Shown here: positions 1 through 64,000 of the stretch, one piece after another | How the letters are laid out: every line of letters begins with the position of its first letter | Numbering within the stretch: position 1 is the first letter of the stretch | Notes under the pieces: generated by a model | The model's input: only the letters and a program-made list of their open reading frames with translations | Told to the model about the DNA's origin: nothing | The model's database searches: none | Source of the DNA: Bacteroidaceae bacterium | GTDB taxonomy: Bacteria > Bacteroidota > Bacteroidia > Bacteroidales > Bacteroidaceae | Length of the DNA: 64,000 nt | Assembly: GCA_045603885.1 (NCBI GenBank) | Contig: JAZUMZ010000085.1 | Span: forward strand, 132 to 64,131 | Direction: 5' to 3' | Position numbers and translations under genes: made by a program

Positions 1-2571
1 CCAAAAGACAGTGTGGCCTTAGATACCGATGAGGACGACATTGAGGCATTCGGCATCACCGACTATGATCTTGATGAGGAATCAACGGTAACTCAGAGTG
101 CCTCATCATCGGCATCCTACAACGATGACTTATATTTGATGAAGACCACCTTCCGTTTCGGCCATTCCTATTACAGTCCCCACAACTACGAGCAGCGTTA
201 CCGCTTGACAACGATTAACGGTGCGCCCGTAAACGATGTCATACGTGGGCAGTTCAGTTTCTCTTCTCTGTTTGGAGGCCTGTCGGATGTGACCCGCAAC
301 CAGCAGGGAATCACCGCTTTTGAGCAGAACGGTATTAACTACTATGACATCGGTGGTGGTGGCAATGTAAACGTTCGTCCGAGCATGATGCGCACCGGCT
401 CCCGTCTAAGTTTGGCAGCCACAAACCGTAATTACGTCGGTCGCTTGATGTTCTCCCATGCCACCGGCATAAAGAACGGCTGGGCATTCGCCGGCGCCGC
501 AAACATACGTTACGGAGAAGAAGGCCAGCAACGTGGAACCTACATGCATGCCGCATCTGTCTATTTAGGTGCAGAGCGTTTCTTCAATGACCATCATGCC
601 CTTTCTCTCTCTTTATTCTTCGCTCCGACCGAGCAGGCAACATCGAGCTGGACAACGGAAGAGGCCTACTGGCTTGCCAATGACCACTATTACAACCCAT
701 TCTGGGGATATCAAGGCAACAAAAAGCGTAGCTCCCGCGTGCGCAAGACCATGGAGCCCACAGCCGTCATCACCTGGGACTACAAAATCAACCCGGAGAC
801 AAAACTCACTACCACAAACATCTTCCGTTACGCCAAGTTCGGTCAGACCTACCTGAACCGTACGAACAATGCGGCAGACCCTCGTCCCGACTACTACCAC
901 TATATGCCAAGCAATATATTCAATGTATATAGCGGCGCGGCACCAAACGAGTGGGAATACAGCGAATGGCAAAATGCCGTTGACTACTGGCGCGCATCGA
1001 TGCGTAACCGCCAGATAGACTGGGACAAGATGTACATGATAAACCAGAACAGTGTGAACAACGGTGGTGAGGCTGTATATTACCTGGAAGAATCCCATCA
1101 GGATCAGTTTGTATGGGCGCTCTCTTCCACCCTCCACCACTCTATCGACCGATTCAGTTCTGTTGACGCCGGATTGAACCTCAACCACACTACCGGCATG
1201 TTCTACAAAACGATGAATGATCTTCTCGGCGCCAACTATCACACAGACATCGACCGTTTCGCCTCCAGCGACTACGGTGTCAACAGCAATGAAGCCCAGA
1301 ACGACCTTGACCATCCCAACCGTCAGATTCGCAAAGGTGACAAGTTCGGCTACAATTACCACATAAACGTCAATAAAGGTCAGATGTGGACTTCTTATGC
1401 CTTCAACCACCAGAATGTATCTGCTGTCTTCTCGGCAGATATCAACGCAACGACCATGGAGCGCGTAGGCAAGATGCGCAACGGCCGTTCTCCTGAGCAC
1501 TCTAAAGGCAGCAGCGGCACCGCCAGTTTCTGGGGCGGTGGTTTAAAGGCCCAAATTGGAGTATCTGCCGGCGCCCATCACCGCTTTAATATCGGCGGCG
1601 GCTTTGAGTTCCGTCCTCCTGTCGCCAACGTCAGTTTCCTGAACGTGCAGACCCGCAACGCCTTCGTCTTCAACTTGAAGGATGAGCTAGACATGTTCGG
1701 CGAGCTTGCTTACAAATTCTCTTTCGGCAAGTTAAGCGGACAGTTGAAAGGTTTCATAACCCAATTCAACGACGTAACCGAGCAATCACAGTTCTTCGAT
1801 GACATAAAGCAAGAGTATTCTTATCTGTCGATGACTGGCATCAAGAAAAAGCACTATGGTGTTGAGTTGACCGCAGAATATAAATTCACTAACAACTTCG
1901 CTGTAGATTTTGTCGGCTCAATTACAGATGCAAAGTATGACAACAACGCAGACGCAGTGATCTGCTATGACAAGTCTGACGCAGACCAGACTCCCCATTG
2001 GTGGGACGCGGTACACCACCAACCGCTTCAGGTAGTGACCAAAGGTATGAAAGTAGGTTGCACACCACTTACGGCTCTCAGCCTCGGTGCCCGTTACAAC
2101 GTGAAAGGCTGGTTTTTTGAGGCCCGCGCCAACTACTACGACCGCAACTACATCTACTTCTCCCCTTATCTCCGTTTGACGGACGTGATGCCCGACGTGT
2201 CAAAGACCTACGACCAGAACGGCAACGGCCGCTGGGATGTAGATAAGATGAAGGGTGCGGTCCTGAAAGACGAGAATGGCGACATCTTAGGCTACAAGCC
2301 AAAGAGCCAAGAAGAATTTGACGATGCCATTATGCTTGACCTGTCAATAGGCAAAATGATTAATCTACGCCACGGGCGAGTACTGAACATCAACCTGAAT
2401 ATCGGCAATATTGGCAACAAGAAGAACATGAAGCTTCGTGGTTCAGAGCAAAGCCGCAACGACGACTTTGACAAGACCAACAAAGTGAGGTCCTACCAGT
2501 TTGCCTACAACTCCAAATACGCATACGCTTATCCTCTGACCGCATTCTTGAATATTGGTTTGAGATTCTAA
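1..2571 (+). CDS. TonB-dependent outer-membrane receptor, C-terminal ~850 aa (5' end off the left edge)
   Basis: The frame is open from base 1, with no stop upstream of the GTG at 13. Long Gly/Asn/Tyr-rich alternating beta-strand pattern. C-terminus ...NIGLRF ends in an aromatic residue as in OM beta-barrels. Lipoprotein genes follow, as in Sus-like loci. Confidence 0.8.
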   Translation, partial: PKDSVALDTDEDDIEAFGITDYDLDEESTVTQSASSSASYNDDLYLMKTTFRFGHSYYSPHNYEQRYRLTTINGAPVNDVIRGQFSFSSLFGGLSDVTRNQQGITAFEQNGINYYDIGGGGNVNVRPSMMRTGSRLSLAATNRNYVGRLMFSHATGIKNGWAFAGAANIRYGEEGQQRGTYMHAASVYLGAERFFNDHHALSLSLFFAPTEQATSSWTTEEAYWLANDHYYNPFWGYQGNKKRSSRVRKTMEPTAVITWDYKINPETKLTTTNIFRYAKFGQTYLNRTNNAADPRPDYYHYMPSNIFNVYSGAAPNEWEYSEWQNAVDYWRASMRNRQIDWDKMYMINQNSVNNGGEAVYYLEESHQDQFVWALSSTLHHSIDRFSSVDAGLNLNHTTGMFYKTMNDLLGANYHTDIDRFASSDYGVNSNEAQNDLDHPNRQIRKGDKFGYNYHINVNKGQMWTSYAFNHQNVSAVFSADINATTMERVGKMRNGRSPEHSKGSSGTASFWGGGLKAQIGVSAGAHHRFNIGGGFEFRPPVANVSFLNVQTRNAFVFNLKDELDMFGELAYKFSFGKLSGQLKGFITQFNDVTEQSQFFDDIKQEYSYLSMTGIKKKHYGVELTAEYKFTNNFAVDFVGSITDAKYDNNADAVICYDKSDADQTPHWWDAVHHQPLQVVTKGMKVGCTPLTALSLGARYNVKGWFFEARANYYDRNYIYFSPYLRLTDVMPDVSKTYDQNGNGRWDVDKMKGAVLKDENGDILGYKPKSQEEFDDAIMLDLSIGKMINLRHGRVLNINLNIGNIGNKKNMKLRGSEQSRNDDFDKTNKVRSYQFAYNSKYAYAYPLTAFLNIGLRF

Positions 2572-2624
2572 TCTTAATAAGCCTGTAGATATCAGAATAA
2601 TCAGAAACAACAAAACGACAAGCA

Positions 2625-3521
2625 ATGAAAACATTATATAAATACATATTATGTGGCTCACTACTGACACTGTCCGGGTTGATGTCATGTAACAAATTCG
2701 ACTACGACACTCCTGACGTGAACCATGACATTTATAGCAGCGACAGTGAAGCCGAAGGCTGCACTACCACATTAGATGAGTTAAAGTCCACCTACAAAGG
2801 AGTGATGGCAGACGAATCGAACCGCAACCGCTGGACCTACGTTGAGGACGACGTGATTTTCGACGGCTATGTGTGTGCCAACGACATCAGCGGTAATCTC
2901 TACCAATCCATATATGTTCGCAAAGGCAACGACTGCATCGCTGTAGGCATCAACGACAACTCACTTTGGTGCACTTATCCTGTAGGCACCCACATCAAGA
3001 TTAATCTCAAAGGCCTCTATATCGGCTCATACGGCAACCTCGCCAAAATAGGCACCCCCTACACCACCACAGGCGGCAACAAACGCCTTGGCGGAATGCC
3101 AAAGTTCAAGGCAAAGAGCAATATTGAGATAATCGGTTTTGATAATACTGTATATGAAGTTCAGCCTGTAGAGATAAACAAGTCATGGCTTGACAGCAAC
3201 AACACCAACGACAAGATGCACAAATGGTGTCCTATGTTGGTACATGTTACAAACGCAGAGATTCACGGTTTCAACAAACGTAAAGTATATGCCGTATATG
3301 ATGATAGAGACGCAGGCAACGGAGTAAACGACACCATTTACATCAACGGCACAAAATATATTCTCCGTCAGAGCGCACTCTCAGACTTCTCCTCAGACAC
3401 AATTCCTACAGGCAAGGTGGATGTGACAGCCATACTTACAAGGTACAGCACCACATGGCAGTTGACTTTACGTGAGAGAGGCGACGTTAAGCCAACCGAA
3501 TACAATCCTATTTACAATTAA
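2625..3521 (+). CDS. Lipoprotein of unknown function, partner of the upstream TonB receptor (resembles the DUF5689-type family from memory)
   Basis: Signal peptide with lipobox LMSC. Starts 54 nt after the receptor stop, on the same strand as the downstream nuclease locus. Confidence 0.7.
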   Translation: MKTLYKYILCGSLLTLSGLMSCNKFDYDTPDVNHDIYSSDSEAEGCTTTLDELKSTYKGVMADESNRNRWTYVEDDVIFDGYVCANDISGNLYQSIYVRKGNDCIAVGINDNSLWCTYPVGTHIKINLKGLYIGSYGNLAKIGTPYTTTGGNKRLGGMPKFKAKSNIEIIGFDNTVYEVQPVEINKSWLDSNNTNDKMHKWCPMLVHVTNAEIHGFNKRKVYAVYDDRDAGNGVNDTIYINGTKYILRQSALSDFSSDTIPTGKVDVTAILTRYSTTWQLTLRERGDVKPTEYNPIYN

Positions 3522-3592
3522 AATCAACACACAATTATATAATAGAAACACATCAACTTGTAAGTAAACAACGAACTAAAACTTTCAACGAT

Positions 3593-5407
3593 ATGAAAAA
3601 ATTATTTTTAACACTGCTTATGCCGGTTCTTGCCCTTGCCATGTTATCCTCATGCGACGATGTTCCGGCACCCTATTATGTTCTCAATCCTGAAGAAGCC
3701 GACACCAGCGTTGAGGGCGAAGGAACAGTTGAGACTCCTTTCACAGTAAAGGATGCACTGAATATTATCAGCGCAGGTACCTACTCAAGCGAGAAGGTTT
3801 ATGTTGCCGGTATCATCACTCAGATTGATGAGGTCAACGCATCATACGGCAATGCCACCTACTATATCGCCGACGAAAGCGCTATCAACGAGGACGGCTC
3901 TGTAAGCCAACAGCTTGAGGTTTACCGCGGTTCTGGCTTGAACGGCAACAAGCTTAAGGAAGGTGACATCAAGGTTGGAGACCGTGTTATTGTTTATGGC
4001 CAGTTGACTCTCTACGGCTCAACTCCCGAAGTGACCCAGGGCAGCATACTCTATATGCTGAACGACCAATACTCAGACACACCGAGTGATCCGACCGAAG
4101 GTGAGGCCACTGGTGACGGCTCCCGTGAGAATCCATTCAACAGCGTAGCTGCCAACCAATTATGCGCATCACTTGCCGACGGTGCTAAATCCGCTCAAAA
4201 ATATTACGTGAAAGGAAAAGTTGCCAGCATAAAGGAGAACTATGATGGTGTGAACCCGAAAACAGGCGAACCATACGGCAACGCAACATTCTACATTTCC
4301 GACGACGGCTCATCAAATGGCCAGTTCTATGTTTACCGCGCACTGTATTTGGGCAATGAGAAATACACAAACGGTGACCTACTGAAAGAAGGTGATAATG
4401 TTATAATTTACGGTTACCTGATGAAATATGTAAGCCAATATGGCACAACATACGAGACTTCTCAAAACGAAGCATTCCTGTTCTCTTTAAACGGATATTC
4501 CATTGACGGCGGTGATGATGACCCCGATCCTACTCCAAGCGGTGAGGCCACAGGCGACGGCACATTGAATAACCCTTACAATTCAGTTGCAGCAATCAAC
4601 GTCTGCAATCAACTTTCAGATGGTGCTAATACCCAAAATGATGTTTACGTAAAAGGTAAAGTTGTAAGCATTAAAGAAAACTATGATGTCGTAAACGCAA
4701 AAACCGGAGAAAAATATGGTAATATCACATGTTATATCTCCGATGACGGTACAACAAATAATCAATTCTATATTTTCCGCGCTTTATATTTCAACAAGAA
4801 AAAATATGAATCAGGAACAATGCCAAAGGTTGGTGACGATGTGATATTCTGTGGTAAGCTTACAAATTACAGGGGCAACACACCTGAAACCGTTCAGAAC
4901 GAGGCATATCTTTATTCTCTCAATGGCGAGACAGGCGACAGCATCAACAATGATCCGAATCCGAATCCTGATCCAGATCCAACTCCCACACCTACAGAAG
5001 GTGAGGGCGACGGCACGATGAACTCTCCCTACAATGTAGCAGCCGCACAATCTGTATATAACAGCGGTGCAACCGCAACCAAATCATTTGTTCATGGATG
5101 GGTAGTTGGTTATGTTAATGGTAATTCGTTGAACGCCAACACAGCAACATTCGACTATCCTGAGAAAGCTGGTGAGACCGAGGTTTTGATAGCCGACGAT
5201 CCAGATGAGACAGACTTCACAAAGTGTATCCCTGTCCAGCTCCCTAAAGGCGAGTTCCGCGAAAAGCTTGACTTGTATAACAATGGGCATATAATGTACA
5301 GGGACATCACCTTCTATGGTTCTATAGAAAAGTATTTCGGTGTGTGCGGCATCAAGAGTCCGACTTACGCTTACGGTGACGGAATCATAGTGGGCACACT
5401 TGAATAA
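3593..5407 (+). CDS. Lipoprotein with three tandem ~130-aa OB-fold-like modules plus a distinct C-terminal domain; probable surface ligand/nucleic-acid binding protein
   Basis: Lipobox LSSC followed by DD. There are three repeats of the pattern GE(G/A)TGDG..NP(F/Y)(N/T)..A......VYV.G.V..I......YGN(A/I)T.YI.D......(F/L).(V/I)(Y/F)R, separated by Pro/Asp/Thr linkers (NPNPNPDPDPTPTPT). Confidence 0.75.
   Translation: MKKLFLTLLMPVLALAMLSSCDDVPAPYYVLNPEEADTSVEGEGTVETPFTVKDALNIISAGTYSSEKVYVAGIITQIDEVNASYGNATYYIADESAINEDGSVSQQLEVYRGSGLNGNKLKEGDIKVGDRVIVYGQLTLYGSTPEVTQGSILYMLNDQYSDTPSDPTEGEATGDGSRENPFNSVAANQLCASLADGAKSAQKYYVKGKVASIKENYDGVNPKTGEPYGNATFYISDDGSSNGQFYVYRALYLGNEKYTNGDLLKEGDNVIIYGYLMKYVSQYGTTYETSQNEAFLFSLNGYSIDGGDDDPDPTPSGEATGDGTLNNPYNSVAAINVCNQLSDGANTQNDVYVKGKVVSIKENYDVVNAKTGEKYGNITCYISDDGTTNNQFYIFRALYFNKKKYESGTMPKVGDDVIFCGKLTNYRGNTPETVQNEAYLYSLNGETGDSINNDPNPNPDPDPTPTPTEGEGDGTMNSPYNVAAAQSVYNSGATATKSFVHGWVVGYVNGNSLNANTATFDYPEKAGETEVLIADDPDETDFTKCIPVQLPKGEFREKLDLYNNGHIMYRDITFYGSIEKYFGVCGIKSPTYAYGDGIIVGTLE
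4097..4926 (+). repeat. Two adjacent ~390-nt in-frame repeat modules inside the 3593-5407 CDS (a third, more diverged copy lies at ~3709-4066)
   Basis: Module 2 runs EGEATGDGSRENPFNSVAANQL...EAFLFSLNG and module 3 runs SGEATGDGTLNNPYNSVAAINV...EAYLYSLNG. They are clearly alignable by eye at protein and DNA level. Confidence 0.7.
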
Positions 5408-5432
5408 CCCAGTATAATAATCCTTTTATCAG

Positions 5433-6389
5433 ATGGTTTTAAGAACTAATAAAATAACAACAATCATGCTCGGCATTTTAATGTCGGGCATGATTTTATC
5501 GTGTAGCAGTGATGACGGCGGTGATGTCGTTGAAAAGCCGACTTCCTCAGACAGCTCCAACAACAACAGCAACACCGCCTTTGGCATCAAAGACGCAATG
5601 AGGTTGGAAGTGCCCCACCTGAGAAACATAAAGGGCGTCCGTTTCCTATCTCACCAAGCAAAAATGACAGATTTGGCATCAAAGACAGTTATGAACTACT
5701 GCATGGAGTATGACTCCGCCTGCCATCATTCCCGCTGGGTCGCCTTCACATTTGACGACACGACCAAGGTGGGTAACTCAAGCCGCAGCAATGCATGGAA
5801 CGTGGATCCATCTTTACCTGTGAGTTGGCGACTCTCACCAGAATCCTACAGCGGCAGCGGCTTCACCCGCGGTCACCTATGTGCAAGCGCAGACCGTCTA
5901 TTCTCCTCTCAAGCCAACCAGCAGACATTCTACATGAGCAACATGTCTCCCCAGCTATTCAACTTCAACACATACTACTGGGCTGAGTTGGAACTGCTGA
6001 TACGCAACTGGAGCAAATCCTCTAAATTCAACAGGCTCTATGTATGCAAAGGAGGAACGATAAAGGAAGGTCAGAGATACGGTGGGTTAGGATATTTCAA
6101 CACAACAAACGTAAACGGCAACAAGGCTCAGGTAGTTATTCCCAAATATTACTTCATGGCGATTCTAGCTGAGACAAAATCCGGCTCATTCCAATCCATC
6201 GCTTTCCTGCTTGAGCAGCACGGAAATTATGCTGAGTCCTACCCTCCTATCTCCGCAATGAAGCAACACGTTGTGAGCGTGGACTACCTTGAGGAATTCA
6301 CAGGAATAGACTTCTTCTGTAATTTGAACGACAAGCTGGAGAATGTCGTGGAAGCCTCCAACAACCCCGACGCATGGACGTGGAACTAA
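5433..6389 (+). CDS. DNA/RNA non-specific endonuclease (Serratia NucA / Endonuclease_NS family), lipoprotein
   Basis: Lipobox ILSC followed by SSDD. Catalytic block SGFTRGHLCASADR (the RGH motif) plus downstream SNMSPQ, both hallmarks of the beta-beta-alpha-Me non-specific nuclease family. Confidence 0.85.
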   Translation: MVLRTNKITTIMLGILMSGMILSCSSDDGGDVVEKPTSSDSSNNNSNTAFGIKDAMRLEVPHLRNIKGVRFLSHQAKMTDLASKTVMNYCMEYDSACHHSRWVAFTFDDTTKVGNSSRSNAWNVDPSLPVSWRLSPESYSGSGFTRGHLCASADRLFSSQANQQTFYMSNMSPQLFNFNTYYWAELELLIRNWSKSSKFNRLYVCKGGTIKEGQRYGGLGYFNTTNVNGNKAQVVIPKYYFMAILAETKSGSFQSIAFLLEQHGNYAESYPPISAMKQHVVSVDYLEEFTGIDFFCNLNDKLENVVEASNNPDAWTWN

Positions 6390-6442
6390 TTTTCCCTTTT
6401 CCTGGCAATCAGTCTAAGTGAATTGAAAGACAAACAAGAACA

Positions 6443-8590
6443 ATGGCAAAGAACAATCAGAATTTCAGGAACAAACAGTTCGCCAACCAACAGAGCAACA
6501 AGAAACAAAAAGGCTCAAAAACATCGTCGCCGGCAAAGAACACCTACAACTCAGACGCTAAAGCTTCTAAATCCGCCCTTAACGGTTTCAAGATGAGTGA
6601 GAAAACAGAGAAATGGCTTCCCGCCATTTATTTCTTGTTGTTTGGTATTGCGGCTTATATATATTTGGCAGTTCTCAACAAGGATTACCTTTATACCTGC
6701 CAAGAATTTTCCATCTGGCAAAACACAGGAGAATATTTTGATGACAAGATGCGATTCGTTGGAGGTTTTTCCCAATGGTTAGGCTGTTATCTCACTCAAT
6801 ATCTCTATTATCCTTCAGTGGGAGCCCTGCTTATGATTTCAGTGTGGGCATTAATGTATTTCCTCACTATCAAAGTATTCCGCATCTCCAACCGCTGGAG
6901 TTTTATGGCCCTGATACCTGCTGTACTTCTCTTGTGCAGCAATATAAGCTTAGGCTACTGGCTTTACTACATAAAGCTTCCCGGTTACTGGTTCACCTAC
7001 AGCATAGCTTTCACACTAATGTTGCTTGGCATGTATATCTGCAACCTTTACCGCGGCTATGTCAGGGCAATCCTGATAGTGTTATATGTAATTGGTTTCT
7101 ACCCCATAATCGGATTCTGGAGTTTATTAGGAGCCGCATACATGGCCATTCAAAGCTTAACGGGTTTTCCCGGCTCGAAACCATTATTCCTCAAAGATAT
7201 CAACTTATATGTGACATTTGTCGCATCGGCAGCCGCCATTGTCATTGTTCCCAGACTCTACTATTCCCACTACACCACCATCCGTCCTGAAGATGTTTAC
7301 ACGGCTCTGTTTCCGATTTTCCAACACGACAAGTTTTCGGAGACAAACAAGCACATACTATTTACGATATTAGCATGTTCACCCTTGCTATATAGTTTCC
7401 CGATAATAATGCGTCAAAAAGTCTCCAACAGCTCAAATATTGACTCAAAATCGGGTAAGTTATGGCTTATTTGCTACATCATTGTGCTTGCCACCTCCGC
7501 AATAGCTATAAACAGCCAAAACGTGAGTGACCCGAAATTCAAGGCTGAGCTGAAGATGTATAACCTTCTCAATGAATATGACTGGGACGGAGTGTTGGAA
7601 GCCAGCCGTGAGGTATCCGGTCCTCACACCCGTCAGATGATAATGACACAGAATGTGGCATTGTTTCACAGAGGCAACATCGGTGACCTGATGTTCAAAT
7701 ACGATAACCGCACAGTCAAACCAGAAGTGACAATATACTCCAAATCCAAAGATGCCATTGAAGCCACAAAGGAAAAATATAAAAATGCTGATCAAAATGA
7801 CATATTAGGAGATCTGGAAAAAGACTCCCTTCACGTTAACCTCAGCAACACAACAGGATCATTGTTTTACTTCCTCTATGGCAAATGTAATTTCGCCACC
7901 CGCTGGTGTATAGAAAACGGTGTTGAATATGGATTCCGTGTAAACGAATTGAAAATTCTGGCTCGCTGCGCCATGATGACCGGCGAGGACAATCTCGCAT
8001 CCAAATATGTTGATATTCTTCGCACCACTACATTCCATAAAGAATGGGCAGAGAAGCGTCTTGAATGGCTTCATGACCGCAAGAAATATGAGTCCAGCAC
8101 AGAGTATCGCTGTGTAAGACCGATGTATGACGCCTACAAGAATGCTCTTGACGGCGACCAAGGACTTATTGAGGTTTATCTGGTGAATTACTTCAGCCAC
8201 ATGAACAACGACCACAAAAAATTCCAGGAAGCCTGCATTGCATTCTCACTGATACAAAAGGACATCGAGCTGTTTTGGCAGAAATTTTTCAAATACGCCG
8301 AACTACACGAAAAAGACCCCATGCCAATCCATTTTCAAGAAGCCGCATATCTGTTTGGTGACTTGGAACATAAGGTTGATACAAGCCACATGCCATTTGA
8401 CAAAACATTGATTGTGAACCGCTATGCCAGCTTTAAGAATGTGACAGGACAATTGATGCAGCAATATGCCCCCAAATATAAAAATGACGAGACAGGATTA
8501 ACGCGTAAAGTCGGTGAAGAATGTTTTGCTCAATTTGGTGACACATATTGGTGGTTCTATTATTTCTCCAGAGGTGTACAGACCTATTGA
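6443..8590 (+). CDS. Large polytopic membrane protein with a C-terminal soluble domain (DUF6057-like, from memory)
   Basis: Lys/Asn-rich N-terminus, then ~10 hydrophobic helices between aa ~60 and 360, then a ~350-aa hydrophilic domain. No catalytic motif recognised. Confidence 0.65.
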   Translation: MAKNNQNFRNKQFANQQSNKKQKGSKTSSPAKNTYNSDAKASKSALNGFKMSEKTEKWLPAIYFLLFGIAAYIYLAVLNKDYLYTCQEFSIWQNTGEYFDDKMRFVGGFSQWLGCYLTQYLYYPSVGALLMISVWALMYFLTIKVFRISNRWSFMALIPAVLLLCSNISLGYWLYYIKLPGYWFTYSIAFTLMLLGMYICNLYRGYVRAILIVLYVIGFYPIIGFWSLLGAAYMAIQSLTGFPGSKPLFLKDINLYVTFVASAAAIVIVPRLYYSHYTTIRPEDVYTALFPIFQHDKFSETNKHILFTILACSPLLYSFPIIMRQKVSNSSNIDSKSGKLWLICYIIVLATSAIAINSQNVSDPKFKAELKMYNLLNEYDWDGVLEASREVSGPHTRQMIMTQNVALFHRGNIGDLMFKYDNRTVKPEVTIYSKSKDAIEATKEKYKNADQNDILGDLEKDSLHVNLSNTTGSLFYFLYGKCNFATRWCIENGVEYGFRVNELKILARCAMMTGEDNLASKYVDILRTTTFHKEWAEKRLEWLHDRKKYESSTEYRCVRPMYDAYKNALDGDQGLIEVYLVNYFSHMNNDHKKFQEACIAFSLIQKDIELFWQKFFKYAELHEKDPMPIHFQEAAYLFGDLEHKVDTSHMPFDKTLIVNRYASFKNVTGQLMQQYAPKYKNDETGLTRKVGEECFAQFGDTYWWFYYFSRGVQTY

Positions 8591-8632
8591 GAGTGAAAAG
8601 TGAAAAGTGAAAAATTAGAAGAGAAAATAAAA

Positions 8633-10198
8633 ATGAAAAGGACATTAATATACATATTAATTAGCTCGGCAATGTTAGCGGCGTGTTCTGAGAATCACCC
8701 TCCAGTGCCGGAAAACGCACAGACGACGAATGTAAAACCGACTATATATCCCGATTATATAGATGTGACCGTACCAGCTAATATAGCACCATTAAATTTC
8801 AAAGTTCTCGGAAAATGTGATGATGCCGTCGCACGTATTACTGACGGTAGCGGCAAAAGCGAAACATACGGCAAGAAGAATAAAATTCAGATTCCATTGG
8901 ATGAATGGAAAGAAATTCTCTCCAACAGCACAGGAAAGTCCATAAAGGTTGAGCTGTTTTGCCATGAGAGCAACAAATGGCTTGCCTATCAGCCATTTTC
9001 CATTGACGTGGCCTCAGACTCCATCGACCCGTATATATCCTATCGTCTGATAAATCCCTCCTACGTGGCATATGAGGAGTTGAGAATATGCCAACGCAAC
9101 GTGGAGAATTTCGATGAAAGCGACATCTACAACAATATGATTATCTCCACGGAGAGCGACGGCCAGTGTATCAACTGCCACTCCTACCAGAACTACCACA
9201 CCGACAACATGCAGTTTCATGCCCGTCAGGCCCATGGAGGCACAATTCTGGTATATAATGGCCAGGCAAAGAAGATAAACCTGAAGACACCAGAGACCCT
9301 AAGCGCCGGCGTTTATCCATCATGGCATCCCACGATGCCTCTTATCGCATACTCGACCAACAGCACCGGACAGTCATTCCATACCAAGGACCGCGCCAAG
9401 ATTGAGGTTCAAGATGCCGCGAGCGACCTGATTCTTTACGACATAGAGAAGAACGAGGTAAGCAATATCTCTAATGACTCCACAGAATTTGAGGTATTCC
9501 CATGGTGGAGTCCCGACGGAAAAATGCTATATTACTGCTCAGCCCATTTTGAGTTTAATGACAGCATAGAGGTGGTTGATGTAAAGTCCGTGGATGTCTA
9601 TGGCACACAGACTGACGAAAAGCTTCTAAAGCATCAGGCACAGATTATCGATAGATATGATGAGATCCGCTATAACATATACCGTAAGCCATTCGACCCA
9701 AAGACCAGAACTTTCGGTGAGAGCGAACTCATTTACGACGCGGCCCGCGACAGCATGAGCGCTACCATTCCACGCATCAGTCCCGACGGCAGATACCTCC
9801 TGTTCGGTCTCGGCTCATTCGGCTGTTTCCACATCTGGCACCCAGACGCTGACCTGTGGATGACCGACCTCCAAACGTTAGAAAGCTACGAATTGAAAGA
9901 GGCCAACAGTCCTTTAGCCGAGAGCTATCACTCCTGGTCGAGCAATGGCCGTTGGATTATGTTCGCCAGCCGTCGCGACGACGGTAACTACAGCCGTCTG
10001 TACATCGCCTATTTTGACAACAACGGCAAAGCCCACAAGCCCTTTGAGCTGCCTCAGGAAGACCCTGACTTCTACAAGATGTTCCTGAAGTCATACAATG
10101 TTCCCGAGTTCATGGTTGAACCTGTGAGCCTGAGTCCACAGGAGTTTCACGACGTGGCCATGGGAGAGGCTGAGAATGCCACATTCAAAGCGAAATAA
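8633..10198 (+). CDS. Lipoprotein, TolB/PD40-like beta-propeller protein carrying a single CXXCH motif
   Basis: ATG at 8633 gives MKRTLIYILISSAMLAAC (lipobox); the GTG at 8600 in the ORF track adds a non-signal extension. PD40-like blades are present (WSPDGKMLYY, ISPDGRYLLF, WSSNGRWIMF). The motif is DGQCINCHSY. Confidence 0.65.
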   Translation: MKRTLIYILISSAMLAACSENHPPVPENAQTTNVKPTIYPDYIDVTVPANIAPLNFKVLGKCDDAVARITDGSGKSETYGKKNKIQIPLDEWKEILSNSTGKSIKVELFCHESNKWLAYQPFSIDVASDSIDPYISYRLINPSYVAYEELRICQRNVENFDESDIYNNMIISTESDGQCINCHSYQNYHTDNMQFHARQAHGGTILVYNGQAKKINLKTPETLSAGVYPSWHPTMPLIAYSTNSTGQSFHTKDRAKIEVQDAASDLILYDIEKNEVSNISNDSTEFEVFPWWSPDGKMLYYCSAHFEFNDSIEVVDVKSVDVYGTQTDEKLLKHQAQIIDRYDEIRYNIYRKPFDPKTRTFGESELIYDAARDSMSATIPRISPDGRYLLFGLGSFGCFHIWHPDADLWMTDLQTLESYELKEANSPLAESYHSWSSNGRWIMFASRRDDGNYSRLYIAYFDNNGKAHKPFELPQEDPDFYKMFLKSYNVPEFMVEPVSLSPQEFHDVAMGEAENATFKAK

Positions 10199-10218
10199 AT
10201 AAAAAGGTAAAAATAAAT

Positions 10219-12345
10219 ATGAGAAAAATATTTGTAACTTTAGCATTTTTACTGACAAGCCTTGTCATGATGAGCCAAGGCACGATAAATGACTACAAGC
10301 GTGCTTTCGGTATCAGGGGGAAATACACAGGAAAGATGACCCACGGCGATGTACGCGCTCATGTGGTGCATGGCAAACATCAGTTCTGGTACACTGTGAC
10401 CACAGCAGAGGGAACAGTTCACAAACTTGTGGATTGTGACTCCTTGAAAGTGAGTGATTTCACACCACCAGAGGAGCCCAAACGTCCCCGGGGGCCTCAA
10501 CGCCACTGGATGGAAGTGCCAGATGAGAAAGACGGAGTCGTAAAGAGTCCTGACGGGAAGTCGGAGATATTCCACAAAGACAACAATCTGTGGATACGTC
10601 CTGCCGGCAGCATAGAATCCGGCAAGCCGCTGACCTCCAACGGCGACAGCGCGTATTACTATTCCTCTTACGGCTCATACTCACCTGACGGCCGCTATTA
10701 TGCCACAGTACGTATAAAGCCAGCTCCCAAGCGTTATGTCTATTATGTGGAATCCTCCCCTTCCGACCAGCTCCAGCCCAAGCTCCACAAGCAAGAATAC
10801 GCAAAGCCCGGTGACTCCCTGAATTACCGTGTTCCAGCAGTTGTCGATGTGGCAAACGGGCACGTAACAGAGCCGTCCACAGAACTTTTTGCCCATCAAT
10901 ACTATGTTGATGCCCCCTCATGGGAGAAGGACAGCAAACACGTGACTTTTGCCTTTAATGAGCGCGGTCACCACACCTACCGTCTTCTTGAGATGGATGC
11001 AGAGAGCGGCAACATCAGATGTATCATCGAGGAAAAGAATGACAAATATGTGAATTACAACCGCTTGTTCCGTCACGACTTTGAAAATGGCAAATATATT
11101 GTGTGGACCAGTGAGCGCGACAACTACAACCACATATATCTTTACGACAAGGCTACCGGCAACCTACTGAGACAGATAACCAAAGGCGATTTCTATGTCC
11201 GCTCTGTAGATTATGTTGACGAATCCAAAGGCCAGATTTATTTCTCCGCCAACGGCCATACAGGCCTTCGAGAATCAGACAAGCGTAAGACCAAGACTTA
11301 TGCAGGCACCAATGCCACGGAGGAAGATCCTTACCTGATTCACCATTATCGTGTTGACATAGACGGTAAGCACATGATATGCCTGAATCCGGAAGAAGGG
11401 AACCACAGCGTGAGATATACCGATGACCACGAATACATGATAGACACCTACTCCACGGTGCTGAATCCCCCCGTGACTGTAATGCGTCGAACGAAAGACG
11501 GCAAAGTGCTGATGGAGCTTGAGAAAGCCGACATAGGCGCATTGGAGCAGACCGGTTGGAAACGCCCGGAGGTGTTTGTAGCCAAAGGCCGTGACGGCAA
11601 GACAGATATGTGGGGCCTGATACAGCGTCCCAGCAATTTCGACCCTGCGAAAAAATACCCTGTTATAGAATACATATATTCCGGTCCGGGCGACCAGTAT
11701 GTGCCAAAGTCGTTCACTCCCTGGCTATGGAATCTGGCCGACCTCGCAGAGTTAGGGTTTATCGTTGTTCAGCTTGACGGAATGAGCACCTCGTTCCGCA
11801 GCCGCTCGTTTGAGGAAGTGTGTTACAAAAACCTGCAAGACGCCGGCTTTCCCGACCGCAAACTCTGGATTCGATCAGCATGTGAGACATACCCTTATAT
11901 GGACATAGACCGTGTAGGAATATACGGTTGCTCAGCAGGTGGTCAGGAAGCCCTCACCGCAGTGTTGCTTCATGGCGACTTCTACAAGGCCGCATACGCA
12001 GCCTGTGGATGTCATGACAATCGAATGGACAAGATTTGGTGGAACGAGCAATGGATGAGCTATCCTATAGACGAGAGCTACGTGGCATCCTCCAATGTCG
12101 AGAACGCATCAAAGCTGAATTGTCCTCTAATGCTTGTAGTCGGTGAGTTGGACGACAACGTAGACCCCGCCTCCACGATGCAGGTTGTCAACGCACTTGA
12201 AAAGGCCGGTAAAGACTTTGACCTGGTAGTAATTCCCGGCGCTCACCACACAATGGGTGAGAAATTCGGCGAACACAAACGTTATGACTTTTTCGTAAGG
12301 CATTTGCTTGGTGTAGATCCTCCCAAATGGAATGAAATCAAATAG
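10219..12345 (+). CDS. S9 family serine peptidase (dipeptidyl-peptidase IV-like: beta-propeller + alpha/beta hydrolase)
   Basis: Signal peptide. Nucleophile elbow GIYGCSAGGQEA (GxSxGG). Acid residue in VVGELDDNVD and His in IPGAHHTM. The ~450-aa N-terminal region has DPPIV_N-like repeats (SPDGKSE, SPDGRYYA). Confidence 0.85.
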   Translation: MRKIFVTLAFLLTSLVMMSQGTINDYKRAFGIRGKYTGKMTHGDVRAHVVHGKHQFWYTVTTAEGTVHKLVDCDSLKVSDFTPPEEPKRPRGPQRHWMEVPDEKDGVVKSPDGKSEIFHKDNNLWIRPAGSIESGKPLTSNGDSAYYYSSYGSYSPDGRYYATVRIKPAPKRYVYYVESSPSDQLQPKLHKQEYAKPGDSLNYRVPAVVDVANGHVTEPSTELFAHQYYVDAPSWEKDSKHVTFAFNERGHHTYRLLEMDAESGNIRCIIEEKNDKYVNYNRLFRHDFENGKYIVWTSERDNYNHIYLYDKATGNLLRQITKGDFYVRSVDYVDESKGQIYFSANGHTGLRESDKRKTKTYAGTNATEEDPYLIHHYRVDIDGKHMICLNPEEGNHSVRYTDDHEYMIDTYSTVLNPPVTVMRRTKDGKVLMELEKADIGALEQTGWKRPEVFVAKGRDGKTDMWGLIQRPSNFDPAKKYPVIEYIYSGPGDQYVPKSFTPWLWNLADLAELGFIVVQLDGMSTSFRSRSFEEVCYKNLQDAGFPDRKLWIRSACETYPYMDIDRVGIYGCSAGGQEALTAVLLHGDFYKAAYAACGCHDNRMDKIWWNEQWMSYPIDESYVASSNVENASKLNCPLMLVVGELDDNVDPASTMQVVNALEKAGKDFDLVVIPGAHHTMGEKFGEHKRYDFFVRHLLGVDPPKWNEIK

Positions 12346-12398
12346 GATGATAATAGAACAACGTATCAAGGCTGTTTACAATACGAAAGGACACTTAG

Positions 12399-13787
12399 AT
12401 GAGTAAGACACAGACAATAGACAGAACGAAAGAATTAGGCACAAAAGACATTGGCAAGTTGCTGATGCAATATGCTTTGCCTGCAGTGGTAGCCATGACA
12501 GCCTCATCGCTCTACAACATAGTAGATCGCATATTTATCGGTCATATCGGTGACAACACCAGCGAAGGCGCATTGGCCTTGTCGGGGCTTGCCGTCACTT
12601 TCCCAATCATGAACCTGAGCGCGGCATTCGGTGCGATGGTCGGTGTTGGCGGGAGCACATACATGTCAGTAAAGCTTGGCCAGAAGGACAACTTGGCGGC
12701 AGAGCGCACATTAGGCAATGTTGTGACCCTTAACATAATAGTGGGATTAGTTCTTGCTGTTTTCGGAATATTATTCATAGACAATCTTCTTTATTTCTTC
12801 GGTGCCAGTGAATTGACAGTAGGCTATGCCCGTGAATACATGTTTGTAATTCTCCTCGGCAATGTCATCACTCACCTTTATCTCGGTTTGAACGCCACAC
12901 TTCGCTCAACAGGCCATCCCCACATAGCCATGATTGCGACAATAGGCACCGTTATTATCAACTCAATTCTTGACCCTCTGTTTATCTTCACCTTCGGTTT
13001 GGGCATCCGCGGCGCCGCCATTGCCACGATATTGGCTCAGGTGTTCGCCTTAGCGTATGTGTGGATTGTTATGAGCAACAAGAATGACCTTATCCACCTT
13101 CACAAAGGCATTTACAAGCTCAAGTCAAGAATAGTGCATAACATATTGAAGATAGGCATGTCGCCCTTCCTCATGCAGCTATGCGCATGTGTTGTCGTTA
13201 TTCTGATAAACAAAGGCCTTCAGACTCATGGAGGCGATATAGCCATAGCTGCCTACGGCATAATAAACGGCATAACGTTTCTATTTCTGATGATAGTGAT
13301 GGGTATATGCCAAGGAATGCAGCCTATTGCCGGCTACAACTACGGAGCCCAGCTATATCCGAGAGTAAACAAGGTGTTAAGATATTGTATAATATATGCT
13401 ACTATAGTCATGGTGATCTCGTTTCTGGTATGCGAGCTTATTCCACACCTTCCCATATTACTCTTCACAAGCGATCCGAAACTGACAGAACTCTCAATAG
13501 AGGGAATGCGTCTTATCCAGTTAGTATCCCCGTTGATAGGCTTTGCGATTGTGGTAGGCCATTTCTTCCAAAGCATCGGTCTAGCAAAGAAGAGCATCTT
13601 CCTGTCGTTGTGCCGCCAACTAATATTCCTCATACCGTTTCTATTGATATTTCCGGATCTCTGGGGCACGGCAGGTGTATGGCTGAGCATCGCCGTATCA
13701 GACTTTATCTCCGTGCTTTTCGCCGGTGGAATGTTGTGGCATTTTTATCATAGTGGCGGTCTGAGTACCGTCAAGTCTCTTGACTGA
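12399..13787 (+). CDS. MATE family efflux transporter
   Basis: 462 aa with ~12 hydrophobic helices. The N-terminal block LLMQYALPAVVAMTASSLYNIVDRIFIGH is typical of MATE/NorM-like proteins. Confidence 0.9.
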   Translation: MSKTQTIDRTKELGTKDIGKLLMQYALPAVVAMTASSLYNIVDRIFIGHIGDNTSEGALALSGLAVTFPIMNLSAAFGAMVGVGGSTYMSVKLGQKDNLAAERTLGNVVTLNIIVGLVLAVFGILFIDNLLYFFGASELTVGYAREYMFVILLGNVITHLYLGLNATLRSTGHPHIAMIATIGTVIINSILDPLFIFTFGLGIRGAAIATILAQVFALAYVWIVMSNKNDLIHLHKGIYKLKSRIVHNILKIGMSPFLMQLCACVVVILINKGLQTHGGDIAIAAYGIINGITFLFLMIVMGICQGMQPIAGYNYGAQLYPRVNKVLRYCIIYATIVMVISFLVCELIPHLPILLFTSDPKLTELSIEGMRLIQLVSPLIGFAIVVGHFFQSIGLAKKSIFLSLCRQLIFLIPFLLIFPDLWGTAGVWLSIAVSDFISVLFAGGMLWHFYHSGGLSTVKSLD

Positions 13788-13855
13788 TTATATTCCCAAA
13801 CAAAGAAAAATTCCAAAATAGACAAAACATAAATAACCCAAAAATCATATTAACC

Positions 13856-14497
13856 ATGGAAGAGAACTCAAAATACGTGATAACCATTGGTCGCGAGATT
13901 GGCAGTGGCGGCAAGGCCATCGGTATATTACTTGGCAAGCAATTGGGCATCCCGGTTTACGACCGCAGCCTGATTCAGATGGCGGCAGAAGAAAGCGGTA
14001 TTTCTCCGAAAGTATTCAAGAAAGTTGATGAAGTGCCCCATAAAGGCACGTTATCCAATTTTGTAAGGACCCTATCCTCTCCTTTCGCGTCTTACGGGAA
14101 TCTATACCGTAACAGCATGAGCCAGGAATCGTTATTTAAGTTTCAGAGCGATGTCATTCGCGAGAAAGCCGAGAGCGAGGATTGCATTATAATCGGCAGA
14201 TGCTCAGAATACATATTGCGTGACCATCCTCGTCATCTAAGTATATTCATCAGAGCCAACTACAATGACCGTCTGAAATTCCTGATGGACCGCAACGACA
14301 TATCCTCAGACATGGCAAAAGAATTGATAGAGCAGACCGACGCCGTCCGTTCTGACTACCACAATTTTTACAGCGAGAACAACTGGGGTGACAGTCGTTC
14401 ATACGATATTTGCATTAACTCTTCGCTGTTGGGAATAGAAGGTACGGCAGAATTCCTGTTGACTTTGGCAAAGAAACACCTTCACCTACCCCAATAA
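13856..14497 (+). CDS. Cytidylate kinase-like family protein (PF13189-type, function unproven)
   Basis: The N-terminal ITIGREIGSGGKAIGILLGKQLGIPVYDRSLI matches the degenerate P-loop signature of the cytidylate-kinase-like family. Confidence 0.7.
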   Translation: MEENSKYVITIGREIGSGGKAIGILLGKQLGIPVYDRSLIQMAAEESGISPKVFKKVDEVPHKGTLSNFVRTLSSPFASYGNLYRNSMSQESLFKFQSDVIREKAESEDCIIIGRCSEYILRDHPRHLSIFIRANYNDRLKFLMDRNDISSDMAKELIEQTDAVRSDYHNFYSENNWGDSRSYDICINSSLLGIEGTAEFLLTLAKKHLHLPQ

Positions 14498-14534
14498 AAT
14501 TATTACAAAAATTGCCTGTATAAAATAAAATGCT

Positions 14535-14542
14535 TAAATTTG
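14535..14542 (+). promoter_or_regulatory. Bacteroidota -7 promoter box (TAAATTTG) for hpt
   Basis: Exact match to TAnnTTTG, 22 nt upstream of the hpt ATG. Confidence 0.55.
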
Positions 14543-14563
14543 CAGACAAAAGCGGATTAAATA

Positions 14564-15097
14564 ATGATTACAATCTTAGACAAAAATTTTGAGCTGTCTA
14601 TCCCTGCGGATGTCATCCAGGAGAAAGTGAAAGCAGTTGCCGAACGTCTTAATAAAGACTATGAAGGTAAAAATCCCGCAATGGTGTGCATACTCAATGG
14701 TGCCTATATGTTTGCTGCCGATCTCAGCCGTTATCTCACATTCCAGCCTGAGATAATATTTGCGAAGTTCTCGTCGTATGACGGCATGAAATCGACCGGC
14801 AATGTTAAGGAGCTGGTAGGTGTGACCGCCAGTCTTCACGGTCGTGATGTAATAATAGTTGAGGATATTGTTGACACCGGTACAACCATGCACAGCATTC
14901 TTCCTCAGTTCTGGGCACGTGAGGCATCCAGTGTAAAAATATGTACTTTCTTACAAAAGCCAGACAAGCTGGAAGTAGATTTAAAAGTCGATTACTGCGC
15001 TCTTGAGATTCCCAATGACTTCATAGTGGGCTACGGTTTGGACTATAACGGCATGGGGAGGAACTACAAGGACATCTACACTGTGGTAGAAGACTAA
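14564..15097 (+). CDS. hpt: Hypoxanthine phosphoribosyltransferase
   Basis: 177 aa. PRPP-binding motif DVIIVEDIVDTGTTM and C-terminal FIVGYGLDYNG, typical of HPRT. Confidence 0.9.
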   Translation: MITILDKNFELSIPADVIQEKVKAVAERLNKDYEGKNPAMVCILNGAYMFAADLSRYLTFQPEIIFAKFSSYDGMKSTGNVKELVGVTASLHGRDVIIVEDIVDTGTTMHSILPQFWAREASSVKICTFLQKPDKLEVDLKVDYCALEIPNDFIVGYGLDYNGMGRNYKDIYTVVED

Positions 15098-15159
15098 ATT
15101 GTGATATTTCCAGGCCTTAGTTATTCGACACAACAAGACTTATTTTAAACACAAATACA

Positions 15160-15735
15160 ATGAAGAATATTATTATTTTCGGTGCGCCAGGTTCAGGCAA
15201 AGGCACTTATAGTGAAGAGATCAAGGAAAAGTTCGGCATGGGACATATATCTACAGGTGATGTTCTCAGAGCAGAAATCAAGAATGGTACAGAATTGGGC
15301 AAGGTCGCCAAAGGATATATTGACAACGGTCAGTTAATTCCCGACAGTCTGATGATTGACATTCTGGCCAAGACATATGATTCCATAAATCAAGGTCAAG
15401 GAGTCATATTCGATGGTTTTCCCCGTACAATAGCCCAGGCCGAAGCCCTAAAAGCAATGCTCAGTGCCCGCGGTGACTCATTAGGTATGATGATTGAGCT
15501 TGTTGTTGACGAAGAGACTCTAATGTCCCGTCTTTTAAAACGTGCAATAGAACAGGGTCGTGCTGATGACAACGAAGAAACAATAAAAAAACGTTTCTCC
15601 GTATATCACAGCCAGACAGAGCCCCTCTCAGCATGGTTTGAGCAAGAAGGTATCCGCAACGTGTTCACATGGAAAGGCTCAAAAGACCTGATGGTATCAG
15701 AAATTCTCCAAGAAATAGAGTCTCAGAACTCATAG
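15160..15735 (+). CDS. adk: Adenylate kinase
   Basis: P-loop IIIFGAPGSGKGT, then ISTGDVLRAE and FDGFPRT motifs. 191 aa, short-LID type. Confidence 0.95.
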   Translation: MKNIIIFGAPGSGKGTYSEEIKEKFGMGHISTGDVLRAEIKNGTELGKVAKGYIDNGQLIPDSLMIDILAKTYDSINQGQGVIFDGFPRTIAQAEALKAMLSARGDSLGMMIELVVDEETLMSRLLKRAIEQGRADDNEETIKKRFSVYHSQTEPLSAWFEQEGIRNVFTWKGSKDLMVSEILQEIESQNS

Positions 15736-15741
15736 TATATA

Positions 15742-16911
15742 ATGGCAGAGTCAAACTTTATAGACTATGTAAAAATTTTCTGCCGTTCGGGTAAGGGTGG
15801 TAGCGGCTCGACTCACATGCACCGTGCGAAATACCTTCCCAAAGGCGGTCCTGACGGCGGCAACGGCGGTCGTGGGGGTCACGTGATTTTACGTGGCAAC
15901 CACAACTATTGGACATTGCTTCATTTACGCTATGACCGTCATGTCTTTGCAGAGCATGGCTCCAACGGCTCCAAGAACAAATCCTCAGGCAAGCAGGGAG
16001 CAGACGCATACATAGACGTTCCCTGCGGCACAGTGGTTTATAATGCCGACACGGGTGAATACATCTGCGACATAACAGAAGACGGTCAGGAGGTGATATT
16101 GCTTAGAGGAGGCCGGGGCGGTCTTGGAAATTTCAATTTCGCCACCGCCACCAACCAAGCTCCACGCTATGCGCAGCCAGGCGAGCCCATGCTTGAGATG
16201 TCGGTGATTTTGGAATTAAAACTATTGGCAGATGTCGGATTAGTCGGTTTTCCCAATGCAGGCAAATCAACATTAGTCTCCACCTTATCTTCTGCCAAGC
16301 CCAAGATCGCCAACTACCCCTTCACCACATTGGAGCCATCACTTGGCATAGTTCCATATCGCGACTCAAAATCATTTGTCATAGCAGACATCCCAGGCAT
16401 AATAGAAGGCGCCAGTGAAGGAAAAGGTCTTGGTCTGCGTTTTCTGCGTCATATTGAACGCAACTCATTATTGTTGTTCATGGTTCCCGGGGACACAGAC
16501 GACATCAAGAAAGAATATGAAATTCTGCTGAACGAACTGACTACTTTCAACCCAGAGCTTCTCGACAAAGGGCGTGTGCTGGCGATAACGAAATGCGACC
16601 TTCTTGATGATGAGCTTATGGATATGCTTAAGTCAACACTTCCCGAAGGTATTCCTGTAGTTTTCATCTCCAGCGTGACCGGTTATGGTATAGAGCGCTT
16701 AAAAGACACCCTTTGGGAAGAGATGAACCGCGAAAGCAATAAAATCATGGCAGTCCGCACTCAGGAAACAATAGTCCACCAATCCAAGGACTTCCACAAC
16801 CTTCGCAAAGAGTTGGCGGCAGCAGGCGAAGACGTTGAATTCGTAAGCGACATTTCAGACTCAGAAGACATAGAATATATTGATGATATAGAGGATATGG
16901 AGTATATATAG
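15742..16911 (+). CDS. obg: GTPase Obg/CgtA
   Basis: Glycine-rich Obg fold ([23 protein letters not shown]). G1 [10 protein letters not shown]3 [11 protein letters not shown]4 TKCD. Acidic C-terminal tail. Confidence 0.95.
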
Positions 16912-16992
16912 GAAATTTTGGTTGTTGCTTATTAGTTATTAGTTGTTTGTTTGCCAGTTATTAGAATTTAATTTTTTATACGATACAAGATC

Positions 16993-17430
16993 ATGGAAAA
17001 AAAATCTTTAATTCTTTTAGTGATTTCCGCATTATTTGTATTTGCCACTTCGTGTGACAATGACAGCCACGCAACAGATGGCCGCTCACCTCAGTTTGAG
17101 TCATTGACTCTGACTCCGTCAACTGTCAATGCCGGCGACTCTGTTGTTGCCAATGTGTCATATACATATCCTGGCAAGAAGATATACAGCAGCATATACA
17201 ACCTTACAATAAGCGGCAACACGAGTGATGGCCTATACAACGAAACTTATGAATGGAAGGTTGTTGATCCGACAAAATCCACCCCTACTTACAAATTCCG
17301 TTCTCCTGATGAGGCAGGAATCTATACAGTAACATTCCGTGCCCGTCAGATTAATTATTCATCCGGTGGGCCGAACGGAGAGCTATATGGCTCAGCCAAC
17401 AGCGTAAGTGCGACATTACGCGTTCAGTAA
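16993..17430 (+). CDS. Small lipoprotein, unknown function (Ig-like beta-sandwich suspected)
   Basis: Signal peptide with lipobox ATSC followed by DND. 145 aa and beta-rich. Confidence 0.6.
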   Translation: MEKKSLILLVISALFVFATSCDNDSHATDGRSPQFESLTLTPSTVNAGDSVVANVSYTYPGKKIYSSIYNLTISGNTSDGLYNETYEWKVVDPTKSTPTYKFRSPDEAGIYTVTFRARQINYSSGGPNGELYGSANSVSATLRVQ

Positions 17431-17442
17431 CAACACTCAACT

Positions 17443-18135
17443 ATGAACATAGCCGCTATATTAGCAGGTGGCAGTGGCAATCGCGCAGGAGGTGGTATCC
17501 CCAAACAATTTACTAAAGTATGCGGTAAATCTGTTATGGAATACACCATTGACGCCTTCAACTCTCATCCGCTTATTGACTCAATAATCGTAGTAGGTCG
17601 CTCCGACACCTTAGACATAATCCAGTCGATTGTAGATAGATGTCATTATCAGAAAGTGCATCACATTGTCTCAGGAGGCAAAGAGCGCTATGAATCGAGT
17701 ATTGCAGCATTAGCTTTGTGTGACTCCCCCAACGACGTAATCCTGTTTCACGATTGTGCCCGTCCTTTGGTCAGCAGCCGTATCATCACAGACTGTATCA
17801 ATGCCATGGAAAGCTATGACGCAGCTACTGTCGCCATTCCATGTTCTGATACAATATACATGTCATCGACAGAGGGGTATATTCGCTCAATACCTCCCCG
17901 CTCATCCCTGATGAACGCCCAGACCCCCCAGTGTTTCAGGGTTCATACGATATCCGACTCATATAAAAAGGGTTTGTCTTCAAAAGATTTTATCCCTACT
18001 GATGACTGCAGTGTTGTTTTCAACTATGGCAACGACATTCCAATAAAAATCATAGAGGGTGAAGCAAGAAACATAAAGATCACATACAAGGAAGATTTTG
18101 AATTGATGGAAAGGATATTGAAACATGTTATCTGA
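17443..18135 (+). CDS. ispD: IspD/TarI family cytidylyltransferase (probably 2-C-methyl-D-erythritol 4-phosphate cytidylyltransferase)
   Basis: N-terminal AAILAGGSGNRAGGGIPKQF nucleotide-binding motif. The HDCARPLV block is typical of IspD. 230 aa. Confidence 0.75.
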   Translation: MNIAAILAGGSGNRAGGGIPKQFTKVCGKSVMEYTIDAFNSHPLIDSIIVVGRSDTLDIIQSIVDRCHYQKVHHIVSGGKERYESSIAALALCDSPNDVILFHDCARPLVSSRIITDCINAMESYDAATVAIPCSDTIYMSSTEGYIRSIPPRSSLMNAQTPQCFRVHTISDSYKKGLSSKDFIPTDDCSVVFNYGNDIPIKIIEGEARNIKITYKEDFELMERILKHVI

Positions 18136-18227
18136 CAAAACAGCCGAAATCCCCATTACAATTGATTAATAACATTTAAAATCATCATTTTTTTAATTAT
18201 TTTCTTCCATAGTAAAGAAAAAATGCT

Positions 18228-18235
18228 TAATTTTG
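18228..18235 (+). promoter_or_regulatory. Bacteroidota -7 promoter box (TAATTTTG)
   Basis: TAnnTTTG match 39 nt upstream of the 18274 ATG. Its context AAATGCTTAATTTTGCA is nearly identical to the hpt promoter context. Confidence 0.5.
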
Positions 18236-18273
18236 CATTTTGAATTTCGGCAAACAAAAAAGAAACAAAATAA

Positions 18274-18972
18274 ATGGCAAGTAAAAACAAGAAACAAGTA
18301 AGTCAGGAGCCGATAGGTCTTGACGTTCAGTTGACAAAAGCAGAAGCTTTTTTTGAGAAAAATGGTAAAGTAGTAATAGCAGTAGTAGTAGCGATTATTG
18401 CGATTTGCGTAGGTCTTTGGTTTTTCCGCTCTTGCAAATCAGACACAGAGATAGAAGCCCAGAATGCTATTTCACTCAGTCAGAAATCCTTTGCCAACGA
18501 GCAGTATGAGGAAGCATTGAATGGCAACAAAGCAGATTCCAAAGGCTTTTTGAAGATAATCAGCGAATACAGCGGAACAAAAACCGCAAATCTGGCCCGC
18601 CTTTATGCCGCCATCTGCTATGTTAAGACAGACAAGATAGACGAAGCAATCAGCCAGCTGAAAGAATTTAGTGTTGCCGATGACAACACAATTTCTCCCC
18701 TTGCTGTTGAGATGCTTGGCAACTGTATGATTGCCAATGGTGACAAGGAAGGTGGTGTTGCCAAGCTTATTGAGGCCGCCAACGCCGCAGACAACGAATC
18801 CTTAAGTCCTGTATTCCTTCGCCAGGCAGCAGTTGTATATGAAGATCTCGGCAAGAAGGACAAGGCACTTGAGCTTTATGAGCAAATAAAGGAGAAATAT
18901 CCACAATCCACCATGTGCCAGGGTGAAGAAAACGGCACTCTTATAGACTCATATATTGAGCGTCTGAAATAA
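18274..18972 (+). CDS. Membrane-anchored tetratricopeptide-repeat protein (YfgM-like)
   Basis: One N-terminal TM helix (VVIAVVVAIIAICVGLWFF) followed by TPR-like helical repeats. Confidence 0.6.
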   Translation: MASKNKKQVSQEPIGLDVQLTKAEAFFEKNGKVVIAVVVAIIAICVGLWFFRSCKSDTEIEAQNAISLSQKSFANEQYEEALNGNKADSKGFLKIISEYSGTKTANLARLYAAICYVKTDKIDEAISQLKEFSVADDNTISPLAVEMLGNCMIANGDKEGGVAKLIEAANAADNESLSPVFLRQAAVVYEDLGKKDKALELYEQIKEKYPQSTMCQGEENGTLIDSYIERLK

Positions 18973-18993
18973 ACTAAATCAAATGAAACATTT

Positions 18994-19041
18994 AAAATCC
19001 GGAATCCAAATTAAAAATTTTAATTCGGATTCCGGATTTTT
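18994..19041 (+). terminator. Rho-independent terminator
   Basis: A 14-bp perfect stem, AAAATCCGGAATCC ... GGATTCCGGATTTT, followed by a T-run. Confidence 0.75.
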
Positions 19042-19078
19042 CAAAACTATCATTTTATTCAGCCAAACCTAATCATAT

Positions 19079-19570
19079 ATGGCAACAAAGAATCACAACT
19101 TATCGGACTACGATCCCAACTCTGTTCCTGATGGCACAGGTATGCGAATTGGCTTAGTAGTGAGCGAATGGAACAACAACATAACCGACTCTCTTTTAGA
19201 CGGCGCTGTAAAAACCCTGCTCAAGAATGGAGTTAGGGAAGAAGACATAACCATCGAACGGGTGCCCGGCAGTTTTGAGTTGATATATGGTTCGAACCGC
19301 CTTGTGAAGCAAGGATATGACGCTGTAATAGCCATTGGTTGCGTCATTCGCGGTGACACACCCCATTTTGACTACATTTGCGAGGGAACCACCTATGGTC
19401 TGTCACATTTGAATGCCACGCAGCCAGTCCCTGTAATTTACGGTTTGATTACGACCAACGATATGGATCAGGCTTTAGAGCGTTGCGGTGGCAAATTAGG
19501 CAACAAAGGCGATGAATGTGCGATAACCGCATTGAAAATGTCTGCATTCAGAAAGCGGACAGAGTCATAA
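19079..19570 (+). CDS. ribH: 6,7-dimethyl-8-ribityllumazine synthase
   Basis: 163 aa. VPGSFELIY and [14 protein letters not shown] signature blocks of lumazine synthase. Confidence 0.95.
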
Positions 19571-19657
19571 ATTCACAAACAGAATCATCCTCTTTTTATC
19601 TAATCATATATAGCTATCAAGTATATAGGAAAAATAGTACGCACATTCGTATGTATA

Positions 19658-22600
19658 GTGCTTATTCTATACATAGGACTGTTAACTCTCCTTCACATTC
19701 CTGCTTTTCAGAGAAAATTAGGAGAAGCGGCTTCCTCCTATCTCTCCACCTACCTCGGTACAAGTGTCAGTATCGGAAGTATTGATGCAGGTTTTTTAAA
19801 TCAGTTAGTCATAAATGACATAAATATAAAAGACCTTCAAGGCAAGCAAACACTAAATATACAGAAGTCTTCAGTACGTATAGAGATTCTTCCTTTGTTA
19901 CGTGGAGAAATTGAGCTGTCAGCATTGCAGTTATTCGGCTTGGATGCAAAGCTGAACCGTCCCGACCCTACATCCCCCCTGAATATACAATTCATAATTG
20001 ACAAGTTCTCATCAAAACCGTCAGAAGACAAAGAACCTGTAAAATTAGAATTCGGCACCGTTGTTATCCGAAACGGTCATCTGTCCTACGATATTCTATC
20101 AGCACCGGAAACCCCAGGAAAATTTAACGCCTCCCATCTTTCTCTATCGGATATGGAGCTTGTGACTCATCTACACAGCATCAAACCCGACTCATTAGAT
20201 GTCCAGATAGATGAGTTATGTTTTAAGGAAGAGAACACAGGGCTGACAATAGACAATCTCCACACTCACATAACAACATCTGAAGAAAACCTTACTTTAC
20301 AAAACACATACATATTCTTAGGCAAAACAAGAATAAATTCAGGCATTATAAATGCCGGCATCAACTCTTTGAATTCCAAAAAAATATCAATATCCGGCGA
20401 TGTATATGACACACAGATTTGTCCATCAGACTTCTCTTGTTTCTCCGACAAACTCAGCAGTCTCAATACCCTCATCTATGTAAAAACATATTTCTTCTAC
20501 AATCCATCACGTATATATGCTGAAAGCTTGCAACTCCATGATAATGACTTTATCTTTTCCGTTGACGCCGACATTCTGGTTGACGGTTTAGACCTCCCCA
20601 CTCCATCTGTCGATGTAAAATGCAGGGAAGCAAGTATAAAACCATCATTATGGCAGGCATACTCAAAGATATTACCCTCAGGAACGGCTCTCACCTCAAC
20701 AATATCAAAGTTGGGTACAATAAGCACCCGTGGTACCTTCTCATATAATTCCGATGAGATAAGCACAACATCTTTCATCTCATCAGACCTTGGAGAGATC
20801 AGTGTTGATGGAATTTTTCAGAGCAAGAACTACTCAATCAAGGGTCACATAGTTACAAATTCCCTTAACTTGCTTCCGTTGTTACCTGAAACCGGTATCA
20901 ACAATCTTACGACAGATATGGGATTCGACCTGAACATAGGTGATTTAGCAGACATTTCCGGACTGATTAACGGCTCCATAGCAAACATAACTTACAAAGA
21001 TTACAATTTGTCGAACATAGCAGTAGGCGGCAAATTTAACAAAGATTCCTTTGACGGCCAACTATCCGTATCAGATCCGAAATTAGACTTAGATTTCAAT
21101 GGCCAACTTAGCGGACTGTCAACAAAAGATTATAACATCACATCACAACTCAGACTAAACAAATTCACACCATCGCAATTCAAGATTACAGGAAATTACG
21201 CCCAAAACACCTACACTTTATCCGCCAGCGCCGACATCCGCGGCAAGAGTTTGACGGACATGACCGGTTATGTAGAAATAGACAACATCTCCATATCTGG
21301 TCCAAGCACAAATTTCTCTTTTGAAAACATCTCACTTAATGTTCGCAACAACAGCGGCATGACGAAAGACATTGAGTTAACGAGCCCTATTGTCAATGCC
21401 AGGATCCAAGGAGATTACGATTTCAAATCAATAGCTACCTCGCTCAAAGGCGCCGTCAATGCCTTAATGCCTATTACGGGCAATCCAATAAACCAATTAT
21501 TATCCACCAACGACCAATTCTCAATTGCCCTCACTCTTCAAGACCACCCATTTTTACACTCGTTTATAAAAGCTCCATATAGTTTTTCCGGTGCTCTGAA
21601 TGTCAATGGGACAATAGACAGCAAGAGCAGCGAATATAATATATCCGCAGACGTTGACGAGTTTACATACGATCAAAAAAGCATATATTCCCCACACATT
21701 GAATACAACAGCCATGGTTCAAACTGCTCATTATTTTGTAAAGGAACATATATGGACAATGCGAACACCTATTCTGCCTCTCTTTCCGCCCTTTGCAAAG
21801 AACATGACATATCATCTGACATAACACTTCACACAGAAGGCTCAAATCCGTTGGATTTGAGCACCCACATAAGCGGAACCGTTGACTTGGGAAGTTCCTC
21901 AAAACTTGCCCACCTGGCGCTCTCTCCTACAACCGTCCAGCTTTTAAGCCGTAGTTTCACTGTAGAATCCCGTTCATTAGACATATACAGAGATCACCTA
22001 GAAATTGAGGACTTGAAGGTTGACAATGAAGGCCGGTACCTTACAATCAACGGAATCTTATCCAATAATCCTTCCGACCGTCTTATAGCAGACCTGAACG
22101 GTACGAAAATGGGTAGCCTTTTTGAGGTCTTAGGAGCCTCTGTCCGCAATTTAGACGGTTTTGTATATGGTAAATGTGAAGTTTCCAACATCTTGTCATC
22201 ACCTAAGATAGACGCCAATCTGACAGTGAGCGATTTCATGTATAAAGATCTGTTGCTTGGCAATGCATACATAACAGCTAATTGGGACAATAAAGAGACG
22301 GGTATGCGTCTTCGCTGCCAAGTAATTGGCAACGACTATGAAAGTGAAAACCGATTAGCACTTGTAAACGGCTATATATATCCTGATCAAAAAGAAGTCG
22401 ATCTCTCAGCCACATTCAAGAATATCGACGCGATAATACTTGAGAAGCTTATTGGCCGTACTTTCAGGAGTATCATAGGCAAAGTTGACGCACAAGCAAG
22501 TATTCGTGGTCCGTTCAGTGACATACAGATTCTCGGAGAAGGCTATGCAGACGCAGAATTGACATTGCGAGCCACACATGTAGGCTATAAGGTCTCCCCT

Positions 22601-24157
22601 TCCGACCGCATTCAGATAACCACCTCCTCGTTCACATTCAATAACATTCACATAAAAGACAAATACGGCCATACAAACGTGATAAACGGTGTTGTGGGAC
22701 ATAAAGGTTTCAAAAACTTCTCATACACGTTCGACATGAATTTAGACAATCTTCTTCTATACGAGGAAGACACATTCAACAGTGACAAATTCAAAGGCCG
22801 AGTATTTGCAGACGGAGAATTCCACTTAGACGGCTCAGACGGACATCCCCTATACATCAACGCAAACATAACTCCTACCAAGGGTAGTGAGTTCTGCTAT
22901 GACGCCGCTACTCCCGACGCAATTACCCGTAACAGTTTCCTGCAATTCAAGGAACAAGCCCCTGATGACAGCCTTTTGCTATCAATGAACATAGACCCCG
23001 GTTGGTATTGGAGTGTGCGCGACTCCTTACTTTCCAGCACATCAGAAACACCAGTAACACAATATCGCGGTGACATTTTTATGAGTATCGGAATCCGTAT
23101 GAATCCCAATTGCGCTGTAAAGCTACGCATGGACAATGTCGAGGACGGATATATAACTACATACGGAACAGGTAATATTCAAGCAGAATACCACAACAAA
23201 GGCACATTTACCCTGAACGGCACCTACAACATCCAATCCGGCCGTTACCGTCTTTATCTTCAAGACATCATCTACAGAGACTTGGAACTTCAGAGAGGTT
23301 CAGAAGCCGTATTCAACGGTTCTCCTTTTGATGCGGACATTCACTTGATTTGCTGGTACACACTGAACTCAGTACCGTTATCAGACCTGACTTCATCCAT
23401 GCTCACACAGAACAATCGTGTGAAGGTTATTTGTGTTCTTGACATCACAGGCCAATTAGGTAATATGGCATTTAATTTTGACATCAACCTTCCGAATGTA
23501 AGCGATGAGACACGTCAAATAGTGCGTTCCTATATATCTACAGAGGAAGAGATGAACAAGCAGATGATATACCTCCTTGGATTCGGCCGTTTCTTTACAG
23601 ATGAATATGCCCGCGCTACGGGAGAGGGTACATCCAACCAAGCTGTAAACAACCTGCTATCCTCCACTCTCAGCGGTCAGATAAACCAGATATTGTCCAA
23701 TGCCATAGGCACAGACAGCAAATGGAATTTCGGCACAGGTTTATCGACAGGAGAGCGAGGATGGGAAGACATGGATGTTGAGGGAAATCTATCCGGGCAT
23801 CTGCTTGACGACCGTCTTCTCATAAACGGCAACTTCGGCTACCGCGACAATGCCATGACCAACACATCGACATTTGTCGGTGACTTCGACGTGAAATGGC
23901 GACTCAGTCCTAACGGCAACACCTATGTAAAAGCTTACAACCTTACGAATGACCGATATTTCACTAAATCCACCCTTAACACCCAGGGTATCGGTATAAC
24001 CTATCAAAAAGACTTCGAGTCATGGAAAGACCTCTTCAAGAGGCGTAAACGCCCTTCTGCTCCCTCAGAAGTCATTGTTCCTGACACGAACAAATCTGAT
24101 TCTGTGCCAGCTACTTCAGACTTCCTTATTATAAAACCAGATACTACAACACATTAA
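19658..24157 (+). CDS. tamB: Translocation and assembly module protein TamB-like (giant envelope-spanning protein); start codon uncertain
   Basis: About 1500 aa. N-terminal hydrophobic anchor, a long repetitive beta-rich body, and a C-terminal DUF490-like region (GNFGYRDN...VKAYNLTNDRYF). The only canonical in-frame start is the GTG at 19658. Confidence 0.75.
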   Translation: MLILYIGLLTLLHIPAFQRKLGEAASSYLSTYLGTSVSIGSIDAGFLNQLVINDINIKDLQGKQTLNIQKSSVRIEILPLLRGEIELSALQLFGLDAKLNRPDPTSPLNIQFIIDKFSSKPSEDKEPVKLEFGTVVIRNGHLSYDILSAPETPGKFNASHLSLSDMELVTHLHSIKPDSLDVQIDELCFKEENTGLTIDNLHTHITTSEENLTLQNTYIFLGKTRINSGIINAGINSLNSKKISISGDVYDTQICPSDFSCFSDKLSSLNTLIYVKTYFFYNPSRIYAESLQLHDNDFIFSVDADILVDGLDLPTPSVDVKCREASIKPSLWQAYSKILPSGTALTSTISKLGTISTRGTFSYNSDEISTTSFISSDLGEISVDGIFQSKNYSIKGHIVTNSLNLLPLLPETGINNLTTDMGFDLNIGDLADISGLINGSIANITYKDYNLSNIAVGGKFNKDSFDGQLSVSDPKLDLDFNGQLSGLSTKDYNITSQLRLNKFTPSQFKITGNYAQNTYTLSASADIRGKSLTDMTGYVEIDNISISGPSTNFSFENISLNVRNNSGMTKDIELTSPIVNARIQGDYDFKSIATSLKGAVNALMPITGNPINQLLSTNDQFSIALTLQDHPFLHSFIKAPYSFSGALNVNGTIDSKSSEYNISADVDEFTYDQKSIYSPHIEYNSHGSNCSLFCKGTYMDNANTYSASLSALCKEHDISSDITLHTEGSNPLDLSTHISGTVDLGSSSKLAHLALSPTTVQLLSRSFTVESRSLDIYRDHLEIEDLKVDNEGRYLTINGILSNNPSDRLIADLNGTKMGSLFEVLGASVRNLDGFVYGKCEVSNILSSPKIDANLTVSDFMYKDLLLGNAYITANWDNKETGMRLRCQVIGNDYESENRLALVNGYIYPDQKEVDLSATFKNIDAIILEKLIGRTFRSIIGKVDAQASIRGPFSDIQILGEGYADAELTLRATHVGYKVSPSDRIQITTSSFTFNNIHIKDKYGHTNVINGVVGHKGFKNFSYTFDMNLDNLLLYEEDTFNSDKFKGRVFADGEFHLDGSDGHPLYINANITPTKGSEFCYDAATPDAITRNSFLQFKEQAPDDSLLLSMNIDPGWYWSVRDSLLSSTSETPVTQYRGDIFMSIGIRMNPNCAVKLRMDNVEDGYITTYGTGNIQAEYHNKGTFTLNGTYNIQSGRYRLYLQDIIYRDLELQRGSEAVFNGSPFDADIHLICWYTLNSVPLSDLTSSMLTQNNRVKVICVLDITGQLGNMAFNFDINLPNVSDETRQIVRSYISTEEEMNKQMIYLLGFGRFFTDEYARATGEGTSNQAVNNLLSSTLSGQINQILSNAIGTDSKWNFGTGLSTGERGWEDMDVEGNLSGHLLDDRLLINGNFGYRDNAMTNTSTFVGDFDVKWRLSPNGNTYVKAYNLTNDRYFTKSTLNTQGIGITYQKDFESWKDLFKRRKRPSAPSEVIVPDTNKSDSVPATSDFLIIKPDTTTH

Positions 24158-24170
24158 AATCTTTATCACT

Positions 24171-26183
24171 ATGAAGAATTACGGATATTGTAGAGTCGCC
24201 TCATCAATCCCCGCCGTAAAAGTGGGCGATTGCATGTTTAACGCCAAGTCGATACTCAGCCAGATTAAATCCGCTCAGGAAAACGGAGTGTCTGTGATTT
24301 GTTTTCCCGAGTTATGCCTGACCGGCTATACTTGTGGTGATCTTTTCAGCCAGAAATTACTTCTTAAAAATGCTCAGCGCGCCTTAGAATTCATATTGTC
24401 GAACAATGTTATAGACATCATATCCATAGTCGGTATGCCTCTAGAGGTGAACAATATGCTGTTCAACTGTGCTGTGGTAATCCAAGACCACAGAATATTA
24501 GGCATAGTCCCCAAAACTTATATTCCGAACTACAAGGAATTCTACGAGAAGCGTTGGTTTGAAAGCGGTTCGGTACTACCGACTGACGAGTATCACATTA
24601 TGGATTCCTCTTATCCATTTGGTAAGAATCTGATTTTCAGAATATCAAACGAATATCCGGATATAGATTTCACCTTTGGCATAGAAATCTGCGAGGATGT
24701 ATGGACCACCATTCCGCCCAGCAGCTCACTTGCTCTTCATGGCGCCGAGATAATATTCAACCTATCCGCCTCCAATGACATAATAAGCAAACACGCATAT
24801 CTCAAACAGATGCTCTCCCAACAGTCAGCAAAGTGTATGAGTGGATATGTCTATTCATCTTGTGGGTTTGGAGAGTCCACACAAGATCTGGTATTCGGCG
24901 GCAAAGCCTTAATATATGAGAATGGAAACTTGCTTAAAGAATCATCTCGCTTTGAATTAGATCCCCAAACTATAATCGCCGACATTGATATCGAACGTAT
25001 TTCCTCCGACCGCAGGGGCAACACAAATTTCGGTCAGTCTCTCCAATATGTCAGCCGTAACGAGTCAAAATATTATGACATCGTCACTTCATGTTATAAC
25101 TATCCCGATTACGACCGAATGCCATTGGAACGTGCCATAATCCCCCACCCGTTTGTACCGTCAGGCAATGCCCTTGACGAGCGCTGCGAGGAAATATTCT
25201 CCATTCAGGTGATGGGACTTGCCCAACGTATCCGCCATGTGAATGCCGGCAGCATTGTTATTGGCGTAAGCGGCGGTTTAGACTCAACCCTAGCTCTGCT
25301 TGTATGTGTAAAGACAATGGACAAGCTTCAACGCAGCCGCAAAGACATTATAGGAGTCACGATGCCAGGTTTTGGCACAACAGGAAGGACCTACAACAAC
25401 TCCATCTCCCTGATGAAAGAGCTTGGCGTGACAATCCGTGAAATCAGCATCAAAGACGCATGCATCCAGCATTTCAAAGATATAGGGCACGACATGGAGA
25501 CGTTTGATGTGACATACGAAAACGGTCAGGCTCGTGAGCGCACCCAGATTCTTATGGACGTAGCCAATCAGACAAACGGCTTTGTAGTAGGTACCGGAGA
25601 CTTGTCGGAATTGGCTCTTGGATGGTGTACCTATAATGCCGACCACATGTCGAATTACAGTGTCAACTGCTCAATCCCAAAAACTCTTGTCAGGCATCTC
25701 GTAGCCTGGGTGTCCTCAAACAGCATAGACAAAGCCGCCAAGAAGACTTTGGATGACATAATCAACACCCCTATCAGTCCGGAGCTTACTCCCGCGGATG
25801 AGAAAGGTAACATAAAACAGAAGACCGAAGACCTGGTCGGCCCCTATGAACTTCATGACTTCTTCCTTTACAATTTCCTTCGTTGCTGTTTCCGGCCAGA
25901 AAAGATTTATTTCCTCGCATGCAAGGTCTTCGCTCTCAAGTCCAACAAAGGTAATCCCGGATATGGCAACCGTCCGTCATATTATGACGAGTCAACTATA
26001 AAGAAATGGCTTACCGTATTCTGCCGCCGTTTCTTCACCCAGCAGTTCAAACGCTCTTGTCTTCCCGACGGCCCGAAAGTGGGTAGTGTGAGCCTGAGCC
26101 CTCGAGGTGACTGGCGTATGCCGAGCGACGCATCATTCCGTGAATGGGTTGAAGAGTGTGACAATATCGGTAAGAAATCTTAG
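24171..26183 (+). CDS. nadE: Glutamine-dependent NAD(+) synthetase
   Basis: N-terminal CN-hydrolase domain (CFPELCLTGYTCGDLF, EICEDVW) fused to an NAD synthetase domain with the PP-loop GVSGGLDSTL. Confidence 0.9.
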   Translation: MKNYGYCRVASSIPAVKVGDCMFNAKSILSQIKSAQENGVSVICFPELCLTGYTCGDLFSQKLLLKNAQRALEFILSNNVIDIISIVGMPLEVNNMLFNCAVVIQDHRILGIVPKTYIPNYKEFYEKRWFESGSVLPTDEYHIMDSSYPFGKNLIFRISNEYPDIDFTFGIEICEDVWTTIPPSSSLALHGAEIIFNLSASNDIISKHAYLKQMLSQQSAKCMSGYVYSSCGFGESTQDLVFGGKALIYENGNLLKESSRFELDPQTIIADIDIERISSDRRGNTNFGQSLQYVSRNESKYYDIVTSCYNYPDYDRMPLERAIIPHPFVPSGNALDERCEEIFSIQVMGLAQRIRHVNAGSIVIGVSGGLDSTLALLVCVKTMDKLQRSRKDIIGVTMPGFGTTGRTYNNSISLMKELGVTIREISIKDACIQHFKDIGHDMETFDVTYENGQARERTQILMDVANQTNGFVVGTGDLSELALGWCTYNADHMSNYSVNCSIPKTLVRHLVAWVSSNSIDKAAKKTLDDIINTPISPELTPADEKGNIKQKTEDLVGPYELHDFFLYNFLRCCFRPEKIYFLACKVFALKSNKGNPGYGNRPSYYDESTIKKWLTVFCRRFFTQQFKRSCLPDGPKVGSVSLSPRGDWRMPSDASFREWVEECDNIGKKS

Positions 26184-26227
26184 TATCTCCCACATTTTAA
26201 CACCATACAAAATATACAAACAATCAT

Positions 26228-26264
26228 AGCAAGAGGCGGCCAATTATGATGGTCGCCTCTTGCT
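26228..26264. terminator. Bidirectional hairpin terminator between convergent nadE and the GH2 gene
   Basis: An 11-bp stem, AGCAAGAGGCG ... CGCCTCTTGCT. Confidence 0.65.
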
Positions 26265-26289
26265 TATTGTCAAATAACAGATTGTTGCT

Positions 26290-29415
<3,126 letters not shown>

Positions 29416-29481
29416 TTAGTTGATTGTTAGAATATTTTTACAAAAATACGCAATTAGTATGAATATTTCAACAAAAATAGG

Positions 29482-29489
29482 TAAATTTG
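29482..29489 (+). promoter_or_regulatory. Bacteroidota -7 promoter box (TAAATTTG)
   Basis: TAnnTTTG match 51 nt upstream of the ATG at 29540. It lies inside the 5' extension of the ORF-track model, which argues against the 29420 start. Confidence 0.5.
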
Positions 29490-29539
29490 CAAAAAAATTC
29501 ATACTTTTTTTGAACAGAGAAAATTTAACCGAGAAAATC

Positions 29540-31408
29540 ATGAAGAAAATTTTTACGACAATAGCCACAGCATTGTTAATTTCTCAAAGTCTGTATTCCC
29601 AGACAGACACCATCAATATTAACGACGTGGTTGTGACCGGCACCCGCAGAGCCGCTGATGTCCGCCACTTACCATTCACGGTCAACACTGTCAACCGAGA
29701 CATTCTAACCTCCAACGAACAGCCGTCAATTCTCCCCACGTTGAGCCAGCAAATACCAGGGTTGTTTATCGGCAGCCGTGGCGTTATGGGTTATGGTGTA
29801 AGCAGCGGTCATGCCGGCGACATCAATCTTCGAGGCATAAGCAGTCCAAACGGCCAATTGATGGTCTTGATAGACGGTCATCCCCAATATAATGGCATCT
29901 ATAGTCATCCCATCTCCGACATCTACCAGACGATGATGGCAGAGCGCGTTGAGGTTCTTCGCGGTCCCGCCTCCATGCTCTACGGCTCAAACGCTATGGG
30001 CGGCGTCATCAACATCGTGACCCGCGGGATGAAGGATGACGGAATGAAGACCACTTTAAACGTTGGCGGTGGCAGCTATGGCACATTCCAGTCGGAAGCT
30101 TCCAACCAGATAAAAAGCGGTCGTTTCAGCTCCACTGTATCGGCACAATACAACCGTTCTGACAACCATCGTCCCCGGATGGGCTTTGAGCAATATGGCG
30201 GCCATGTCAAGCTTGGATATGAGCTGAGCGACAACTGGAACACCTTTTTCGACGGAGAAATCAGCCATTTCAACGCCTCTTACCCAGGCAGCGTGAGCAG
30301 TCCGCTATATGACGCCGACCAATGGATTACCCGCGGCGCGGTATCTGCCGGGATTGACAACCACTATGAAAAGACAAACGGCTCACTAAGCGTATATTCC
30401 AATTTCGGATACCACAAGATAGACGACGGGACGAGTGACGCATCTAATCCCACAAAACGCTATTTCCGCTCACGCGACAACCTCGCAGGAATCTCACTTT
30501 ATCAGAGCGCGCGTCTATTTGAGGGCAACATCACCACATTGGGATTTGACTACCAACATATCTATGGACGGGCTTGGTACACATCCAAAGAGACCGGCAA
30601 GACGATGGCCACTCCCAACAAGCAAAGCGGCCATTCCCACAGGAACGAGATTGCAGTCTACGCTGACTTCCGCCAAGACCTGACATCATGGTTAACAATA
30701 GATGCCGGCATCCGCTTTGACCACCACAACATAACGGGCAGCGAGTGGATTCCTCAGGGCGGCATTGTATTCCGTCCGGTTGAGAACAGTGCCTTAAAAG
30801 CGATGATAAGCAAAGGCTTCCGCAATCCCTCGATGCGTGAGATGTATCTTTACCCGTCCTCAAACATCGACCTTAAACCCGAACGAATCGTAAACTACGA
30901 GCTGTCTTGGCGTCATAAGGTATGCAAGCTGTCTTACGGCTTGAATCTCTTCTATCTTAAAGGCGACAACATGATTGAGCCTTTGATGGGAGCCACCGGT
31001 CCAAAAAACATCAACACAGGAGAGATAGAAAACCGCGGCTTGGAATTAGAAGGCAGCTATAGAATCAACAACCATTGGAGCGTGAATACCAACCACAGCT
31101 TCCTGCACATGAAAAACGAAATCGCCGGCGCACCAGAATACAAAGGCTTTGCCGGGGCTGATTTCACAAGCGGCAAATGGGGTGTTACAGCCGGACTTCA
31201 GTATATCGACGGACTTTACACATCATCTGACACCTCAATCCCTCAGGAAGACTTCTGGCTTCTCAACGCCACCGTTCGCTATGAAGTACTTCCCAAGCTG
31301 ACATTGTGGGCAAAAGGCGAGAACCTGTTAGCACAGAAATATGAGATTAACGCAGGCTACCCTATGCCAAAAGCCACATTCATGGGCGGTGTCAAATTTG
31401 AATTCTGA
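29540..31408 (+). CDS. TonB-dependent receptor (small, BtuB/siderophore-receptor size class)
   Basis: MKKIFTTIATALLISQSLYSQ signal peptide. Plug-domain blocks (INDVVVTGTR, VEVLRGPASMLYGSNAMGGVINIVT). C-terminal ...GGVKFEF. Confidence 0.85.
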   Translation: MKKIFTTIATALLISQSLYSQTDTININDVVVTGTRRAADVRHLPFTVNTVNRDILTSNEQPSILPTLSQQIPGLFIGSRGVMGYGVSSGHAGDINLRGISSPNGQLMVLIDGHPQYNGIYSHPISDIYQTMMAERVEVLRGPASMLYGSNAMGGVINIVTRGMKDDGMKTTLNVGGGSYGTFQSEASNQIKSGRFSSTVSAQYNRSDNHRPRMGFEQYGGHVKLGYELSDNWNTFFDGEISHFNASYPGSVSSPLYDADQWITRGAVSAGIDNHYEKTNGSLSVYSNFGYHKIDDGTSDASNPTKRYFRSRDNLAGISLYQSARLFEGNITTLGFDYQHIYGRAWYTSKETGKTMATPNKQSGHSHRNEIAVYADFRQDLTSWLTIDAGIRFDHHNITGSEWIPQGGIVFRPVENSALKAMISKGFRNPSMREMYLYPSSNIDLKPERIVNYELSWRHKVCKLSYGLNLFYLKGDNMIEPLMGATGPKNINTGEIENRGLELEGSYRINNHWSVNTNHSFLHMKNEIAGAPEYKGFAGADFTSGKWGVTAGLQYIDGLYTSSDTSIPQEDFWLLNATVRYEVLPKLTLWAKGENLLAQKYEINAGYPMPKATFMGGVKFEF

Positions 31409-32551
31409 TTCATAAAGATAATAACGACTAAATTTCAACTAAAGGGTACTTCAATAAATTAGCCAGTTTGGCACACCTGCAAAATCCCGTGTTTCCTTTT
31501 TTTTTTACAAAAACATAAACAACACTTTTGTTGATATCAATCTTTTCAAGATTATCGTTTGGCATTGATGGTGACTGCCTGTAAACAAGTTTACGTCATC
31601 CACCATCAACACTAACCGCCGCATTTCATGCTCTGAAATCAACAAAAGCAAAAACAAAAAAACAAGTGGTTCTGTTTTTCTGACAGAACAAACAGTTTTG
31701 TCTTGTCTGATGTTTTCTTGCGATAGCGTGTTTTTGCCTCTTGAAAGTTTTGGTATTCGTGAGAATACGTTTTGATGTTGAAAGGAAGATGGTCTGGTCG
31801 AGGCAGAACTGGACCCTCCTCATAGTTTCATCCACTCTGCCTCGTGCTTTCAATGTAATATTTCTCGTCGGGAACATAGTTATGAAAAATAGGCAAAACA
31901 TCAAAAGGACAGAATTATAATTTTTATTATTTACTCAACTTTCGCAAGTTGCATATAAATGATTCACAAATATATACAGCAAATTTTATACAATGAATTA
32001 TTATAGAGTCTCACAGAACCGACGAACGCAGCAAGTGTAGAGACAAAGCGCGCTTTGGCTATACCTTGCAAGAAGGAGGAAGACAAAAGTCAAATAAAGA
32101 AAATAAAAGAAAAATAGTGACCTTGTCACAATTAAAGTGGAAATAGCAGAAATAGCAACTCTGAATATTTCTAAAGTGCCAAAGGCACGTGATTTTCTTC
32201 CAGACAATTATGTCACGATTGCCTACGGAGAACTTTCTTCGTCTCAACAATGTATAAGCTTAACATTGTATTCTGCTTAACCGAAAGTTTGGACAGAGAT
32301 TATACAAGCTTATCCCAGCACTTGCTACTCCAGCATTTCTTTTATTTCTGCGAGACAAAAAAACATAGAAAAGAACTTGCGAAACTTGAATATACTTTAT
32401 TCTAAATAAAGGTGTAAAGATACCACGATGTTCCCAATAAGCGAGCAATGTTTCAGATTCTCAAATTTGGATGTATTTGAGTCTATATGCTGTTTAAAAC
32501 TCCGAATATTCTGTTATAGACTTTTTAATGCGCAGCAAAGTAGATTTTTAA

Positions 32552-33330
32552 TCAAAGATTGTTCAAAGCCTCTCTGCCCTTATTCATCAAATAGTATGAT
32601 TGCATAGGATGGTTTGGAGTCTCCGGGTATAGCATGTCAATATAACCTGCTTCTATGTTGGGGGTAATATAAGTAGAAACAAATCCTTTCCTGTCCTTAC
32701 GCAGCAGCACTTCCATTAGAACTTTCAAATTGGCACCATTTTCCCCGATTGCAGTTAATAATGTTTTCAACCGTTTCAACTTTGCATCCTCTCGCTTTGA
32801 GGTTGTGGGGGTTGTGGGGGGGTAACTTGTGGGGTTGTATGGTTGTAAGGTTGTATGGTATTCCTTTTGAATGTTACCCAAACGAAAGATGCGTTCTGGT
32901 TGTATTCGGGTTCGGGAAGGTTTGCCTCTCGACAGGCATCCATAATACGACCGACACCGCTACCCCAGTTCTCCAAGAATGTGGTTTTGAAGAGTACGTC
33001 GGCAATGGTTGGGTTCTGTGGAAATGAATGATGCGACTGCTTGATGGTCTCTGTGGTCAACTCCTCTGGGAGATGGCCTGAATTCTCAATCTCAATGCGG
33101 TCATCATAGATGGCGATGCCTACAGAACTGCTTGTGTTGTGGAAAAAACGATGACAAAGCGCATTCGTTAAAGCCTCTCGCAGTGCTTCTGCTGGAACTT
33201 CCAGTTTCTCTTATCTCGTAAAACCAACTATCTTTCCGCTGATTGAAAGGTGTTTGAAGAAGAAAGCCATGCTTGCATCCAAAAGCGTGAAGAAGTTACC
33301 AGTCCGGTATGTAACGACTGAGACTTCAAC
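32552..33330 (-). pseudogene. Decayed gene for a RecG-like ATP-binding protein (AlbA_2/HATPase_c_4 type); 5' part missing, in-frame stop and frameshift
   Basis: Minus-strand translation gives ...VPAEALREALTNALCHRFFHNTSSSVGIAIYDDRIEIENSGHLPEE...ENWGSGVGRIMDACREANLPEPEY. A stop (TR*EKLEV) lies upstream. The frame changes inside the Pro/Thr linker, which is encoded by a GGTTGTG-type repeat with a G7 run at 32816-32822. The C-terminal winged-helix-like part continues in the 32552-32881 frame. Confidence 0.6.
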
Positions 33331-33423
33331 TTCACAAAAAGTGATCAGAAAGAACTCTTAGACAAATTCTGGCAAAGTCAATTTACGAATTTACGAAAAT
33401 ATATCAAAAAAATATGTGAAAAT

Positions 33424-33455
33424 TTTGTTGGTTTCAAAAAAAAATTATAATTTTG
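33424..33455 (+). promoter_or_regulatory. Bacteroidota promoter of island-A operon (-33 TTTG at 33424-33427, -7 TAATTTTG at 33448-33455)
   Basis: Both boxes are present with a 20-nt spacer. The same arrangement is conserved in the second copy at 48582-48612. Confidence 0.6.
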
Positions 33456-33461
33456 CATTTG

Positions 33462-41360: not shown

Positions 41361-42695
41361 ATGAACGCAAAACAAGTATTGGATGACCTGAAGCGTCGTT
41401 TCCCTAATGAACCTGAATATCATCAGGCAGTTGAAGAAGTGCTTGGCACTATTGAAGAGGAATACAACAAGCATCCTGAGTTTGACAAAGCAAACCTGAT
41501 TGAGCGTCTTTGCATTCCAGATCGCGTATATCAGTTCCGTGTCAGCTGGATGGACGACAAAGGCAACATCCAAACTAACATGGGTTACCGTGTACAGCAC
41601 AACAATGCCATTGGCCCCTACAAGGGAGGTATTCGTTTCCACAGCTCTGTAAACCTTGGTATATTGAAGTTCCTTGCCTTTGAGCAGACATTCAAGAACT
41701 CACTGACCACACTTCCTATGGGTGGCGGCAAGGGAGGTTCAGACTTCTCTCCCCGCGGCAAGAGCAATGCAGAGGTTATGCGTTTCTGCCAGGCATTCAT
41801 GCTTGAGCTGACCCGCCATATCGGTCCTGACGTGGACGTTCCAGCCGGCGACATCGGTGTAGGTGGTCGTGAGGTAGGCTATATGTTTGGTATGTACAAG
41901 AAGCTGACCCGTGAATTCAGCGGCGTTCTCACAGGAAAAGGCCTTGAGTTCGGTGGCTCACTCATCCGTCCTGAGGCAACCGGTTATGGTAATGTTTACT
42001 TCCTTCAGGAGATGCTGAAGACCAAGGGTGACAGCGTGAAGGGCAAAACCGTTCTGATTTCAGGTAGCGGCAATGTGGCACAGTACACCGCAGAGAAGGT
42101 TCTCCAGCTTGGCGGTAAGGTTGTGACCATGTCAGACTCTGACGGTTACATCTACGATCCCGACGGTATTGACCGCGAGAAGCTTGACTTCATCATGGAT
42201 CTTAAGAACGTTCAGCGTGGCCGTATCCGCGAATATGCAGAGCAATATGGTTGCAAATATGTTCCCGGCGAGCGTCCTTGGGGCGAGAAGGCCGACATCG
42301 CACTTCCTTCAGCCACTCAGAACGAGATTAACGAGGAGCAGGCAAAGACTCTCATAGCCAACGGTGTGATGGCCGTAAGCGAGGGTGCCAACATGCCTTC
42401 TACTCCTGGCGCAATCCGCGTGTTCCAAGAGGCAAAGATTCTGTATGCACCTGGCAAGGCTGCAAATGCCGGCGGTGTGTCAGTGTCAGGTCTTGAGATG
42501 AGCCAGAACTCAGAGCGTCTGTCATGGAGCTCAGAGGAGGTTGACAACAAGCTTCACTACATCATGGAGAATATCCACGAAAACTGCGTGAAGTATGGCA
42601 AAGAGGCTGACGGTTATGTAAACTACGTAAAGGGTGCCAACGTTGCCGGTTTCATCAAGGTTGCCAAAGCAATGATGGCTCAGGGAATTGTATAA
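41361..42695 (+). CDS. gdhA: NAD(P)-specific glutamate dehydrogenase
   Basis: The ATG at 41361 gives MNAKQVLDDLKRRFPNEPEYHQAVEEV, the typical GDH N-terminus. Catalytic block LPMGGGKGGSDFSPRGKS and dinucleotide fold ISGSGNVAQY. The ORF-track GTG at 41268 overlaps the promoter box. Confidence 0.95.
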   Translation: MNAKQVLDDLKRRFPNEPEYHQAVEEVLGTIEEEYNKHPEFDKANLIERLCIPDRVYQFRVSWMDDKGNIQTNMGYRVQHNNAIGPYKGGIRFHSSVNLGILKFLAFEQTFKNSLTTLPMGGGKGGSDFSPRGKSNAEVMRFCQAFMLELTRHIGPDVDVPAGDIGVGGREVGYMFGMYKKLTREFSGVLTGKGLEFGGSLIRPEATGYGNVYFLQEMLKTKGDSVKGKTVLISGSGNVAQYTAEKVLQLGGKVVTMSDSDGYIYDPDGIDREKLDFIMDLKNVQRGRIREYAEQYGCKYVPGERPWGEKADIALPSATQNEINEEQAKTLIANGVMAVSEGANMPSTPGAIRVFQEAKILYAPGKAANAGGVSVSGLEMSQNSERLSWSSEEVDNKLHYIMENIHENCVKYGKEADGYVNYVKGANVAGFIKVAKAMMAQGIV

Positions 42696-42723
42696 GGTTT
42701 TTCAATCCTAACAATGATATTCA

Positions 42724-42759
42724 AAAACGAGTGCTTCGAACTGAGGCACTCGTTTTTTT
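42724..42759. terminator. Bidirectional terminator between convergent gdhA and comF
   Basis: AAAAACGAGTGC ttcgaactgag GCACTCGTTTTTTT. Confidence 0.75.
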
Positions 42760-43549
42760 ATGGCATAACCACCGTTTCTTTATTATCGGGCCTGACATGA
42801 ACCACTACGGTTTTACTGAGGTCTATCTCTCCCGGCAATCCGGTTCGGATCATCTGCCCCGCATAAGCCAAAGAGAAAACCGATATCTTGACATCAATAT
42901 TATCGGAGATTTCAGATGCGAAGGACAACAAGGTGGAGCCTGTCGTAATCACATCATCGACAATAAGCAGATGCTTTCCTTTCAGAAGGTCCGGTCTGAC
43001 CAATTTAAAGATGTCCTTGACATTCTCTTTACGCTGCTCATGTGAGAGGTGGGTCTGAGTGGGGTTATCGACAGTTCTCTTGACGGCATTCCTTATGACA
43101 GGTATTCCTGTCTCCAGGCCTAATCCTGACGCGATAAAATCACACTGATTATAGCCCCTCCTGTGTTCTCTCCACCACGAGAGAGGCAAAGGAACAATCG
43201 CATCCACTCCCTGAAAGAAGTCGGAAGCGGCATTTTCCCTTGCAAACACCCTTGCGAGAAAAGTGGCGATCTCCGGATTGTCAAAATACTTGATTTTATG
43301 GATAATCTGTCTGGTTTTCTCGCCCTCATACATAAACATGGCAGTAGCTCTCACAATCGGTATCTGTCCCCAGAAGAGACGTTCTATAACGCCATGGTTA
43401 TCCTCTCCCTCATACTTAATTCTGTTCAGTTTCCTGACACACCCCACACAGAAATGCTTCTCTGAAGGTGCGAGACGTCTGTCGCACATGCAGCAGAAGC
43501 GTGGCATCAGAAAATTGTATATGTCGGCGACCAGTCTGTTCATTCTCAA
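42758..43549 (-). CDS. comF: ComF family protein (phosphoribosyltransferase-like with N-terminal Cys4 zinc finger)
   Basis: CCMCDRRL...CVGC zinc-ribbon and PRTase motif HLLIVDDVITTGSTL. Confidence 0.85.
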   Translation of the reverse strand: MRMNRLVADIYNFLMPRFCCMCDRRLAPSEKHFCVGCVRKLNRIKYEGEDNHGVIERLFWGQIPIVRATAMFMYEGEKTRQIIHKIKYFDNPEIATFLARVFARENAASDFFQGVDAIVPLPLSWWREHRRGYNQCDFIASGLGLETGIPVIRNAVKRTVDNPTQTHLSHEQRKENVKDIFKLVRPDLLKGKHLLIVDDVITTGSTLLSFASEISDNIDVKISVFSLAYAGQMIRTGLPGEIDLSKTVVVHVRPDNKETVVMP

Positions 43550-43563
43550 TTATCATGCTGCAA

Positions 43564-46542
43564 TCAGGGTTGCGGGAAGAGCACGACTCCCTCCTTCTTC
43601 ATGCCGTCGATTTTGACGACCACAGGGTTGTCGAAGTGCACATGTCGCACATGTTCGGTCTCGTTGACAGCCGGAAGAGAGTCGAGGAAATCCATCCTGT
43701 AGATACCGTCACCGATAAAGTCGTTAACAGTGAAGTATCCCACGCCGAGACTGGTGAGATTCTGGAAGAAGTGGGTACCCTGACTTGGATCGACCCGATA
43801 TTCAGTAAGTCCGGCCTCCACGATAACTTTTGCCGCAGATATCGCAGGCCACTTAACCGGCACTCCGAGCCACGGGTCGGATGACCCCCATCTTCCCGGC
43901 CCCACAAGAACATAATTTCTATCCTCATTAAGGAACTTTCTGTTGATAACCTCTATCTCATCCGCCACTGCCGGATTGTTATATGCCGAATATATTGACT
44001 TCCCCGTCTCCGGGTCTTTAGTCTTGACATACACAATATCATGTATGTTGTTAATAACTCCATGTCCAATGGCATTATGACTTCGGATAACGGTCTTATC
44101 ATCAGGAATCATTGTCAGGTCCTCGTCCAGTTTCATCTTATTATCTACCATCGGTCTAATTTGAAGCAGATAGAAATCTCCCGTCTTGTCGGCGTTAAGT
44201 TTGACAGCAAACTCAATCTCCACCTCACGCCTCATGTCCTCACGTCCATATTTCATGGTCATTGACAGAAGTTGCGGCAACGGGAAGACATCATACTGGA
44301 GGACTCCACAGAAAGTTATGACCTTACGTCCTCCTTCGTATATACCATCTCGAATGACCTGGTCGTAAGGATCGAAAGTTGATGCAATATATTGGAGAGA
44401 ACCGTCTTTATCCGCCTCTTTCACAGGCAGTTTAAGAAGATTAAACCCATCATCCACAGAAAAGTTGTCTGTCATGTTCTTGAGGTCGAGAGCATAGAAC
44501 CGGGTCTGTGTCTCCCTTAGGGCTATATCCATCTCCGATGTCTGCAGCACCTTGTCAGGATGAGCCGGGCACACCCTGAGGTTAAGTCCTCCATCTACAA
44601 TATATTTGCCAAGTCCGAGCGCGAGATTCACCGTTCCCTCTTCCGCTTTCTCGTCTCCAATAGGGTAATAATTCATAGAGCGAGCCACACCTGATATGTT
44701 CGGGTAGAAGCGGTCTCCATATTGTGTTCCCACAACCTCTTGCAGAATAACCGCCATCTTCTCTTTGTCGATCACATTGGATGTAGCCAGCATATAATCC
44801 TTGCTTGCCTTATAGAACACAGAAGCATAAACGCTCTTTATCGCATCGCTCAACATTCTCAGCCGTTGATACTTATCCTCACAATAAGGAATCATATAAG
44901 TGCTATATATGCCAGCAAAAGGCTGATAATGAGCGTCCTCAAGCAACGATGACGAACGGATGGCTATAGGCTGCCGCACCACCTCAAGGAAAGCCTCAAG
45001 GTCGTCGGCAAGTCGCTCAGGAAGTCTGGAACGTAAGAAAAGCCTCAAAACCTCCTCGTCGGAAATCTCGTCACTCAACACTGACTGGTACAGCAGGTTA
45101 CGATCCATAAACTCATCGAAAATATCAGTACACAATACTACCGTCTTAGGAATCATAACCCTGGCGTTATCGAACTCATTGAGGTCGATATGGCGTTTGA
45201 TTATATGGTCAATAAAGGCTATTCCCCTACCCTTTCCTCCAAGCGACCCCTCTCCTATACGCGCGAAGTTAGAGTATTGGTCGAATCTGTCTTTATGGAA
45301 TACCGCCACCACACCTTGGTTCTTCATCTTCCTGTATGACACGATTGCATCGAAAATTATGTGCCTGTGGGCATCGATGTCCTGTAGTGAATGCCATGTG
45401 ACCCTCTTCAAGAAGTTGGCAATCGGAAAGAGCGCACGTGATCCCAGCCATCGAGAGACATTGTTATGTGAGATATGATAAAGAAGTGACTCTCGGGGCA
45501 GAGTGAAGATGTTGTTCTGCAAATCCTTAAGGTTTTTAATTCTCGCAACCTCCTCCATCGTCGCTGGGTCTCGGAACACGAAATCCCCAAAGCCGAAATA
45601 GCGCATGATAAGCCCTTTCAGCTCAACATCCATATTTTTTGAGTTCTTGTCGATAAACGAGGCTTTACACTGACGTGCCAGCTCCACTCCGTTTGACTCT
45701 GACGACTCCATGATAAGCGGCACATATTCGTCGCATTTCCTGATTTCCGACAGCAACTTAAAACCGGCAGTATCGTCTTTCACCCCGTCCTTGGGGAATC
45801 GGCAGTCGCTAATCACTCCCAGCACATTGTCCTTATATTTGTTGTATAGCGTCCATGCCTCCTCATAGTTTCTTGATAGCACGATTTTTGGCCTACCTCT
45901 CATTCTCAGTGTCTCAAGATGGGAGTTCAACGCCTCTGTCGCAAACAGAAGGCTTTGCTGGAGCACAAAATTATATAAACTGGGAAGAATCGACGAGTAG
46001 AACCTGATAGAGTCCTCTACAAGCAATATCATCTGCACACCTGCCTGTATGTCGTGGTCGAGGTTCATCTTGTCCTCAATCAGCTTGATGATAGAGAGGA
46101 GCAGCTCCGTGTTTCCGAGCCAGCAAAAGACATATTCGAATATTGACAGATCCTCGTTCTCCATGCGTTTTGTCAGTCCGTGACTAAACGGAGTAAGAAT
46201 GACAATCGGCACTTTCTCGTTTTTCGACTTGATTTCCCTTGCAATATCGAAGACATCGTTGCTTCCAGTTCCAGGCATACATATAACAAGCTCGAAGGCA
46301 GTCCGCTCAAGCTCCTTCTCCGCTTCCTCAAGCGAGGACACTTGATAGAACCTGGGTGGATAGCGCAGTCCGAGACGTGAATACTCATCAAAAATCTTCT
46401 CGTCCACCCGTCCGTCATCCTCAAGCATAAATGCATCGTAAGGATTAGCTACAATAAGGACGTTGAAGACCCTTCGCTGCATCAAATCCACGAACTTGGT
46501 GTCGGTCAGCACCAATGGCTGCCTGTTGTTGTCTATATTCAT
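43564..46542 (-). CDS. PEP/pyruvate-binding domain protein (PpsA/PPDK N-domain-like) fused to N-terminal receiver-like domains
   Basis: 992 aa. Two CheY-like segments (NVLIVANPYDAFMLEDD; MILLVEDSIRFYSSIL ... VISDCRFPKDG). They are followed by an ATP-grasp PEP/pyruvate-binding-like region (GGKGRGIAFI, AIRSSSLLEDA). Confidence 0.7.
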   Translation of the reverse strand: MNIDNNRQPLVLTDTKFVDLMQRRVFNVLIVANPYDAFMLEDDGRVDEKIFDEYSRLGLRYPPRFYQVSSLEEAEKELERTAFELVICMPGTGSNDVFDIAREIKSKNEKVPIVILTPFSHGLTKRMENEDLSIFEYVFCWLGNTELLLSIIKLIEDKMNLDHDIQAGVQMILLVEDSIRFYSSILPSLYNFVLQQSLLFATEALNSHLETLRMRGRPKIVLSRNYEEAWTLYNKYKDNVLGVISDCRFPKDGVKDDTAGFKLLSEIRKCDEYVPLIMESSESNGVELARQCKASFIDKNSKNMDVELKGLIMRYFGFGDFVFRDPATMEEVARIKNLKDLQNNIFTLPRESLLYHISHNNVSRWLGSRALFPIANFLKRVTWHSLQDIDAHRHIIFDAIVSYRKMKNQGVVAVFHKDRFDQYSNFARIGEGSLGGKGRGIAFIDHIIKRHIDLNEFDNARVMIPKTVVLCTDIFDEFMDRNLLYQSVLSDEISDEEVLRLFLRSRLPERLADDLEAFLEVVRQPIAIRSSSLLEDAHYQPFAGIYSTYMIPYCEDKYQRLRMLSDAIKSVYASVFYKASKDYMLATSNVIDKEKMAVILQEVVGTQYGDRFYPNISGVARSMNYYPIGDEKAEEGTVNLALGLGKYIVDGGLNLRVCPAHPDKVLQTSEMDIALRETQTRFYALDLKNMTDNFSVDDGFNLLKLPVKEADKDGSLQYIASTFDPYDQVIRDGIYEGGRKVITFCGVLQYDVFPLPQLLSMTMKYGREDMRREVEIEFAVKLNADKTGDFYLLQIRPMVDNKMKLDEDLTMIPDDKTVIRSHNAIGHGVINNIHDIVYVKTKDPETGKSIYSAYNNPAVADEIEVINRKFLNEDRNYVLVGPGRWGSSDPWLGVPVKWPAISAAKVIVEAGLTEYRVDPSQGTHFFQNLTSLGVGYFTVNDFIGDGIYRMDFLDSLPAVNETEHVRHVHFDNPVVVKIDGMKKEGVVLFPQP

Positions 46543-46544
46543 AA

Positions 46545-48008
46545 CTATGTCTGTTTCTTATAAATTCTCCATCCTATAGCCGCCACTGCAACGGAGACGA
46601 TCGGGCTCATTATATTGAAGACGCAATAAGGCAGATAAGTGAGTGTTGGTACTCCCAGCACCGCCGCCTGTGTCATTCCGCATGTATTCCACGGTACGAG
46701 AACAGAGGTAACTGTAGCTGCATCCTCACACGTACGGCTAAGGAGACGTGGCTCATATCCCTTGTGCTTATAAGCCTGTTTATACATGTCAGCGGTCAGG
46801 ACTATTGATATAAACTGGTCACCTGTGACAATATTCATAAACAACCCTGTGCTGGCTGTAGCCCCCACAAGCCCGGTTCTTCCACCGATCATTCTCAGTA
46901 TTTGCCTGGTGATACTCTCCACCATCCTGCTTGCCACCATAACACTACCGAAAAGCATGGCTGATATAATCAGCCAGATTGTGTTCAACATCCCCGCCAT
47001 ACCGTTTGTAGAGACGAGGTCGTTTAGCATCTTGTCACCAGTGTCAACTGCCGTTGAGCCAAAAAACGTAGTGGCAAGCCCTTCGATTACAGCCAAAGCC
47101 CCGTCAAAATTATCGCCGGCAATTTCGATGAGTACATCCTGCTGGAACACCAAAGCAGATATGCCTGCCATTATTGCTGAGAGGAAGATAGTTATCAGCG
47201 ACGGTACTTTTTTGGCTATCATTATGCCTGTGACAACCGGCACAATCAGCACCCAGGGAGTAATATGGAATTTTGCCGACAGCCCATCAGCAAATTGGCT
47301 TACATCCACTGCGTCGTGGGCATCGATAGAGAGTCCCGCCACAGTAAAGACGATGAGAGCGATGACGAATGACGGTATAGTGGTGTAAAGCATATACCTT
47401 ATATGCTCAAATATATCCACCCCTACTGATGACGACGCCAGAATGGTTGTATCGCTGAGAGGTGAGAGTTTATCTCCGAAATAAGCTCCGGAGATGATTG
47501 CTCCTGCAGTCCAAGCCACAGACACTCCAAGTACCTGTCCGATTCCGAGTAGCGCCACTCCGATAGTGGCGATTGTGGTCCAGGAGCTACCAGAGAGCAG
47601 TGACACCAACGCGCAGATGACACAAGCACACAAAAGGAAAAACTTTGGCGACAGGATTTGTACACCATAATATATGAGTGTGGGTACGATGCCTCCAATC
47701 ATCCAAGCGGCAGAGAGCATACCTACCACAAGCAGAAGTATAAGAGTCAGCGAAATCTCTCCAAAGGTCTTTTTAATCTGGCTCTCAATTTTCGTCCACG
47801 GCACCTTATATCGCAGCATTGCTATCGTCACACAGATACCTGTAGCGAAGATCAGCGCCACCTGGCTGCCTCCGTTAAGTGAGTCGGTATTGAAAATCAC
47901 CAGGATAACAGCCAACAACCCTATAAGACTAAATATTGGAACCATTGCCACAAGAGGATGCGGCAATGGTTCATGTTGTTTATGTGTGCCTTGTTGTATG
48001 TCGCTCAT
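46545..48008 (-). CDS. nhaC: Na+/H+ antiporter NhaC family protein
   Basis: 487 aa with ~12 TM helices. NhaC-like blocks (GGSQVALIF, SGSSWTTIATIGVALLGIG, SGAYFGDKLSPLSDTT). Its stop is 3 nt from the downstream gene's start, so probably an operon. Confidence 0.85.
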   Translation of the reverse strand: MSDIQQGTHKQHEPLPHPLVAMVPIFSLIGLLAVILVIFNTDSLNGGSQVALIFATGICVTIAMLRYKVPWTKIESQIKKTFGEISLTLILLLVVGMLSAAWMIGGIVPTLIYYGVQILSPKFFLLCACVICALVSLLSGSSWTTIATIGVALLGIGQVLGVSVAWTAGAIISGAYFGDKLSPLSDTTILASSSVGVDIFEHIRYMLYTTIPSFVIALIVFTVAGLSIDAHDAVDVSQFADGLSAKFHITPWVLIVPVVTGIMIAKKVPSLITIFLSAIMAGISALVFQQDVLIEIAGDNFDGALAVIEGLATTFFGSTAVDTGDKMLNDLVSTNGMAGMLNTIWLIISAMLFGSVMVASRMVESITRQILRMIGGRTGLVGATASTGLFMNIVTGDQFISIVLTADMYKQAYKHKGYEPRLLSRTCEDAATVTSVLVPWNTCGMTQAAVLGVPTLTYLPYCVFNIMSPIVSVAVAAIGWRIYKKQT

Positions 48009-48084
48009 GCAAATTGGATTATTTCTGCGAAGTTATACGGCTTCAGATCCGTGATGTTTCCTCTAAAACCATCCCATTACCTTT

Positions 48085-48168
48085 TCATCTACATACGCTT
48101 ACCGCCTCCTTTGCTTTTTGTATTTCTAAAGCAACAAGTGTATCTCTCTCTTCGTTGGTCAAACTCAT
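48085..48168 (-). pseudogene. Truncated HEPN-domain gene (only the first 27 codons remain)
   Basis: Its ATG overlaps the MNT stop (ATGA). MSLTNEERDTLVALEIQKAKEAVSVCR* resembles the N-terminus of HEPN partners of MNT nucleotidyltransferases, which are normally ~120-135 aa. Confidence 0.5.
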
Positions 48169-48479
48169 AGTAATACTATTTTATCGTGTTCAACATTTTT
48201 GTAATAAGGCAAAAATGACCATTGACGCCATTGGTGTTTAGTATAAATATGTGGATTTATTTCCTCGCCGATTTCCCACCCCATTTGTCTGAGAGGATAT
48301 GTAAGGTCGTAGTCTTCTGCTGTGAGTTTATTTTTGTCAAGCAAAATCAGCAAATCCCAGTCGGAATTCTTACGAGCGTCACCACGAGCCCTTGAACCAT
48401 AAAGTAACAAAGTGCTATCAGGTGGCAATGTAGTTCTTCCTACAGATTTAATTTTTTCAATAATTTCTTGTTGTCGCAT
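48165..48479 (-). CDS. Nucleotidyltransferase (MNT-type, HEPN/MNT toxin-antitoxin family)
   Basis: LLLYGSRARGDARKNSDWDLLILL matches the GSxxRGxxxxxSDxD minimal nucleotidyltransferase motif. 104 aa. Confidence 0.8.
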   Translation of the reverse strand: MRQQEIIEKIKSVGRTTLPPDSTLLLYGSRARGDARKNSDWDLLILLDKNKLTAEDYDLTYPLRQMGWEIGEEINPHIYTKHQWRQWSFLPYYKNVEHDKIVLL

Positions 48480-48581
48480 CTTCTTATCCTGTTAGTATAT
48501 TATGTAGCAATCGTAAATCATCACTATTATTTCTGCGAAGTTACGAATTTACGGAAACATATCAAAAAAATATGTGAAAAT

Positions 48582-48612
48582 TTTGTTGGTTACAAAAAAA
48601 CTTGTAAATTTG
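48582..48612 (+). promoter_or_regulatory. Bacteroidota promoter of island-B operon (-33 TTTG 48582-48585, -7 TAAATTTG 48605-48612)
   Basis: Same architecture and position as the 33424-33455 promoter within the duplicated element. Confidence 0.6.
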
Positions 48613-48618
48613 CAATCG

Positions 48619-48985
48619 ACTCAGTTAGCCCAATCAGGGTGAGTGGGTTATCTTATTGGTAAAGGACGTTTACGAACGTTATCTTCAACCCTTGAATCTC
48701 GCAAATTCTAAGTAGCAGAAGAAACGCAACCGGAACGTCTGCGTTGGGTGTATTATACCCAGTCCGCAATACACATTATAACATTGTATCTTACATTTAA
48801 TGTGTCAACGGGACTCTCTATGTATAATATCCGCCGGCGTGGGCTGACTCGAGTTGCTTATCCTGCTACAAGGCAATGCGAGAGCCCAAGGGTTGGATAA
48901 GCGAGAAGTAGAGACTCCCACGTCTTTTTCATTCCTTATGTCTAATCGCTGAACCGGGGTGCGCAGCAGTAAAACTCTTATAGCT
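48619..48985 (+). ncRNA. Candidate structured ~365-nt 5' leader RNA, copy B
   Basis: See copy A. The hairpin arms are conserved. Most differences from copy A fall in predicted loops, for example the loop of the (A)CACAUU/AAUGUG(U) stem, which is 17 nt in A and 21 nt of unrelated sequence in B. Confidence 0.45.
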
Positions 48986-49267
48986 ATGAAAAAGATTATA
49001 GTTTTATTGTTGTCTGTATTTATCGTAATAATTCCCATCTTCGGACAGAATCCGTTGGAAAATGCCGTGGTTTCCTATCAGACGGAAGGGCTACAGTTGA
49101 TGATAAAAATTGGTGGCATGCGACTTTCACTTGTAAGAAATGTGGACATCAATCCATATGGAAGTTTAAAGAAAATTAATCTAAATTTAAAGGTTCGTCA
49201 TCAGACTTTTCTTTTAGGGGTTAAATCCCTTAAGAATTGTCTGATGAAGAACTGTTTTGACTATTAA
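48986..49267 (+). CDS. Small secreted protein, unknown function
   Basis: The ATG at 48986 gives MKKIIVLLLSVFIVIIPIFG|Q. 93 aa. First gene after leader copy B. Confidence 0.55.
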   Translation: MKKIIVLLLSVFIVIIPIFGQNPLENAVVSYQTEGLQLMIKIGGMRLSLVRNVDINPYGSLKKINLNLKVRHQTFLLGVKSLKNCLMKNCFDY

Positions 49268-49279
49268 AAGACATGACCA

Positions 49280-49777
49280 ATGAAAAGATTAATATTGTTA
49301 TACTTGTTCAGCATTACCTATATAATTGGAATCCAAGCTCAGGACTCTCGATATGTAGGCACCTGGAAGTGGCATTATGACTCCCCCTATGAGGATGGAG
49401 AAGAAGGAATGCCTCCTCGGGATGAATATATAAAAATAAATATAGAAGATGGAAGTGTATGGATTAGTATTAAAATGGAAGGGAAAGATGGTAATGGGCA
49501 TCCTTTTGTAAGTCGAGAAGAAGCAGAAGATATAAGAGTGAATAGTGATGGTTCCATCTCTTTTAGACGATATATTTGTAAAAAAGAATATGACAACGAT
49601 AAGCAACTTTATCTGACTGTTTGGGACTCTTATACTGTCCGTTATGCTGGAGGGAGACTTATTTCAAATGAAGAAGTCAATGAAGAATCATATTCAGCAA
49701 ATGGAATTTTAGTCAAATCAGAATACCACAAAATGCCTCGGAAGAAAACATATTATAACGAAAAAGATAATTGGTAA
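49280..49777 (+). CDS. Small secreted protein, acidic-Trp C-terminus family, member 1 (lipocalin-like GxW start)
   Basis: Signal peptide ...GIQAQ|D. The mature N-terminus has YVGTWKW, the central block is EYIKINIEDGSVWISIKME, and the C-terminus is YYNEKDNW. Confidence 0.7.
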   Translation: MKRLILLYLFSITYIIGIQAQDSRYVGTWKWHYDSPYEDGEEGMPPRDEYIKINIEDGSVWISIKMEGKDGNGHPFVSREEAEDIRVNSDGSISFRRYICKKEYDNDKQLYLTVWDSYTVRYAGGRLISNEEVNEESYSANGILVKSEYHKMPRKKTYYNEKDNW

Positions 49778-49796
49778 TCAATTATAGAAAATAATA

Positions 49797-50282
49797 ATGA
49801 AGAAACTACTATTATTGCTAATGTTTGCTTTTGAATCTTGTAATCTCTTAGCACAGGATTGTAATTTGTGTGGTACTTGGATAGGAGTGTTTAGAGTATT
49901 TCTAGACGGTGACAACACAACTAAGAGGCTTTATATAGACATTAAAAAAACATATAGGGACAAATATGTTGTTAGGGTTAAAGAAGTATATACATATAAT
50001 GACCAAAGCTCTAAAACATATTATTGGCATGAATGCATGGACGTAAACGCAAATAAAAACGTCATTACGTGGAAAAGTTTCAGTCATCAAATTGATGATA
50101 ATGAGGATGGTGGCTACGAGAAATACTATTATGTATGCACGGCAAGAGTAGATAATGGAATATTGTACTTTAAACAAATGGTTGAAGGTTTTTATTATGG
50201 AAGAAATGGAGAAATAATAGGCGAATATAACCAACCGGCATATCCAACGAAAGAATTATATAAAGACGAAGATAACTGGTAA
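49797..50282 (+). CDS. Small secreted protein, acidic-Trp C-terminus family, member 2
   Basis: Signal peptide ...LLAQ|D. Blocks are CGTWIGVF, then LYIDIKK...KYVVRVKE, then the C-terminus LYKDEDNW. Confidence 0.7.
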   Translation: MKKLLLLLMFAFESCNLLAQDCNLCGTWIGVFRVFLDGDNTTKRLYIDIKKTYRDKYVVRVKEVYTYNDQSSKTYYWHECMDVNANKNVITWKSFSHQIDDNEDGGYEKYYYVCTARVDNGILYFKQMVEGFYYGRNGEIIGEYNQPAYPTKELYKDEDNW

Positions 50283-50300
50283 CAAATATTTTTTGAGTTT

Positions 50301-51110
50301 ATGAAAAGAACCTTAATAACGTCTATTTTTATTTGTTTGTCGTTCATAAATGTAATGACATTATGGTCTTTTAACTCCCATTCATTTACAGGAAAGAGAA
50401 TCAATGTTTTCAGCGAAGTTAATGACGATTGGATTCTTATTGGCGAAGTTTCTTTGTCTAACTATAATTCTGGCTACGAACCAATCACTGCAAAATTGTA
50501 TGTCAGAGAGATTGCTAAGGAACTTATCTATCGGGTAGAATATCAAGGAGCGTTTTATGCTACCAGATGGCATGATGATTCCAAAACATACCATGTAACA
50601 ATAAACGGCAAGACATATAGATGCGATGTGCCTGTCAATTCTACAGAAAATGAAACGGAGAGTGGAAACTCCGCGAAATTCGTTGGTAAGTGGAAGTTAG
50701 GACATCTGGGATGGTATATGGATATATCTTTTAACAATGGCAGATATAGTTTTAATTTAAATCCCGACTTAATAGGAGAGATAGTAGAATTTCAAGAGAC
50801 ATCAAACGGCATCGTATTTACTTATGTAGAAAAGTTTGACAAGCGCCCCGAGTTGAACAGAAAAGGTTGGCGGTATTATTATGATGAACGAGACAACAAA
50901 GCAGACCCTGGCTATCCGACCAGCGGAAGATATGAATACGACAGAGAGGTAGTGTATTATACAGCTTCTATTGCCTTATCAGACAAAGCACCAGTCCGCA
51001 AAATGATAAAGATGCATACTTACTATTACTTGGGAACAGCATTAACCTATGCTGATACAGATACGGATTTTAATATGCCTGGTTTTACTACAGAACTAAC
51101 AAAATATTGA
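50301..51110 (+). CDS. Secreted two-domain protein, unknown function (second half has an FVGKWKL lipocalin-like start; no acidic-Trp tail)
   Basis: Signal peptide present. 269 aa. Ends in ...TELTKY. Confidence 0.6.
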   Translation: MKRTLITSIFICLSFINVMTLWSFNSHSFTGKRINVFSEVNDDWILIGEVSLSNYNSGYEPITAKLYVREIAKELIYRVEYQGAFYATRWHDDSKTYHVTINGKTYRCDVPVNSTENETESGNSAKFVGKWKLGHLGWYMDISFNNGRYSFNLNPDLIGEIVEFQETSNGIVFTYVEKFDKRPELNRKGWRYYYDERDNKADPGYPTSGRYEYDREVVYYTASIALSDKAPVRKMIKMHTYYYLGTALTYADTDTDFNMPGFTTELTKY

Positions 51111-51113
51111 ACT

Positions 51114-51650
51114 ATGAAGAAAATGATTATATTAACCCTTTGTCTACTTTGCGGTTTGTCAGTAGCAACTGCACAAAGTCAAGATCCGTGGGTAGGAACA
51201 TGGACTTCTGAAAGCTACAAGGCATTAGACAGTGAATCAGAAGGACAAGAATACACTAATTATCGGTACGTTATTAGAATCTCAAAAAATGGAGATAATT
51301 ATTTCGTGAGAGCCAAAACTATCAAAGTTGCAGACCCTGAATCAGCAATCTATAATGATGCTTATGGTATTAAAAATTCACAAGCCAAGATTGACGGTAA
51401 TAGAATGCTGGTTGAATCTCGCAGGGAAAAGATTCCATTTTATGTAAATGGACGAGTCGATTCATATTCCAACACAACATCATATTTCGAATTAACGATT
51501 AACAACGGAACATTACATTGTTCTTTTTACAAATATGTAGTTGAGAGTTATGATAAGAATATGAGATATGAATACACTAACACATTTGGCTTACATGAAC
51601 AATATCCCGGCCCATGTGTTGAACGCGATTTATTCAACGATGATTGGTAA
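51114..51650 (+). CDS. Small secreted protein, acidic-Trp C-terminus family, member 3
   Basis: Signal peptide ...VATAQ|S. Blocks are WVGTWTSE, then YVIRISKNGDNYFVRAKT, then the C-terminus LFNDDW. Confidence 0.7.
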   Translation: MKKMIILTLCLLCGLSVATAQSQDPWVGTWTSESYKALDSESEGQEYTNYRYVIRISKNGDNYFVRAKTIKVADPESAIYNDAYGIKNSQAKIDGNRMLVESRREKIPFYVNGRVDSYSNTTSYFELTINNGTLHCSFYKYVVESYDKNMRYEYTNTFGLHEQYPGPCVERDLFNDDW

Positions 51651-51693
51651 ACTTTTTCAGTACATAACAAGGAAAATAAAATAGGATTCAATT

Positions 51694-52230
51694 ATGAGAA
51701 AATATCTATTAACAATTCTGCTTTCATTGCTATGTTTGATTAATGCAATGGCACAAGAACCCGCAATTTGTGGAGATTGGATAGGATTGTATAAAAGCGA
51801 AGCCATTTCAGATGATGTGGATAGTGATGGGAGTAAGTATCTAGTCCAAAAAGATTATAGGCGTTACATTAGAATTAAACTAATAGGTGACAATTACACT
51901 GTTAGAATGAAGACTAGGATTGCGGATGAGAGTTCTCCTTTCACATATTCTCCGGAATGCCAAATTATCGAGGCAAACGACAGAATTATCAAATGGAAAA
52001 TGAATTTGGGACCTTCATACGATTGGAACCCATCAGACAGGCATAAAGGAATACCCATTGGCCATGCTGATTATTATGAATATTGTACTGTTGTGCTTTC
52101 TAATGGAACATTAAAATACTCTGAATATATGTTGACTATCTATTATGATAGACAAGGCCGAGAAATTGACAAACAAAAATGGTTTGAAAAAGATGGCCAG
52201 ACTTTATATAAAGAAGACTCTGATTGGTAA
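51694..52230 (+). CDS. Small secreted protein, acidic-Trp C-terminus family, member 4
   Basis: Signal peptide ...NAMAQ|E. Blocks are CGDWIGLY, then RYIRIKLIGDNYTVRMKTRIADESSPF, then the C-terminus LYKEDSDW. Confidence 0.75.
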   Translation: MRKYLLTILLSLLCLINAMAQEPAICGDWIGLYKSEAISDDVDSDGSKYLVQKDYRRYIRIKLIGDNYTVRMKTRIADESSPFTYSPECQIIEANDRIIKWKMNLGPSYDWNPSDRHKGIPIGHADYYEYCTVVLSNGTLKYSEYMLTIYYDRQGREIDKQKWFEKDGQTLYKEDSDW

Positions 52231-52250
52231 TAAGAAAAAAATCAAGCAAT

Positions 52251-52862
52251 ATGAAACAACTAATTATAATTTCTGTATTATTATTGTCATCACTTTCATC
52301 ATACGCACAATACGATGATGAAATATATACCGTAAATATCACGGGAGCTCCGAGCATTACACTTGACTATATGCGCAATCCTGGAGATATGGATACGCAT
52401 TCTTTCAATCAAGATAACAATCTGGGCACCTATTATCCTGACGACGATGGCGTAATTCGCATAGAATTGTCAAAAGGATACTATCAGTATTTAGTCCATT
52501 GGAATTCACACGGTCCACAAAACGGGAGTTTCTATATAAAAGATAGAAATGTATATTTTGAAATTCGTATGCTTCCTCCCTATTGCAATATAGATACGAA
52601 GAAAACTATTGAGAAAGCATACAGATGTTTGTCTAATAAGAAAAAGAAAGAAGCACGTGAGTTATTCTATATTGCGGCAGAGGCAGGAAATGCCGATGCG
52701 ATGTTTGACTATGCACGAATATGCTGGAATGGTATAGGTGGCGGGAAAAACAAAAACCATGCTTACCATTATATAAATGAAGCATTAAAACATGGGCACC
52801 CATTAGCGGCTACCTATATAGAACATTTTAAAGATAAATACGTTTGGAAATGGTACTTATAA
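52251..52862 (+). CDS. Secreted protein with N-terminal beta-rich domain and C-terminal Sel1-like repeats
   Basis: The ATG at 52251 gives MKQLIIISVLLLSSLSSYAQ|Y; the ORF-track start at 52224 is a TTG. C-terminal SLR block AAEAGNADAMFDYARICWNGIGGGKNKNHAYHYINEALKHGHPLAA. Paralog of 58643-59257. Confidence 0.7.
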   Translation: MKQLIIISVLLLSSLSSYAQYDDEIYTVNITGAPSITLDYMRNPGDMDTHSFNQDNNLGTYYPDDDGVIRIELSKGYYQYLVHWNSHGPQNGSFYIKDRNVYFEIRMLPPYCNIDTKKTIEKAYRCLSNKKKKEARELFYIAAEAGNADAMFDYARICWNGIGGGKNKNHAYHYINEALKHGHPLAATYIEHFKDKYVWKWYL

Positions 52863-52966
52863 AGGCCTGTTTTATGATAACAGCATTAACCGCCATTTCT
52901 GATAGATTATCTATGGGGAAGCCGAAAACCATATAGAGTAGGCAATAAACTAAATAAGTGTTACTT

Positions 52967-53161
52967 ATGGAGAACTTTAAATTATCTAATTTGCGCGAAC
53001 TCTCCACAGAGGAGCAGTTAAACTTGAATGGTGGCTTCGGCTCGAATGCTTCCTGTTCATGCTCTGGATGCAGTTGCTCATGCAGTGAAAAGAGTCCTAA
53101 AGCAACTGTAGATGAGGTCACAGATGGTGCCAAAGAGGCTGTAAAGGATGCAAAGCGTTAA
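52967..53161 (+). CDS. RiPP precursor peptide A (23-aa double-glycine leader + 41-aa core with 5 Cys)
   Basis: The sequence is MENFKLSNLRELSTEEQLNLNGG|FGSNASCSCSGCSCSCSEKSPKATVDEVTDGAKEAVKDAKR. The leader is nearly identical to that of the next ORF. The gene sits directly upstream of the C39-ABC exporter and rSAM genes. The ATG is at 52967; the ORF-track start at 52958 is a GTG. Confidence 0.75.
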   Translation: MENFKLSNLRELSTEEQLNLNGGFGSNASCSCSGCSCSCSEKSPKATVDEVTDGAKEAVKDAKR

Positions 53162-53180
53162 TTCTTAAAAACAGTAACTC

Positions 53181-53411
53181 ATGGATACTTTTAGATTGAC
53201 CAATCTACGCGAGCTCTCAACAGAGGAGCAGCTGCGTATTAATGGAGGCATGGATTCCACTGGTTGTAAAGCAGACTGTGGTGCTTGTACTTGTCCCTGT
53301 AAATGCAATAGCAAGAATCCTTCGAAGTCGGTAGGAGAAAGCAATGCAGATTCTGGCGACAATTCAGCCCTCGCCCAACGTAAAGTTACCGCTGCAATGC
53401 AGTCAATGTAA
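53181..53411 (+). CDS. RiPP precursor peptide B (23-aa double-glycine leader + 53-aa core with 6 Cys)
   Basis: The sequence is MDTFRLTNLRELSTEEQLRINGG|MDSTGCKADCGACTCPCKCNSKNPSKSVGESNADSGDNSALAQRKVTAAMQSM. Confidence 0.75.
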   Translation: MDTFRLTNLRELSTEEQLRINGGMDSTGCKADCGACTCPCKCNSKNPSKSVGESNADSGDNSALAQRKVTAAMQSM

Positions 53412-53414
53412 AGA

Positions 53415-55583
53415 ATGCCTCGATTCCGTATTGTTTACCAGCATGAGCAAGAAGACTGTGGAGCAGCTTGCCTTGCAATGATTTTACGCTTTTATGGCTT
53501 CCAAGTAACATTGGAGGCTATAAAGGCTTTTTGTGGTAACATGAAAAACGGAATAACGATGCTGGGATTAAACCGTTCTGCAAAACGAATCGGCTTTGCA
53601 ACGCAGGCAGTTCGGTTGAATGAAATGGAATTATTCAACTTAGAAGAAAGTCTATGCCCATTCATTGCATACTGGCGTCAAAATCATTTTGTAGTGGTTT
53701 ACAAAATTTCTGCCCAGCATGTTTATGTTGCAGACCCCGCAATTGGTAGAATCCGATACAACAAAAGAGAGTTTCTGGATGGCTTTGCATTATCAGAAAC
53801 CTCCGATGGCTTTGTTTTGCTATTAAAGCCAGAAAACATAAAAAAGGAGACAATACAAGAAGAACAACGAATTGGTATTAACCTACAAGATTACATTAAA
53901 CCTCGGTGGAAGGAGTTAACGTGGACTGTAGTCTCTTTATTAATTCTTTCTGCTATTGGCCTTATCTTTCCTTTTCTTACTCAGGCAGTAGTAGATAAAG
54001 GTATAGCAGAAAAAAGCCCAAGTATCCTGTTGGTTATTTTATGTGCCACGCTTTCATTAACCATAGGACGCGCTCTTTTTAGCTTTCTGCAATCGCGAAT
54101 GACCTTAGTCGCAGGGACACTAATTGATATAGAATTAGCCAATAATCTTTTGGTGAGACTGTCGGCTTTGCCTATGAAATTCTTTGCAGCCCGTAAGGTT
54201 GGTGATATGATACAGCGTGTTTCGGACATTTCTCGAATAGGCGACTATTTCTCCTCACGTATAGCAGAAAGCATTCTTTCAACATTGATGTTCTGCATAT
54301 ATGCCGGAATCTTATTATATTTGTATCCGTTGCTATTTGTTGTATTTATGATAGGAGCAACCTTATATATATCGTACATCCTCCTATTCCTACGCCGTAG
54401 GAAGATTCTTGACTACGAATTCTTTGGTGCTGCTTCAAAATCCCAAGAAGAATTGATACAATACTTACGGGGCATGACTGAATTGAAATTAGCATGTGCA
54501 GAAGATGAGCGCCTGGGTATATGGAAGAAATATAGGTATGAACTTTTTAGCGTAAGCCGTCGAAGCCTTATGCTATCGCAAAAACAAGAATTAGGGAGTG
54601 TCTTTATTTTCCAAGTTGTAGATGCAATCACAATATACCTGATGGCAATAGCTGTGATTGACGGAAATACCACTTTGGGGTCGATGATGGCCGTTCAATA
54701 TATTATTGGGAGCATGGAGAATCCTTTGCACATTGTTACAAGATTTATCCGAGATACGCAAAGTATGCAAATTGCTCTTACGCGTATCAATTATATAGCA
54801 TCGTCAGAACCAGAGAAGAGCGGAAATACTCGGTTCTCCTCACATGACATCCCCCCTTCGATTAAAATAGACAACATAACATTTTCTTATGACATTGATG
54901 ATAATAAACCAGCATTACTAAATGTAAATGTAATTATTCCATCTGGTAAAACGACTGCCTTAGTAGGGATGAGTGGAAGCGGAAAAACAACACTTCTAAA
55001 ACTATTGCTTGGTTTCTATTCTCCCGATAATGGCTCTATTTATGTCAATAATGAAAGACTGTCTGATTTTGATTTGTCAGATTGGCGGAAGTGTATTGGA
55101 GCCGTTATGCAAGATGGATACATTTTTTCGGATACTATTACAAAGAATGTTGCTTTGGGTGATACTAATCCTTCAATTGAAAGGATTAAAGAAGCACTTC
55201 GAATATCGTGCGCAGACTTTGTCTTCGCATTACCCGTCGGATTAAACACCATCATTGGAGCTGAAGGAATGTCACTCAGTATGGGGCAACGACAACGTAT
55301 TTTACTTGCAAGAGCTATTTATAAACGTCCATCTCTTTTTCTTTTAGATGAAGCTACAAATGCTTTGGATGCCATTAACGAACGGCATATATATGAAAAC
55401 TTAAATTCTGAATTGAAGGGGAAAACTGTTGTAATAGCAGCGCATCGGTTGAGTACCATTAGCAATGCTGACCAAATACTTGTATTTGATGAGGGACGTA
55501 TAGTTGAGAGCGGAATACATACGGAACTAATAGAAAAGAATGGCAAATATGCTGAGTTGGTGCGTAATCAGCGTTTCAATTAA
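53415..55583 (+). CDS. Peptidase C39 domain-containing ABC transporter (bacteriocin/RiPP leader-cleaving exporter)
   Basis: N-terminal C39 motif QHEQEDCGAACLAMIL. Six-TM ABC membrane domain. Walker A GMSGSGKTT, signature LSMGQRQR, Walker B LFLLDEAT. Confidence 0.9.
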   Translation: MPRFRIVYQHEQEDCGAACLAMILRFYGFQVTLEAIKAFCGNMKNGITMLGLNRSAKRIGFATQAVRLNEMELFNLEESLCPFIAYWRQNHFVVVYKISAQHVYVADPAIGRIRYNKREFLDGFALSETSDGFVLLLKPENIKKETIQEEQRIGINLQDYIKPRWKELTWTVVSLLILSAIGLIFPFLTQAVVDKGIAEKSPSILLVILCATLSLTIGRALFSFLQSRMTLVAGTLIDIELANNLLVRLSALPMKFFAARKVGDMIQRVSDISRIGDYFSSRIAESILSTLMFCIYAGILLYLYPLLFVVFMIGATLYISYILLFLRRRKILDYEFFGAASKSQEELIQYLRGMTELKLACAEDERLGIWKKYRYELFSVSRRSLMLSQKQELGSVFIFQVVDAITIYLMAIAVIDGNTTLGSMMAVQYIIGSMENPLHIVTRFIRDTQSMQIALTRINYIASSEPEKSGNTRFSSHDIPPSIKIDNITFSYDIDDNKPALLNVNVIIPSGKTTALVGMSGSGKTTLLKLLLGFYSPDNGSIYVNNERLSDFDLSDWRKCIGAVMQDGYIFSDTITKNVALGDTNPSIERIKEALRISCADFVFALPVGLNTIIGAEGMSLSMGQRQRILLARAIYKRPSLFLLDEATNALDAINERHIYENLNSELKGKTVVIAAHRLSTISNADQILVFDEGRIVESGIHTELIEKNGKYAELVRNQRFN

Positions 55584-55604
55584 GGACATTAAAAAGATAA
55601 TCAT

Positions 55605-57218
55605 ATGACTACGAAACATGAAGCCCTGAATTATTTGAAGGAAAACTATCCTTTGGTAAAGATTGTCGATTTTGACACTCTTAGTAAGTTATTTTATGAT
55701 GCGAGAGCACATATGCTATTCGTCGTCGGTGAAGAAGACCTACCTATCATTGCGGATTACCTACGTACTCACGACAAGGCTTTCCTAAACAAAGAATATC
55801 CACATTTCAGTGGCATTGATGGTATTATAGAACGTATAGATGACTTGCAAAACAAAGGCGTACTACTTCCTGGCCCAGTTGAACAACTAATCAGCACTGA
55901 ACCAGACGAAGTATATAAACGAATTGAGTATAATATTGAAAACATATTGATGCGTAAATTCGTACTGGAAACCACACAGCAATGTAATTTCAGATGTCGC
56001 TATTGCCATAACACGCTCGAATCTGTATATCGCCATCATACTAAAAGCCAGATGATGTTTCCTGTTGCAAAAGCTGCGATAGACTTTTACAAGGATATGT
56101 ATTTAAAATTCTACAGACGTCTACCTGATGAGAAAAAGGAATTGTTGCTTAAACATTTCAAGCCTTTTGTTGGGTTTTATGGGGGAGAACCGTCGCTTAA
56201 CTGGAATCTGGTAAAAGAAGCATCAGATTATTTCTTGAATTGTGGTTGGGAGAATGATGGAATTAACCAGAAAGATTTAGAAATATCTATAAATACAAAT
56301 CTATATATCCTAACAGATGACATGATGTCCTTCATATTGTCATATCAACCTCTCTTGTTTGTTTCTCTTGACGGGCCAAAAGAAGATAATGATCGAAATA
56401 GAATAACCGCTGACGGCAAGGGAACATTTGACAAGGTTTATTCTAACTTGATGCGAATAAAAGATGCAGATGAAAAATACTTTAAGGAAAAGATGTTGAT
56501 ATTATGTGTGGAAGCTGAGGGTAATGATAGTAAAGCAGTACATAACTTATTAGATAATCTTGGATGTCCTATAAGCTATTTAAAGGAACAACCATTTGGA
56601 TGTCTTGAACGTGAGCCAGAGAAACAGGTCCAATATTATGATGAGAACGAAGAACGTATGATTAATTCGGTCATCGATAATTATAAACATCGCGCCTCTG
56701 AGAATGATCCCAACGCAATAGAAGAATTTTCTTCATTATATTTTCTGGAAGGAGTTGAAAGTGACACGCCCTACTATCGTCGTCCTATATCAATTAGTCT
56801 CACATGTCCGCTTTGTGTTGACAATATTATGATTGGAACTAAGGGGGAAATGCATCTATGCCATAAGACGGATGGCTCCTTGCCACTCGGAAATGTTTGT
56901 GAAGGTGGGTATGACATGAAAAAAATGTTCGAAGCCTATCAAAGCTATGGAGAGGCAACAAATTGTATAGAATGTCGTAGTTGTTGGGCGATGAATGTCT
57001 GTAGCTACTGCGCAGCCTTGCGTCTTGATGGTGGAAAATGGGTAAATCCCAAACATGAAGAATGTGATTTACAAAGAAGACGTGTCGAATATCTTCTTAA
57101 ACTCTTTGTCGCGATGTATAAGTTAGACCCAACCATCTTGCCAAAACTAATGGAAAGGAAAAGGGATTTGAATATCTATAAGTCTATTGTTGATTTTAAT
57201 TCTTTTGTCAATTTATAA
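55605..57218 (+). CDS. Radical SAM/SPASM-domain peptide maturase
   Basis: CNFRCRYC (CX3CX2C) at aa 127-134. C-terminal auxiliary-cluster Cys motifs CPLC...C...C...CIECRSCWAMNVCSYC. A ~115-aa N-terminal extension precedes the rSAM core. Confidence 0.85.
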   Translation: MTTKHEALNYLKENYPLVKIVDFDTLSKLFYDARAHMLFVVGEEDLPIIADYLRTHDKAFLNKEYPHFSGIDGIIERIDDLQNKGVLLPGPVEQLISTEPDEVYKRIEYNIENILMRKFVLETTQQCNFRCRYCHNTLESVYRHHTKSQMMFPVAKAAIDFYKDMYLKFYRRLPDEKKELLLKHFKPFVGFYGGEPSLNWNLVKEASDYFLNCGWENDGINQKDLEISINTNLYILTDDMMSFILSYQPLLFVSLDGPKEDNDRNRITADGKGTFDKVYSNLMRIKDADEKYFKEKMLILCVEAEGNDSKAVHNLLDNLGCPISYLKEQPFGCLEREPEKQVQYYDENEERMINSVIDNYKHRASENDPNAIEEFSSLYFLEGVESDTPYYRRPISISLTCPLCVDNIMIGTKGEMHLCHKTDGSLPLGNVCEGGYDMKKMFEAYQSYGEATNCIECRSCWAMNVCSYCAALRLDGGKWVNPKHEECDLQRRRVEYLLKLFVAMYKLDPTILPKLMERKRDLNIYKSIVDFNSFVNL

Positions 57219-57463
57219 TGTCACATTATATGCAGAAAAAGAGTTCATATAAAGCCATTATCAAATATGCTGGATATGCTGTTATTATGATTATCCTGTT
57301 TTCTGCATTCATCTATAGAAATACTCTGCGTTCTCAATTGTCAGAATTGATGCAAAAATGCATTTTATGTAACTTTGAAAATCGACATCATTGTAAATAC
57401 TGCATGATGGGCCATCGGCAATGTTTTTTATGTGACAAGGTTCCTGTTGACTCAGATAAGTAG
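57218..57463 (+). CDS. Small single-pass membrane protein with three CxxC motifs, translationally coupled to the rSAM gene
   Basis: TAATG overlap with the rSAM stop. TM helix YAGYAVIMIILFSAFIY, then CILC...CKYC...CFLC. Confidence 0.55.
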   Translation: MSHYMQKKSSYKAIIKYAGYAVIMIILFSAFIYRNTLRSQLSELMQKCILCNFENRHHCKYCMMGHRQCFLCDKVPVDSDK

Positions 57464-57522
57464 ATTCGTTTTACATATATACAAATATTAACGCGATAGG
57501 TAAACTATAAGAAAAATCAATT

Positions 57523-58053
57523 ATGAGAAAAGTATTATTAGTAAGTTTATTGTCATTAATGAGTTTTATAACGACAATGGCACAACAATCCGCGATATGT
57601 GGGGATTGGATAGGTATTGCTCATGAAGCTGCATTTAAAGAGCATCCAGAAACTGGAAATATGATGAGAGTTGATGAAAAGTTGTATATTCGTATCAAAC
57701 AGATTGATGGGAAGTTTCAAGTGAGGATGAAAACACGAATTGCTGACGAAAGTAGGCCTTTTAATTATCTGCCAGAATGTAAAGTGATTTTTGTGAATGA
57801 CAATGTTGTAAAGTGGTCTCAAGACTGGGGGGGCAATAATGAAGGTAATTTAGGAAAAGAACAAGGTATTGTTGTGGGCAGGGACTCACAAATTGCATAT
57901 TATACAGCTGTATTAACTGATGGCGTGTTACGTCTTTCAGAAAAATATATTATCACCTATTATGACAGGCAAGGGCGAGTTATTACATCTAAAGATTTCC
58001 CTTCTAGTTATTCTAAGGGTGTCACTTTGTACAAAGAAGAGTCTGATTGGTAA
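57523..58053 (+). CDS. Small secreted protein, acidic-Trp C-terminus family, member 5
   Basis: Signal peptide ...TTMAQ|Q. Blocks are CGDWIGIA, then LYIRIKQIDGKFQVRMKTRIADESRPF, then the C-terminus LYKEESDW. Confidence 0.75.
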   Translation: MRKVLLVSLLSLMSFITTMAQQSAICGDWIGIAHEAAFKEHPETGNMMRVDEKLYIRIKQIDGKFQVRMKTRIADESRPFNYLPECKVIFVNDNVVKWSQDWGGNNEGNLGKEQGIVVGRDSQIAYYTAVLTDGVLRLSEKYIITYYDRQGRVITSKDFPSSYSKGVTLYKEESDW

Positions 58054-58068
58054 ACATTTAACTATTCA

Positions 58069-58595
58069 ATGATGAGAAAAGTATTATTAGCAAGTATGTT
58101 GTCCCTGCTTTGTTTGACAACAGCAATGGCTCAAAGACTCGCAATTTGCGGGGACTGGGTAGGAGTTTTTGAGAGTTTTAATATTTTCGACTCCAATGGA
58201 GACAGACATAGAGTTGATGCTAATTATAAACGGTATATTCGGATAAAGTTTATAGATGGCCAATACACCGTTAGGATGAAAACAAGAATAGCAGATAACA
58301 CAGAACCTTTCAATTATTGGTCAGAATGTCAAATAATAGAAGCTGACAACAGACAGATTAAATTGAAAATGGATTTAGGCCCTGAATAGGATTGGTCTTC
58401 AGACTCAAGACATAAAGGAATACAAATTGGTCATGCCGATTATAATATGTTTAACACAGAACGCTATTAAATGGAACATTAAAGTATTCTGAGTATATGT
58501 TGACCACATATTTTGACAGATTTGGTAGAGAAATAGACAGAGAGTACACATATGACAAAGAGCATTTGTTATACAAAGATGAAGATGATTGGTAA
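58069..58595 (+). pseudogene. Acidic-Trp C-terminus family, member 6, inactivated (in-frame TAG at 58387 plus a frameshift near 58450)
   Basis: The first 106 codons align with member 4 (CGDWVGVF...RYIRIKFIDGQYTVRMKTRIADNTEPF). After the TAG the homology continues (DWSSDSRHKGIQIGHADY). It then shifts frame (NGTLKYSEYMLTTYFDRFGREID...LLYKDEDDW*). Confidence 0.7.
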
Positions 58596-58642
58596 CGTTT
58601 GAATAACAAAGTTAAGAATAACCTATACAAAAACAAATTAAC

Positions 58643-59257
58643 ATGAAAACATTAATATCAATTATTGTGCTATTGTTATCAACAATCACAGCTCAAGGAC
58701 AATACGCTAATAACACATATACAGTAAATATCCCTGGAGTTTCGAGTATTATATTATTTTATCCAAGTGACTATGATGCTTCCAGATCATCTTCAGAAGC
58801 AGGTCCCTTTGACGGTGCAAATATTATGGGTACATATTATTCCGATATAGATGGCGTAATACGCATAGAACTCACAAAAGGGTATTATGAATATATAACA
58901 GAAAAAAACGGAATGAATGGAAGTTTTTTAATATCCGACCGCAACGTATATTTTAATATTTTAGAACTTCCCCCACTTTTTAGTATTGACACAGGGAAAG
59001 TACTTTCTCAAGCATATCAATATCTGTCTAACAAGCAGAAAAAGAGAGCACGAGAATTATTTCAAATAGCAGCTGATGCCGGTAATGTGAAAGCTATGTT
59101 TACCTATGCACGAATGTGTTACAACGGAATGGGAGGTGGAAAAAACAAGAATAATGCTTATCACTGTATAGTAGAAGCACAGAAACACGGTGATTCTATA
59201 GCTTCTTATTTCCTTGAAAACTTTAAGGACAAGAGGATTTGGAAATGGCATCTATAA
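58643..59257 (+). CDS. Secreted protein with N-terminal beta-rich domain and C-terminal Sel1-like repeats (paralog of 52251-52862)
   Basis: Signal peptide ...ITAQG|Q. Shared blocks YTVNIPG, GTYYSDIDGVIRIELTKGYYEY, AADAGNVKAMFTYARMCYNGMGGGKNKNNAYH, and the shared ending FKDK.(I/V)WKW(H/Y)L. Confidence 0.7.
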   Translation: MKTLISIIVLLLSTITAQGQYANNTYTVNIPGVSSIILFYPSDYDASRSSSEAGPFDGANIMGTYYSDIDGVIRIELTKGYYEYITEKNGMNGSFLISDRNVYFNILELPPLFSIDTGKVLSQAYQYLSNKQKKRARELFQIAADAGNVKAMFTYARMCYNGMGGGKNKNNAYHCIVEAQKHGDSIASYFLENFKDKRIWKWHL

Positions 59258-59474
59258 ACAGTTTTGCATAATGTATGCTTTAAATACAAAAGAATGAATG
59301 AAGACTGTTTGATTGCTTCGGGAATTCGTGTGGTAATTCCTATGCTTTTGCCCTTGCTGGGCGATGGTTTATCTTTACACTATTACCCTGAGGTGTCCTG
59401 AGGGCTTAGAAAGCATTAGCCTTTCAGGCAGCTGAACACGAAATAATACAAGATTCCCGAAACAATGCCGAGGG

Positions 59475-60724
59475 TTAGACATTATCCCACCTGTAGCAAT
59501 AGGGTTCAAGTATTTTGTGATTAATCTGTAACTCAGAAGCTGTTTTGCGCCAATCATTTATGGCGTCACGAACCTCGTCAATTATCTCAGTTGCGACCTC
59601 CCTCTCAAGCATATAGTATTCGCTTGCAGCGAGTAAGACATTTATGTCCGACTCTTCAGTGTATGCATCGATGAGCAAACACTGGTTAGATTTAGCCCCC
59701 GGATTGATGTCATAGGCAGGAGAGAGTGTCCAGCCTTTCGGGGTAAGCAGGAAGCCGTGATTGCGAAAGTGGTCATCAGTGTTGCCGAACATGATGTTGA
59801 ATGCCACTCTTCTATATAGTTCTCTGAGATTTTGGTGTACACCAGTGCAACCATGAAGTATGAAATCCACTATATCCAGATAACCATTGCCAGTGTTGCA
59901 TCCAGCTCCATCGTCAAGCCCAAGCAACGACATAGCTGAAGCAAAATGGATTCGATGTCCATCCTTTGTCCTGTCAAAACGCTCAGAGAGCAAAAGGTCG
60001 CGGTCTTTTGCAATCTTAACGGTTCGTGTCTTTGCCACCTTAATCCCGGCTTTGGCCGCAAGTTGATGAGAGAAATGTTCAATGAGCTCTGTATTCTCAA
60101 GGTCCTTTTTTGACGGAAATTTAGCCACATACAGTTTGCCATCGGTATCAACAATATTAGCCTTGGGACGCGCACCATCGAGCGAGGTTCCCGGGTCAAT
60201 CAGCTGATCAAGCCACCGTTGTTGAGGCAATTCGTTTCGTTCCTCCGCCAACTCGATCTCGTGACAGGCCTCACACAATCACGCAGACTCTCAATTGGAG
60301 GGACATGGTGTTTCGTACTTGCGTTGATGTAGCTATCGCTGTTTTCCTCTTTGTAACGTATGCCGCCCATACGAGTGAAGTCCTCAATACCGATAAGGTA
60401 GTCAAAGTCAGTGAGCATACGTTTCGGCCTCCTTTCTGCTTGTGCAGTCAGCCGCTCTCTGCGGTCAAGCAACAAACCTCCCCAACGGTCAGGGAAAGAA
60501 TCCTTGATGAAGCCGAAAACATTATCACTGCCGCGTGGATGCTGCAACGAGGGGACATTCATAAGATCACCGCTTAGAAGAATGCCGCCATACTGTTTCA
60601 GCCAGTCATTCGAAAACTCAAAGAAAAAATGGTCTTTGCCACGAACGTGTTCGTAGCCTAATATTCCTATTTCCATCGGGGAAGAGAGGAAATCAAAATC
60701 CGCACAAACTATTATTCTTTTCAT
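59475..60724 (-). pseudogene. hipA: HipA-family kinase toxin gene, frameshifted
   Basis: The N-terminal HipA domain ORF (60200-60724) and the C-terminal kinase ORF (59475-60278: GTSLDGARPKA...NTDDHFRNHGF) overlap in different frames. The frame changes near 60255-60285. Confidence 0.7.
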
Positions 60725-60801
60725 CGATTATTTAGAAAGGCCATACAAACAGTACATTTACATAAGTATATACCCATCCACTTTCTTTATCATTCTATGG
60801 T

Positions 60802-61074
60802 TTACTTCCTTAGTAATTCTGCATCCTGAAGCTGTCTGCCAAGGGGGTCATCGGCAGCAAGCAGGACGATGTCGTATTCCAAATTAAGTGCAAAGAGTAC
60901 GCGCACATAAATCCCCATGGATACCGTCGGGTCGCCATGCTCCACCTTTGAGACCGTCAGACATTTCACAGTTGCCCTGTCCGCTATGTCCTGCATAGAA
61001 AGATGCCGGCGCTTTCAAGCCAGCATTATCTGCTCACCCATTATCTTCACTTTCTGGCTCAATGCTCTTGGCAT
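60802..61074 (-). pseudogene. hipB: HipB-like XRE-family HTH antitoxin gene with an internal nonsense codon
   Basis: MPRALSQKVKIMGEQIMLA*KRRHLSMQDIADRATV... The TGA at 61015-61017 sits where XRE proteins have LARKRR (a CGA to TGA type change). Confidence 0.65.
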
Positions 61075-61188
61075 CGTTTTACCGAATGTATTTTCCCCCA
61101 TAATTGTATCTTATTGTGTGCAAAATTACATAAAAATGTTTAATATAACAAACATTATTTGAAAATAATTGGGACGTAATCGTAATTA

Positions 61189-63723
61189 CTAACCGAAGAG
61201 GCGTCCGAGCATACCGAGCACGTTGCGAACGCTGTCTTTGTCAGGAACCGGTATGTTCAATGTGGCCGCACCGGTTTTCTCATCTGTTTTGACAATTGTG
61301 TTGAGCAGCTCTTCTGTGGATTCAGGCGATTTCAAGGTCTCCGCCAAAGAGGTAAAGAAGGAGACTCCTTGCGTTATGAGGTGTTTCGTATCCGGTTTAC
61401 CGCCGTCCATCGGTTCTGTCTTATTGGCAGGAGCGTCCTCCTGTTCCGTTTTTTGCTCCGGCTCACCCTGTTCAGGGTCAGGTGTGGTGTCATCTGTCTC
61501 GGATGGTTTGAACGGCAATTCCGGTTGGCTGCCCGTCTCAGAAGTCTCGGTCTTCTCAATATCCTGCTCGTTGACGGTTGCAGGCTTGGCCTTTTCCTCG
61601 CTGTCATCAATCATATCGTCCAGCGTCTCCATCATCTCGTCGAGCTTGCTCTTATCTCCAGTAAATATAGTGTCAACCCCATTGTCGAGCACCCCCTCAA
61701 ACATCGCTGATTTAAACCTCAACGTATCAAGCATCCGCTCCTCAATAGTATCTGTGGCCACGAGATTTATGACCTGCACATTGCGCTCCTGACCAATCCT
61801 ATATACTCTGGCGATGCGCTGCTCCAGTATAGCCGGATTCCATGGCAGGTCTATGTTTATCACAGTCGCGGCAGCTTGCAGGTTCAAGCCGGTACTACCT
61901 GCGTCGGTAGATAGGAATACCCGGCAATCCGGATTGTCGGCAAAGCTGTCAATCAGCTCTTTCCTCTTCTTTGACGGCACAGCTCCGTGAAGGTTAGCAA
62001 AGCCAATACCAGACTTGTCCAATTCGTTTGCAATAAGTCTGGTCATCCGCTCCCATTGGCTGAACACCACCACTTTCTCCTCATCGTTGGTAGAAACCAG
62101 GTCATTAATAATATTCATCACCTCATCCACCTTCGTGTCATAGCGTGATTTCTGATCCAGAATAAACGTGCTGTCGCACAGCATTCTCATCTGCGACAGG
62201 CACAGAATCAGACGTGTGCGGTCGGCCTCCGGCAGGAATCTGAGGCGCTTCCATTTCTGAAGGATCCGGCTGACAATTGATTTCAGCTCGTCGTGCATAT
62301 CCATCTGAGTGTCAGTCATCGGCACATACAAAATCTTGTCCTGTCTTGAAGGCAGCTGAAGTCTCACCTGTTTCTTTGTCCTGCGAATCAACCTTGACTT
62401 TATAGTCTCGCCTACCTGATTAAGGTTCTTGTATGCAATCAGCTTTCCTATGTCGTTGGTCTCTATGTGTTCATTCTTGAATTTGTAGAACGGTCCCAGA
62501 CAATACTGGTCAGCGAGCTGCATGACAGAGTACAGCTCCTCGAGTCTGTTCTCCAAGGGCGTTCCTGAGAGAATCACGGAGTAACGCGAATTTATTTTCC
62601 TTGCCGCCTGAGCGATTTGTGTCTTCCAGTTTTTAAGCCGTTGCACCTCGTCCATGATCAGCATGTCAACATCCATACCTCCAAGAATCTTGACATCGTT
62701 GCACACTGCGTTATACGACACGATCTTGTAGGCGAACTGAACCGACGGAGAGTATTGGCTTTTACGTTTAAGATGGTTACCCTCGACAACGAGGACCTCC
62801 TTGCCCGTGAACCGCTCTATCTCGCGTTTCCATTGATACTTGAGTGATGTGGGACAAACCACAAGCACAGACTCAACATATCCGTATTTTTGGAACATCT
62901 CAGCCGCAGTTATAGCCTGTATGGTTTTACCCAGTCCCATTTCGTCGGCTATTACGGCTTTTCCCTGAGTGAAAGCAAAGCGTACACCTTCTTTCTGGTA
63001 AGGATACAGCGATGTGTTCTTCAGTATGGCATCCAATTCCGAGTCTTTAAGACTGCTTTCAATCGCCTTTCGTTCTTTTTGCTCTCTTCGCTCTATTATA
63101 AAGTCCAACGCATCTCGATAGAAACGGAAATTCGGGTCTATGGCCAGGGCTTCGCTCATCAGCTCAGGATAAAGGTCGAACGCAGATTCGGACATCACGC
63201 CGTTGTCGTCAAAATATTTTTCCTGTAGTCTTCTGAATTCCTCCCTGTGCTCTGATCCTACACGAATTCTGACCTGACGATCTCCTTTGTATGAAAGGTA
63301 AACAGAAGAATAAGCAGGCAGCGCACGGCGCACCCTAAATTTCTTCTGACCGGAAAGCCACAATTTCACTTTCTCTATATGCTTGCATGTACCTAACTGA
63401 GAAGTTTTGAAATCCTGACATGAGCAGAAGTTCCATGGGCTAAGATGACCTCTGTAAACAACCTTATACTTGTTTCTGGTCATAGGATTGCTGACCACGT
63501 ATTCACCAGGAAGCTCGCTGTCATCTACAGGATAGCATCCCATAGGCTCTTCGGCCGCAATCTGCTGCCGCAGTTTTATCTGCCATTCCTCGAGGCCCAT
63601 TTTCTCCGGCTTGTAGATCCATGACAATTTGGGCTTATGCGCCTTACTACTTCTTCTGGCTTTTCTTTTAGTGGCCGAGTTCTTTTTAGTTGTTGAACTT
63701 CTTTTCTTATAACTGGTGTTCAT
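61189..63723 (-). CDS. SNF2-family helicase with N-terminal SWIM zinc finger
   Basis: SWIM motif CSCQDFKTSQLGTCKHI. Helicase motif I ADEMGLGKT and motif II MDEVQRLKN. Helicase-C blocks LSTDAGSTGLNL and QRIARVYRIGQ. Acidic low-complexity C-terminal ~150 aa. Confidence 0.9.
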   Translation of the reverse strand: MNTSYKKRSSTTKKNSATKRKARRSSKAHKPKLSWIYKPEKMGLEEWQIKLRQQIAAEEPMGCYPVDDSELPGEYVVSNPMTRNKYKVVYRGHLSPWNFCSCQDFKTSQLGTCKHIEKVKLWLSGQKKFRVRRALPAYSSVYLSYKGDRQVRIRVGSEHREEFRRLQEKYFDDNGVMSESAFDLYPELMSEALAIDPNFRFYRDALDFIIERREQKERKAIESSLKDSELDAILKNTSLYPYQKEGVRFAFTQGKAVIADEMGLGKTIQAITAAEMFQKYGYVESVLVVCPTSLKYQWKREIERFTGKEVLVVEGNHLKRKSQYSPSVQFAYKIVSYNAVCNDVKILGGMDVDMLIMDEVQRLKNWKTQIAQAARKINSRYSVILSGTPLENRLEELYSVMQLADQYCLGPFYKFKNEHIETNDIGKLIAYKNLNQVGETIKSRLIRRTKKQVRLQLPSRQDKILYVPMTDTQMDMHDELKSIVSRILQKWKRLRFLPEADRTRLILCLSQMRMLCDSTFILDQKSRYDTKVDEVMNIINDLVSTNDEEKVVVFSQWERMTRLIANELDKSGIGFANLHGAVPSKKRKELIDSFADNPDCRVFLSTDAGSTGLNLQAAATVINIDLPWNPAILEQRIARVYRIGQERNVQVINLVATDTIEERMLDTLRFKSAMFEGVLDNGVDTIFTGDKSKLDEMMETLDDMIDDSEEKAKPATVNEQDIEKTETSETGSQPELPFKPSETDDTTPDPEQGEPEQKTEQEDAPANKTEPMDGGKPDTKHLITQGVSFFTSLAETLKSPESTEELLNTIVKTDEKTGAATLNIPVPDKDSVRNVLGMLGRLFG

Positions 63724-63848
63724 AATTCTAAATTATACTGCACGTCGGGTCAAAGTTCCTTAGGGTGATTCAAAAAATTCGTTTTTGATTATATCAGAAA
63801 ATCACTTGTCTTTGCGGGCACATACAAAATAATAAATGTTTATCAACC

Positions 63849-64000
63849 TTATGCCTTTTCGATTTTGCAGGTGTGGGATTTGGACTTGGTGTCGTAGTTG
63901 ATGCCGACAAGGAGGATGTCGGTGGTGTATTCGTTGACTTTGGAGATGTAGTCGCGTGAGCGGATTTGAGATATCGCCGCCTCTGGGGTAGCGTCTTTCT
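63849..64000 (-). CDS. 3' end of a PD-(D/E)XK nuclease-family (AAA-ATPase-like/PDDEXK_9 type) gene; the remainder is off the right edge
   Basis: Minus-strand translation ...KDATPEAAISQIRSRDYISKVNEYTTDILLVGINYDTKSKSHTCKIEKA* resembles the C-terminus of that Bacteroidales family (from memory). Confidence 0.45.
   Translation of the reverse strand, partial: KDATPEAAISQIRSRDYISKVNEYTTDILLVGINYDTKSKSHTCKIEKA

Follow-up and report, generated by a model that had tools for sequence, protein, structure and literature searches.

A candidate family of ~300-nt structured leader RNAs upstream of accessory operons in Prevotella/Bacteroidaceae

A 64,000-nucleotide stretch of DNA from a Bacteroidaceae bacterium (GenBank assembly GCA_045603885.1, contig JAZUMZ010000085.1; the whole stretch is referred to as the window) carries two copies, A and B, of a repeat that very probably represents a new family of cis-acting, structured leader RNAs of ~300 nt in Prevotella/Bacteroidaceae. 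The leader is likely to act in cis on the operon downstream of it, and probably decides the transcription of the operons behind it. Its fold consists of a 5′ hairpin (P1), one long, closed, unbranched rod (helix 2, helix 3 and P3-P9) and an apical hairpin. The core claim of an initial annotation of copy B, that the leader is a folded RNA, is strongly supported by covariation among 13 homologs.

Results

Two copies of a transcribed leader in one chromosomal window

Alignment of positions 33300-33900 with positions 48460-49060 placed copy A at 33380-33822 and copy B at 48538-48987, with ~90% identity between the two. Similarity runs from 33380/48538 up to the start codons at 33823/48986, and neither the flanks nor the interiors of the open reading frames (ORFs) can be aligned; the initial annotation, which located the copy B leader at 48541-48985, therefore had the right place. 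The copies are 15 kb apart, and neither nhmmer nor a covariance model detected a third copy of the leader in the window. The window is otherwise ordinary chromosome (adk, obg, ispD, ribH, nadE, a GH2 enzyme, a TonB receptor and gdhA), with no tRNA found in it, and belongs to an uncultured organism known from metagenomes only.

A Bacteroidetes-type promoter of the −33/−7 type known from Segatella/Bacteroides lies inside the repeat (Table 1), indicating a transcribed leader of ~370 nt. The sequence TAnnTTTGCA is present a few bases upstream of the conserved RNA in every homolog, with the DNA beyond it diverging, and the upstream TTTG is kept by all homologs except L005 (CTTG). All 13 copies are co-oriented with the next ORF, and at 12 of the 13 loci this ORF starts 28-73 nt beyond the end of the element; no −7 box was found between the element and the ORF at these 12 loci, and no TAnnTTTG box is present between the copy B leader and its ATG. 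Scans of both operons for promoter and terminator consensus sequences gave matches at chance level only. Attenuation by a leader peptide was considered and rejected because the leader ORF is not conserved: the 26-codon ORF shared by copies A and B has no ATG in three homologs (L001, L006 and L011), and in L001-type copies a 1-nt deletion shifts its frame.

The cargo of these operons differs between loci. Downstream of copy B are genes for small secreted proteins (four of them ending in D-x-W), a Sel1-like protein, two GG-leader Cys-rich peptides, a C39 peptidase/ABC exporter and a radical SAM/SPASM maturase, and downstream of copy A are genes for a lipoprotein, an OMP beta-barrel, four unknown secreted proteins, a DUF5106/thioredoxin-like protein and a Sel1 protein. 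L006 and L008 carry CXXX-repeat peptides with TIGR04115/TIGR04119 maturases. The first gene encodes a small LytTR protein in L001, L003 and L007, and an OMP barrel in L005; at other loci a lipoprotein, small secreted proteins or CXXX peptides come first. Toxin-antitoxin or defence genes often adjoin the leader loci.

Table 1 Features of copies A and B of the leader (positions in the window)
Feature	Position	Strand	Remarks
Copy B promoter	48582..48612	+	−33 TTTG 48582-48585, 19-nt spacer, −7 box TAAATTTG 48605-48612
P1, 5′ hairpin	48618..48649	+	GACUC/GGGUU outer, AGCCC/GGGU inner; in minimum free energy (MFE) fold
Closing helix, 5′ strand AAAGGACGU	48661..48669	+	Pairs with 48920-48928
Hairpin ii, GGACGUU-UACG-AACGUU	48664..48680	+	Local alternative to closing helix; proposed anti-terminator
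P3, 5′ strand	48684..48694	+	Hypervariable long-range helix; pairs with 48887-48897
P4, 5′ strand UCUCGCA	48697..48703	+	Pairs with UGCGAGA 48877-48883
P5, 5′ strand GUAGCAG	48712..48718	+	Pairs with CUGCUAC 48863-48869
Distal core, 5′ half, P6-P9	48726..48758	+	Near-invariant; pairs with 48822-48857 (GUAUAAUAUCCGCCGGCGUGGGCUGACUCGAGUUGC)
Apical hairpin	48759..48821	+	Variable length; ACACAUU 48771-48777 / AAUGUGU 48799-48805; in MFE fold
Rod 3′ strands, P9 to helix 3	48822..48903	+
CUCCC bulge	48915..48919	+	Unpaired, three invariant C; complementary to GGGAG-type downstream loop; tentative pseudoknot
Closing helix, 3′ strand ACGUCUUUU, and U-tract	48920..48929	+	U-tract 48925-48929
Module 2 hairpin, GCUG-AACCGGGGUGCG-CAGC	48948..48967	+	Between U-tract and start codon
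Copy B operon	48986..57218	+	No promoter box of its own
Copy A promoter, leader and module 2	33424..33822	+	Precedes operon 33823-40933, cargo unlike that of copy B
Copy A promoter	TTTG 33424-33427, TAATTTTG 33448-33455	+	Same type as copy B promoter
Copy A closing helix	33505-33513 with 33758-33766	+	
Copy A U-tract	33763-33768	+

Homologs of the leader

A 23-mer of the most conserved block matched one metagenome-assembled genome (MAG) in a collection of species-representative genomes, that of Bacteroidaceae bacterium Tb.RUG.277 (L001), and a second 23-mer retrieved nine metagenome contigs (L003-L011). Exact-word searching misses diverged members of the family, and L018, L020, L026 and L027 were reached through a protein: homologs of the copy A lipoprotein fall into 120 clusters (Prevotella sp. 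MAGs), and their contigs gave the diverged leaders L018, L027/L028, L020/L022 and L024, as well as a miniature leader, L026, in Prevotella sp. GCA_017620085.1. The distinct homologs number 13 in total, comprising copies A and B and 11 more from metagenomes and MAGs (Prevotella/Bacteroidaceae). Miniature leaders of the L026 and L012 type escaped detection by both nhmmer and the covariance model. Several metagenome contigs (L020-L025) terminate within the leader, which can be attributed to assemblers breaking at repeats. Plasmid and phage collections contained no match to the leader, three scans of viral contigs returned a single chance match in a high-GC phage (L002), and an exact protein lookup for copy A gene A1 returned no record.

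The leaders of copy A and L011 are nearly identical (282 and 273 bits), whereas the lipoproteins encoded behind them share 28% identity, so that either the RNA is far more constrained than the cargo, or leader and cargo have recombined. Searching the whole window with Rfam 15 (4227 models) at the gathering threshold gave only DUF805b, at 52912-52944; in E-value mode, copies A and B and five homolog loci gave noise, with E-values of at least 0.49 and scores far below the cut-offs. A literature search on structured leaders of Prevotella/Segatella and on the core sequence found no matching description, although unnamed candidates from a bulk screen (PMC8040213) could overlap.

Covariation defines a long unbranched rod

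The MFE of the leader corresponds to a z-score of −5.9 for copy B and −6.0 for copy A, compared with −3.9 for the opposite strand, and the single-sequence MFE structures of both copies agree in architecture with the covariation fold. Folding the two copies together with RNAalifold, a check that the initial annotation had itself proposed, showed a shared long-range fold in which two variable blocks together form a helix, with six compensatory double changes (UCUGAUGUAG/CUACAUCGGG in copy A versus UCAACCCUUG/CAAGGGUUGG in copy B). These compensatory changes are the strongest evidence available within two copies, and had been missed by the annotation, in which the same blocks were seen as drifting spacer. 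Its statement that differences between the copies concentrate in loops is true only in part (26 of the 64 apical-hairpin columns differ, as do five of the 64 remaining unpaired columns), but 14 differences lie in paired columns, where they affect eight pairs; all eight are kept, six of them by double compensatory changes. The hairpin arms and loop differences that it listed (GUCAG/GUUAG, UGUCAA/AAUCA, one A-to-G change, and loops of 17 versus 21 nt) are all literally present, except that in the proposed UUGC..CCU/AGG..GCAA hairpin the AGG and GCAA share one G (AAGGCAA).

In a MAFFT alignment of ten sequences, RNAalifold identified double changes at 13 pairs. Nine sequences formed the seed of a covariance model, R1 (259 positions, 72 pairs and no branch point). 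In the R1 alignment of 13 sequences 95.6% of cells are paired, and double changes occur at 29 of the 72 pairs, in 89 cells. Not one of 500 shuffles equalled this alignment on any of five measures; in slid controls pairing was 37-49%, and no more than 13 pairs showed double changes. As the R1 alignment is fitted to the structure and is biased towards it, the MAFFT result was used as an independent check. R1 recognised sequences outside its seed (L018 with 154 bits, L020 with 47 bits), and plus-strand scores of 150-284 bits compare with 14-20 bits for the reverse complement. Pairwise column covariation taken without helix context was too noisy for use.

Individual helices differ in how they vary. 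P3 shows double changes in nine of 11 pairs with 94% of cells paired in the R1 alignment, and in the ten-sequence MAFFT alignment seven of seven pairs are compensated in 3-6 sequences with none broken. In P5 all seven pairs show double changes, accompanied by a coordinated 1-nt deletion in L009, and this helix, as GUAGCGG/CUGCUAC, covaries in the MAFFT alignment too. P4 is 100% paired, with three pairs compensated in L018/L027/L020 (CUUCGCA/UGCGAAG, UCUUGCA/UGCAAGA). Helices 8 and 9 are 96-97% paired in the R1 alignment; P8/P9 hold six covarying pairs, and the changes in P7 are all wobble-preserving. A core block of 44 nt is identical among copies A and B and L001, and the distal half of the rod is nearly invariant, including its bulged bases, while change has reached saturation in P3, P5 and the apex. 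The apical hairpin ranges from ~0 to 100 nt among homologs, with a short loop in its place in L005 and L027. P1 was assessed on the MAFFT alignment alone (10 homologs), where its outer stem is 91% and its inner stem 95% paired.

Measured against the same 13 sequences, the structure drawn in the initial annotation as a whole collects four double changes, a number reached by 23 of 500 shuffles. Its apical CACAUU/AAUGUG hairpin stands, and is part of the MFE structure, as does the inner stem of its 5′ hairpin, the outer stem of which was drawn in a register that is 64% paired, as opposed to 91% in the shifted register adopted here. In 4-5 homologs the proposed AACGCA/UGCGUU helix is disrupted by U-to-C and G-to-A changes that leave P7 paired, and the GGGU-GUAUUAU-ACCC hairpin is missing in L005 and L027, its bases covarying instead with their P8/P9 partners. 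Of the proposed long-range helix enclosing a further hairpin, the outer part has only 75% pairing and a 3′ arm that forms part of P4, and the inner hairpin would cross P5. A covariation model from more homologs, the course that the annotation had recommended, thus upholds a structured RNA but not these two helices, the long-range helix with its inner hairpin, or the outer register of the 5′ stem.

Two mutually exclusive helices and a U-tract

Two transcripts were folded for each homolog, a truncated one that ends after the 3′ strand of P3 and another covering the full element. In 12 of 13 homologs the truncated transcript had hairpin ii in its MFE structure, whereas in the full-length MFE structure the closing helix displaced it in all 13; forcing hairpin ii to form cost 0.5-5.8 kcal/mol. 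Hairpin ii had been listed in the initial annotation and is 100% paired in 13 homologs, but the same 5′ strand serves both this hairpin and the closing helix, making hairpin ii an alternative, co-transcriptional structure. The two helices are thus mutually exclusive, as is expected of an attenuator. The closing helix (nine pairs) has 95.7% of cells paired and occurs in several variants (GGACGU/ACGUCU, GGCGU/AUGCC in L018, GGCGU/ACGCU in L020 and AGAAGCGU/ACGUUUCU in L026), and each variant of its 5′ strand also retains a local partner. Covariation of the closing helix and hairpin ii is weak, with one double change each and changes that are mostly wobble-compatible and one-sided.

The U-tract is abutted by this long-range closing helix, which is directly followed by at least five U in 12 of the 13 homologs and by only three in L005. 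The earlier suggestion of an attenuator at this position is plausible in its idea, but the weak local hairpin that it put ahead of the U-tract is disrupted in both L018 and L005 and was rejected as a terminator. No terminator was reported at the leader by a standard consensus scan, as the candidate stem is long-range and closes ~250 nt.

Module 2 was found in ten sequences (copies A and B, L005, L006, L008, L011, L018, L020, L024 and L027). Its stem covaries (GCU/AGC versus GCC/GGC), with the general form GCY(G)...(C)RGC. The CUCCC bulge may tentatively form a pseudoknot with the GGGAG loop of module 2: predicted energies of the CUCCC/GGGAG duplex are weakly better than those of shuffles, and L020 carries AACC/GGUU. 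The conservation of module 2 downstream of the U-tract argues that the leader works within the mRNA and that termination, if any, is partial.

Discussion

A possible attenuator closed over the whole fold

Our working proposal, to which we give somewhat less than even credence, is that the leader is a factor-dependent transcription attenuator acting in cis, its termination and read-through being deduced from the modelled fold. During transcription hairpin ii would fold first and hide the 5′ strand of the closing helix, and the 3′ strands at the base of the rod, once made, could open it. AAAGGACGU would then pair with ACGUCUUUU immediately before the U-tract, giving a terminator-like closing helix around the whole rod. 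A trans factor, either a protein or a small ligand, might recognise the invariant distal core and favour one or the other of the two nearly isoenergetic states, thereby setting the level of read-through into scattered accessory operons for secreted proteins and RiPPs. Several features count against attenuation: a helix that closes ~250 nt is an unusual terminator stem and escapes the standard scan, L005 has only three U, the closing helix and hairpin ii covary weakly, a conserved module 2 beyond the U-tract would be pointless if the terminator were complete, and no candidate for the trans factor is encoded consistently beside the leaders. The downstream genes offer no metabolic clue to a riboswitch ligand.

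A bolder version, which we consider rather doubtful, is that the leader constitutes a new class of sensor RNA, working as a riboswitch or through a dedicated RNA-binding regulator that targets it, in which the closing helix spanning the aptamer doubles as terminator stem and controls a scattered regulon. That regulon would consist of radical-SAM Cys-rich/CXXX peptides, bacteriocin-type exporters and surface lipoproteins of rumen and gut Prevotella, and the L026 and L012-type miniatures would be distant members sharing only the CACGC-loop-GCGUGG apex.

Alternative explanations

Other roles for a transcribed structure ahead of an operon were weighed against attenuation. The leader, or a paused complex at it, could modify RNA polymerase or load an elongation factor so that a long operon is transcribed to its end. 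Such processive antitermination would suit operons that are long (7-10 kb), accessory and interrupted by intergenic gaps, leader-dependent control of elongation is found in Bacteroides capsular polysaccharide (CPS) operons (PMC11685472), the sequence-invariant core suggests a macromolecular partner, and the U-tract could be the first terminator bypassed; yet no match to a NusG/KOW paralog was found as first gene at any operon examined, Rfam (EAR included) gave no match, and terminator-like sites within the operons are at chance level, which together make this explanation improbable. We regard as similarly unlikely a structural 5′ cap or processing element, in which the rod shields the 5′ end or is cut by an RNase III-like nuclease and so sets mRNA stability. 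The leader does present a nearly continuous imperfect duplex of ~70 pairs at the 5′ end of the mRNA, and the A/U-rich start region is unstructured, but a stability element needs structure and not sequence, whereas the sequence never varies in 50 of the 142 paired and 22 of the 65 unpaired columns, even though the cargo of the homologs is very divergent; the bistable pair of hairpin ii and closing helix, and the U-tract, would also be left unexplained. Lower still is the probability of a stand-alone RNA of ~300 nt that ends at the U-tract and acts in trans, or as a 6S-like decoy, with downstream genes expressed by leakage. Its own promoter, rod shape and a closing helix of 5′ and 3′ ends followed by a U-tract resemble those of many stable RNAs, but this reading does not account for the nearby co-oriented ORF without a promoter box of its own (12 of 13 loci), for the conservation of module 2 past the U-tract, for multiple copies with differing cargo, or for the lack of a match to the Rfam 6S or Bacteroidales-1 models.

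The repeat could also owe its distribution to properties of the DNA. A MITE-type transcribed palindromic repeat of the Correia/ERIC kind, equipped with an outward promoter and spread without a dedicated regulatory role, would explain the multiple copies (two of them 15 kb apart), the metagenome contigs that break within the element, the imperfect palindrome in variable regions beside toxin-antitoxin/defence genes, and the near-identical leaders of copy A and L011 ahead of dissimilar cargo proteins. Against it, every copy points towards the next gene, terminal inverted repeats and target duplications are absent with similarity running from promoter to ATG, and plasmids and phages gave no match. 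Furthermore, the many G-U pairs and the tenfold lower score of the reverse strand indicate selection on the RNA and not on DNA ends, and saturation of P3, P5 and the apex next to a core with almost no change indicates purifying selection and not recent spread; we therefore hold a mobile repeat to be quite unlikely. The rod is by definition an inverted repeat in DNA, and invertible promoters are used by Bacteroidetes, so that an invertible segment, a cruciform or a single-strand promoter was also considered. The arms differ between copies and are joined largely by G-U pairs, which are mismatches in DNA, the strand asymmetry is strong, no recombinase gene lies near in this housekeeping chromosomal context, and none of the 13 loci has the 190-bp segment in opposite orientation. 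A DNA-level element was rejected on the G-U pairs and the strand asymmetry, and we give it next to no chance.

Relation to known systems

To judge by these comparisons, the element would appear to work most like a terminator/anti-terminator leader, a kind that includes riboswitch and protein-dependent attenuators such as the T-box and SAM-I expression platforms, yet it is no member of any described family. As in those leaders, a long 5′ region with a promoter of its own combines a conserved core resembling a sensor with two exclusive helices, one of them abutting a U-tract, ahead of an operon that would depend on read-through. Unlike them it is an unbranched rod with no Rfam match, and where they have a local terminator hairpin, the putative terminator here is a helix spanning a 250-nt fold.

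Among systems of the same phylum, the leader control of the UpxY/opsX capsule operons of Bacteroides comes nearest; there a locus-specific NusG paralog (UpxY) and UpxZ come first and the signal consists of non-template DNA and a short pause hairpin (PMC11685472). Both systems would have leader-encoded control of elongation in long accessory operons, and several paralogous leaders per genome; the leader described here differs in having no NusG paralog and a covarying RNA fold of 300 nt, which places it outside the UpxY group. EAR of the Bacillus eps operon and put of HK022 similarly are structured RNAs starting a long operon for an exopolymer or secreted product, but they are much smaller and have other folds, and no Rfam match was obtained here. 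The rod and its closing helix of 5′ and 3′ ends recall 6S and Bacteroidales-1 RNA. 6S RNA, however, comes from a stand-alone gene present in one copy and has an open bubble at its centre, whereas this leader is multicopy and fused to operons; with two copies in 15 kb and no match to RF00013 or RF01693, it does not belong with 6S RNA. Correia and ERIC repeats share with it the character of multicopy, intergenic, imperfect palindromes that are co-transcribed and may carry a promoter. It is set apart from these MITE-like repeats by its orientation, strand scores and compensated divergence, having a fixed orientation and spacing, a strand-specific, G-U-rich fold, an invariant core, and neither terminal inverted repeats (TIR) nor target site duplications (TSD).

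Significance

Large (>250 nt), strongly covarying bacterial RNAs of unassigned function are rare, and earlier ones yielded new biochemistry. The leader offers a clean test case for an uncommon design, a putative terminator built from the closing helix of a 250-nt fold. In practical terms, the repeated leader breaks metagenome assemblies at these loci, and R1 offers a means of locating and joining them. The family is apparently restricted to Prevotella-type Bacteroidota, which are dominant in the rumen and in many human guts and are poorly understood genetically. In these organisms, its position ahead of operons for secreted proteins and radical-SAM peptides with bacteriocin-type exporters makes the leader a candidate for a master switch that governs competition between bacteria or remodelling of the cell surface.

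Reduced and divergent leaders

A miniature leader found in a Prevotella sp. MAG (z = -5.5) retains the rod together with a closing helix, AGAAGCGU/ACGUUUCU, and a U-rich tail, and its UACG tetraloop directly closes P7 (GCUCACGC-UACG-GCGUGGGC), which suggests that the distal extension of the leader, from P8 to the apex, is dispensable. A different leader, which precedes homologs of the copy A lipoprotein in three further contigs (L012, L013 and L014), was not detected by nhmmer or by the covariance model of the main leader. This RNA has a TAnnTTTGCA promoter of its own and the architecture of the main leader, namely a closed rod and a 5′ hairpin (z = -6.1), with the pairings AGCUUGAGAA/UUCUCAAGCU and GCACUUUACC/GGUAAAGUGC and an apex, CACGCC-UUAU-GGCGUGG, that is similar to the GGCGUGGGCU core. 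The two leaders may thus belong to one family, with this RNA as a very remote relative. In a single homolog (L009:1640-1681, minus strand of the locus), the -7 box is separated from P1 by a 30-nt insertion that is a hairpin in itself (GAUGCGAUG...CAUCGCAC).

Five metagenome contigs start within the leader interior (L020:1, L022:1, L023:1, L024:1 and L025:1), the last of these encoding a protein 99% identical to that of A1, the gene behind copy A. Identical blocks of 46-75 nt are shared between leader copies, and these probably break assemblies exactly at the leader loci.

Features associated with the leaders and their operons
Feature	Location	Strand	Length	Context
Miniature leader	L026:2120-2340		about 175-220 nt	Prevotella sp. 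MAG GCA_017620085.1, JAFZRC010000142.1
Different leader	L012:2665-2990 (also L013, L014)		~330 nt	ahead of copy A lipoprotein homologs
Small secreted protein family	window 49280-52230; paralogs around 57502-58561			behind copy B
DUF805b RNA	window 52912-52944	+		radical-SAM cluster
First GG-leader Cys-rich peptide gene	window 52967-53161			radical-SAM cluster
Second shared non-coding stretch	window 40240-40392 and 59330-59522	+	about 150-190 nt	near 3′ end of each leader-driven array
HipA_C gene	window 59475-60278	-
MNT-type nucleotidyltransferase genes	window 48165-48479	-		directly upstream of leader
	L026:1468-2107			directly upstream of leader
First ORF behind L006 leader	L006:2975-3060

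Genes and boundaries of the leader-driven islands

The small secreted proteins behind copy B, which have no Pfam match, are encoded in tandem repeats (families D1 and D6) that recur past the radical SAM gene, and four of them end in a C-terminal D-x-W motif (DNW, DNW, DDW and SDW). The sole Rfam match in the window, the DUF805b RNA (44.1 bits versus a gathering score of 35.6), has no adjoining DUF805 gene; instead, the first GG-leader Cys-rich peptide gene begins 23 nt downstream of it. At another homolog locus, L006, the first ORF behind the leader can be aligned to the CXXX-repeat peptide gene of L008 and contains a stop 9 codons in, which may reflect either pseudogene formation or an error in the assembly.

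The second non-coding stretch shared by the two arrays is 84% identical across its best 95 nt, and on the B side it overlaps the final codons of the HipA_C gene. This stretch could be either a gene remnant or a common 3′ boundary of both islands. Upstream of copy A, about 2 kb (31409-33380) are without a long ORF; overlapping minus-strand fragments there (32552-32881 and 32776-33060) resemble a frameshifted regulator or ATPase-type gene, and the region is therefore probably a decayed gene adjoining the copy A island. MNT-type nucleotidyltransferase genes lie directly upstream of the leader at two unrelated loci, copy B and the miniature leader, the latter gene being paired with a HepT partner, which fits with leader operons residing in variable, toxin-antitoxin-rich regions.

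What the first reader, a model, noticed from the sequence alone, without database searches (positions are those of the whole stretch)
49280..52230. Array of paralogous small Sec-exported proteins with a lipocalin-like GxW start and a conserved acidic-Trp C-terminus
Six genes encode 160-180-aa proteins built the same way: 49280, 49797, 51114, 51694, 57523 and pseudogene 58069. Each has a signal peptide cleaved before Gln and a mature N-terminus [VC]G[TD]W. Each has a central Y[IV][RK]I..(D)(G/N)..V[RS].K block and a ...NG.L.. block. Each ends in a C-terminus [LY][YF][KN][DE][ED][DS][ND]W-COOH (YYNEKDNW, LYKDEDNW, LFNDDW, LYKEDSDW, LYKEESDW, LYKDEDDW). Sequence identity between subgroups is low, but the termini are fixed. 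That suggests the free acidic-Trp carboxy-terminus is itself functional, as a docking, sorting or protease-recognition tag. I cannot place the family in any named domain. Diversified secreted paralogs wrapped around a peptide-toxin-like cluster are reminiscent of immunity or carrier-protein arrays.
Basis: partly seen in the sequence, partly recalled or inferred. Interest (0 to 1): 0.75.

Follow-up and report, generated by a model that had tools for sequence, protein, structure and literature searches.

The report
Unnamed exported beta-barrel family, acidic-Trp tail
The six genes are real paralogues of an unnamed family of small exported all-beta proteins, found almost only in rumen- and gut-type Bacteroidales metagenomes, whose last residue is almost always tryptophan after an acidic stretch; the tail is probably a docking tag, but its function is untested.

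Summary
Five intact genes (49280, 49797, 51114, 51694, 57523) and one pseudogene (58069-58595) are paralogues. Each has a signal peptide ending A|Q, an N-terminal GxW and a C-terminal [YF][KN]..[DN]W.

No Pfam, NCBIfam or PHROG model matches the family, and no source names it. It has about 215 clusters among 1.84 billion representative proteins. It is almost absent from 185,579 species-representative genomes. Of 226 members that reach the C-terminus, 217 (96%) end in Trp.

AlphaFold gives a confident all-beta meander (pLDDT 91-94) with a low-confidence tail. Sequence profiles hit liver fatty-acid-binding proteins (E=1e-6), but Foldseek finds no significant PDB match (TM at most 0.34). The calycin reading is therefore only partly supported.

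The radical-SAM peptide cluster accompanies the arrays in only 2 of 12 distinct contexts. The steadier neighbours are exported Sel1-like repeat proteins (8 of 12), a small secreted Cys-rich protein (9 of 12) and the Rfam DUF805b leader RNA (7 of 12).

My best reading is that these are periplasmic binding modules, and that the acidic-Trp tail is a linear motif for a shared partner, most likely the Sel1-like proteins. It is a new family of moderate interest, and the mechanism is inferred, not shown.

The parts
49280..49777 (+). Family paralogue A (165 aa; RYVGTWKWHYDSPYEDG ... YYNEKDNW subtype)
   Evidence: ORF. Family HMM 8.6e-47. Orthologous subtype recurs in L005, L008, L011, L015, L021 and L026.
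49797..50282 (+). Family paralogue B (161 aa; CNLCGTW ... LYKDEDNW subtype)
   Evidence: 1.1e-47. AF2 model of the mature form has pLDDT 93.6, pTM 0.86 and 10 beta strands; the last residue has pLDDT 47.
50301..51110 (+). 269-aa exported protein (C-type). Not a detectable family member, but a recurrent neighbour.
   Evidence: No family HMM hit at E<=1e-3. hhalign to the family gives only 77.6%, partly through the signal peptide. Homologues of 267-277 aa sit next to arrays in L005, L015 and L017.
51114..51650 (+). Family paralogue D (178 aa; QDPWVGTWTSESY ... DLFNDDW subtype)
   Evidence: 5.6e-52. The subtype alignment A5 has DPWVGTWTSE invariant.
51694..52230 (+). Family paralogue E (178 aa; AICGDWIG ... 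LYKEDSDW subtype)
   Evidence: 6.2e-76. AF2 model has pLDDT 91.2, pTM 0.78 and is all beta; the last block (171-178) has pLDDT 72.
52251..52862 (+). Exported Sel1-like repeat protein S1 (203 aa from the ATG; N-terminal beta domain plus a basic Sel1 region; ends KYVWKWYL)
   Evidence: Pfam Sel1 2.4e-4. PDB Sel1 proteins at 3.9e-5. 57% identical to S2. Homologues in L005, L011, L013 and L031. Signal peptide ends A|Q.
52912..52944 (+). DUF805b RNA motif (Rfam RF02914), leader of the precursor-peptide genes
   Evidence: 44.1 bits against a gathering score of 35.6, E=5.9e-10. The same motif lies upstream of precursors or of the small Cys-rich gene in L005, L008, L011, L013, L015, L024 and L031.
52958..53411 (+). 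Two Cys-rich precursor peptides with a ...LSTEEQL.(L/I)NGG leader (52958-53161 and 53181-53411)
   Evidence: translations. Orthologues in L005 and L031.
53415..55583 (+). Peptidase-C39 ABC exporter (PCAT)
   Evidence: NCBIfam NHLM_micro_ABC1 1.2e-127 and bacteriocin_ABC 1e-112, both below the equivalog cut-offs.
55605..57218 (+). Radical SAM/SPASM peptide maturase
   Evidence: NCBIfam CcpM 2.6e-45 and RumMC 9e-40, all below cut-off.
57218..57463 (+). 81-aa protein with one hydrophobic helix and three CxxC pairs. It occupies the position held by the small Cys-rich protein in L005, but is not homologous to it by HMM.
   Evidence: E=3.8, not significant; found only in close island variants L031, L033 and L034.
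57523..58053 (+). Family paralogue G (176 aa; ... LYKEESDW)
   Evidence: 1.4e-62. 45% identical to E.
58069..58595 (+). Pseudogene of an E-type paralogue (premature TAG at 58387-58389 plus a frameshift; remnant ends LYKDEDDW)
   Evidence: repeat family D2, copy 58566-58595.
58643..59257 (+). Exported Sel1-like repeat protein S2 (204 aa; ends KRIWKWHL)
   Evidence: 57% identical to S1, 4e-80.

Best explanation
These genes encode an unnamed family of Sec-exported proteins, about 140-160 residues when mature. They fold as an all-beta up-and-down meander that is remotely like fatty-acid-binding proteins (the calycin group). The family is confined to Bacteroidales of rumen and gut type.

The genes sit in low-GC accessory islands as tandem arrays of 1-10 copies. 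The copies belong to anciently separated subtypes, and each subtype has orthologues in other islands.

Shown here: the bodies are diverse, while the N-terminal GxW and an unstructured acidic tail ending in an essentially invariant Trp-COOH are fixed.

Inferred: the barrel bodies bind different ligands or targets in the periplasm or at the envelope. The shared tail is a short linear docking motif that ties all paralogues to one common partner. The most likely partner is the exported Sel1-like (TPR-class) repeat proteins encoded in the same operons, which would grip an acidic C-terminal peptide much as TPR domains grip EEVD-COOH.

Most of these operons are headed by a gene for a small exported Cys-rich peptide, either a Sec-dependent mini-protein or GG-leader rSAM precursors, under a DUF805b leader. 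The most likely job of the set is therefore to bind, neutralise or hand over such envelope-active peptides. This last step is speculative.
For: Family and export:
- No named family matches.
- There are 141 relatives among 5.8e9 proteins and 215 clusters among 1.84e9 representatives.
- A and Q at the cleavage site are present in 134 and 145 of 148 sequences. G.W is in 222 of 226 N-complete members.
- The Q-rule literature is PMC5837995.

Fold:
- AF2 pLDDT is 91.2 and 93.6, all beta, with 8-10 strands.
- FABP profile hits are at 1.2e-6 and 1.6e-4, and hhalign gives 83.6%.

Tail:
- 217 of 226 members end in W, and 201 of those 217 have D or N at -1. The mean is 2.5 acidic residues in positions -5 to -1.
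- The tail carries 2.8 bits per column against a 1.56-bit mean.
- Tail pLDDT is low (47 and 72), as expected for a free linear motif.
- Synonymous codon differences rule out a DNA-level element.

Partner:
- Sel1-repeat proteins lie in or next to the arrays in 8 of 12 distinct contexts.
- All the Sel1-like proteins examined carry signal peptides ending (A/G)|Q or a comparable hydrophobic leader, so they reach the same compartment.
- The Sel1 part of S1 and S2 is Lys/His-rich (sequences).

Operon logic:
- Genes are 3-43 nt apart.
- The small Cys-rich gene is present in 9 of 12 contexts.
- DUF805b lies directly upstream of it or of the rSAM precursors.
Against: - No binding, localisation or expression data exist. 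The docking partner is inferred from gene neighbourhood only.
- The tail is invariant across islands that carry three different Sel1 architectures (about 200, 250 and 490-614 aa). It is also intact in L001, where no Sel1 gene lies within 10 kb. That pattern fits a conserved housekeeping partner at least as well.
- Foldseek does not confirm a calycin barrel (best PDB E=0.02, TM 0.25-0.34).
- The subtypes are conserved between islands rather than rapidly diversifying. This is unlike classical arms-race immunity arrays.
- The window itself lacks the small Cys-rich gene, and no DUF805b copy precedes either array.
Confidence: 0.4

Rival explanations
1. The acidic-Trp tail is a sorting, secretion or quality-control signal read by conserved host envelope machinery, not by island-encoded proteins. 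Candidates are an outer-membrane export or vesicle-loading route, or a PDZ-type protease.
For: The tail is nearly invariant across about 200 clusters whose bodies share under 25% identity, and across islands with different neighbours, including a singleton with no Sel1 gene nearby. Conservation that extreme suggests a slowly evolving partner. The mature proteins are acidic, with pI 5.0-6.2.
Against: No such signal is known in Bacteroidota. The tail is far shorter than a T9SS C-terminal domain. It lacks the alternating hydrophobic pattern of an outer-membrane-protein beta-signal, and it does not fit the aromatic-x-aromatic ends read by DegS-type PDZ domains (own knowledge). No candidate machine is encoded nearby.
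Confidence: 0.25
2. The terminal Trp is structural. It packs against the barrel, possibly with the invariant N-terminal GxW Trp, or it plugs the ligand pocket of its own or a neighbouring subunit. An indole plus a carboxylate resembles a fatty-acid head group in FABPs. The motif would then serve folding or oligomerisation rather than docking to another protein.
For: The two invariant residues of the whole family are the GxW Trp and the C-terminal Trp. In lipocalins the GxW Trp closes the barrel base (own knowledge).
Against: AF2 does not place the tail with confidence in either model (pLDDT 47 and 72), while the rest of each chain is above 90. The acidic residues before the Trp are also conserved, which a purely hydrophobic plug would not need.
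Confidence: 0.2
3. One reading: the arrays are dedicated immunity or carrier proteins for the rSAM-modified peptides encoded between them.
For: In the window, its close variants (L031, L033, L034) and L005, the arrays flank or follow the precursor/PCAT/rSAM genes. The precursors share the DUF805b leader with the gene that heads arrays elsewhere.
Against: Ten of 12 distinct contexts have arrays with no rSAM or PCAT genes within the sequence available. L008, L011, L013 and L015 each have 10 kb on both sides. Arrays of 6-10 conserved subtypes are excessive for two peptides.
Confidence: 0.1
4. The similarity is a chance or annotation artefact: spurious ORFs in AT-rich DNA.
For: None beyond the low GC of the island.
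Against: Pairwise E-values reach 1e-50. There are more than 200 homologue clusters of consistent length. AF2 models are confident. Synonymous variation occurs under a fixed peptide.
Confidence: 0.01

Closest known systems
Fatty-acid-binding proteins / calycin superfamily (liver basic FABP, e.g. PDB 1p6p, 2ft9)
   Same: An N-terminal G-T/D-W on the first strand, followed by a run of antiparallel hairpins. Family profiles align about 60-90 residues to FABPs at E=1.2e-6 and 1.6e-4, and hhalign gives 83.6%. The model of paralogue B has 10 strands, as FABPs do.
   Different: There is no helix-turn-helix lid. The proteins are exported rather than cytosolic. No Pfam lipocalin or FABP model is hit. 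Foldseek TM to FABP4, avidins and RBP is only 0.2-0.34 and not significant. FABPs have no conserved C-terminal tail.
TPR-domain recognition of acidic C-terminal peptides (Hsp70/Hsp90 EEVD-COOH with a TPR 'carboxylate clamp'; own knowledge, cf. PMC5660230)
   Same: An invariant acidic C-terminal peptide with a free carboxylate sits on otherwise different proteins. TPR-class (Sel1-like) repeat proteins are encoded beside them and exported to the same compartment.
   Different: The setting is the bacterial envelope and the terminal residue is Trp. No binding has been shown. Sel1-like repeats are not known to use a carboxylate clamp.
Small periplasmic beta-barrel inhibitor or immunity proteins (MliC/PliC lysozyme inhibitors, serralysin inhibitors of the calycin group, T6SS periplasmic immunity proteins including Sel1-like ones; own knowledge)
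   Same: Small exported beta-rich proteins, sometimes in multi-copy arrays within accessory islands. Sel1-like proteins also serve as periplasmic immunity proteins in other systems.
   Different: There is no sequence or structural match to any of them. No toxin or effector gene is adjacent in any surveyed locus. The subtypes are conserved between islands rather than being diverse orphans.
Bacteriocin operons with the structural peptide gene followed by immunity genes
   Same: A small exported Cys-rich peptide gene, or GG-leader precursors, comes first and is followed by co-oriented, tightly spaced genes for exported proteins.
   Different: There are up to ten downstream paralogues, no demonstrated antimicrobial activity, and a shared DUF805b RNA leader that is not a feature of known bacteriocin loci.

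Membership tests
Kernel lipocalins (Pfam PF00061 type) | GxW motif on the first strand (structurally conserved region 1) | tested here: met
   G and W are present in 147 and 148 of 148 aligned members, and G.W occurs in 222 of 226 N-complete members.
Kernel lipocalins (Pfam PF00061 type) | Match to the family profile | tested here: not met
   No lipocalin model is hit at E<=1 for the window proteins. Across 148 members at E<=0.1, one member gives a single chance-level Lipocalin_8 hit (E=0.058).
Kernel lipocalins (Pfam PF00061 type) | Eight-stranded barrel followed by a C-terminal alpha-helix; structural superposition | tested here: not met
   No helix is predicted outside the signal peptide. 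Retinol-binding protein and crustacyanin hits have E of 0.4 or more and TM 0.19-0.27.
Fatty-acid-binding proteins (iLBP branch of calycins) | Significant sequence-profile similarity | tested here: met
   1p6p E=1.2e-6 and 2ft9 E=5.5e-5 with profile A3. With the broader profile A6 the values are 1.6e-4 and 3.3e-4. hhalign gives 83.6%.
Fatty-acid-binding proteins (iLBP branch of calycins) | Ten antiparallel strands with a helix-turn-helix lid between strands A and B | tested here: not met
   The model of B has ten strands, but neither model has a helix.
Fatty-acid-binding proteins (iLBP branch of calycins) | Same fold by structure comparison (TM of about 0.5 or more) | tested here: not met
   FABP4 7fz5: E=0.13, TMq 0.26, rmsd 14 A. 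No PDB match reaches E<=1e-3 for either model. No AlphaFold DB of cellular proteins was available, so remote calycin-like relatives remain untested.
T9SS cargo (C-terminal domain signal) | A folded Ig-like C-terminal domain of about 70-100 residues | tested here: not met
   Only about 5-8 residues follow the last predicted strand, and no CTD model is hit.
Outer-membrane beta-barrel proteins (C-terminal beta-signal) | A terminal aromatic residue preceded by alternating hydrophobic residues | tested here: not met
   A terminal Trp is present, but positions -1 to -4 are D/N, D/S, D/N/E and E/D. The proteins are small, soluble-looking and acidic.
RiPP (rSAM peptide) immunity or carrier proteins | Obligatory co-occurrence with the precursor, maturase and exporter genes | tested here: not met
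   The rSAM/PCAT cluster is present in 2 of 12 distinct contexts (the window type and the L005 type). It is absent from L001, L008, L011, L013 and L015 despite 10-kb flanks.
TPR/Sel1-repeat protein plus C-terminal peptide docking pair | An acidic C-terminal peptide with a free carboxylate, conserved independently of the protein body | tested here: met
TPR/Sel1-repeat protein plus C-terminal peptide docking pair | A repeat-protein partner encoded with it and located in the same compartment | tested here: met
   Sel1 proteins occur in 8 of 12 contexts. Pfam Sel1 scores reach 1.2e-57. They carry signal peptides. The exception is L001.
TPR/Sel1-repeat protein plus C-terminal peptide docking pair | Direct, tail-dependent binding | not testable with these tools

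The most novel reading that the evidence does not exclude
The DUF805b-led operons are a previously unrecognised envelope system of rumen and gut Bacteroidales. A small exported Cys-rich peptide (Sec-dependent or rSAM-modified) would be handled by a fixed set of calycin-like binders. All binders would plug into a Sel1-repeat scaffold, or into a dedicated envelope machine, through a new bacterial C-terminal signal, [DN]W-COOH after an acidic stretch. That would give the orphan DUF805b RNA motif a biological context and define a new docking or sorting tag.
Probability: 0.2. Interest if true: 0.8.

Novelty: new variant of a known kind. Interest (0 to 1): 0.55.

Why it matters
The family has no name, no domain model and no solved relative. 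Even so, it shows one of the cleanest terminal motifs one can find: 96% of members end in Trp after an acidic run, while the bodies share only about 20% identity. If that tail is a docking or sorting tag, it would be a new addressing signal in the Bacteroidota envelope, a phylum for which few export signals are known.

The gene neighbourhood also links three orphan items: the family itself, a small secreted Cys-rich protein, and the Rfam DUF805b RNA. All three travel with Sel1-like repeat proteins and, in some islands, a radical-SAM peptide cluster. This gives a testable operon model in rumen Prevotella-like bacteria.

The family is almost absent from species-representative genomes. It is therefore also an example of accessory gene content seen mainly in unbinned metagenome contigs.

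Tried and rejected
- Library scans. Pfam, NCBIfam and PHROGs scans of all island proteins gave nothing for the family. A Pfam scan of 148 members found no model hit by more than 2 members.
- Structure searches. Foldseek of two confident models against the PDB gave no hit at E<=1e-3. Against viral predicted structures there was one uncharacterised hit at 8e-4 with TM 0.38, which is uninformative.
- Species-representative genomes. The E-type profile found none. The D-type profile found one partial MAG hit at a contig end. The organism could therefore not be named from that collection.
- Viral contigs. No hits, so a phage origin is rejected.
- Two 2,600-aa proteins in the representative search matched profile positions 112-152 14-15 times. 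They are MBG/YDG-repeat surface proteins. I judged these to be repeat-pattern matches rather than homology, and I dropped an initial thought of Rhs/YD repeats.
- A DNA-level explanation for the conserved 3' ends (a recombination or regulatory site) is rejected. Codons vary synonymously and the downstream spacers differ.
- The 102-aa ORF at 48959-49267 and the 81-aa protein at 57218-57463 were tested as equivalents of the array-heading Cys-rich protein. Neither is significant. The 102-aa ORF has no homologue in any fetched locus and may not be a gene.
- The 269-aa protein as a divergent family member remains inconclusive (hhalign 77.6%, partly from the signal peptide).
- The exact-sequence look-up of paralogue G found no contig record. 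No cluster member carries a name.
- The literature search found no description of this family or of DUF805b biology.


Full report
**What is in the sequence**

The window carries a block of low GC content at about 48.0-59.4 kb (0.35-0.38, against 0.46-0.49 in the flanks). It lies between an NhaC-type antiporter gene and a split HipA-like gene. All genes of interest in this block are on the + strand and 3-43 nt apart.

The order is as follows:
- paralogue A (49280-49777)
- paralogue B (49797-50282)
- a 269-aa exported protein (50301-51110)
- paralogue D (51114-51650)
- paralogue E (51694-52230)
- a Sel1-like protein, S1 (52251-52862)
- two Cys-rich GG-leader precursors, a C39-peptidase ABC exporter and a radical SAM/SPASM maturase (52958-57218)
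- an 81-aa CxxC protein
- paralogue G (57523-58053)
- a pseudogene (58069-58595)
- a second Sel1-like protein, S2 (58643-59257)

The pseudogene has a premature TAG at 58387-58389 and a later frameshift. Its remnant still reads ...LYKDEDDW.

Yes. Pairwise BLASTP gives E-G 45% identity (1e-50), B-E 30% (4e-21) and D-E 31% (4e-12). A is weakly related at 23% (1e-5). An HMM built from database homologues recovers all six at 9e-47 or better and nothing else in the window.

The conservation is therefore on the peptide, not on a DNA element.

The 269-aa protein inside the stated span is not a detectable member.

**How big and how known is the family?**

No Pfam, NCBIfam or PHROG model matches any paralogue. 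Among 148 members, no Pfam model is hit by more than two.

A profile search of 5.8 billion proteins found 141 relatives, none with a name or a precomputed domain. A full HMMER pass over 1.84 billion cluster representatives found 215 at E<=1e-3 and 140 at E<=1e-10.

Two scans of one genome for each of 185,579 species found nothing for the E-type and one partial hit in a MAG for the D-type. Viral contigs gave nothing.

The contigs that carry the family come from metagenome assemblies. Their record names (STEW19, WILK20, XIEF21, TONG22) look like ruminant gut studies, but that reading is my inference from the names.

The window itself is chromosomal DNA of a diderm (TamB, GH2 beta-galactosidase, NAD synthase, glutamate dehydrogenase). 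The near-universal A|Q cleavage site is the Bacteroidetes Q-rule (PMC5837995, PMC10653852). 'Cleaved before Gln' is thus a phylum trait, not a feature of this family.

**The tail**

Of 226 members whose match reaches the C-terminal part of the profile, 217 (96%) end in Trp as the last residue. Of those, 138 end in DW and 63 in NW. Positions -5 to -1 hold 2.5 acidic residues on average, and 179 of 217 have no basic residue in -3 to -1.

The last eight alignment columns average 2.8 bits, against 1.56 bits for the whole alignment. In that alignment, which was built only from members that end in Trp, the GxW Trp and the terminal Trp are the only invariant residues.

That condition is clearly not met.

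**Fold**

AlphaFold2 with family alignments gives confident models. For E, pLDDT is 91.2 and pTM 0.78. For mature B, pLDDT is 93.6 and pTM 0.86. Both are all-beta meanders of 8-10 strands with no helix. The tail is the least confident part: pLDDT is 72 for residues 171-178 of E and 47 for the last residue of B.

Family profiles searched against PDB sequences find liver basic fatty-acid-binding proteins first. Profile A3 gives E=1.2e-6 for 1p6p and 5.5e-5 for 2ft9. The broader profile A6 gives 1.6e-4 and 3.3e-4. The alignment starts at GTW. hhalign against the 1p6p fragment gives 83.6%.

Foldseek does not back this up. Neither model has a PDB hit at E<=1e-3. The best hits are a DUF3598 protein (E=0.02, TM 0.25) and weak matches to FABP4, avidins and retinol-binding protein (TM 0.2-0.34).

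I therefore call the fold 'calycin/FABP-like, remote'. It is supported by sequence profiles but not confirmed by structure comparison. No library of predicted cellular structures was available.

**Genomic context elsewhere**

I fetched 36 loci and clustered their ORFs. They collapse to about 12 distinct contexts, with arrays of 1 to 10 paralogues.

The same subtypes recur from island to island: an A-type (...Y[YFH]NE[KR][DE]NW), a D-type (...[LM][FY]ND[DEN]W) and several E/B-types (...LYK..[DN]W). The arrays are therefore sets of old paralogues, not recent local duplications.

| Neighbour | Distinct contexts (of 12) | Notes |
|---|---|---|
| Exported Sel1-like repeat proteins, three architectures (about 200 aa as S1/S2; about 250 aa with five repeats, Pfam 1.2e-57; 490-614 aa) | 8 |. 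All have signal peptides. |
| 82-102-aa secreted protein with W..D.DC.kC...CGk.CG...C...C.H, usually heading the array | 9 |. Not found in the window by HMM. |
| 267-277-aa C-type protein | 3 | Window type, L005, and L015 with L017. |
| Exported PepT-like M20 peptidase | 3 |. |
| Precursor/PCAT/rSAM cluster | 2 | The window type (also L031, L033-L036) and L005. |

Close variants of the window's island lack A and B, or replace the right-hand end. This shows modular gain and loss.

**A shared leader**

Rfam's DUF805b motif (RF02914) lies at 52912-52944, just upstream of the first precursor gene (44.1 bits against a gathering score of 35.6).

The same motif is found directly upstream of the precursors in L005 and L031. 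It is also directly upstream of the small Cys-rich gene that heads the arrays in L005, L011, L013, L015 and L024, and upstream of a 92-aa gene in L008. The rSAM precursors and the Cys-rich mini-protein thus occupy equivalent, similarly led positions at the head of these operons.

**Mechanism**

Shown: the proteins are an exported, all-beta, remotely FABP-like family. It is arrayed and island-borne. It has an unstructured, acidic, Trp-terminated tail under strong purifying selection. It is encoded next to exported Sel1-like proteins.

Inferred: a fixed tail on varied bodies is the signature of a short linear motif read by a common partner. TPR-class repeats are the classic readers of acidic C-terminal peptides (EEVD-COOH), and the Sel1 part of S1 and S2 is Lys/His-rich (sequences). 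I therefore favour docking of all paralogues onto the Sel1-like proteins. The barrels would bind small envelope-active molecules, plausibly the Cys-rich peptides encoded at the operon head. I put this at about 0.4.

Arguments against this reading:
- The tail is equally conserved where no Sel1 gene is nearby (L001) and across three Sel1 architectures. This fits a housekeeping reader, that is a sorting, secretion or protease signal (0.25).
- The two invariant Trp residues could instead pack together, or plug a pocket within one subunit or between subunits (0.2).

**Comparison with known systems**

The family works most like a calycin-type binding module joined to a TPR-style C-terminal docking system. 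It fails the membership tests for lipocalins and for FABPs: there is no profile hit, no helix and no significant structural superposition. It also fails the tests for T9SS cargo, for outer-membrane beta-signals and for obligatory RiPP accessory proteins.

It is best filed as a new family, a new variant of the exported calycin-like barrel theme. Its terminal motif and operon context have not been described in the libraries or papers I could search.

**Verdict**

The family is real and unnamed, and its terminal motif is strikingly conserved. Its function is unproven. Interest is moderate (0.55), and would be higher if the tail proves to be a new envelope docking or sorting signal.

Noticed in passing
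window 52912-52944 (+); also L005 1541-1573 and 5865-5897, L011 4600-4632, L013 8367-8399, L015 8570-8607, L008 14640-14672, L024 782-814, L031 963-995: The Rfam DUF805b cis-regulatory RNA motif (RF02914) scores above its gathering threshold. It always lies about 15-55 nt upstream of a small exported Cys-rich peptide gene, either a GG-leader rSAM precursor or the 82-102-aa Sec-dependent protein that heads the arrays. A DUF805-domain gene lies in L011 at 14181-14879. This gives the orphan motif a concrete gene context.
   Followed up: partly
L001 10709-10990, L005 5921-6169, L008 7026-7334, L011 4654-4920, L013 8421-8696, L015 8626-8883, L021 155-424, L030 9651-9938: A family of small secreted proteins with a conserved six-Cys pattern (DC.kC ... 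CGk.CG ... C ... C.H) sits next to the arrays in 9 of 12 contexts. The L008 member, the only one scanned here, has no Pfam hit, and a weak Ogr_Delta hit is on record for the L011 member. It is absent from the window by HMM.
   Followed up: partly
window 48018-48035 and 48526-48543: An exact 18-nt direct repeat, ATTATTTCTGCGAAGTTA (0 expected by chance), brackets the MntA-like nucleotidyltransferase gene (48165-48479, - strand) at the left edge of the low-GC island. It may be an insertion scar or an attachment site.
   Followed up: partly
window 50301-51110; P0085: The 269-aa exported protein recurs beside arrays in three other loci (L005, L015, L017). Database protein P0085 (213 aa, 89 member sequences) looks like a chimera: it has this protein's signal peptide and first ~45 residues joined to a D-type family body ending DLFNDDW.
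   Followed up: partly
window 59475-60278 and 60200-60724 (- strand): A HipA-like toxin gene appears split into two overlapping ORFs at the right edge of the island. An HTH-like ORF lies at 60802-60996.
   Followed up: no
window 32000-42000: A second low-GC stretch (0.34-0.41) holds several ORFs with no Pfam hit, an OMP beta-barrel gene (34341-34880) and a three-repeat Sel1 protein (40460-40933, Pfam 1.4e-39). The Sel1 protein clusters with the array-associated Sel1 proteins of other loci.
   Followed up: no
L001 9006-9497 (-) versus 11655-12851 (-): In a rumen-type contig, a single family gene plus the Cys-rich gene sit between a saccharopine dehydrogenase gene and a duplicated 3' fragment of that same gene. 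This suggests insertion with target duplication.
   Followed up: no
L008 11436-12683, L011 12780-14162, L015 11139-12500; L005 14036-16073, L013 11212-11889: Exported PepT-like M20 peptidases (NCBIfam PepT at 1e-69 to 1e-75, just below cut-off) recur at the edges of the arrays, as do metallo-beta-lactamase-fold proteins, one of them fused to SIR2. None is present in the window.
   Followed up: partly
L033, L034 (island variants of the window): Near-identical islands in other samples lack paralogues A and B. They also have different right-hand ends (SIR2 fragments in place of the pseudogene and S2). The array content therefore varies between strains.
   Followed up: partly
window 48959-49267: The 102-aa ORF (93 aa from the ATG) at the head of the first array has no homologue in any fetched locus and no domain hit. 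It may not be a real gene. About 400 nt of non-coding sequence with higher GC (48545-48958) lies upstream of it.
   Followed up: partly

Follow-up and report, generated by a model that had tools for sequence, protein, structure and literature searches.

A Bacteroidaceae gene cluster that probably directs the radical-SAM cross-linking and peptidase-transporter export of small, cysteine-rich peptides

The locus described here lies within a 64,000-nucleotide stretch of contig JAZUMZ010000085.1 (referred to as the window) from a Bacteroidaceae bacterium. It is a genuine, uncharacterized gene cluster for small Cys-rich peptides, which are probably cross-linked by a radical-SAM enzyme and exported by a peptidase-transporter. 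That the product is a radical-SAM-modified peptide exported by such a transporter is held with high confidence, and the fuller reading, namely a module for a thioether-bridged, exported RiPP, is the best overall explanation and is held with moderate confidence. The cluster consists of two double-glycine precursors, a C39-ABC exporter, a radical-SAM enzyme, and an 81-aa ORF, all encoded on the plus strand between positions 52967 and 57463, with spacings of 19, 3, 21, and -1 nt between successive genes. A preliminary description of this DNA had proposed a RiPP-type operon with double-glycine precursors. Every feature it listed was found at the positions given there, and the proposal is supported. 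It had missed the DUF805b RNA, the CxC-repeat/tail architecture common to the family, and the flanking arrays of secreted proteins. The features of the region are as follows.

48987-52862, plus strand: upstream context, comprising a frameshifted remnant of a zinc-ribbon small protein, five paralogs ending in ..DW, and a Sel1-repeat protein (association with the cluster uncertain)
52912-52944, plus strand: DUF805b RNA motif (Rfam RF02914, cis-regulatory class) within the 5' leader, separated by 22 nt from the precursor 1 ATG
52967-53161, plus strand: precursor 1 (precursor A), 64 aa, with a 23-aa double-glycine leader, a CxCxxCxCxC core, and a 25-aa hydrophilic tail
53181-53411, plus strand: precursor 2 (precursor B), 76 aa, with a 23-aa double-glycine leader, a Cx3Cx2CxCxCxC core, and a 34-aa tail
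53415-55583, plus strand: peptidase-containing ABC exporter, 722 aa, with a C39 domain, a six-helix membrane domain, and an ATPase
55605-57218, plus strand: radical-SAM peptide maturase, 537 aa, with a predicted recognition domain at about residues 1-85, the Cx3Cx2C motif at 127-134, and a SPASM-type region at 401-487
57218-57463, plus strand: 81-aa ORF (77 aa from Met 5), a single-pass membrane protein with one hydrophobic helix and three CxxC pairs
57523-59257, plus strand: downstream context, comprising one intact and one frameshifted ..DW paralog and a second Sel1-repeat protein (association with the cluster uncertain)

The two precursors begin with closely similar leaders, which share 17 of their 23 residues. 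Precursor 1 reads MENFKLSNLRELSTEEQLNLNGG followed by FGSNASCSCSGCSCSCSEK..., such that 10 residues contain 5 Cys, and precursor 2 reads MDTFRLTNLRELSTEEQLRINGG followed by MDSTGCKADCGACTCPCKCNSK..., in which 14 residues contain 6 Cys. An NPSKSVG motif lies within the tail of precursor B. Precursor A has no match above cut-off in NCBIfam or Pfam, and a search for precursor homologs, limited by its word index, yielded at least seven matches. Orthologs of precursor A occur in L001, L123, and L136 (loci of the family are numbered in this manner), related type-A precursors are found in L002-L004, and the Cys spacing of precursor B is kept in L001, L003, L004, and L123. The core of precursor B differs between strains that have enzymes of 90% identity or more. 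Indeed, it shares only 57-58% identity with P0222 and P0226, both of which are putatively paired with enzymes of the window's 90% cluster. When 13 Bacteroidales precursors are compared in every pairwise combination, the leader codons display 692 synonymous versus 391 non-synonymous changes, and between precursor 1 of the window and that of L001 the corresponding values are 12 and 1. As judged from these comparisons, the leader is under purifying selection and the core diverges rapidly. In the gut and rumen Bacteroidales, such quick diversification of cores between near-identical strains is that expected of molecules for competition or recognition.

The precursors of the family have in common a CxCxC(xC)n block followed by a hydrophilic tail. 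As the number of Cys residues in the block increases, the tail lengthens, from 16 aa at 3 Cys to 46 aa at 10 Cys (Spearman rho of 0.85, p of 9e-9, slope of 4.3 residues per Cys). This relationship, measured on 28 representatives with cores at most 50% identical, amounts to a correlation among sequences that are themselves related. It is consistent with a ladder of thioethers running from Cys to tail, a chemistry that we infer. There is no acceptor residue conserved in the tail throughout the family. A precedent for Cys donors at positions i and i+2 is provided by the sactipeptide StsA and its enzyme StsB, in which a CxCxC donor block forms a hairpin of three nested sactionines (PMC10288494). 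Note, however, that StsB, which is MftC-like, falls into another radical-SAM group than the window enzyme. The acceptors of StsA occupy a constant GxGxG motif four residues further on, in contrast to the long, variable, and hydrophilic tails of the window family.

The exporter possesses all the attributes of a bacteriocin-type peptidase-containing ABC transporter, namely the C39 Cys/His/Asp residues, a membrane domain, and an ATPase. Its Pfam matches are to PF03412 (E of 1e-34, 119.6 versus 22), PF00664 (72.3), and PF00005 (100). The catalytic triad is intact with Cys 15 (QHEQEDC15GAACL), His 91 (NHF), and Asp 107 (VADP), and this together with the PF03412 match upholds the earlier assignment as a C39-ABC exporter. 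The ATPase contains a Walker A motif (GMSGSGKT), a signature (LSMGQRQ), a Walker B motif (LLDE), and an H-loop (AHR). Its scores lie below the equivalog cut-offs of TIGR03796 (427 versus 853) and TIGR01193 (378 versus 524). In nearly all loci of the family, the exporter gene adjoins that for the radical-SAM enzyme.

The radical-SAM motif of the maturase is C127NFRC131RYC134, and PF04055 scores above its gathering threshold (2.9e-15, 57.3 bits versus 29.5), thus placing the protein in the radical-SAM superfamily. The C-terminal region contains the cluster C457xxC460x5C466xxC469 in addition to Cys 401, Cys 419, and Cys 487. In 21 diverse homologs the Cx3Cx2C motif, these seven further Cys residues, and a Gx4C motif are invariant. 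The SPASM-type character proposed for this region is suggested by the seven invariant Cys residues (the pattern expected of SPASM enzymes being C..Gx4C..Cx2Cx5Cx2-3C..C), but the C-terminus alone scores 21.1 versus a cut-off of 27 with TIGR04085 and has no match to PF13186, the Pfam SPASM model. The TIGR04085 cut-off is passed by a relative, L025, at 32.5, and the top structural matches of the window enzyme are SPASM-enzyme folds.

The AF2 model of the enzyme has a pLDDT of 90.6. At the N-terminus it displays three β-strands (residues 18-22, 27-32, and 37-42) and three α-helices (residues 43-55, 58-64, and 71-83), all with pLDDT values above 90. A search with Foldseek ranked CteB first (E of 6e-17, nearly full length) followed by anSME, TigE, and ChlB. 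CteB is likewise the best sequence match in the PDB (E of 3e-18), with an identity of only about 19%. An extension of about 115 residues had been suggested to serve in peptide recognition, and the β3-α3 winged helix of the model, with CteB as the best PDB match, accords well with that suggestion. The extension is predicted to be a fused RiPP recognition element with the structural attributes of a PqqD-like winged helix; no HMM supports this domain, and the assignment is drawn from the topology of the model and from the CteB alignment. The enzyme is a CteB-like maturase in which a predicted recognition domain is followed by the radical-SAM core and a C-terminus of the SPASM type. CteB, which acts upon CteA (thermocellin, a SCIFF-type ranthipeptide; PDB codes 5WGG and 5WHY), has the same domain order, and its substrate is also Cys-rich. 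Membership in the SCIFF system was rejected, given that the maturase model TIGR03974 scores 91.6 bits versus 425 and that the precursors have no match to TIGR03973. SCIFF systems are not known to have a double-glycine leader or a C39 exporter.

The enzyme passes no NCBIfam cut-off. The highest-scoring curated models are those of CcpM (TIGR04068, an uncharacterized maturase of Clostridial Cys-rich peptides) at 155.2 bits versus 500, with relatives at 171-227, and of RumMC (NF035951, the ruminococcin C sactisynthase) at 136.8 bits versus 720. Both alignments are full length and include the N-terminal domain, but the precursor families of CcpM and RumMC differ from that in the window. The next scores are those of QhpD (113), PapB (101), and TIGR04148 (101 versus 300). 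Nine of the ten best models represent peptide or protein maturases that act on Cys targets, mostly thioether-forming where known: CcpM, RumMC, QhpD, PapB, TIGR04148, the SCIFF maturase, lachnocin, a ScfB-related orphan, and a nif11-like family. The models for cyclophane, darobactin, and sulfatase enzymes score far lower. The PapB, FibroRumin, Cxxx-repeat, and Cys-every-fifth families were also considered and fell below their cut-offs.

The following scheme can be envisaged. The DUF805b RNA precedes an operon of two precursors, exporter, and maturase, and it probably controls their expression. The N-terminal winged-helix domain of the maturase would bind the conserved leader (..NLRELSTEEQL..NGG), and the radical-SAM/SPASM enzyme, with three predicted [4Fe-4S] clusters, would most likely form bonds between the CxC-block thiols and carbons of acceptors within the hydrophilic tail. 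The product would be a multiply thioether-bridged hairpin or ladder, with either sactionines (to the α-carbon) or ranthionines (to a side-chain carbon). The C39 domain of the exporter would cut after the Gly-Gly pair, and the ABC portion would carry the product over the inner membrane. The host is diderm and no gene for a membrane-fusion or outer-membrane partner is encoded near the cluster; the product therefore would reach at least the periplasm. A thioether as the modification is a little better than an even prospect, and the hairpin or ladder topology is put forward more tentatively, at somewhat less than even. The product could function in antagonism or in signaling, either of which agrees with the rapid diversification of the core. 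Among the bacteriocins of diderm bacteria, it would be unusual to find neither an immunity gene nor an outer-membrane export partner, both of which are lacking here.

The most serious alternative, although unlikely, is that the Cys block constitutes a metal or redox site, akin to that of a metallothionein or metallophore, with its thiols free or disulfide-bonded in the periplasm and with the radical-SAM enzyme performing an epimerization, a C-C or C-O cross-link, or a methylation. CxC repeats are a hallmark of metallothioneins, and the absence of both a conserved tail acceptor and an immunity gene within the module would suit such a role. Furthermore, genes for secreted thioredoxins lie directly 5' of the precursors in L001, L005, L006, L011, L037, and L036, L131 has a gene with a thioredoxin domain at a distance of about 3 kb on the 5' side, and small secreted CxxC or zinc-ribbon-like proteins repeatedly adjoin the module in related loci. 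Most loci outside of the Bacteroidales, however, have no thioredoxin or CxxC neighbors. The closest enzyme models and the closest solved structure are those of thioether-forming maturases of Cys-rich peptides, and a pure chelator would not need a tail that lengthens with the number of Cys residues.

The preliminary description had, in addition, matched the cluster to the GG-Bacteroidales families TIGR04148 (maturase) and TIGR04149 (target). Both these systems and the "BGC1"-type clusters of Bacteroidales, the latter likened by description, resemble the window cluster in that their precursors have double-glycine leaders, their maturase is of the radical-SAM/SPASM type, and their hosts are Bacteroidales; the BGC1 clusters have been reported bioinformatically and contain only an exporter besides the radical-SAM enzyme (PMC10352776). 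The leader type is indeed similar, TIGR04148 ranks among the top five or six models for the enzyme, and the precursor of one relative reaches 23.2 bits with TIGR04149. Yet that value, the best for any relative, falls below the cut-off of 25, the window precursors have no match at E values up to 1, the enzyme scores 100.8 bits versus 300 with TIGR04148 (distant relatives, 99.8-129.4), and the CcpM and RumMC models score higher. Membership is thus very improbable, and the assignment was abandoned. The bacteroidetocins, which are unmodified double-glycine peptide toxins of Bacteroidales exported by a C39 peptidase-transporter (PMC10352776), resemble the window system in leader and export but have neither a radical-SAM enzyme nor a CxC-repeat core.

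Heterocyclization of an alternating Cys/Ser core to a linear azole peptide or thiopeptide is suggested by the resemblance of CSCSCS cores to those of azole peptides, by sub-threshold precursor matches to TIGR03892 (19.2 versus 25) and TOMM BorA, and by literature matches to the core motif, which were solely genome papers on Brevibacillus antimicrobial producers. A YcaO cyclodehydratase or dehydrogenase is encoded, however, neither by the window cluster nor by the Pfam-annotated neighbors of the related loci examined, and the radical-SAM protein is the sole conserved enzyme of the module, making an azole product exceedingly improbable. Equally remote is the notion of a non-peptide enzyme, such as a sulfatase maturase, beside fortuitous small ORFs. 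Kinship with the anaerobic sulfatase maturases had been named in the preliminary description as grounds for refutation, and the scores speak against it: anSME is the second-best structural match, as expected of any SPASM enzyme, but the anaerobic sulfatase maturase model (TIGR03942) scores 54.7 bits (cut-off 349) versus 155 for the best peptide-maturase model, precursor ORFs with synonymous-biased leader divergence are kept beside the enzyme in about 60 loci, and the cluster also has a predicted peptide-recognition domain together with an exporter that would cleave the leader.

The module, a triad of precursor, radical-SAM maturase, and exporter, is interpreted here as a system for an exported, thioether-bridged peptide and was found in these approximately 60 loci. 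Because precursor ORFs recur in them beside homologous radical-SAM genes, their occurrence is far beyond chance. The family is not confined to the Bacteroidales; its members come from at least eight groups of phylum level, including Bacteroidota, Ignavibacteria, Nitrospirota, Deltaproteobacteria, Synergistota, and Negativicutes. In many loci nothing is conserved around the triad besides the triad itself. The module is best explained as a self-contained RiPP system of an uncurated family. A phage origin was discounted, as viral contigs yielded only distant radical-SAM matches (24-27% identity). No characterization of the family was found in the literature on ranthipeptides of Bacteroidales or the rumen, on CcpM and the TIGR accessions, or on the core motif. 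Radical-SAM peptide clusters are common, and any uncharacterized family may hide new cross-link chemistry. Here, a compact three-gene family spread across many anaerobe phyla, with its CxC repeats and its rule relating Cys number to tail length, offers a structural hypothesis that can be tested.

The 81-aa protein with three CxxC pairs, previously counted as part of the cluster, lies outside of the conserved module and is best regarded as a strain-level accessory. Its ATG overlaps the stop codon of the radical-SAM gene by 1 nt. The ORF is identical in L136, a near-identical strain, but is absent from L123, whose radical-SAM enzyme is 96% identical, and no homolog was found in any related locus. 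A kinship with the recurrent zinc-ribbon protein was considered, and no relationship was detectable (E of 0.12).

The RF02914 match in the 5' leader scores 44.1 bits versus a gathering score of 35.6, covers model positions 1-35 (full length), and has an E value of 3e-9 over the whole window. The motif also lies 20-31 nt 5' of the first precursors in L001, L005, L039, L123/124, L131, and L133-135, and it is present in L007, where the start codon of the precursor is ambiguous. In L125/126, L127, L129/130, and L131/132 it is positioned 5' of a small zinc-ribbon-like secreted protein. Although the family name points to DUF805 genes, none occurs in the window, where the copy precedes RiPP precursors. 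Indeed, in all motif-bearing loci examined the RNA precedes small Cys-rich ORFs, either RiPP precursors or the zinc-ribbon-like protein. One stem pair covaries perfectly in 11 instances (AU in six, UA in five). DUF805b is catalogued in Rfam only as a candidate cis-regulator, and no functional study of it was found in the literature; its occurrence at a fixed distance from the precursor genes provides it with a defined genetic context. No canonical Bacteroidetes promoter (TTTG..TAnnTTTG) is present immediately 5' of the precursors. The closest one, at 48582-48612, is at the start of the island, and scans for sigma-70-type promoters and terminators gave background levels only.

The five upstream ..DW paralogs are secreted, all-β proteins of approximately 160-270 aa. 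The family has no Pfam match, and a confident AF2 model (pLDDT of 90.6) revealed no fold match in the PDB better than an E of 0.04. Proteins of this type flank the module in L123, L136, L125/126, L002, L004, L006, and L131, and arrays of them occur without the module in L127 and L129. A more ambitious and rather doubtful proposal is that the cluster represents a new RiPP class, a thioether ladder built from i,i+2 Cys donors in which donor number sets tail length, governed in the Bacteroidales by the DUF805b RNA. The RNA might be a ligand-sensing pseudoknot that co-regulates the secreted zinc-ribbon protein and ties the module to the ..DW and Sel1 proteins as possible immunity or receptor partners. 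A very small pseudoknot is conceivable through pairing of GCC in the loop with GGC in the tail. If the proposal is correct, a single locus would assign functions to three orphans, namely an RNA motif, an enzyme family, and a family of secreted proteins.

Bacteroidetocin clusters include a thiol oxidoreductase, which would parallel the thioredoxins encoded in the related loci. These secreted thioredoxins and the CxxC proteins hint that some Cys residues may be free or disulfide-bonded. Finally, the block from 57523 to 59257 is collinear with that from 51673 to 52862, at about 73% DNA identity.

The preliminary description had placed five open reading frames on the plus strand, and all of them are present where it put them:

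52967-53161, plus strand: precursor A, 64 aa, with a 23-aa leader ending in NGG
53181-53411, plus strand: precursor B, 76 aa, likewise with a 23-aa leader ending in NGG
53415-55583, plus strand: exporter, 722 aa
55605-57218, plus strand: radical-SAM protein, 537 aa
57218-57463, plus strand: CxxC open reading frame, 81 aa, the last of the five

Because the gaps between consecutive reading frames are 19, 3, 21, and -1 nt, they are taken to constitute a single operon. The leaders of the two precursors are identical at 17 of 23 positions. The core of precursor A, CSCSGCSCSC, contains five cysteines within 10 residues and precedes a hydrophilic tail of 25 residues, and that of precursor B, CKADCGACTCPCKC, contains six within 14 residues and precedes a hydrophilic tail of 34 residues. 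That these small frames are genuine genes, as had been proposed, is borne out by their recurrence beside homologous enzymes in ∼60 loci and by a leader divergence biased toward synonymous changes. Indeed, the leader codons of 13 Bacteroidales precursors differ by 692 synonymous versus 391 non-synonymous changes, and the leader of precursor A differs from that of its orthologue in L001 by 12 synonymous versus 1 non-synonymous (the designations L001 to L136 refer to related loci from genome and metagenome scans).

In Pfam, the exporter matches a C39 peptidase domain (1e-34) together with the membrane and ATPase domains of ABC transporters. Its catalytic residues, Cys 15, His 91, and Asp 107, are intact, as is every ATPase motif. 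The radical-SAM protein matches PF04055 and displays a Cx3Cx2C motif at residues 127-134. Cys 401, 419, 457, 460, 466, 469, and 487 are invariant in 21 homologues down to 32% identity and conform to the SPASM pattern, namely Gx4C plus Cx2Cx5Cx2C. On the generic SPASM model, TIGR04085, the window protein scores 21.1, slightly under the threshold of 27, and one relative passes at 32.5. A model of the enzyme was calculated with AlphaFold2 from the alignment (pLDDT 90.6, pTM 0.87). Its N-terminus is predicted to comprise a three-stranded sheet and then three helices, and thus has the RiPP recognition element topology. A Foldseek search of the PDB with this model placed CteB first (5WHY/5WGG, E-value 6e-17, ∼510 aligned columns), with anSME, TigE, and ChlB ranked below it. 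CteB is also the best PDB match by sequence (3e-18).

The specific assignment in the preliminary description, to the TIGR04148 and TIGR04149 families, does not stand. The enzyme reaches 100.8 bits on TIGR04148 against a cut-off of 300, and the window precursors give no match to TIGR04149. None of the curated NCBIfam models is passed by the enzyme.

Scores of the window enzyme on NCBIfam models (score/cut-off, in bits)
CcpM: 155/500
RumMC: 137/720
QhpD: 113/453
PapB: 101/340
nif11-like maturase: 94/519
SCIFF maturase: 92/425

Likewise, four distant family members score 171-227 on CcpM and 100-129 on TIGR04148, and their precursors score at most 23.2 bits on TIGR04149. On the sulfatase maturase model the enzyme scores 54.7/349, so that an affiliation with those enzymes, which the preliminary description had named as refuting its reading, is not indicated. 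The general reading, that of a putative peptide with a double-glycine leader that would be modified by a radical-SAM enzyme and exported by a peptidase-transporter, is upheld. The cluster belongs to a family that is uncurated, compact, and horizontally spread and whose substrates carry CxC repeats.

A homologue search with the enzyme retrieved ∼90 clusters at E < 1e-95, nearly all of them metagenomic proteins. The family is small, since HMMER, run exhaustively against 1.84 billion representatives, yielded 107 proteins at E ≤ 1e-30, of which ∼45 are near-full-length and score > 175 bits. The genome scan contributed 37 loci and the metagenome scan ∼27; no family locus was found among the viral contigs scanned. 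The genomes are uncultured MAGs throughout, from Bacteroidales, Muribaculaceae, Ignavibacteria, Chlorobiaceae, Nitrospirota, Deltaproteobacteria, Synergistaceae, Negativicutes, other Bacillota, and Acholeplasmataceae. In nearly all loci the neighbors of the enzyme are a C39 exporter and one or two small open reading frames, in the order precursors, exporter, enzyme in the close clade of the window and mostly precursor, enzyme, exporter outside it. The triad of precursor, enzyme, and exporter is considered the unit because several loci (L010, L012, L017, L022, and L025) carry only seemingly unrelated housekeeping genes as neighbors. No membrane-fusion or outer-membrane export genes lie near the module in the window or in the annotated related loci. 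Note that an environmental sub-clade (L013:10310-13100, L015:9982-12840, L020:10608-13353, and L023:10221-13024) has two extra genes 3' of the module, encoding a ∼330-aa protein similar to ATP-grasp peptide maturases and a second ABC transporter without a peptidase domain. These may represent a second modification step or a neighboring cluster.

In total, 53 unique precursors align as one family. The leader reads ..E(L/I)(S/D)...(A/Q)..(I/L/V)xGG, and in the core, a CxCxC(xC)n block, 3 to 10 cysteines are separated mostly by S, D, N, T, or K. Many precursors from outside the Bacteroidota have T(T/M)L(N/S)T(F/Y)xx or ASTFAGGSQPW as the C-terminal end of the hydrophilic tail. The length of the tail increases with the number of cysteines, from 16 residues for 3, through 19-25 for 4, 23-34 for 5, and 27-34 for 6, to 45 for 8 and 42-46 for 9-10. 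The Spearman coefficient is 0.86 for 52 unique sequences. For 28 representatives with cores no more than 50% identical it is 0.85, with a slope of 4.3 residues per cysteine, which would predict one acceptor for each cysteine, and with a p-value of 9e-9 that is too optimistic on independence because the sequences are related; the trend still covers unrelated-looking tails. By analogy with known sactipeptides, such scaling is what a donor-acceptor hairpin predicts. In StsA, a CxCxC donor block makes three nested sactionines (PMC10288494), although the enzyme of that system is MftC-like and unrelated to that of the window; the acceptor carbons of StsA were mapped through NiCl2/NaBD4 reductive desulfurisation. 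Most of the closest enzymes, whether judged by HMM score or by fold, are maturases that form thioethers. Given the tail scaling, the StsA precedent, and these nearest enzymes, the chemistry would most likely consist of multiple Cys-to-tail thioethers. The core of precursor B appears to be diversifying rapidly between strains, since those of precursors P0222 and P0226 are only 57-58% identical to it, with a shifted cysteine pattern (CKADCGACTCPCKC versus CKSQCSCSCTCSC), and the source strains, by a pairing inferred from contigs of equal length, appear to have radical-SAM enzymes in the 90% identity cluster of the window enzyme.

The 81-aa CxxC frame, included in the cluster by the preliminary description, is peripheral. 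L136, a nearly identical strain, has an identical copy, which is called from Met 5, and no homologue was found among the other related loci. It is missing from L123, whose enzyme is 96% identical and is followed 3' by a stem-loop with a T-run and then a glutamate-synthase-like gene. A separate secreted zinc-ribbon-like protein of 81-92 aa (SDxCxKCKIT..KCGxCG..FTC..CxH) is encoded in L125/126 and L131 (mutual identity 46%, E-value 4e-19), and other small secreted CxxC proteins in L001 and L006. Genes for small regulators of the helix-turn-helix type are present in L002, L004, L026, L037, and L133. In six related loci, one of them a Bacillota MAG, a gene for a secreted thioredoxin-like protein (WCxxC) is located directly upstream of the precursors:

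L001:2855-3271
L005:2347-2826
L006:4109-4519
L011:5023-5460
L037:5121-5561
L036:4863-5393

The window contains none of these neighbors, save a frameshifted zinc-ribbon gene remnant:

∼48987-49180, plus strand: remnant with the signal peptide and ..ATFTCKKCGHQ.. in different frames

Orphan radical-SAM peptide clusters are numerous; that in the window offers a clear structural hypothesis together with an unexpected link to an orphan RNA motif. The motif, DUF805b RNA (Rfam RF02914, cis-regulatory class), is found at 52912-52944 on the plus strand with 44.1 bits versus a gathering threshold of 35.6 (E-value 3e-9 for the whole window), and 22 nt separate the end of the match from the precursor A start codon. 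Matches over threshold also precede the first precursor of L001, L005, L007, L039, L123, L131, L133, and L135 and the zinc-ribbon protein of L125, L127, L129, and L131. Matches lie at:

L001:3310-3342
L005:3304-3336
L039:2500-2532
L123:5313-5345
L125:4166-4198
L127:4600-4632
L129:14640-14672
L131:4974-5006 and 5277-5309
L133:5509-5541

A fuzzy pattern search of 1.22 Mb of locus sequence gave 19 instances, every one on the coding strand and immediately 5' of a small Cys-rich frame (precursor or zinc-ribbon-like), at 20-31 nt from the ATG in all but L007, which has an ambiguous start. The motif is missing from the closest rumen clade (L002, L004, and L038), and the contig of L003 begins too near the precursors to show whether it has one. 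None of the 19 instances precedes a DUF805 gene, and the window contains no such gene. The block GG..A.GCCGAAAACC....AGAGTAGGC is nearly invariant and both flanks are variable. A stem pair switches cleanly between A-U (six instances) and U-A (five instances). The motif may act as an RNA, for which a small pseudoknot is conceivable, or as a DNA site. No functional study of it was found in the literature.

The operon is located within a low-GC island at ∼48.5-59.4 kb (33-40% GC versus ∼47% in the flanks). At the island start, 48582-48612 matches the canonical Bacteroidetes promoter (TTTG..TAnnTTTG), and the zinc-ribbon remnant, which lacks a DUF805b motif upstream, is located there as well. There are no tRNA genes across the whole window. 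The island contains paralogous secreted proteins of 160-270 aa that end in ..(Y/F)K(D/E)xxDW, here termed ..DW proteins, and two Sel1-repeat proteins:

49280-52230 and 57523-58595, plus strand: seven ..DW paralogues, one of them (58069-58595) split by a frameshift
52224-52862 and 58643-59257, plus strand: paralogous Sel1-repeat proteins of 212 and 204 aa, bracketing the operon

The ..DW plus Sel1 unit at 51673-52862 is repeated ∼6.4 kb away at 58051-59257 with ∼73% DNA identity, and thus duplicated copies bracket the operon. The ..DW family adjoins the module in L123, L136, L125/126, L002, L004, L006, and L131. In L127 and L129, arrays of six to ten ..DW genes with Sel1 and zinc-ribbon genes occur without the RiPP module. 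The co-location and the shared RNA motif make a link between the ..DW family and the module suggestive. The family matches no Pfam domain; an AlphaFold2 model of high confidence (pLDDT 90.6) is all-beta and has no significant match in the PDB. A minus-strand gene with a HipA C-terminal kinase domain (59475-60278; PF07804, 5e-47) borders the island on its right side. A minus-strand frame 5' of and overlapping this gene (60200-60724) is perhaps its N-terminal part, which would mean that a split or a frameshift interrupts the gene. Immediately to the left of the island, a 104-aa minus-strand frame (48165-48479) resembles, by eye, a small MNT/antitoxin-type nucleotidyltransferase (..LYGSRARGDARKNSDWDLLILLD..).

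Follow-up and report, generated by a model that had tools for sequence, protein, structure and literature searches.

The window, a 64,000-nucleotide stretch of a Bacteroidaceae genome, contains a four-gene operon that encodes two short precursor peptides (A and B), a peptidase-containing ABC transporter (PCAT) and a radical-SAM (rSAM)/SPASM peptide maturase. All four genes lie on the + strand and are separated by intergenic gaps of 19, 3 and 21 nt. Precursor A (ORF A, 52967–53161, + strand) starts with an ATG at 52967 and encodes 64 residues, with the stop codon ending at 53161. It is composed of a GG-ended leader, MENFKLSNLRELSTEEQLNLNGG (52967–53035), a spacer FGSNAS (53036–53053), the Cys run CSCSGCSCSC (53054–53083; core positions 7–16) and a tail of 25 residues without Cys, SEKSPKATVDEVTDGAKEAVKDAKR (53084–53158). 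Precursor B (ORF B, 53181–53411, + strand; 76 residues plus stop) is laid out in the same order, with the GG-ended leader MDTFRLTNLRELSTEEQLRINGG (53181–53249), the spacer MDSTG (53250–53264), a Cys run, CKADCGACTCPCKC (53265–53306), whose Cys occupy core positions 6–19, and a 34-residue Cys-free tail, NSKNPSKSVGESNADSGDNSALAQRKVTAAMQSM (53307–53408). Both leaders terminate in ..NGG at residue 23 and carry the same residue at 17 of 23 positions. The tails are hydrophilic (GRAVY ~ −0.55), and each core has six Lys and Arg residues together with six (A) or five (B) Asp and Glu residues. The calculated masses of the unmodified cores are 4144.5 Da (A) and 5361.0 Da (B). Downstream of the last Cys, the two cores share the pattern C-x-x-K-[SN]-P-x-x-x-V. 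An earlier note on this DNA had described both peptides in these terms, with a compact Cys cluster close to the GG site, a long hydrophilic and charged tail devoid of Cys, and near-identical leaders; its two sequences were reproduced exactly and each of these features was recovered.

The operon is flanked by paralogous small secreted proteins. The upstream block (49280–52862, + strand) holds five proteins of ~160–270 aa ending in ..D-x-W and a Sel1-repeat protein (52224–52862, + strand); apart from the weak Sel1 match, the upstream paralogues gave no family matches. In the downstream block (57523–59257, + strand), paralogue alignment places a full paralogue (57523–58053, + strand) and a truncated copy (58069–58389, + strand) in the same family, and a second Sel1-repeat protein follows (58643–59257, + strand). 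The structure model of a flanking paralogue is confident and all-beta, with no significant match in the PDB, and it is possible that the upstream paralogues are accessory or immunity genes. Similar proteins also flank the cluster at loci L002–L006. A scan for promoters and terminators returned counts at chance level, with a consensus that is unsuitable for Bacteroidota.

The PCAT (53415–55583, + strand) consists of an N-terminal C39 peptidase (~residues 1–150) followed by a transmembrane domain and an ATPase. In Pfam it matches PF03412 (119.6 bits, cut-off 22), PF00664 and PF00005, and in NCBIfam its top-scoring families are bacteriocin-export ABC proteins. The translation carries the C39 motifs ..QEDCGAAC.. 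and ..NHFVVV.., and with them the catalytic Cys and His; the predicted function is cleavage of the leader at the GG site and export of the peptide. No outer-membrane export component was found within the window. Homologous ABC transporters occur at 35 of 38 loci, and comparison of the neighborhoods shows that the rSAM and PCAT genes are the only ones conserved throughout. ATP-grasp ligases found beside six non-Bacteroidota loci were considered as a second, tail-modifying enzyme and rejected because each has its own graspetide-like precursor; the window itself has no ATP-grasp ligase.

The last gene of the operon (55605–57218, + strand) encodes the rSAM/SPASM maturase with its N-terminal RRE-like domain, as identified from conserved Cys residues, a structure model and a match to CteB. 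The enzyme contains the rSAM cluster motif C127-x3-C131-x2-C134 and a SPASM domain with seven invariant Cys (Cys 401, 419, 457, 460, 466, 469 and 487). Its model has a pLDDT of 90.5, including an N-terminal beta3-alpha3 domain modelled at pLDDT >90. The best PDB match is CteB (5WGG/5WHY), in sequence (E 7e-33) as well as in fold (E 1e-16, spanning ~505–520 aligned columns). Sequence and model together indicate a CteB-like architecture in which a recognition domain is followed by the rSAM core and then by a SPASM domain with seven Cys. Such a 7-Cys SPASM domain has been reported for CteB, QhpD and Tte1186 (PMC10352776).

Homologues of this enzyme form ~89 clusters (at 90% identity) and extend down to 33% identity, beyond which scores drop sharply. 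For every clade member tested, the highest-scoring curated rSAM family is CcpM (TIGR04068); at 155.2 bits for the window enzyme and 157–227 bits for other members, against an equivalog cut-off of 500 bits, CcpM is nevertheless a different family. The window enzyme likewise falls below the cut-offs for RumMC (NF035951; 136.8 of 720 bits), QhpD (113.2 of 453), PapB (101.3 of 340), GggB (41.8 of 650), the SCIFF maturase (TIGR03974; 91.6 of 425), the TIGR04148/TIGR04149-type Bacteroidetes systems (100.8 of 300) and the CXXX-repeat/Cys-every-fifth maturases (TIGR04115, 45.6 of 350; NF038107, 47.2 of 600). When the curated families of NCBIfam and Pfam were scanned, A, B, five precursors of other clades, the window rSAM and four other rSAMs all remained below cut-off, except that the generic Pfam Radical_SAM and NCBIfam SPASM-domain models were passed. 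Among the top-scoring families, the characterized ones, RumMC, QhpD and PapB, form thioethers, and the highest-scoring one, CcpM, belongs to a Cys-rich peptide system as its maturase. Outgroup rSAMs at 27–30% identity also pair with GG-leader peptides in which an N-terminal Cys cluster is followed by a tail lacking Cys, a layout that looks sactipeptide-like.

The precursor design recurs well beyond the window. At 33 of 37 homologous loci, an ORF with a GG leader, a C-x-C run and a tail lies beside the rSAM gene on the same strand; at the remaining four, contig ends cut the relevant region. These loci span ~10 phyla and include members of Bacteroidales, Muribaculaceae, Negativicutes, Synergistota and Bacillota, as well as Deltaproteobacteria, Nitrospirota, Chlorobi, Ignavibacteria and Acholeplasmataceae. 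In the common design, a GG leader is followed by 0–8 residues, a run of 3–10 Cys and a hydrophilic tail. All 40 collected homologues have GG or AG at the leader end, and the tail is free of Cys in 37 of them. Consecutive Cys are spaced by two (C-x-C) in 142 of 168 gaps, and the enclosed residue (n = 142) is Ser in 79 cases, followed by Asp (17), Thr (12), Asn (12) and Lys (8). Tail length rises with the number of Cys (Spearman 0.875, slope 5.0 aa per Cys, shared ancestry ignored), from 16 aa with 3 Cys to 23–34 aa with 5, 45 aa with 8 and 46 aa with 10. The conservation of Cys positions at homologous loci, which the earlier note had put forward as a check, is borne out by this comparison, in which the Cys run is the invariant element of the precursor design. 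A and B belong to an unnamed, uncharacterized peptide family that is tied to one rSAM clade and a PCAT.

The tails are less uniform. The K-x-P motif singled out in the earlier note is indeed shared by cores A and B, but it does not extend to the family: Lys at +3 from the last Cys is confined to the window's own lineage, and the K-x-P residues vary even among near-identical variants (e.g. P to T, K to N). B-type orthologues (L001–L004, L040–L043) have C-x3-C-x2-C-x-C-x-C-x-C and ..[ND]PS[KDQ]S[VI]G.. in common. Across Bacteroidota, Pro occupies +5 in 12 of 20 cores and [ST]-[VI] recurs at +8/+9; P-x-x-[ST]-[VI] is the only motif these tails share, and a loose one. Outside Bacteroidota the tails carry other motifs, such as TTLNTF and ASTFAGGSQPW.

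Comparison with a close relative (L038), whose rSAM is 96% identical, reveals how selection is distributed along the precursors. Leader A differs by four synonymous and no non-synonymous changes (pN/pS 0.00), and the two leaders together with the B core give values of 0.00 to 0.10 (B core alone, 0.05), with 0.12–0.15 for the enzymes. The A core has a pN/pS of 0.62 and retains every Cys; among precursor A variants, Cys positions are unchanged. Strong purifying selection thus acts on both leaders and on the B core, and diversification of the A core is confined to the stretches between its fixed Cys. The expectation of conserved leaders with diversified cores fits the leaders and the A core, but not the B core. 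Residues between the Cys already differ at 96%-related loci, where Ser is replaced by Lys or Gly. The tail is also under constraint.

Several known systems resemble this one in part. Hairpin sactipeptides are built on a plan in which an N-terminal Cys cluster is followed by a Cys-free acceptor region. The precursor layout described here is compatible with this plan; in the tails compared, no acceptor motif or pattern is conserved across clades. StsA (CxCxCx4GxGxG) forms three Cys-Gly sactionines, linking C2/C4/C6 to G15/G13/G11, and therefore C-x-C-x-C donors can make hairpin sactionines (PMC10288494). Like A and B, the precursors of the Streptomyces StsA/StsB and BlaA/BlaB systems combine a C-x-C-x-C donor run with a Cys-free downstream segment, and we liken to the present system their rSAM with an RRE partner that makes one thioether per Cys (PMC10288494). 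However, StsB is MftC-like whereas the window enzyme is CteB-like, and the short x4 loop and GxGxG acceptors of StsA contrast with tails of 16–46 aa that are hydrophilic and follow 3–10 Cys. GxGxG is absent from the tails of A, B and most homologues compared. The present system further differs in its fused RRE, GG-type leader and PCAT export, and its tails are much more hydrophilic than those of classical sactipeptides. Features of sactisynthase-type maturases are present in the window enzyme (CX3CX2C, a 7-Cys SPASM and an RRE-like domain), and membership in the recognized sactisynthase families is not reached, the RumMC and GggB models being below cut-off.

Ranthipeptide/SCIFF systems with CteB-type maturases share the fused N-terminal RRE, the 7-Cys SPASM and a hydrophilic, Cys-rich core. 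Unlike the C-x-C-packed run and long Cys-free tail found here, the Cys of SCIFF are spread along the core, and the SCIFF precursor model gave no match to A or B at E<=1. The CcpM/Clo7bot Cys-rich peptide system (TIGR04068) is similar in its Cys-rich peptide substrates and in being the top-scoring family; a literature search returned no experimental chemistry for CcpM. The Bacteroidetes TIGR04148/TIGR04149 systems have a comparable leader (..L..LS.EE...I.GG), PCAT export and a single rSAM maturase, as described for Bacteroidales clusters (PMC10352776), but their core design is unlike that of A and B. TIGR04149 does not match the window precursors, and the best other clade member reaches 23.2 bits (cut-off 25). 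Metallothioneins are alike in their dense C-x-C and small hydrophilic residues between Cys, and differ in that A and B carry a cleavable GG leader, predicted export and a genetic tie to an rSAM maturase. In CXXX-repeat/Cys-every-fifth rSAM systems Cys recurs at every 4th or 5th residue, whereas the spacing here is mostly two. The layout, which the earlier note had set apart from known SCIFF, sactipeptide and CXXX-repeat layouts, is distinct from the CXXX-repeat and SCIFF layouts, but StsA provides a precedent among sactipeptides. The literature searched yielded this precedent and generic surveys and nowhere describes the present family, which may nonetheless be among the 'six new sactipeptide groups' of PMC10288494.

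We propose that a single RiPP pathway acts on both A and B, which are made with 23-residue double-glycine leaders; their earlier description as RiPP precursors of a multi-precursor locus is supported by the comparative data. The leader would probably be bound by the N-terminal RRE-like domain of the rSAM/SPASM enzyme, which would then act on the Cys run and most likely convert each thiol into a thioether to the carbon of another residue, by analogy with the nearest characterized relatives CteB, QhpD, PapB and RumMC. The acceptors would most plausibly lie in the Cys-free tail, yielding a StsA-like hairpin or ladder of cross-links. Finally, given its domain content, the PCAT would cleave behind the GG and move the released peptide across the inner membrane. 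We hold with considerable confidence that A and B are rSAM-modified, PCAT-exported precursors with the Cys run as the site of modification. That the modification is thioether formation seems somewhat better than an even bet on the strength of the analogy, and much the same can be said of the likeliest product, a multi-thioether (sacti- or ranthipeptide-like) peptide that would be released at GG during export. The placement of acceptors in the tail is more tentative, at less than even odds. The tail could possibly be a follower peptide; its constraint and its scaling with Cys number fit better with a part of the product. Several observations count against this explanation. The curated families that supply the analogy are matched far below their cut-offs, at most with 155 (window enzyme) or 227 (any member) of 500 bits, and few catalytic-site-proximity residues agree with CteB or StsB (see below). 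The tails have ~5 residues per Cys, compared to the ~2 that a simple hairpin needs, and, as noted above, they share no acceptor motif, lack the GxGxG of StsA and are unusually hydrophilic for sactipeptides. The thioredoxin and metal-gene neighbors of some loci, described below, also point away from it.

One rival, which we regard as unlikely but the most credible of those considered, is that the thioethers or cross-links are local to the Cys run, for example to a neighboring alpha or beta carbon, and that the tail is not cross-linked but serves as a soluble, functional or recognition (follower) segment that is possibly trimmed later. The residues between Cys are mostly Ser, Asp, Thr, Asn and Lys, and of these Asp, Asn and Thr act as ranthionine acceptors in PapB, NxxcB and CteB. 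Enzymes of the GggB and PapB types produce small rings that are not hairpins (PMC10288494). [quoted passage not shown] However, the residues between Cys are unconserved even at 96%-related loci, which argues that no specific side-chain acceptor is required, and the tail scaling, clade-level tail motifs and purifying selection on B would be unexpected for a passive appendage. Less probable still is a secreted thiol-rich, metallothionein-like or redox-active peptide in which most Cys remain thiolates or disulfides and bind metal, with the rSAM adding merely a limited or different modification. Metallothioneins typically contain C-x-C runs such as CSC, CKC and CTC. At L016, L017, L021 and L030 the cluster has a P1B-type heavy-metal ATPase and an ArsR/SmtB regulator as neighbors, hinting at metal handling in that one clade, and at six loci the precursors are immediately preceded by a secreted thioredoxin, a hint that some Cys remain thiols or disulfides. 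Yet the metal genes are limited to a single clade, probably reflecting one event, the thioredoxin is likewise clade-limited, and both are absent from the window, so these neighbors were rejected as parts of the system. Moreover, A and B have no metallothionein-family match in Pfam or NCBIfam, the sole universally linked enzyme comes from a clade whose characterized members consume Cys thiols, and we know of no metallothionein that requires an rSAM, an RRE-bound leader and a PCAT.

The Ser/Cys alternation might also suggest lanthipeptide-, thiopeptide- or TOMM-type precursors subject to dehydration or cyclodehydration, and CSCSC strings do occur in nosiheptide-type cores; A scores weakly against the thiopeptide precursor model TIGR03892 (19.2 bits, cut-off 25). 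But YcaO, LanB/C/M and dehydratases are absent from the operon and from ~10 kb on either side, no such enzyme is conserved at related loci, and Ser between Cys is freely exchanged for Asp, Asn, Lys, Thr, Tyr or Pro; gene content effectively refutes this reading. As A and B are short and of low complexity, and six-frame scans show further C-x-C-x-C strings within the window, they could in principle be chance open frames. This is ruled out by the comparative data: purifying selection relative to L038 and the same design beside the same enzyme at 33 of 37 loci, across phyla, mark them as real genes. In addition, the ORFs are independently annotated by gene callers on other contigs, exact copies of ORFs A and B occur in several metagenomes, and the L040-type B precursor is present on 179 contigs.

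Our preferred reading remains the multi-thioether peptide described above. A bolder version, to which we give little weight, is a new exported class, either a 'zipper' of up to 10 alternating Cys stapled to the tail or a metallothionein-like thiolate array. In the former, a single rSAM may staple each Cys as the tail gains ~5 residues per Cys. In the latter, an rSAM-tailored, secreted array may handle metal or redox stress in anaerobic communities, as hinted by the periplasmic thioredoxins and metal-ATPase/ArsR neighbors at some loci.

The family is widespread, being found in rumen, gut and anaerobic environmental bacteria of ~10 phyla and in ~89 enzyme clusters. To our knowledge, the peptide natural products of Bacteroidales are barely characterized, and the system would add a RiPP class to this order. 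One survey finds ranthipeptides solely through the SCIFF model TIGR03973 (PMC13289728), and a rule of this type would miss A and B, given the lack of a match noted above. The natural series of 3 to 10 Cys offers a probe of how one rSAM/SPASM enzyme handles adjacent Cys, and of whether a particular ring topology follows from C-x-C donors. If the thiols survive, the family would be a novel type of secreted peptide with metal or redox activity.

Two small genes for GG-leader RiPP precursor peptides lie on the + strand of the window, ORF A from an ATG at 52967 to a stop at 53161 (64 aa) and ORF B at 53181–53411 (76 aa). An alternative GTG at 52958 would add three codons to ORF A; the start was placed at 52967 because all homologues begin MENFKL or MEKFKL. 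Both leaders are 23 residues long, end in GG and agree at 17 of the 23 positions. After a further 5–6 residues comes a cysteine run, with five Cys in A (CSCSGCSCSC) and six in B (CKADCGACTCPCKC), and then a hydrophilic, Cys-free C-terminal tail of 25 residues in A and 34 in B. Re-reading the sequences confirmed this two-ORF layout as the earlier note had described it, together with the stretch C-x-x-K-[SN]-P-x-x-x-V downstream of the last Cys in both. ORF B is separated by 3 nt from the gene for PCAT, a C39-peptidase-containing ABC exporter (53415–55583, +; Pfam Peptidase_C39 at 119.6 bits, ABC_membrane and ABC_tran), which is followed after 21 nt by the radical-SAM/SPASM maturase gene, rSAM (55605–57218, +; 537 aa). 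Family searches found no further modifying enzyme within ~10 kb of the operon. About 75 nt into the PCAT gene, an imperfect 17-pair stem and T-run (53488–53527) could attenuate read-through from the precursor genes, while the regional number of such sites is within chance.

The precursor design recurs well beyond the window. A protein search with rSAM returned ~89 clusters down to 33% identity, where the score falls sharply from 339 to 221 bits, and scanning genomes with the family alignment gave 37 loci. These come from Bacteroidota (Bacteroidales and Muribaculaceae, from rumen and gut MAGs) and from Negativicutes/Acidaminococcales, Synergistota, Bacillota, Deltaproteobacteria, Nitrospirota, Chlorobiaceae, Ignavibacteria and Acholeplasmataceae. 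In six-frame scans, 33 of the 37 carry one or two ORFs adjoining rSAM, on its strand, that encode a leader ending GG (sometimes AG), a spacer of 0–8 residues, a Cys run and, last, a hydrophilic tail. Of the four loci that do not, L031, L032 and L035 are without upstream sequence, and in L026 the sequence stops just past rSAM; its nearest relative, L027 (50% identity), has the precursor downstream. Examples are ..SIKGG/KDCSCSCQTDNEKAATTLNTFAS in Nitrospirota (3 Cys), ..GG/KSCSCSCSCSCAQSNTSSATATSEKDSTTLNTYVGH in Negativicutes and ..GG/AGFTDDCKCSCSCDCDCSCDCPKEEKED... in Ignavibacteria (8 Cys), with the slash after the leader; one Bacteroidales MAG precursor has 10 Cys. The earlier note had proposed comparing Cys spacing in homologous precursors, and the spacing is indeed kept: of the 168 gaps across 40 precursors, 142 are C-x-C (spacing 2), 12 have spacing 3, 11 have spacing 4 and 3 have spacing 5. 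Between Cys stands S in 79 cases, D in 17, T and N in 12 each and K in 8, the rest being other residues, and 37 of the 40 tails contain no Cys. All-against-all clustering of neighboring ORFs identified only rSAM (38 loci) and an ABC transporter (35 loci) as conserved neighbors. Bacteroidales relatives nearest the window have the genes arranged as precursor-PCAT-rSAM, and nearly all other loci as precursor-rSAM-PCAT.

Selection was compared between the window and L038, a close relative whose rSAM is 96% identical, as synonymous and non-synonymous changes per segment. Leader A (4 and 0; pN/pS 0.00), leader B (3 and 1; 0.10), the B core, meaning the part after the GG (5 and 1; 0.05), PCAT (82.5 and 34.5; 0.12) and rSAM (43.8 and 27.2; 0.15) are conserved, whereas the A core reaches 0.62 (9.3 and 20.7), bearing out, for A, the earlier suggestion that leaders are held while cores diversify. 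Between ORF A of the window (52967–53161) and of L038 (3368–3562), 13 of 41 core residues have changed, against only one in the B core, and yet all five Cys of A are unmoved (CSCSGCSCSC SEKSPKATVDEV versus CSCGKCSCKC TKESPDATVDLV). The two substrates of one enzyme evolve under very different selection. The idea that A and B are chance ORFs is refuted by this selection and by the conservation across loci.

When 20 Bacteroidota cores were anchored on the last Cys, K at +3 occurred in the window lineage only, P at +5 in 12, and [ST]-[VI/T] at +8/+9 in most. Near-identical variants in the protein collection never alter a Cys, but they do carry P to T and K to N changes in the 'K-x-P' stretch. A-type tails end in a conserved ..DGAKxAVKxAKK-like segment and B-type tails in ..RK(Q/E)xxEM(Q/S)K(M/W), and outside Bacteroidota other endings are conserved (..TTLNT(F/Y).., ..NMLSTYA(G/S), ..ASTFAGGSQPW). 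It is thus the cysteine run that marks the family; constraint on the tails acts inside individual clades, and 'K-x-P' is a local feature. The observation in the earlier note stands and its interpretation holds in part: the Cys run is conserved, and 'K-x-P' is not the shared motif it was taken for.

Tail length is coupled to the Cys run. Precursors with 3 Cys have tails of 16 aa, those with 4 have 19–25, with 5 have 23–34, with 6 have 27–34, with 8 have 45 and with 10 have 46 (Spearman 0.875, slope 5.0 residues per Cys, for sequences that are not independent). The trend recurs in separate contrasts: between A and B of one locus, among TTLNTF-group members with 3, 4 and 5 Cys, in Ignavibacteria and in L027. 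Such scaling is expected if the tail provides partners for the Cys, although a simple hairpin would need fewer than ~5 tail residues per Cys.

In an alignment of 32 family members, the rSAM residues C127, C131 and C134 of the SAM cluster are invariant, as are seven further C-terminal Cys (401, 419, 457, 460, 466, 469, 487) in the SPASM pattern. The AlphaFold model (pLDDT 90.5) places a three-strand/three-helix N-terminal domain ahead of the barrel, and this predicted domain has the shape of a RiPP recognition element (RRE). The top PDB match is CteB, a thioether-forming enzyme (profile E 7e-33; fold E 1e-16 over ~505–520 columns), followed by anSME, TigE and ChlB. The best NCBIfam matches all fall far under their cut-offs: CcpM (155 bits, cut-off 500), RumMC (137, 720), QhpD (113, 453), PapB (101, 340), TIGR04148 (101, 300) and the SCIFF maturase (92, 425). 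Four homologues from other phyla likewise stay under the cut-offs (CcpM maximum 227 bits). Six catalytic-site proximity positions (PMC10288494), transferred via the CteB alignment, are H135, Y192, N230, S254, H420 and K421; two of the six agree with CteB, which has F, F, T, S, H and Q there, and one of the six with StsB. The enzyme rSAM lies in the thioether-forming SPASM neighborhood, outside every named family.

In the proposed pathway, the RRE-like domain would bind the leader, rSAM would convert Cys thiols to thioethers, and PCAT would cleave after GG and export the product. By analogy, thioether formation is the probable Cys modification, given that the neighborhood of rSAM comprises CteB, QhpD, PapB and RumMC, and that outgroup rSAMs (27–30% identity) also pair with GG-leader peptides bearing an N-terminal Cys cluster and Cys-free tail (..GG/QHDGDSGKDCSSSCKCEGCMPEEASFNLAGETFAHKFMD and ..GG/YVKKDCISCAWCDCQEATVTGFQLGMMINVSKGNIPYE). 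Rather than with partners in the tail, rings might form locally inside the Cys run, where the residues between the Cys (S, D, T, N and K) are similar to established ranthionine acceptors; these residues vary freely even among close relatives, and we regard this local reading as doubtful. Thioether formation is further favored by the seven-Cys SPASM pattern, reported for CteB, QhpD and Tte1186 (PMC10352776), and by the precedent of StsA, whose core, CxCxCx4GxGxG, is converted to a hairpin with three sactionines (C2-G15, C4-G13, C6-G11; PMC10288494).

A thiol-rich metal-binding or redox peptide, which the metallothionein-like C-x-C motif brings to mind, seems quite improbable. In six loci (L001 2855–3271; L005 2335–2826; L006 4109–4519; L011 5023–5460; L036 4863–5393; L037 5007–5561), the gene immediately upstream of the precursors encodes a secreted thioredoxin (signal peptide, WC-x-x-C, PF00085), suggesting that some lineages manage thiols or disulfides in the exported peptide. 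A P1B heavy-metal ATPase (CPC motif) and an ArsR/SmtB-family regulator adjoin the cluster in four loci of one Acidaminococcales/Acholeplasmataceae clade (L016 10042–11901; L017 9752–12363; L021 4744–7244; L030 1–2246 and 10228–12843), a weak hint of a metal connection. However, the window has none of these three genes. Lanthi- or thiopeptide chemistry, for which the necessary enzymes are absent, is scarcely credible.

Six loci outside Bacteroidota, spread over several phyla, have a graspetide-type set next to the C-x-C/rSAM/PCAT set (L008 7410–10458; L013 9939–13121; L014 2170–5521; L015 9982–13150; L020 ~9900–13353; L023 9956–13024), and the two clusters seem to travel together. The graspetide-type set comprises an ATP-grasp ligase (PDB matches AMdnB, MdnC and CdnC), a second ABC transporter that lacks C39 and, read in five of the six (not L020), its own ~60–110-aa precursor ending ..TSSTQFDGEKDE or ..SDTQFDGESKDPD.

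On the two sides of the four-gene unit of the window (49280–52862 and 57523–59257) lies a family of at least eight small secreted paralogues, accompanied by two Sel1-repeat proteins with the endings KWYL and KWHL. Common to the paralogues are a signal peptide that ends ..AQ, a CGDWIG/VGTW motif close to the N-terminus of the mature protein, and a C-terminal Y-K-[DE]-[DE]-x-[DN]-W. They belong to no Pfam or NCBIfam family, and the AlphaFold model of one, all-beta and confident (pLDDT 85), has no significant PDB match. Similar proteins flank the cluster in L002–L006. The paralogues could be immunity or binding proteins. The copy at 58069–58389 (106 aa) stops at ~60% of the alignment and is probably decayed. 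Housekeeping genes (glutamate dehydrogenase, a PEP-utilising enzyme, an Na+/H+ antiporter) lie upstream of the region; downstream are an SNF2 helicase and a HipA kinase (59475–60724, −) that appears split, its N-terminal Couple_hipA and C-terminal HipA_C parts occupying two overlapping ORFs, either a frameshift or a pseudogene.

In its workings the system resembles the sacti- and ranthipeptide pathways, joined to a double-glycine leader and export by PCAT, a combination noted generically for Bacteroidales (PMC10352776). Every test of named-family membership by sequence failed, and public sources hold no informative protein names for the family. We found no description of this family in the open-access literature searched, and a mention in a bioinformatic survey is possible. 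The system is an as yet unnamed rSAM-RiPP family that spans phyla, its defining features being a C-x-C run and a proportionate Cys-free tail. If its topology or a metal function proved unusual, the interest of the family would be much higher.
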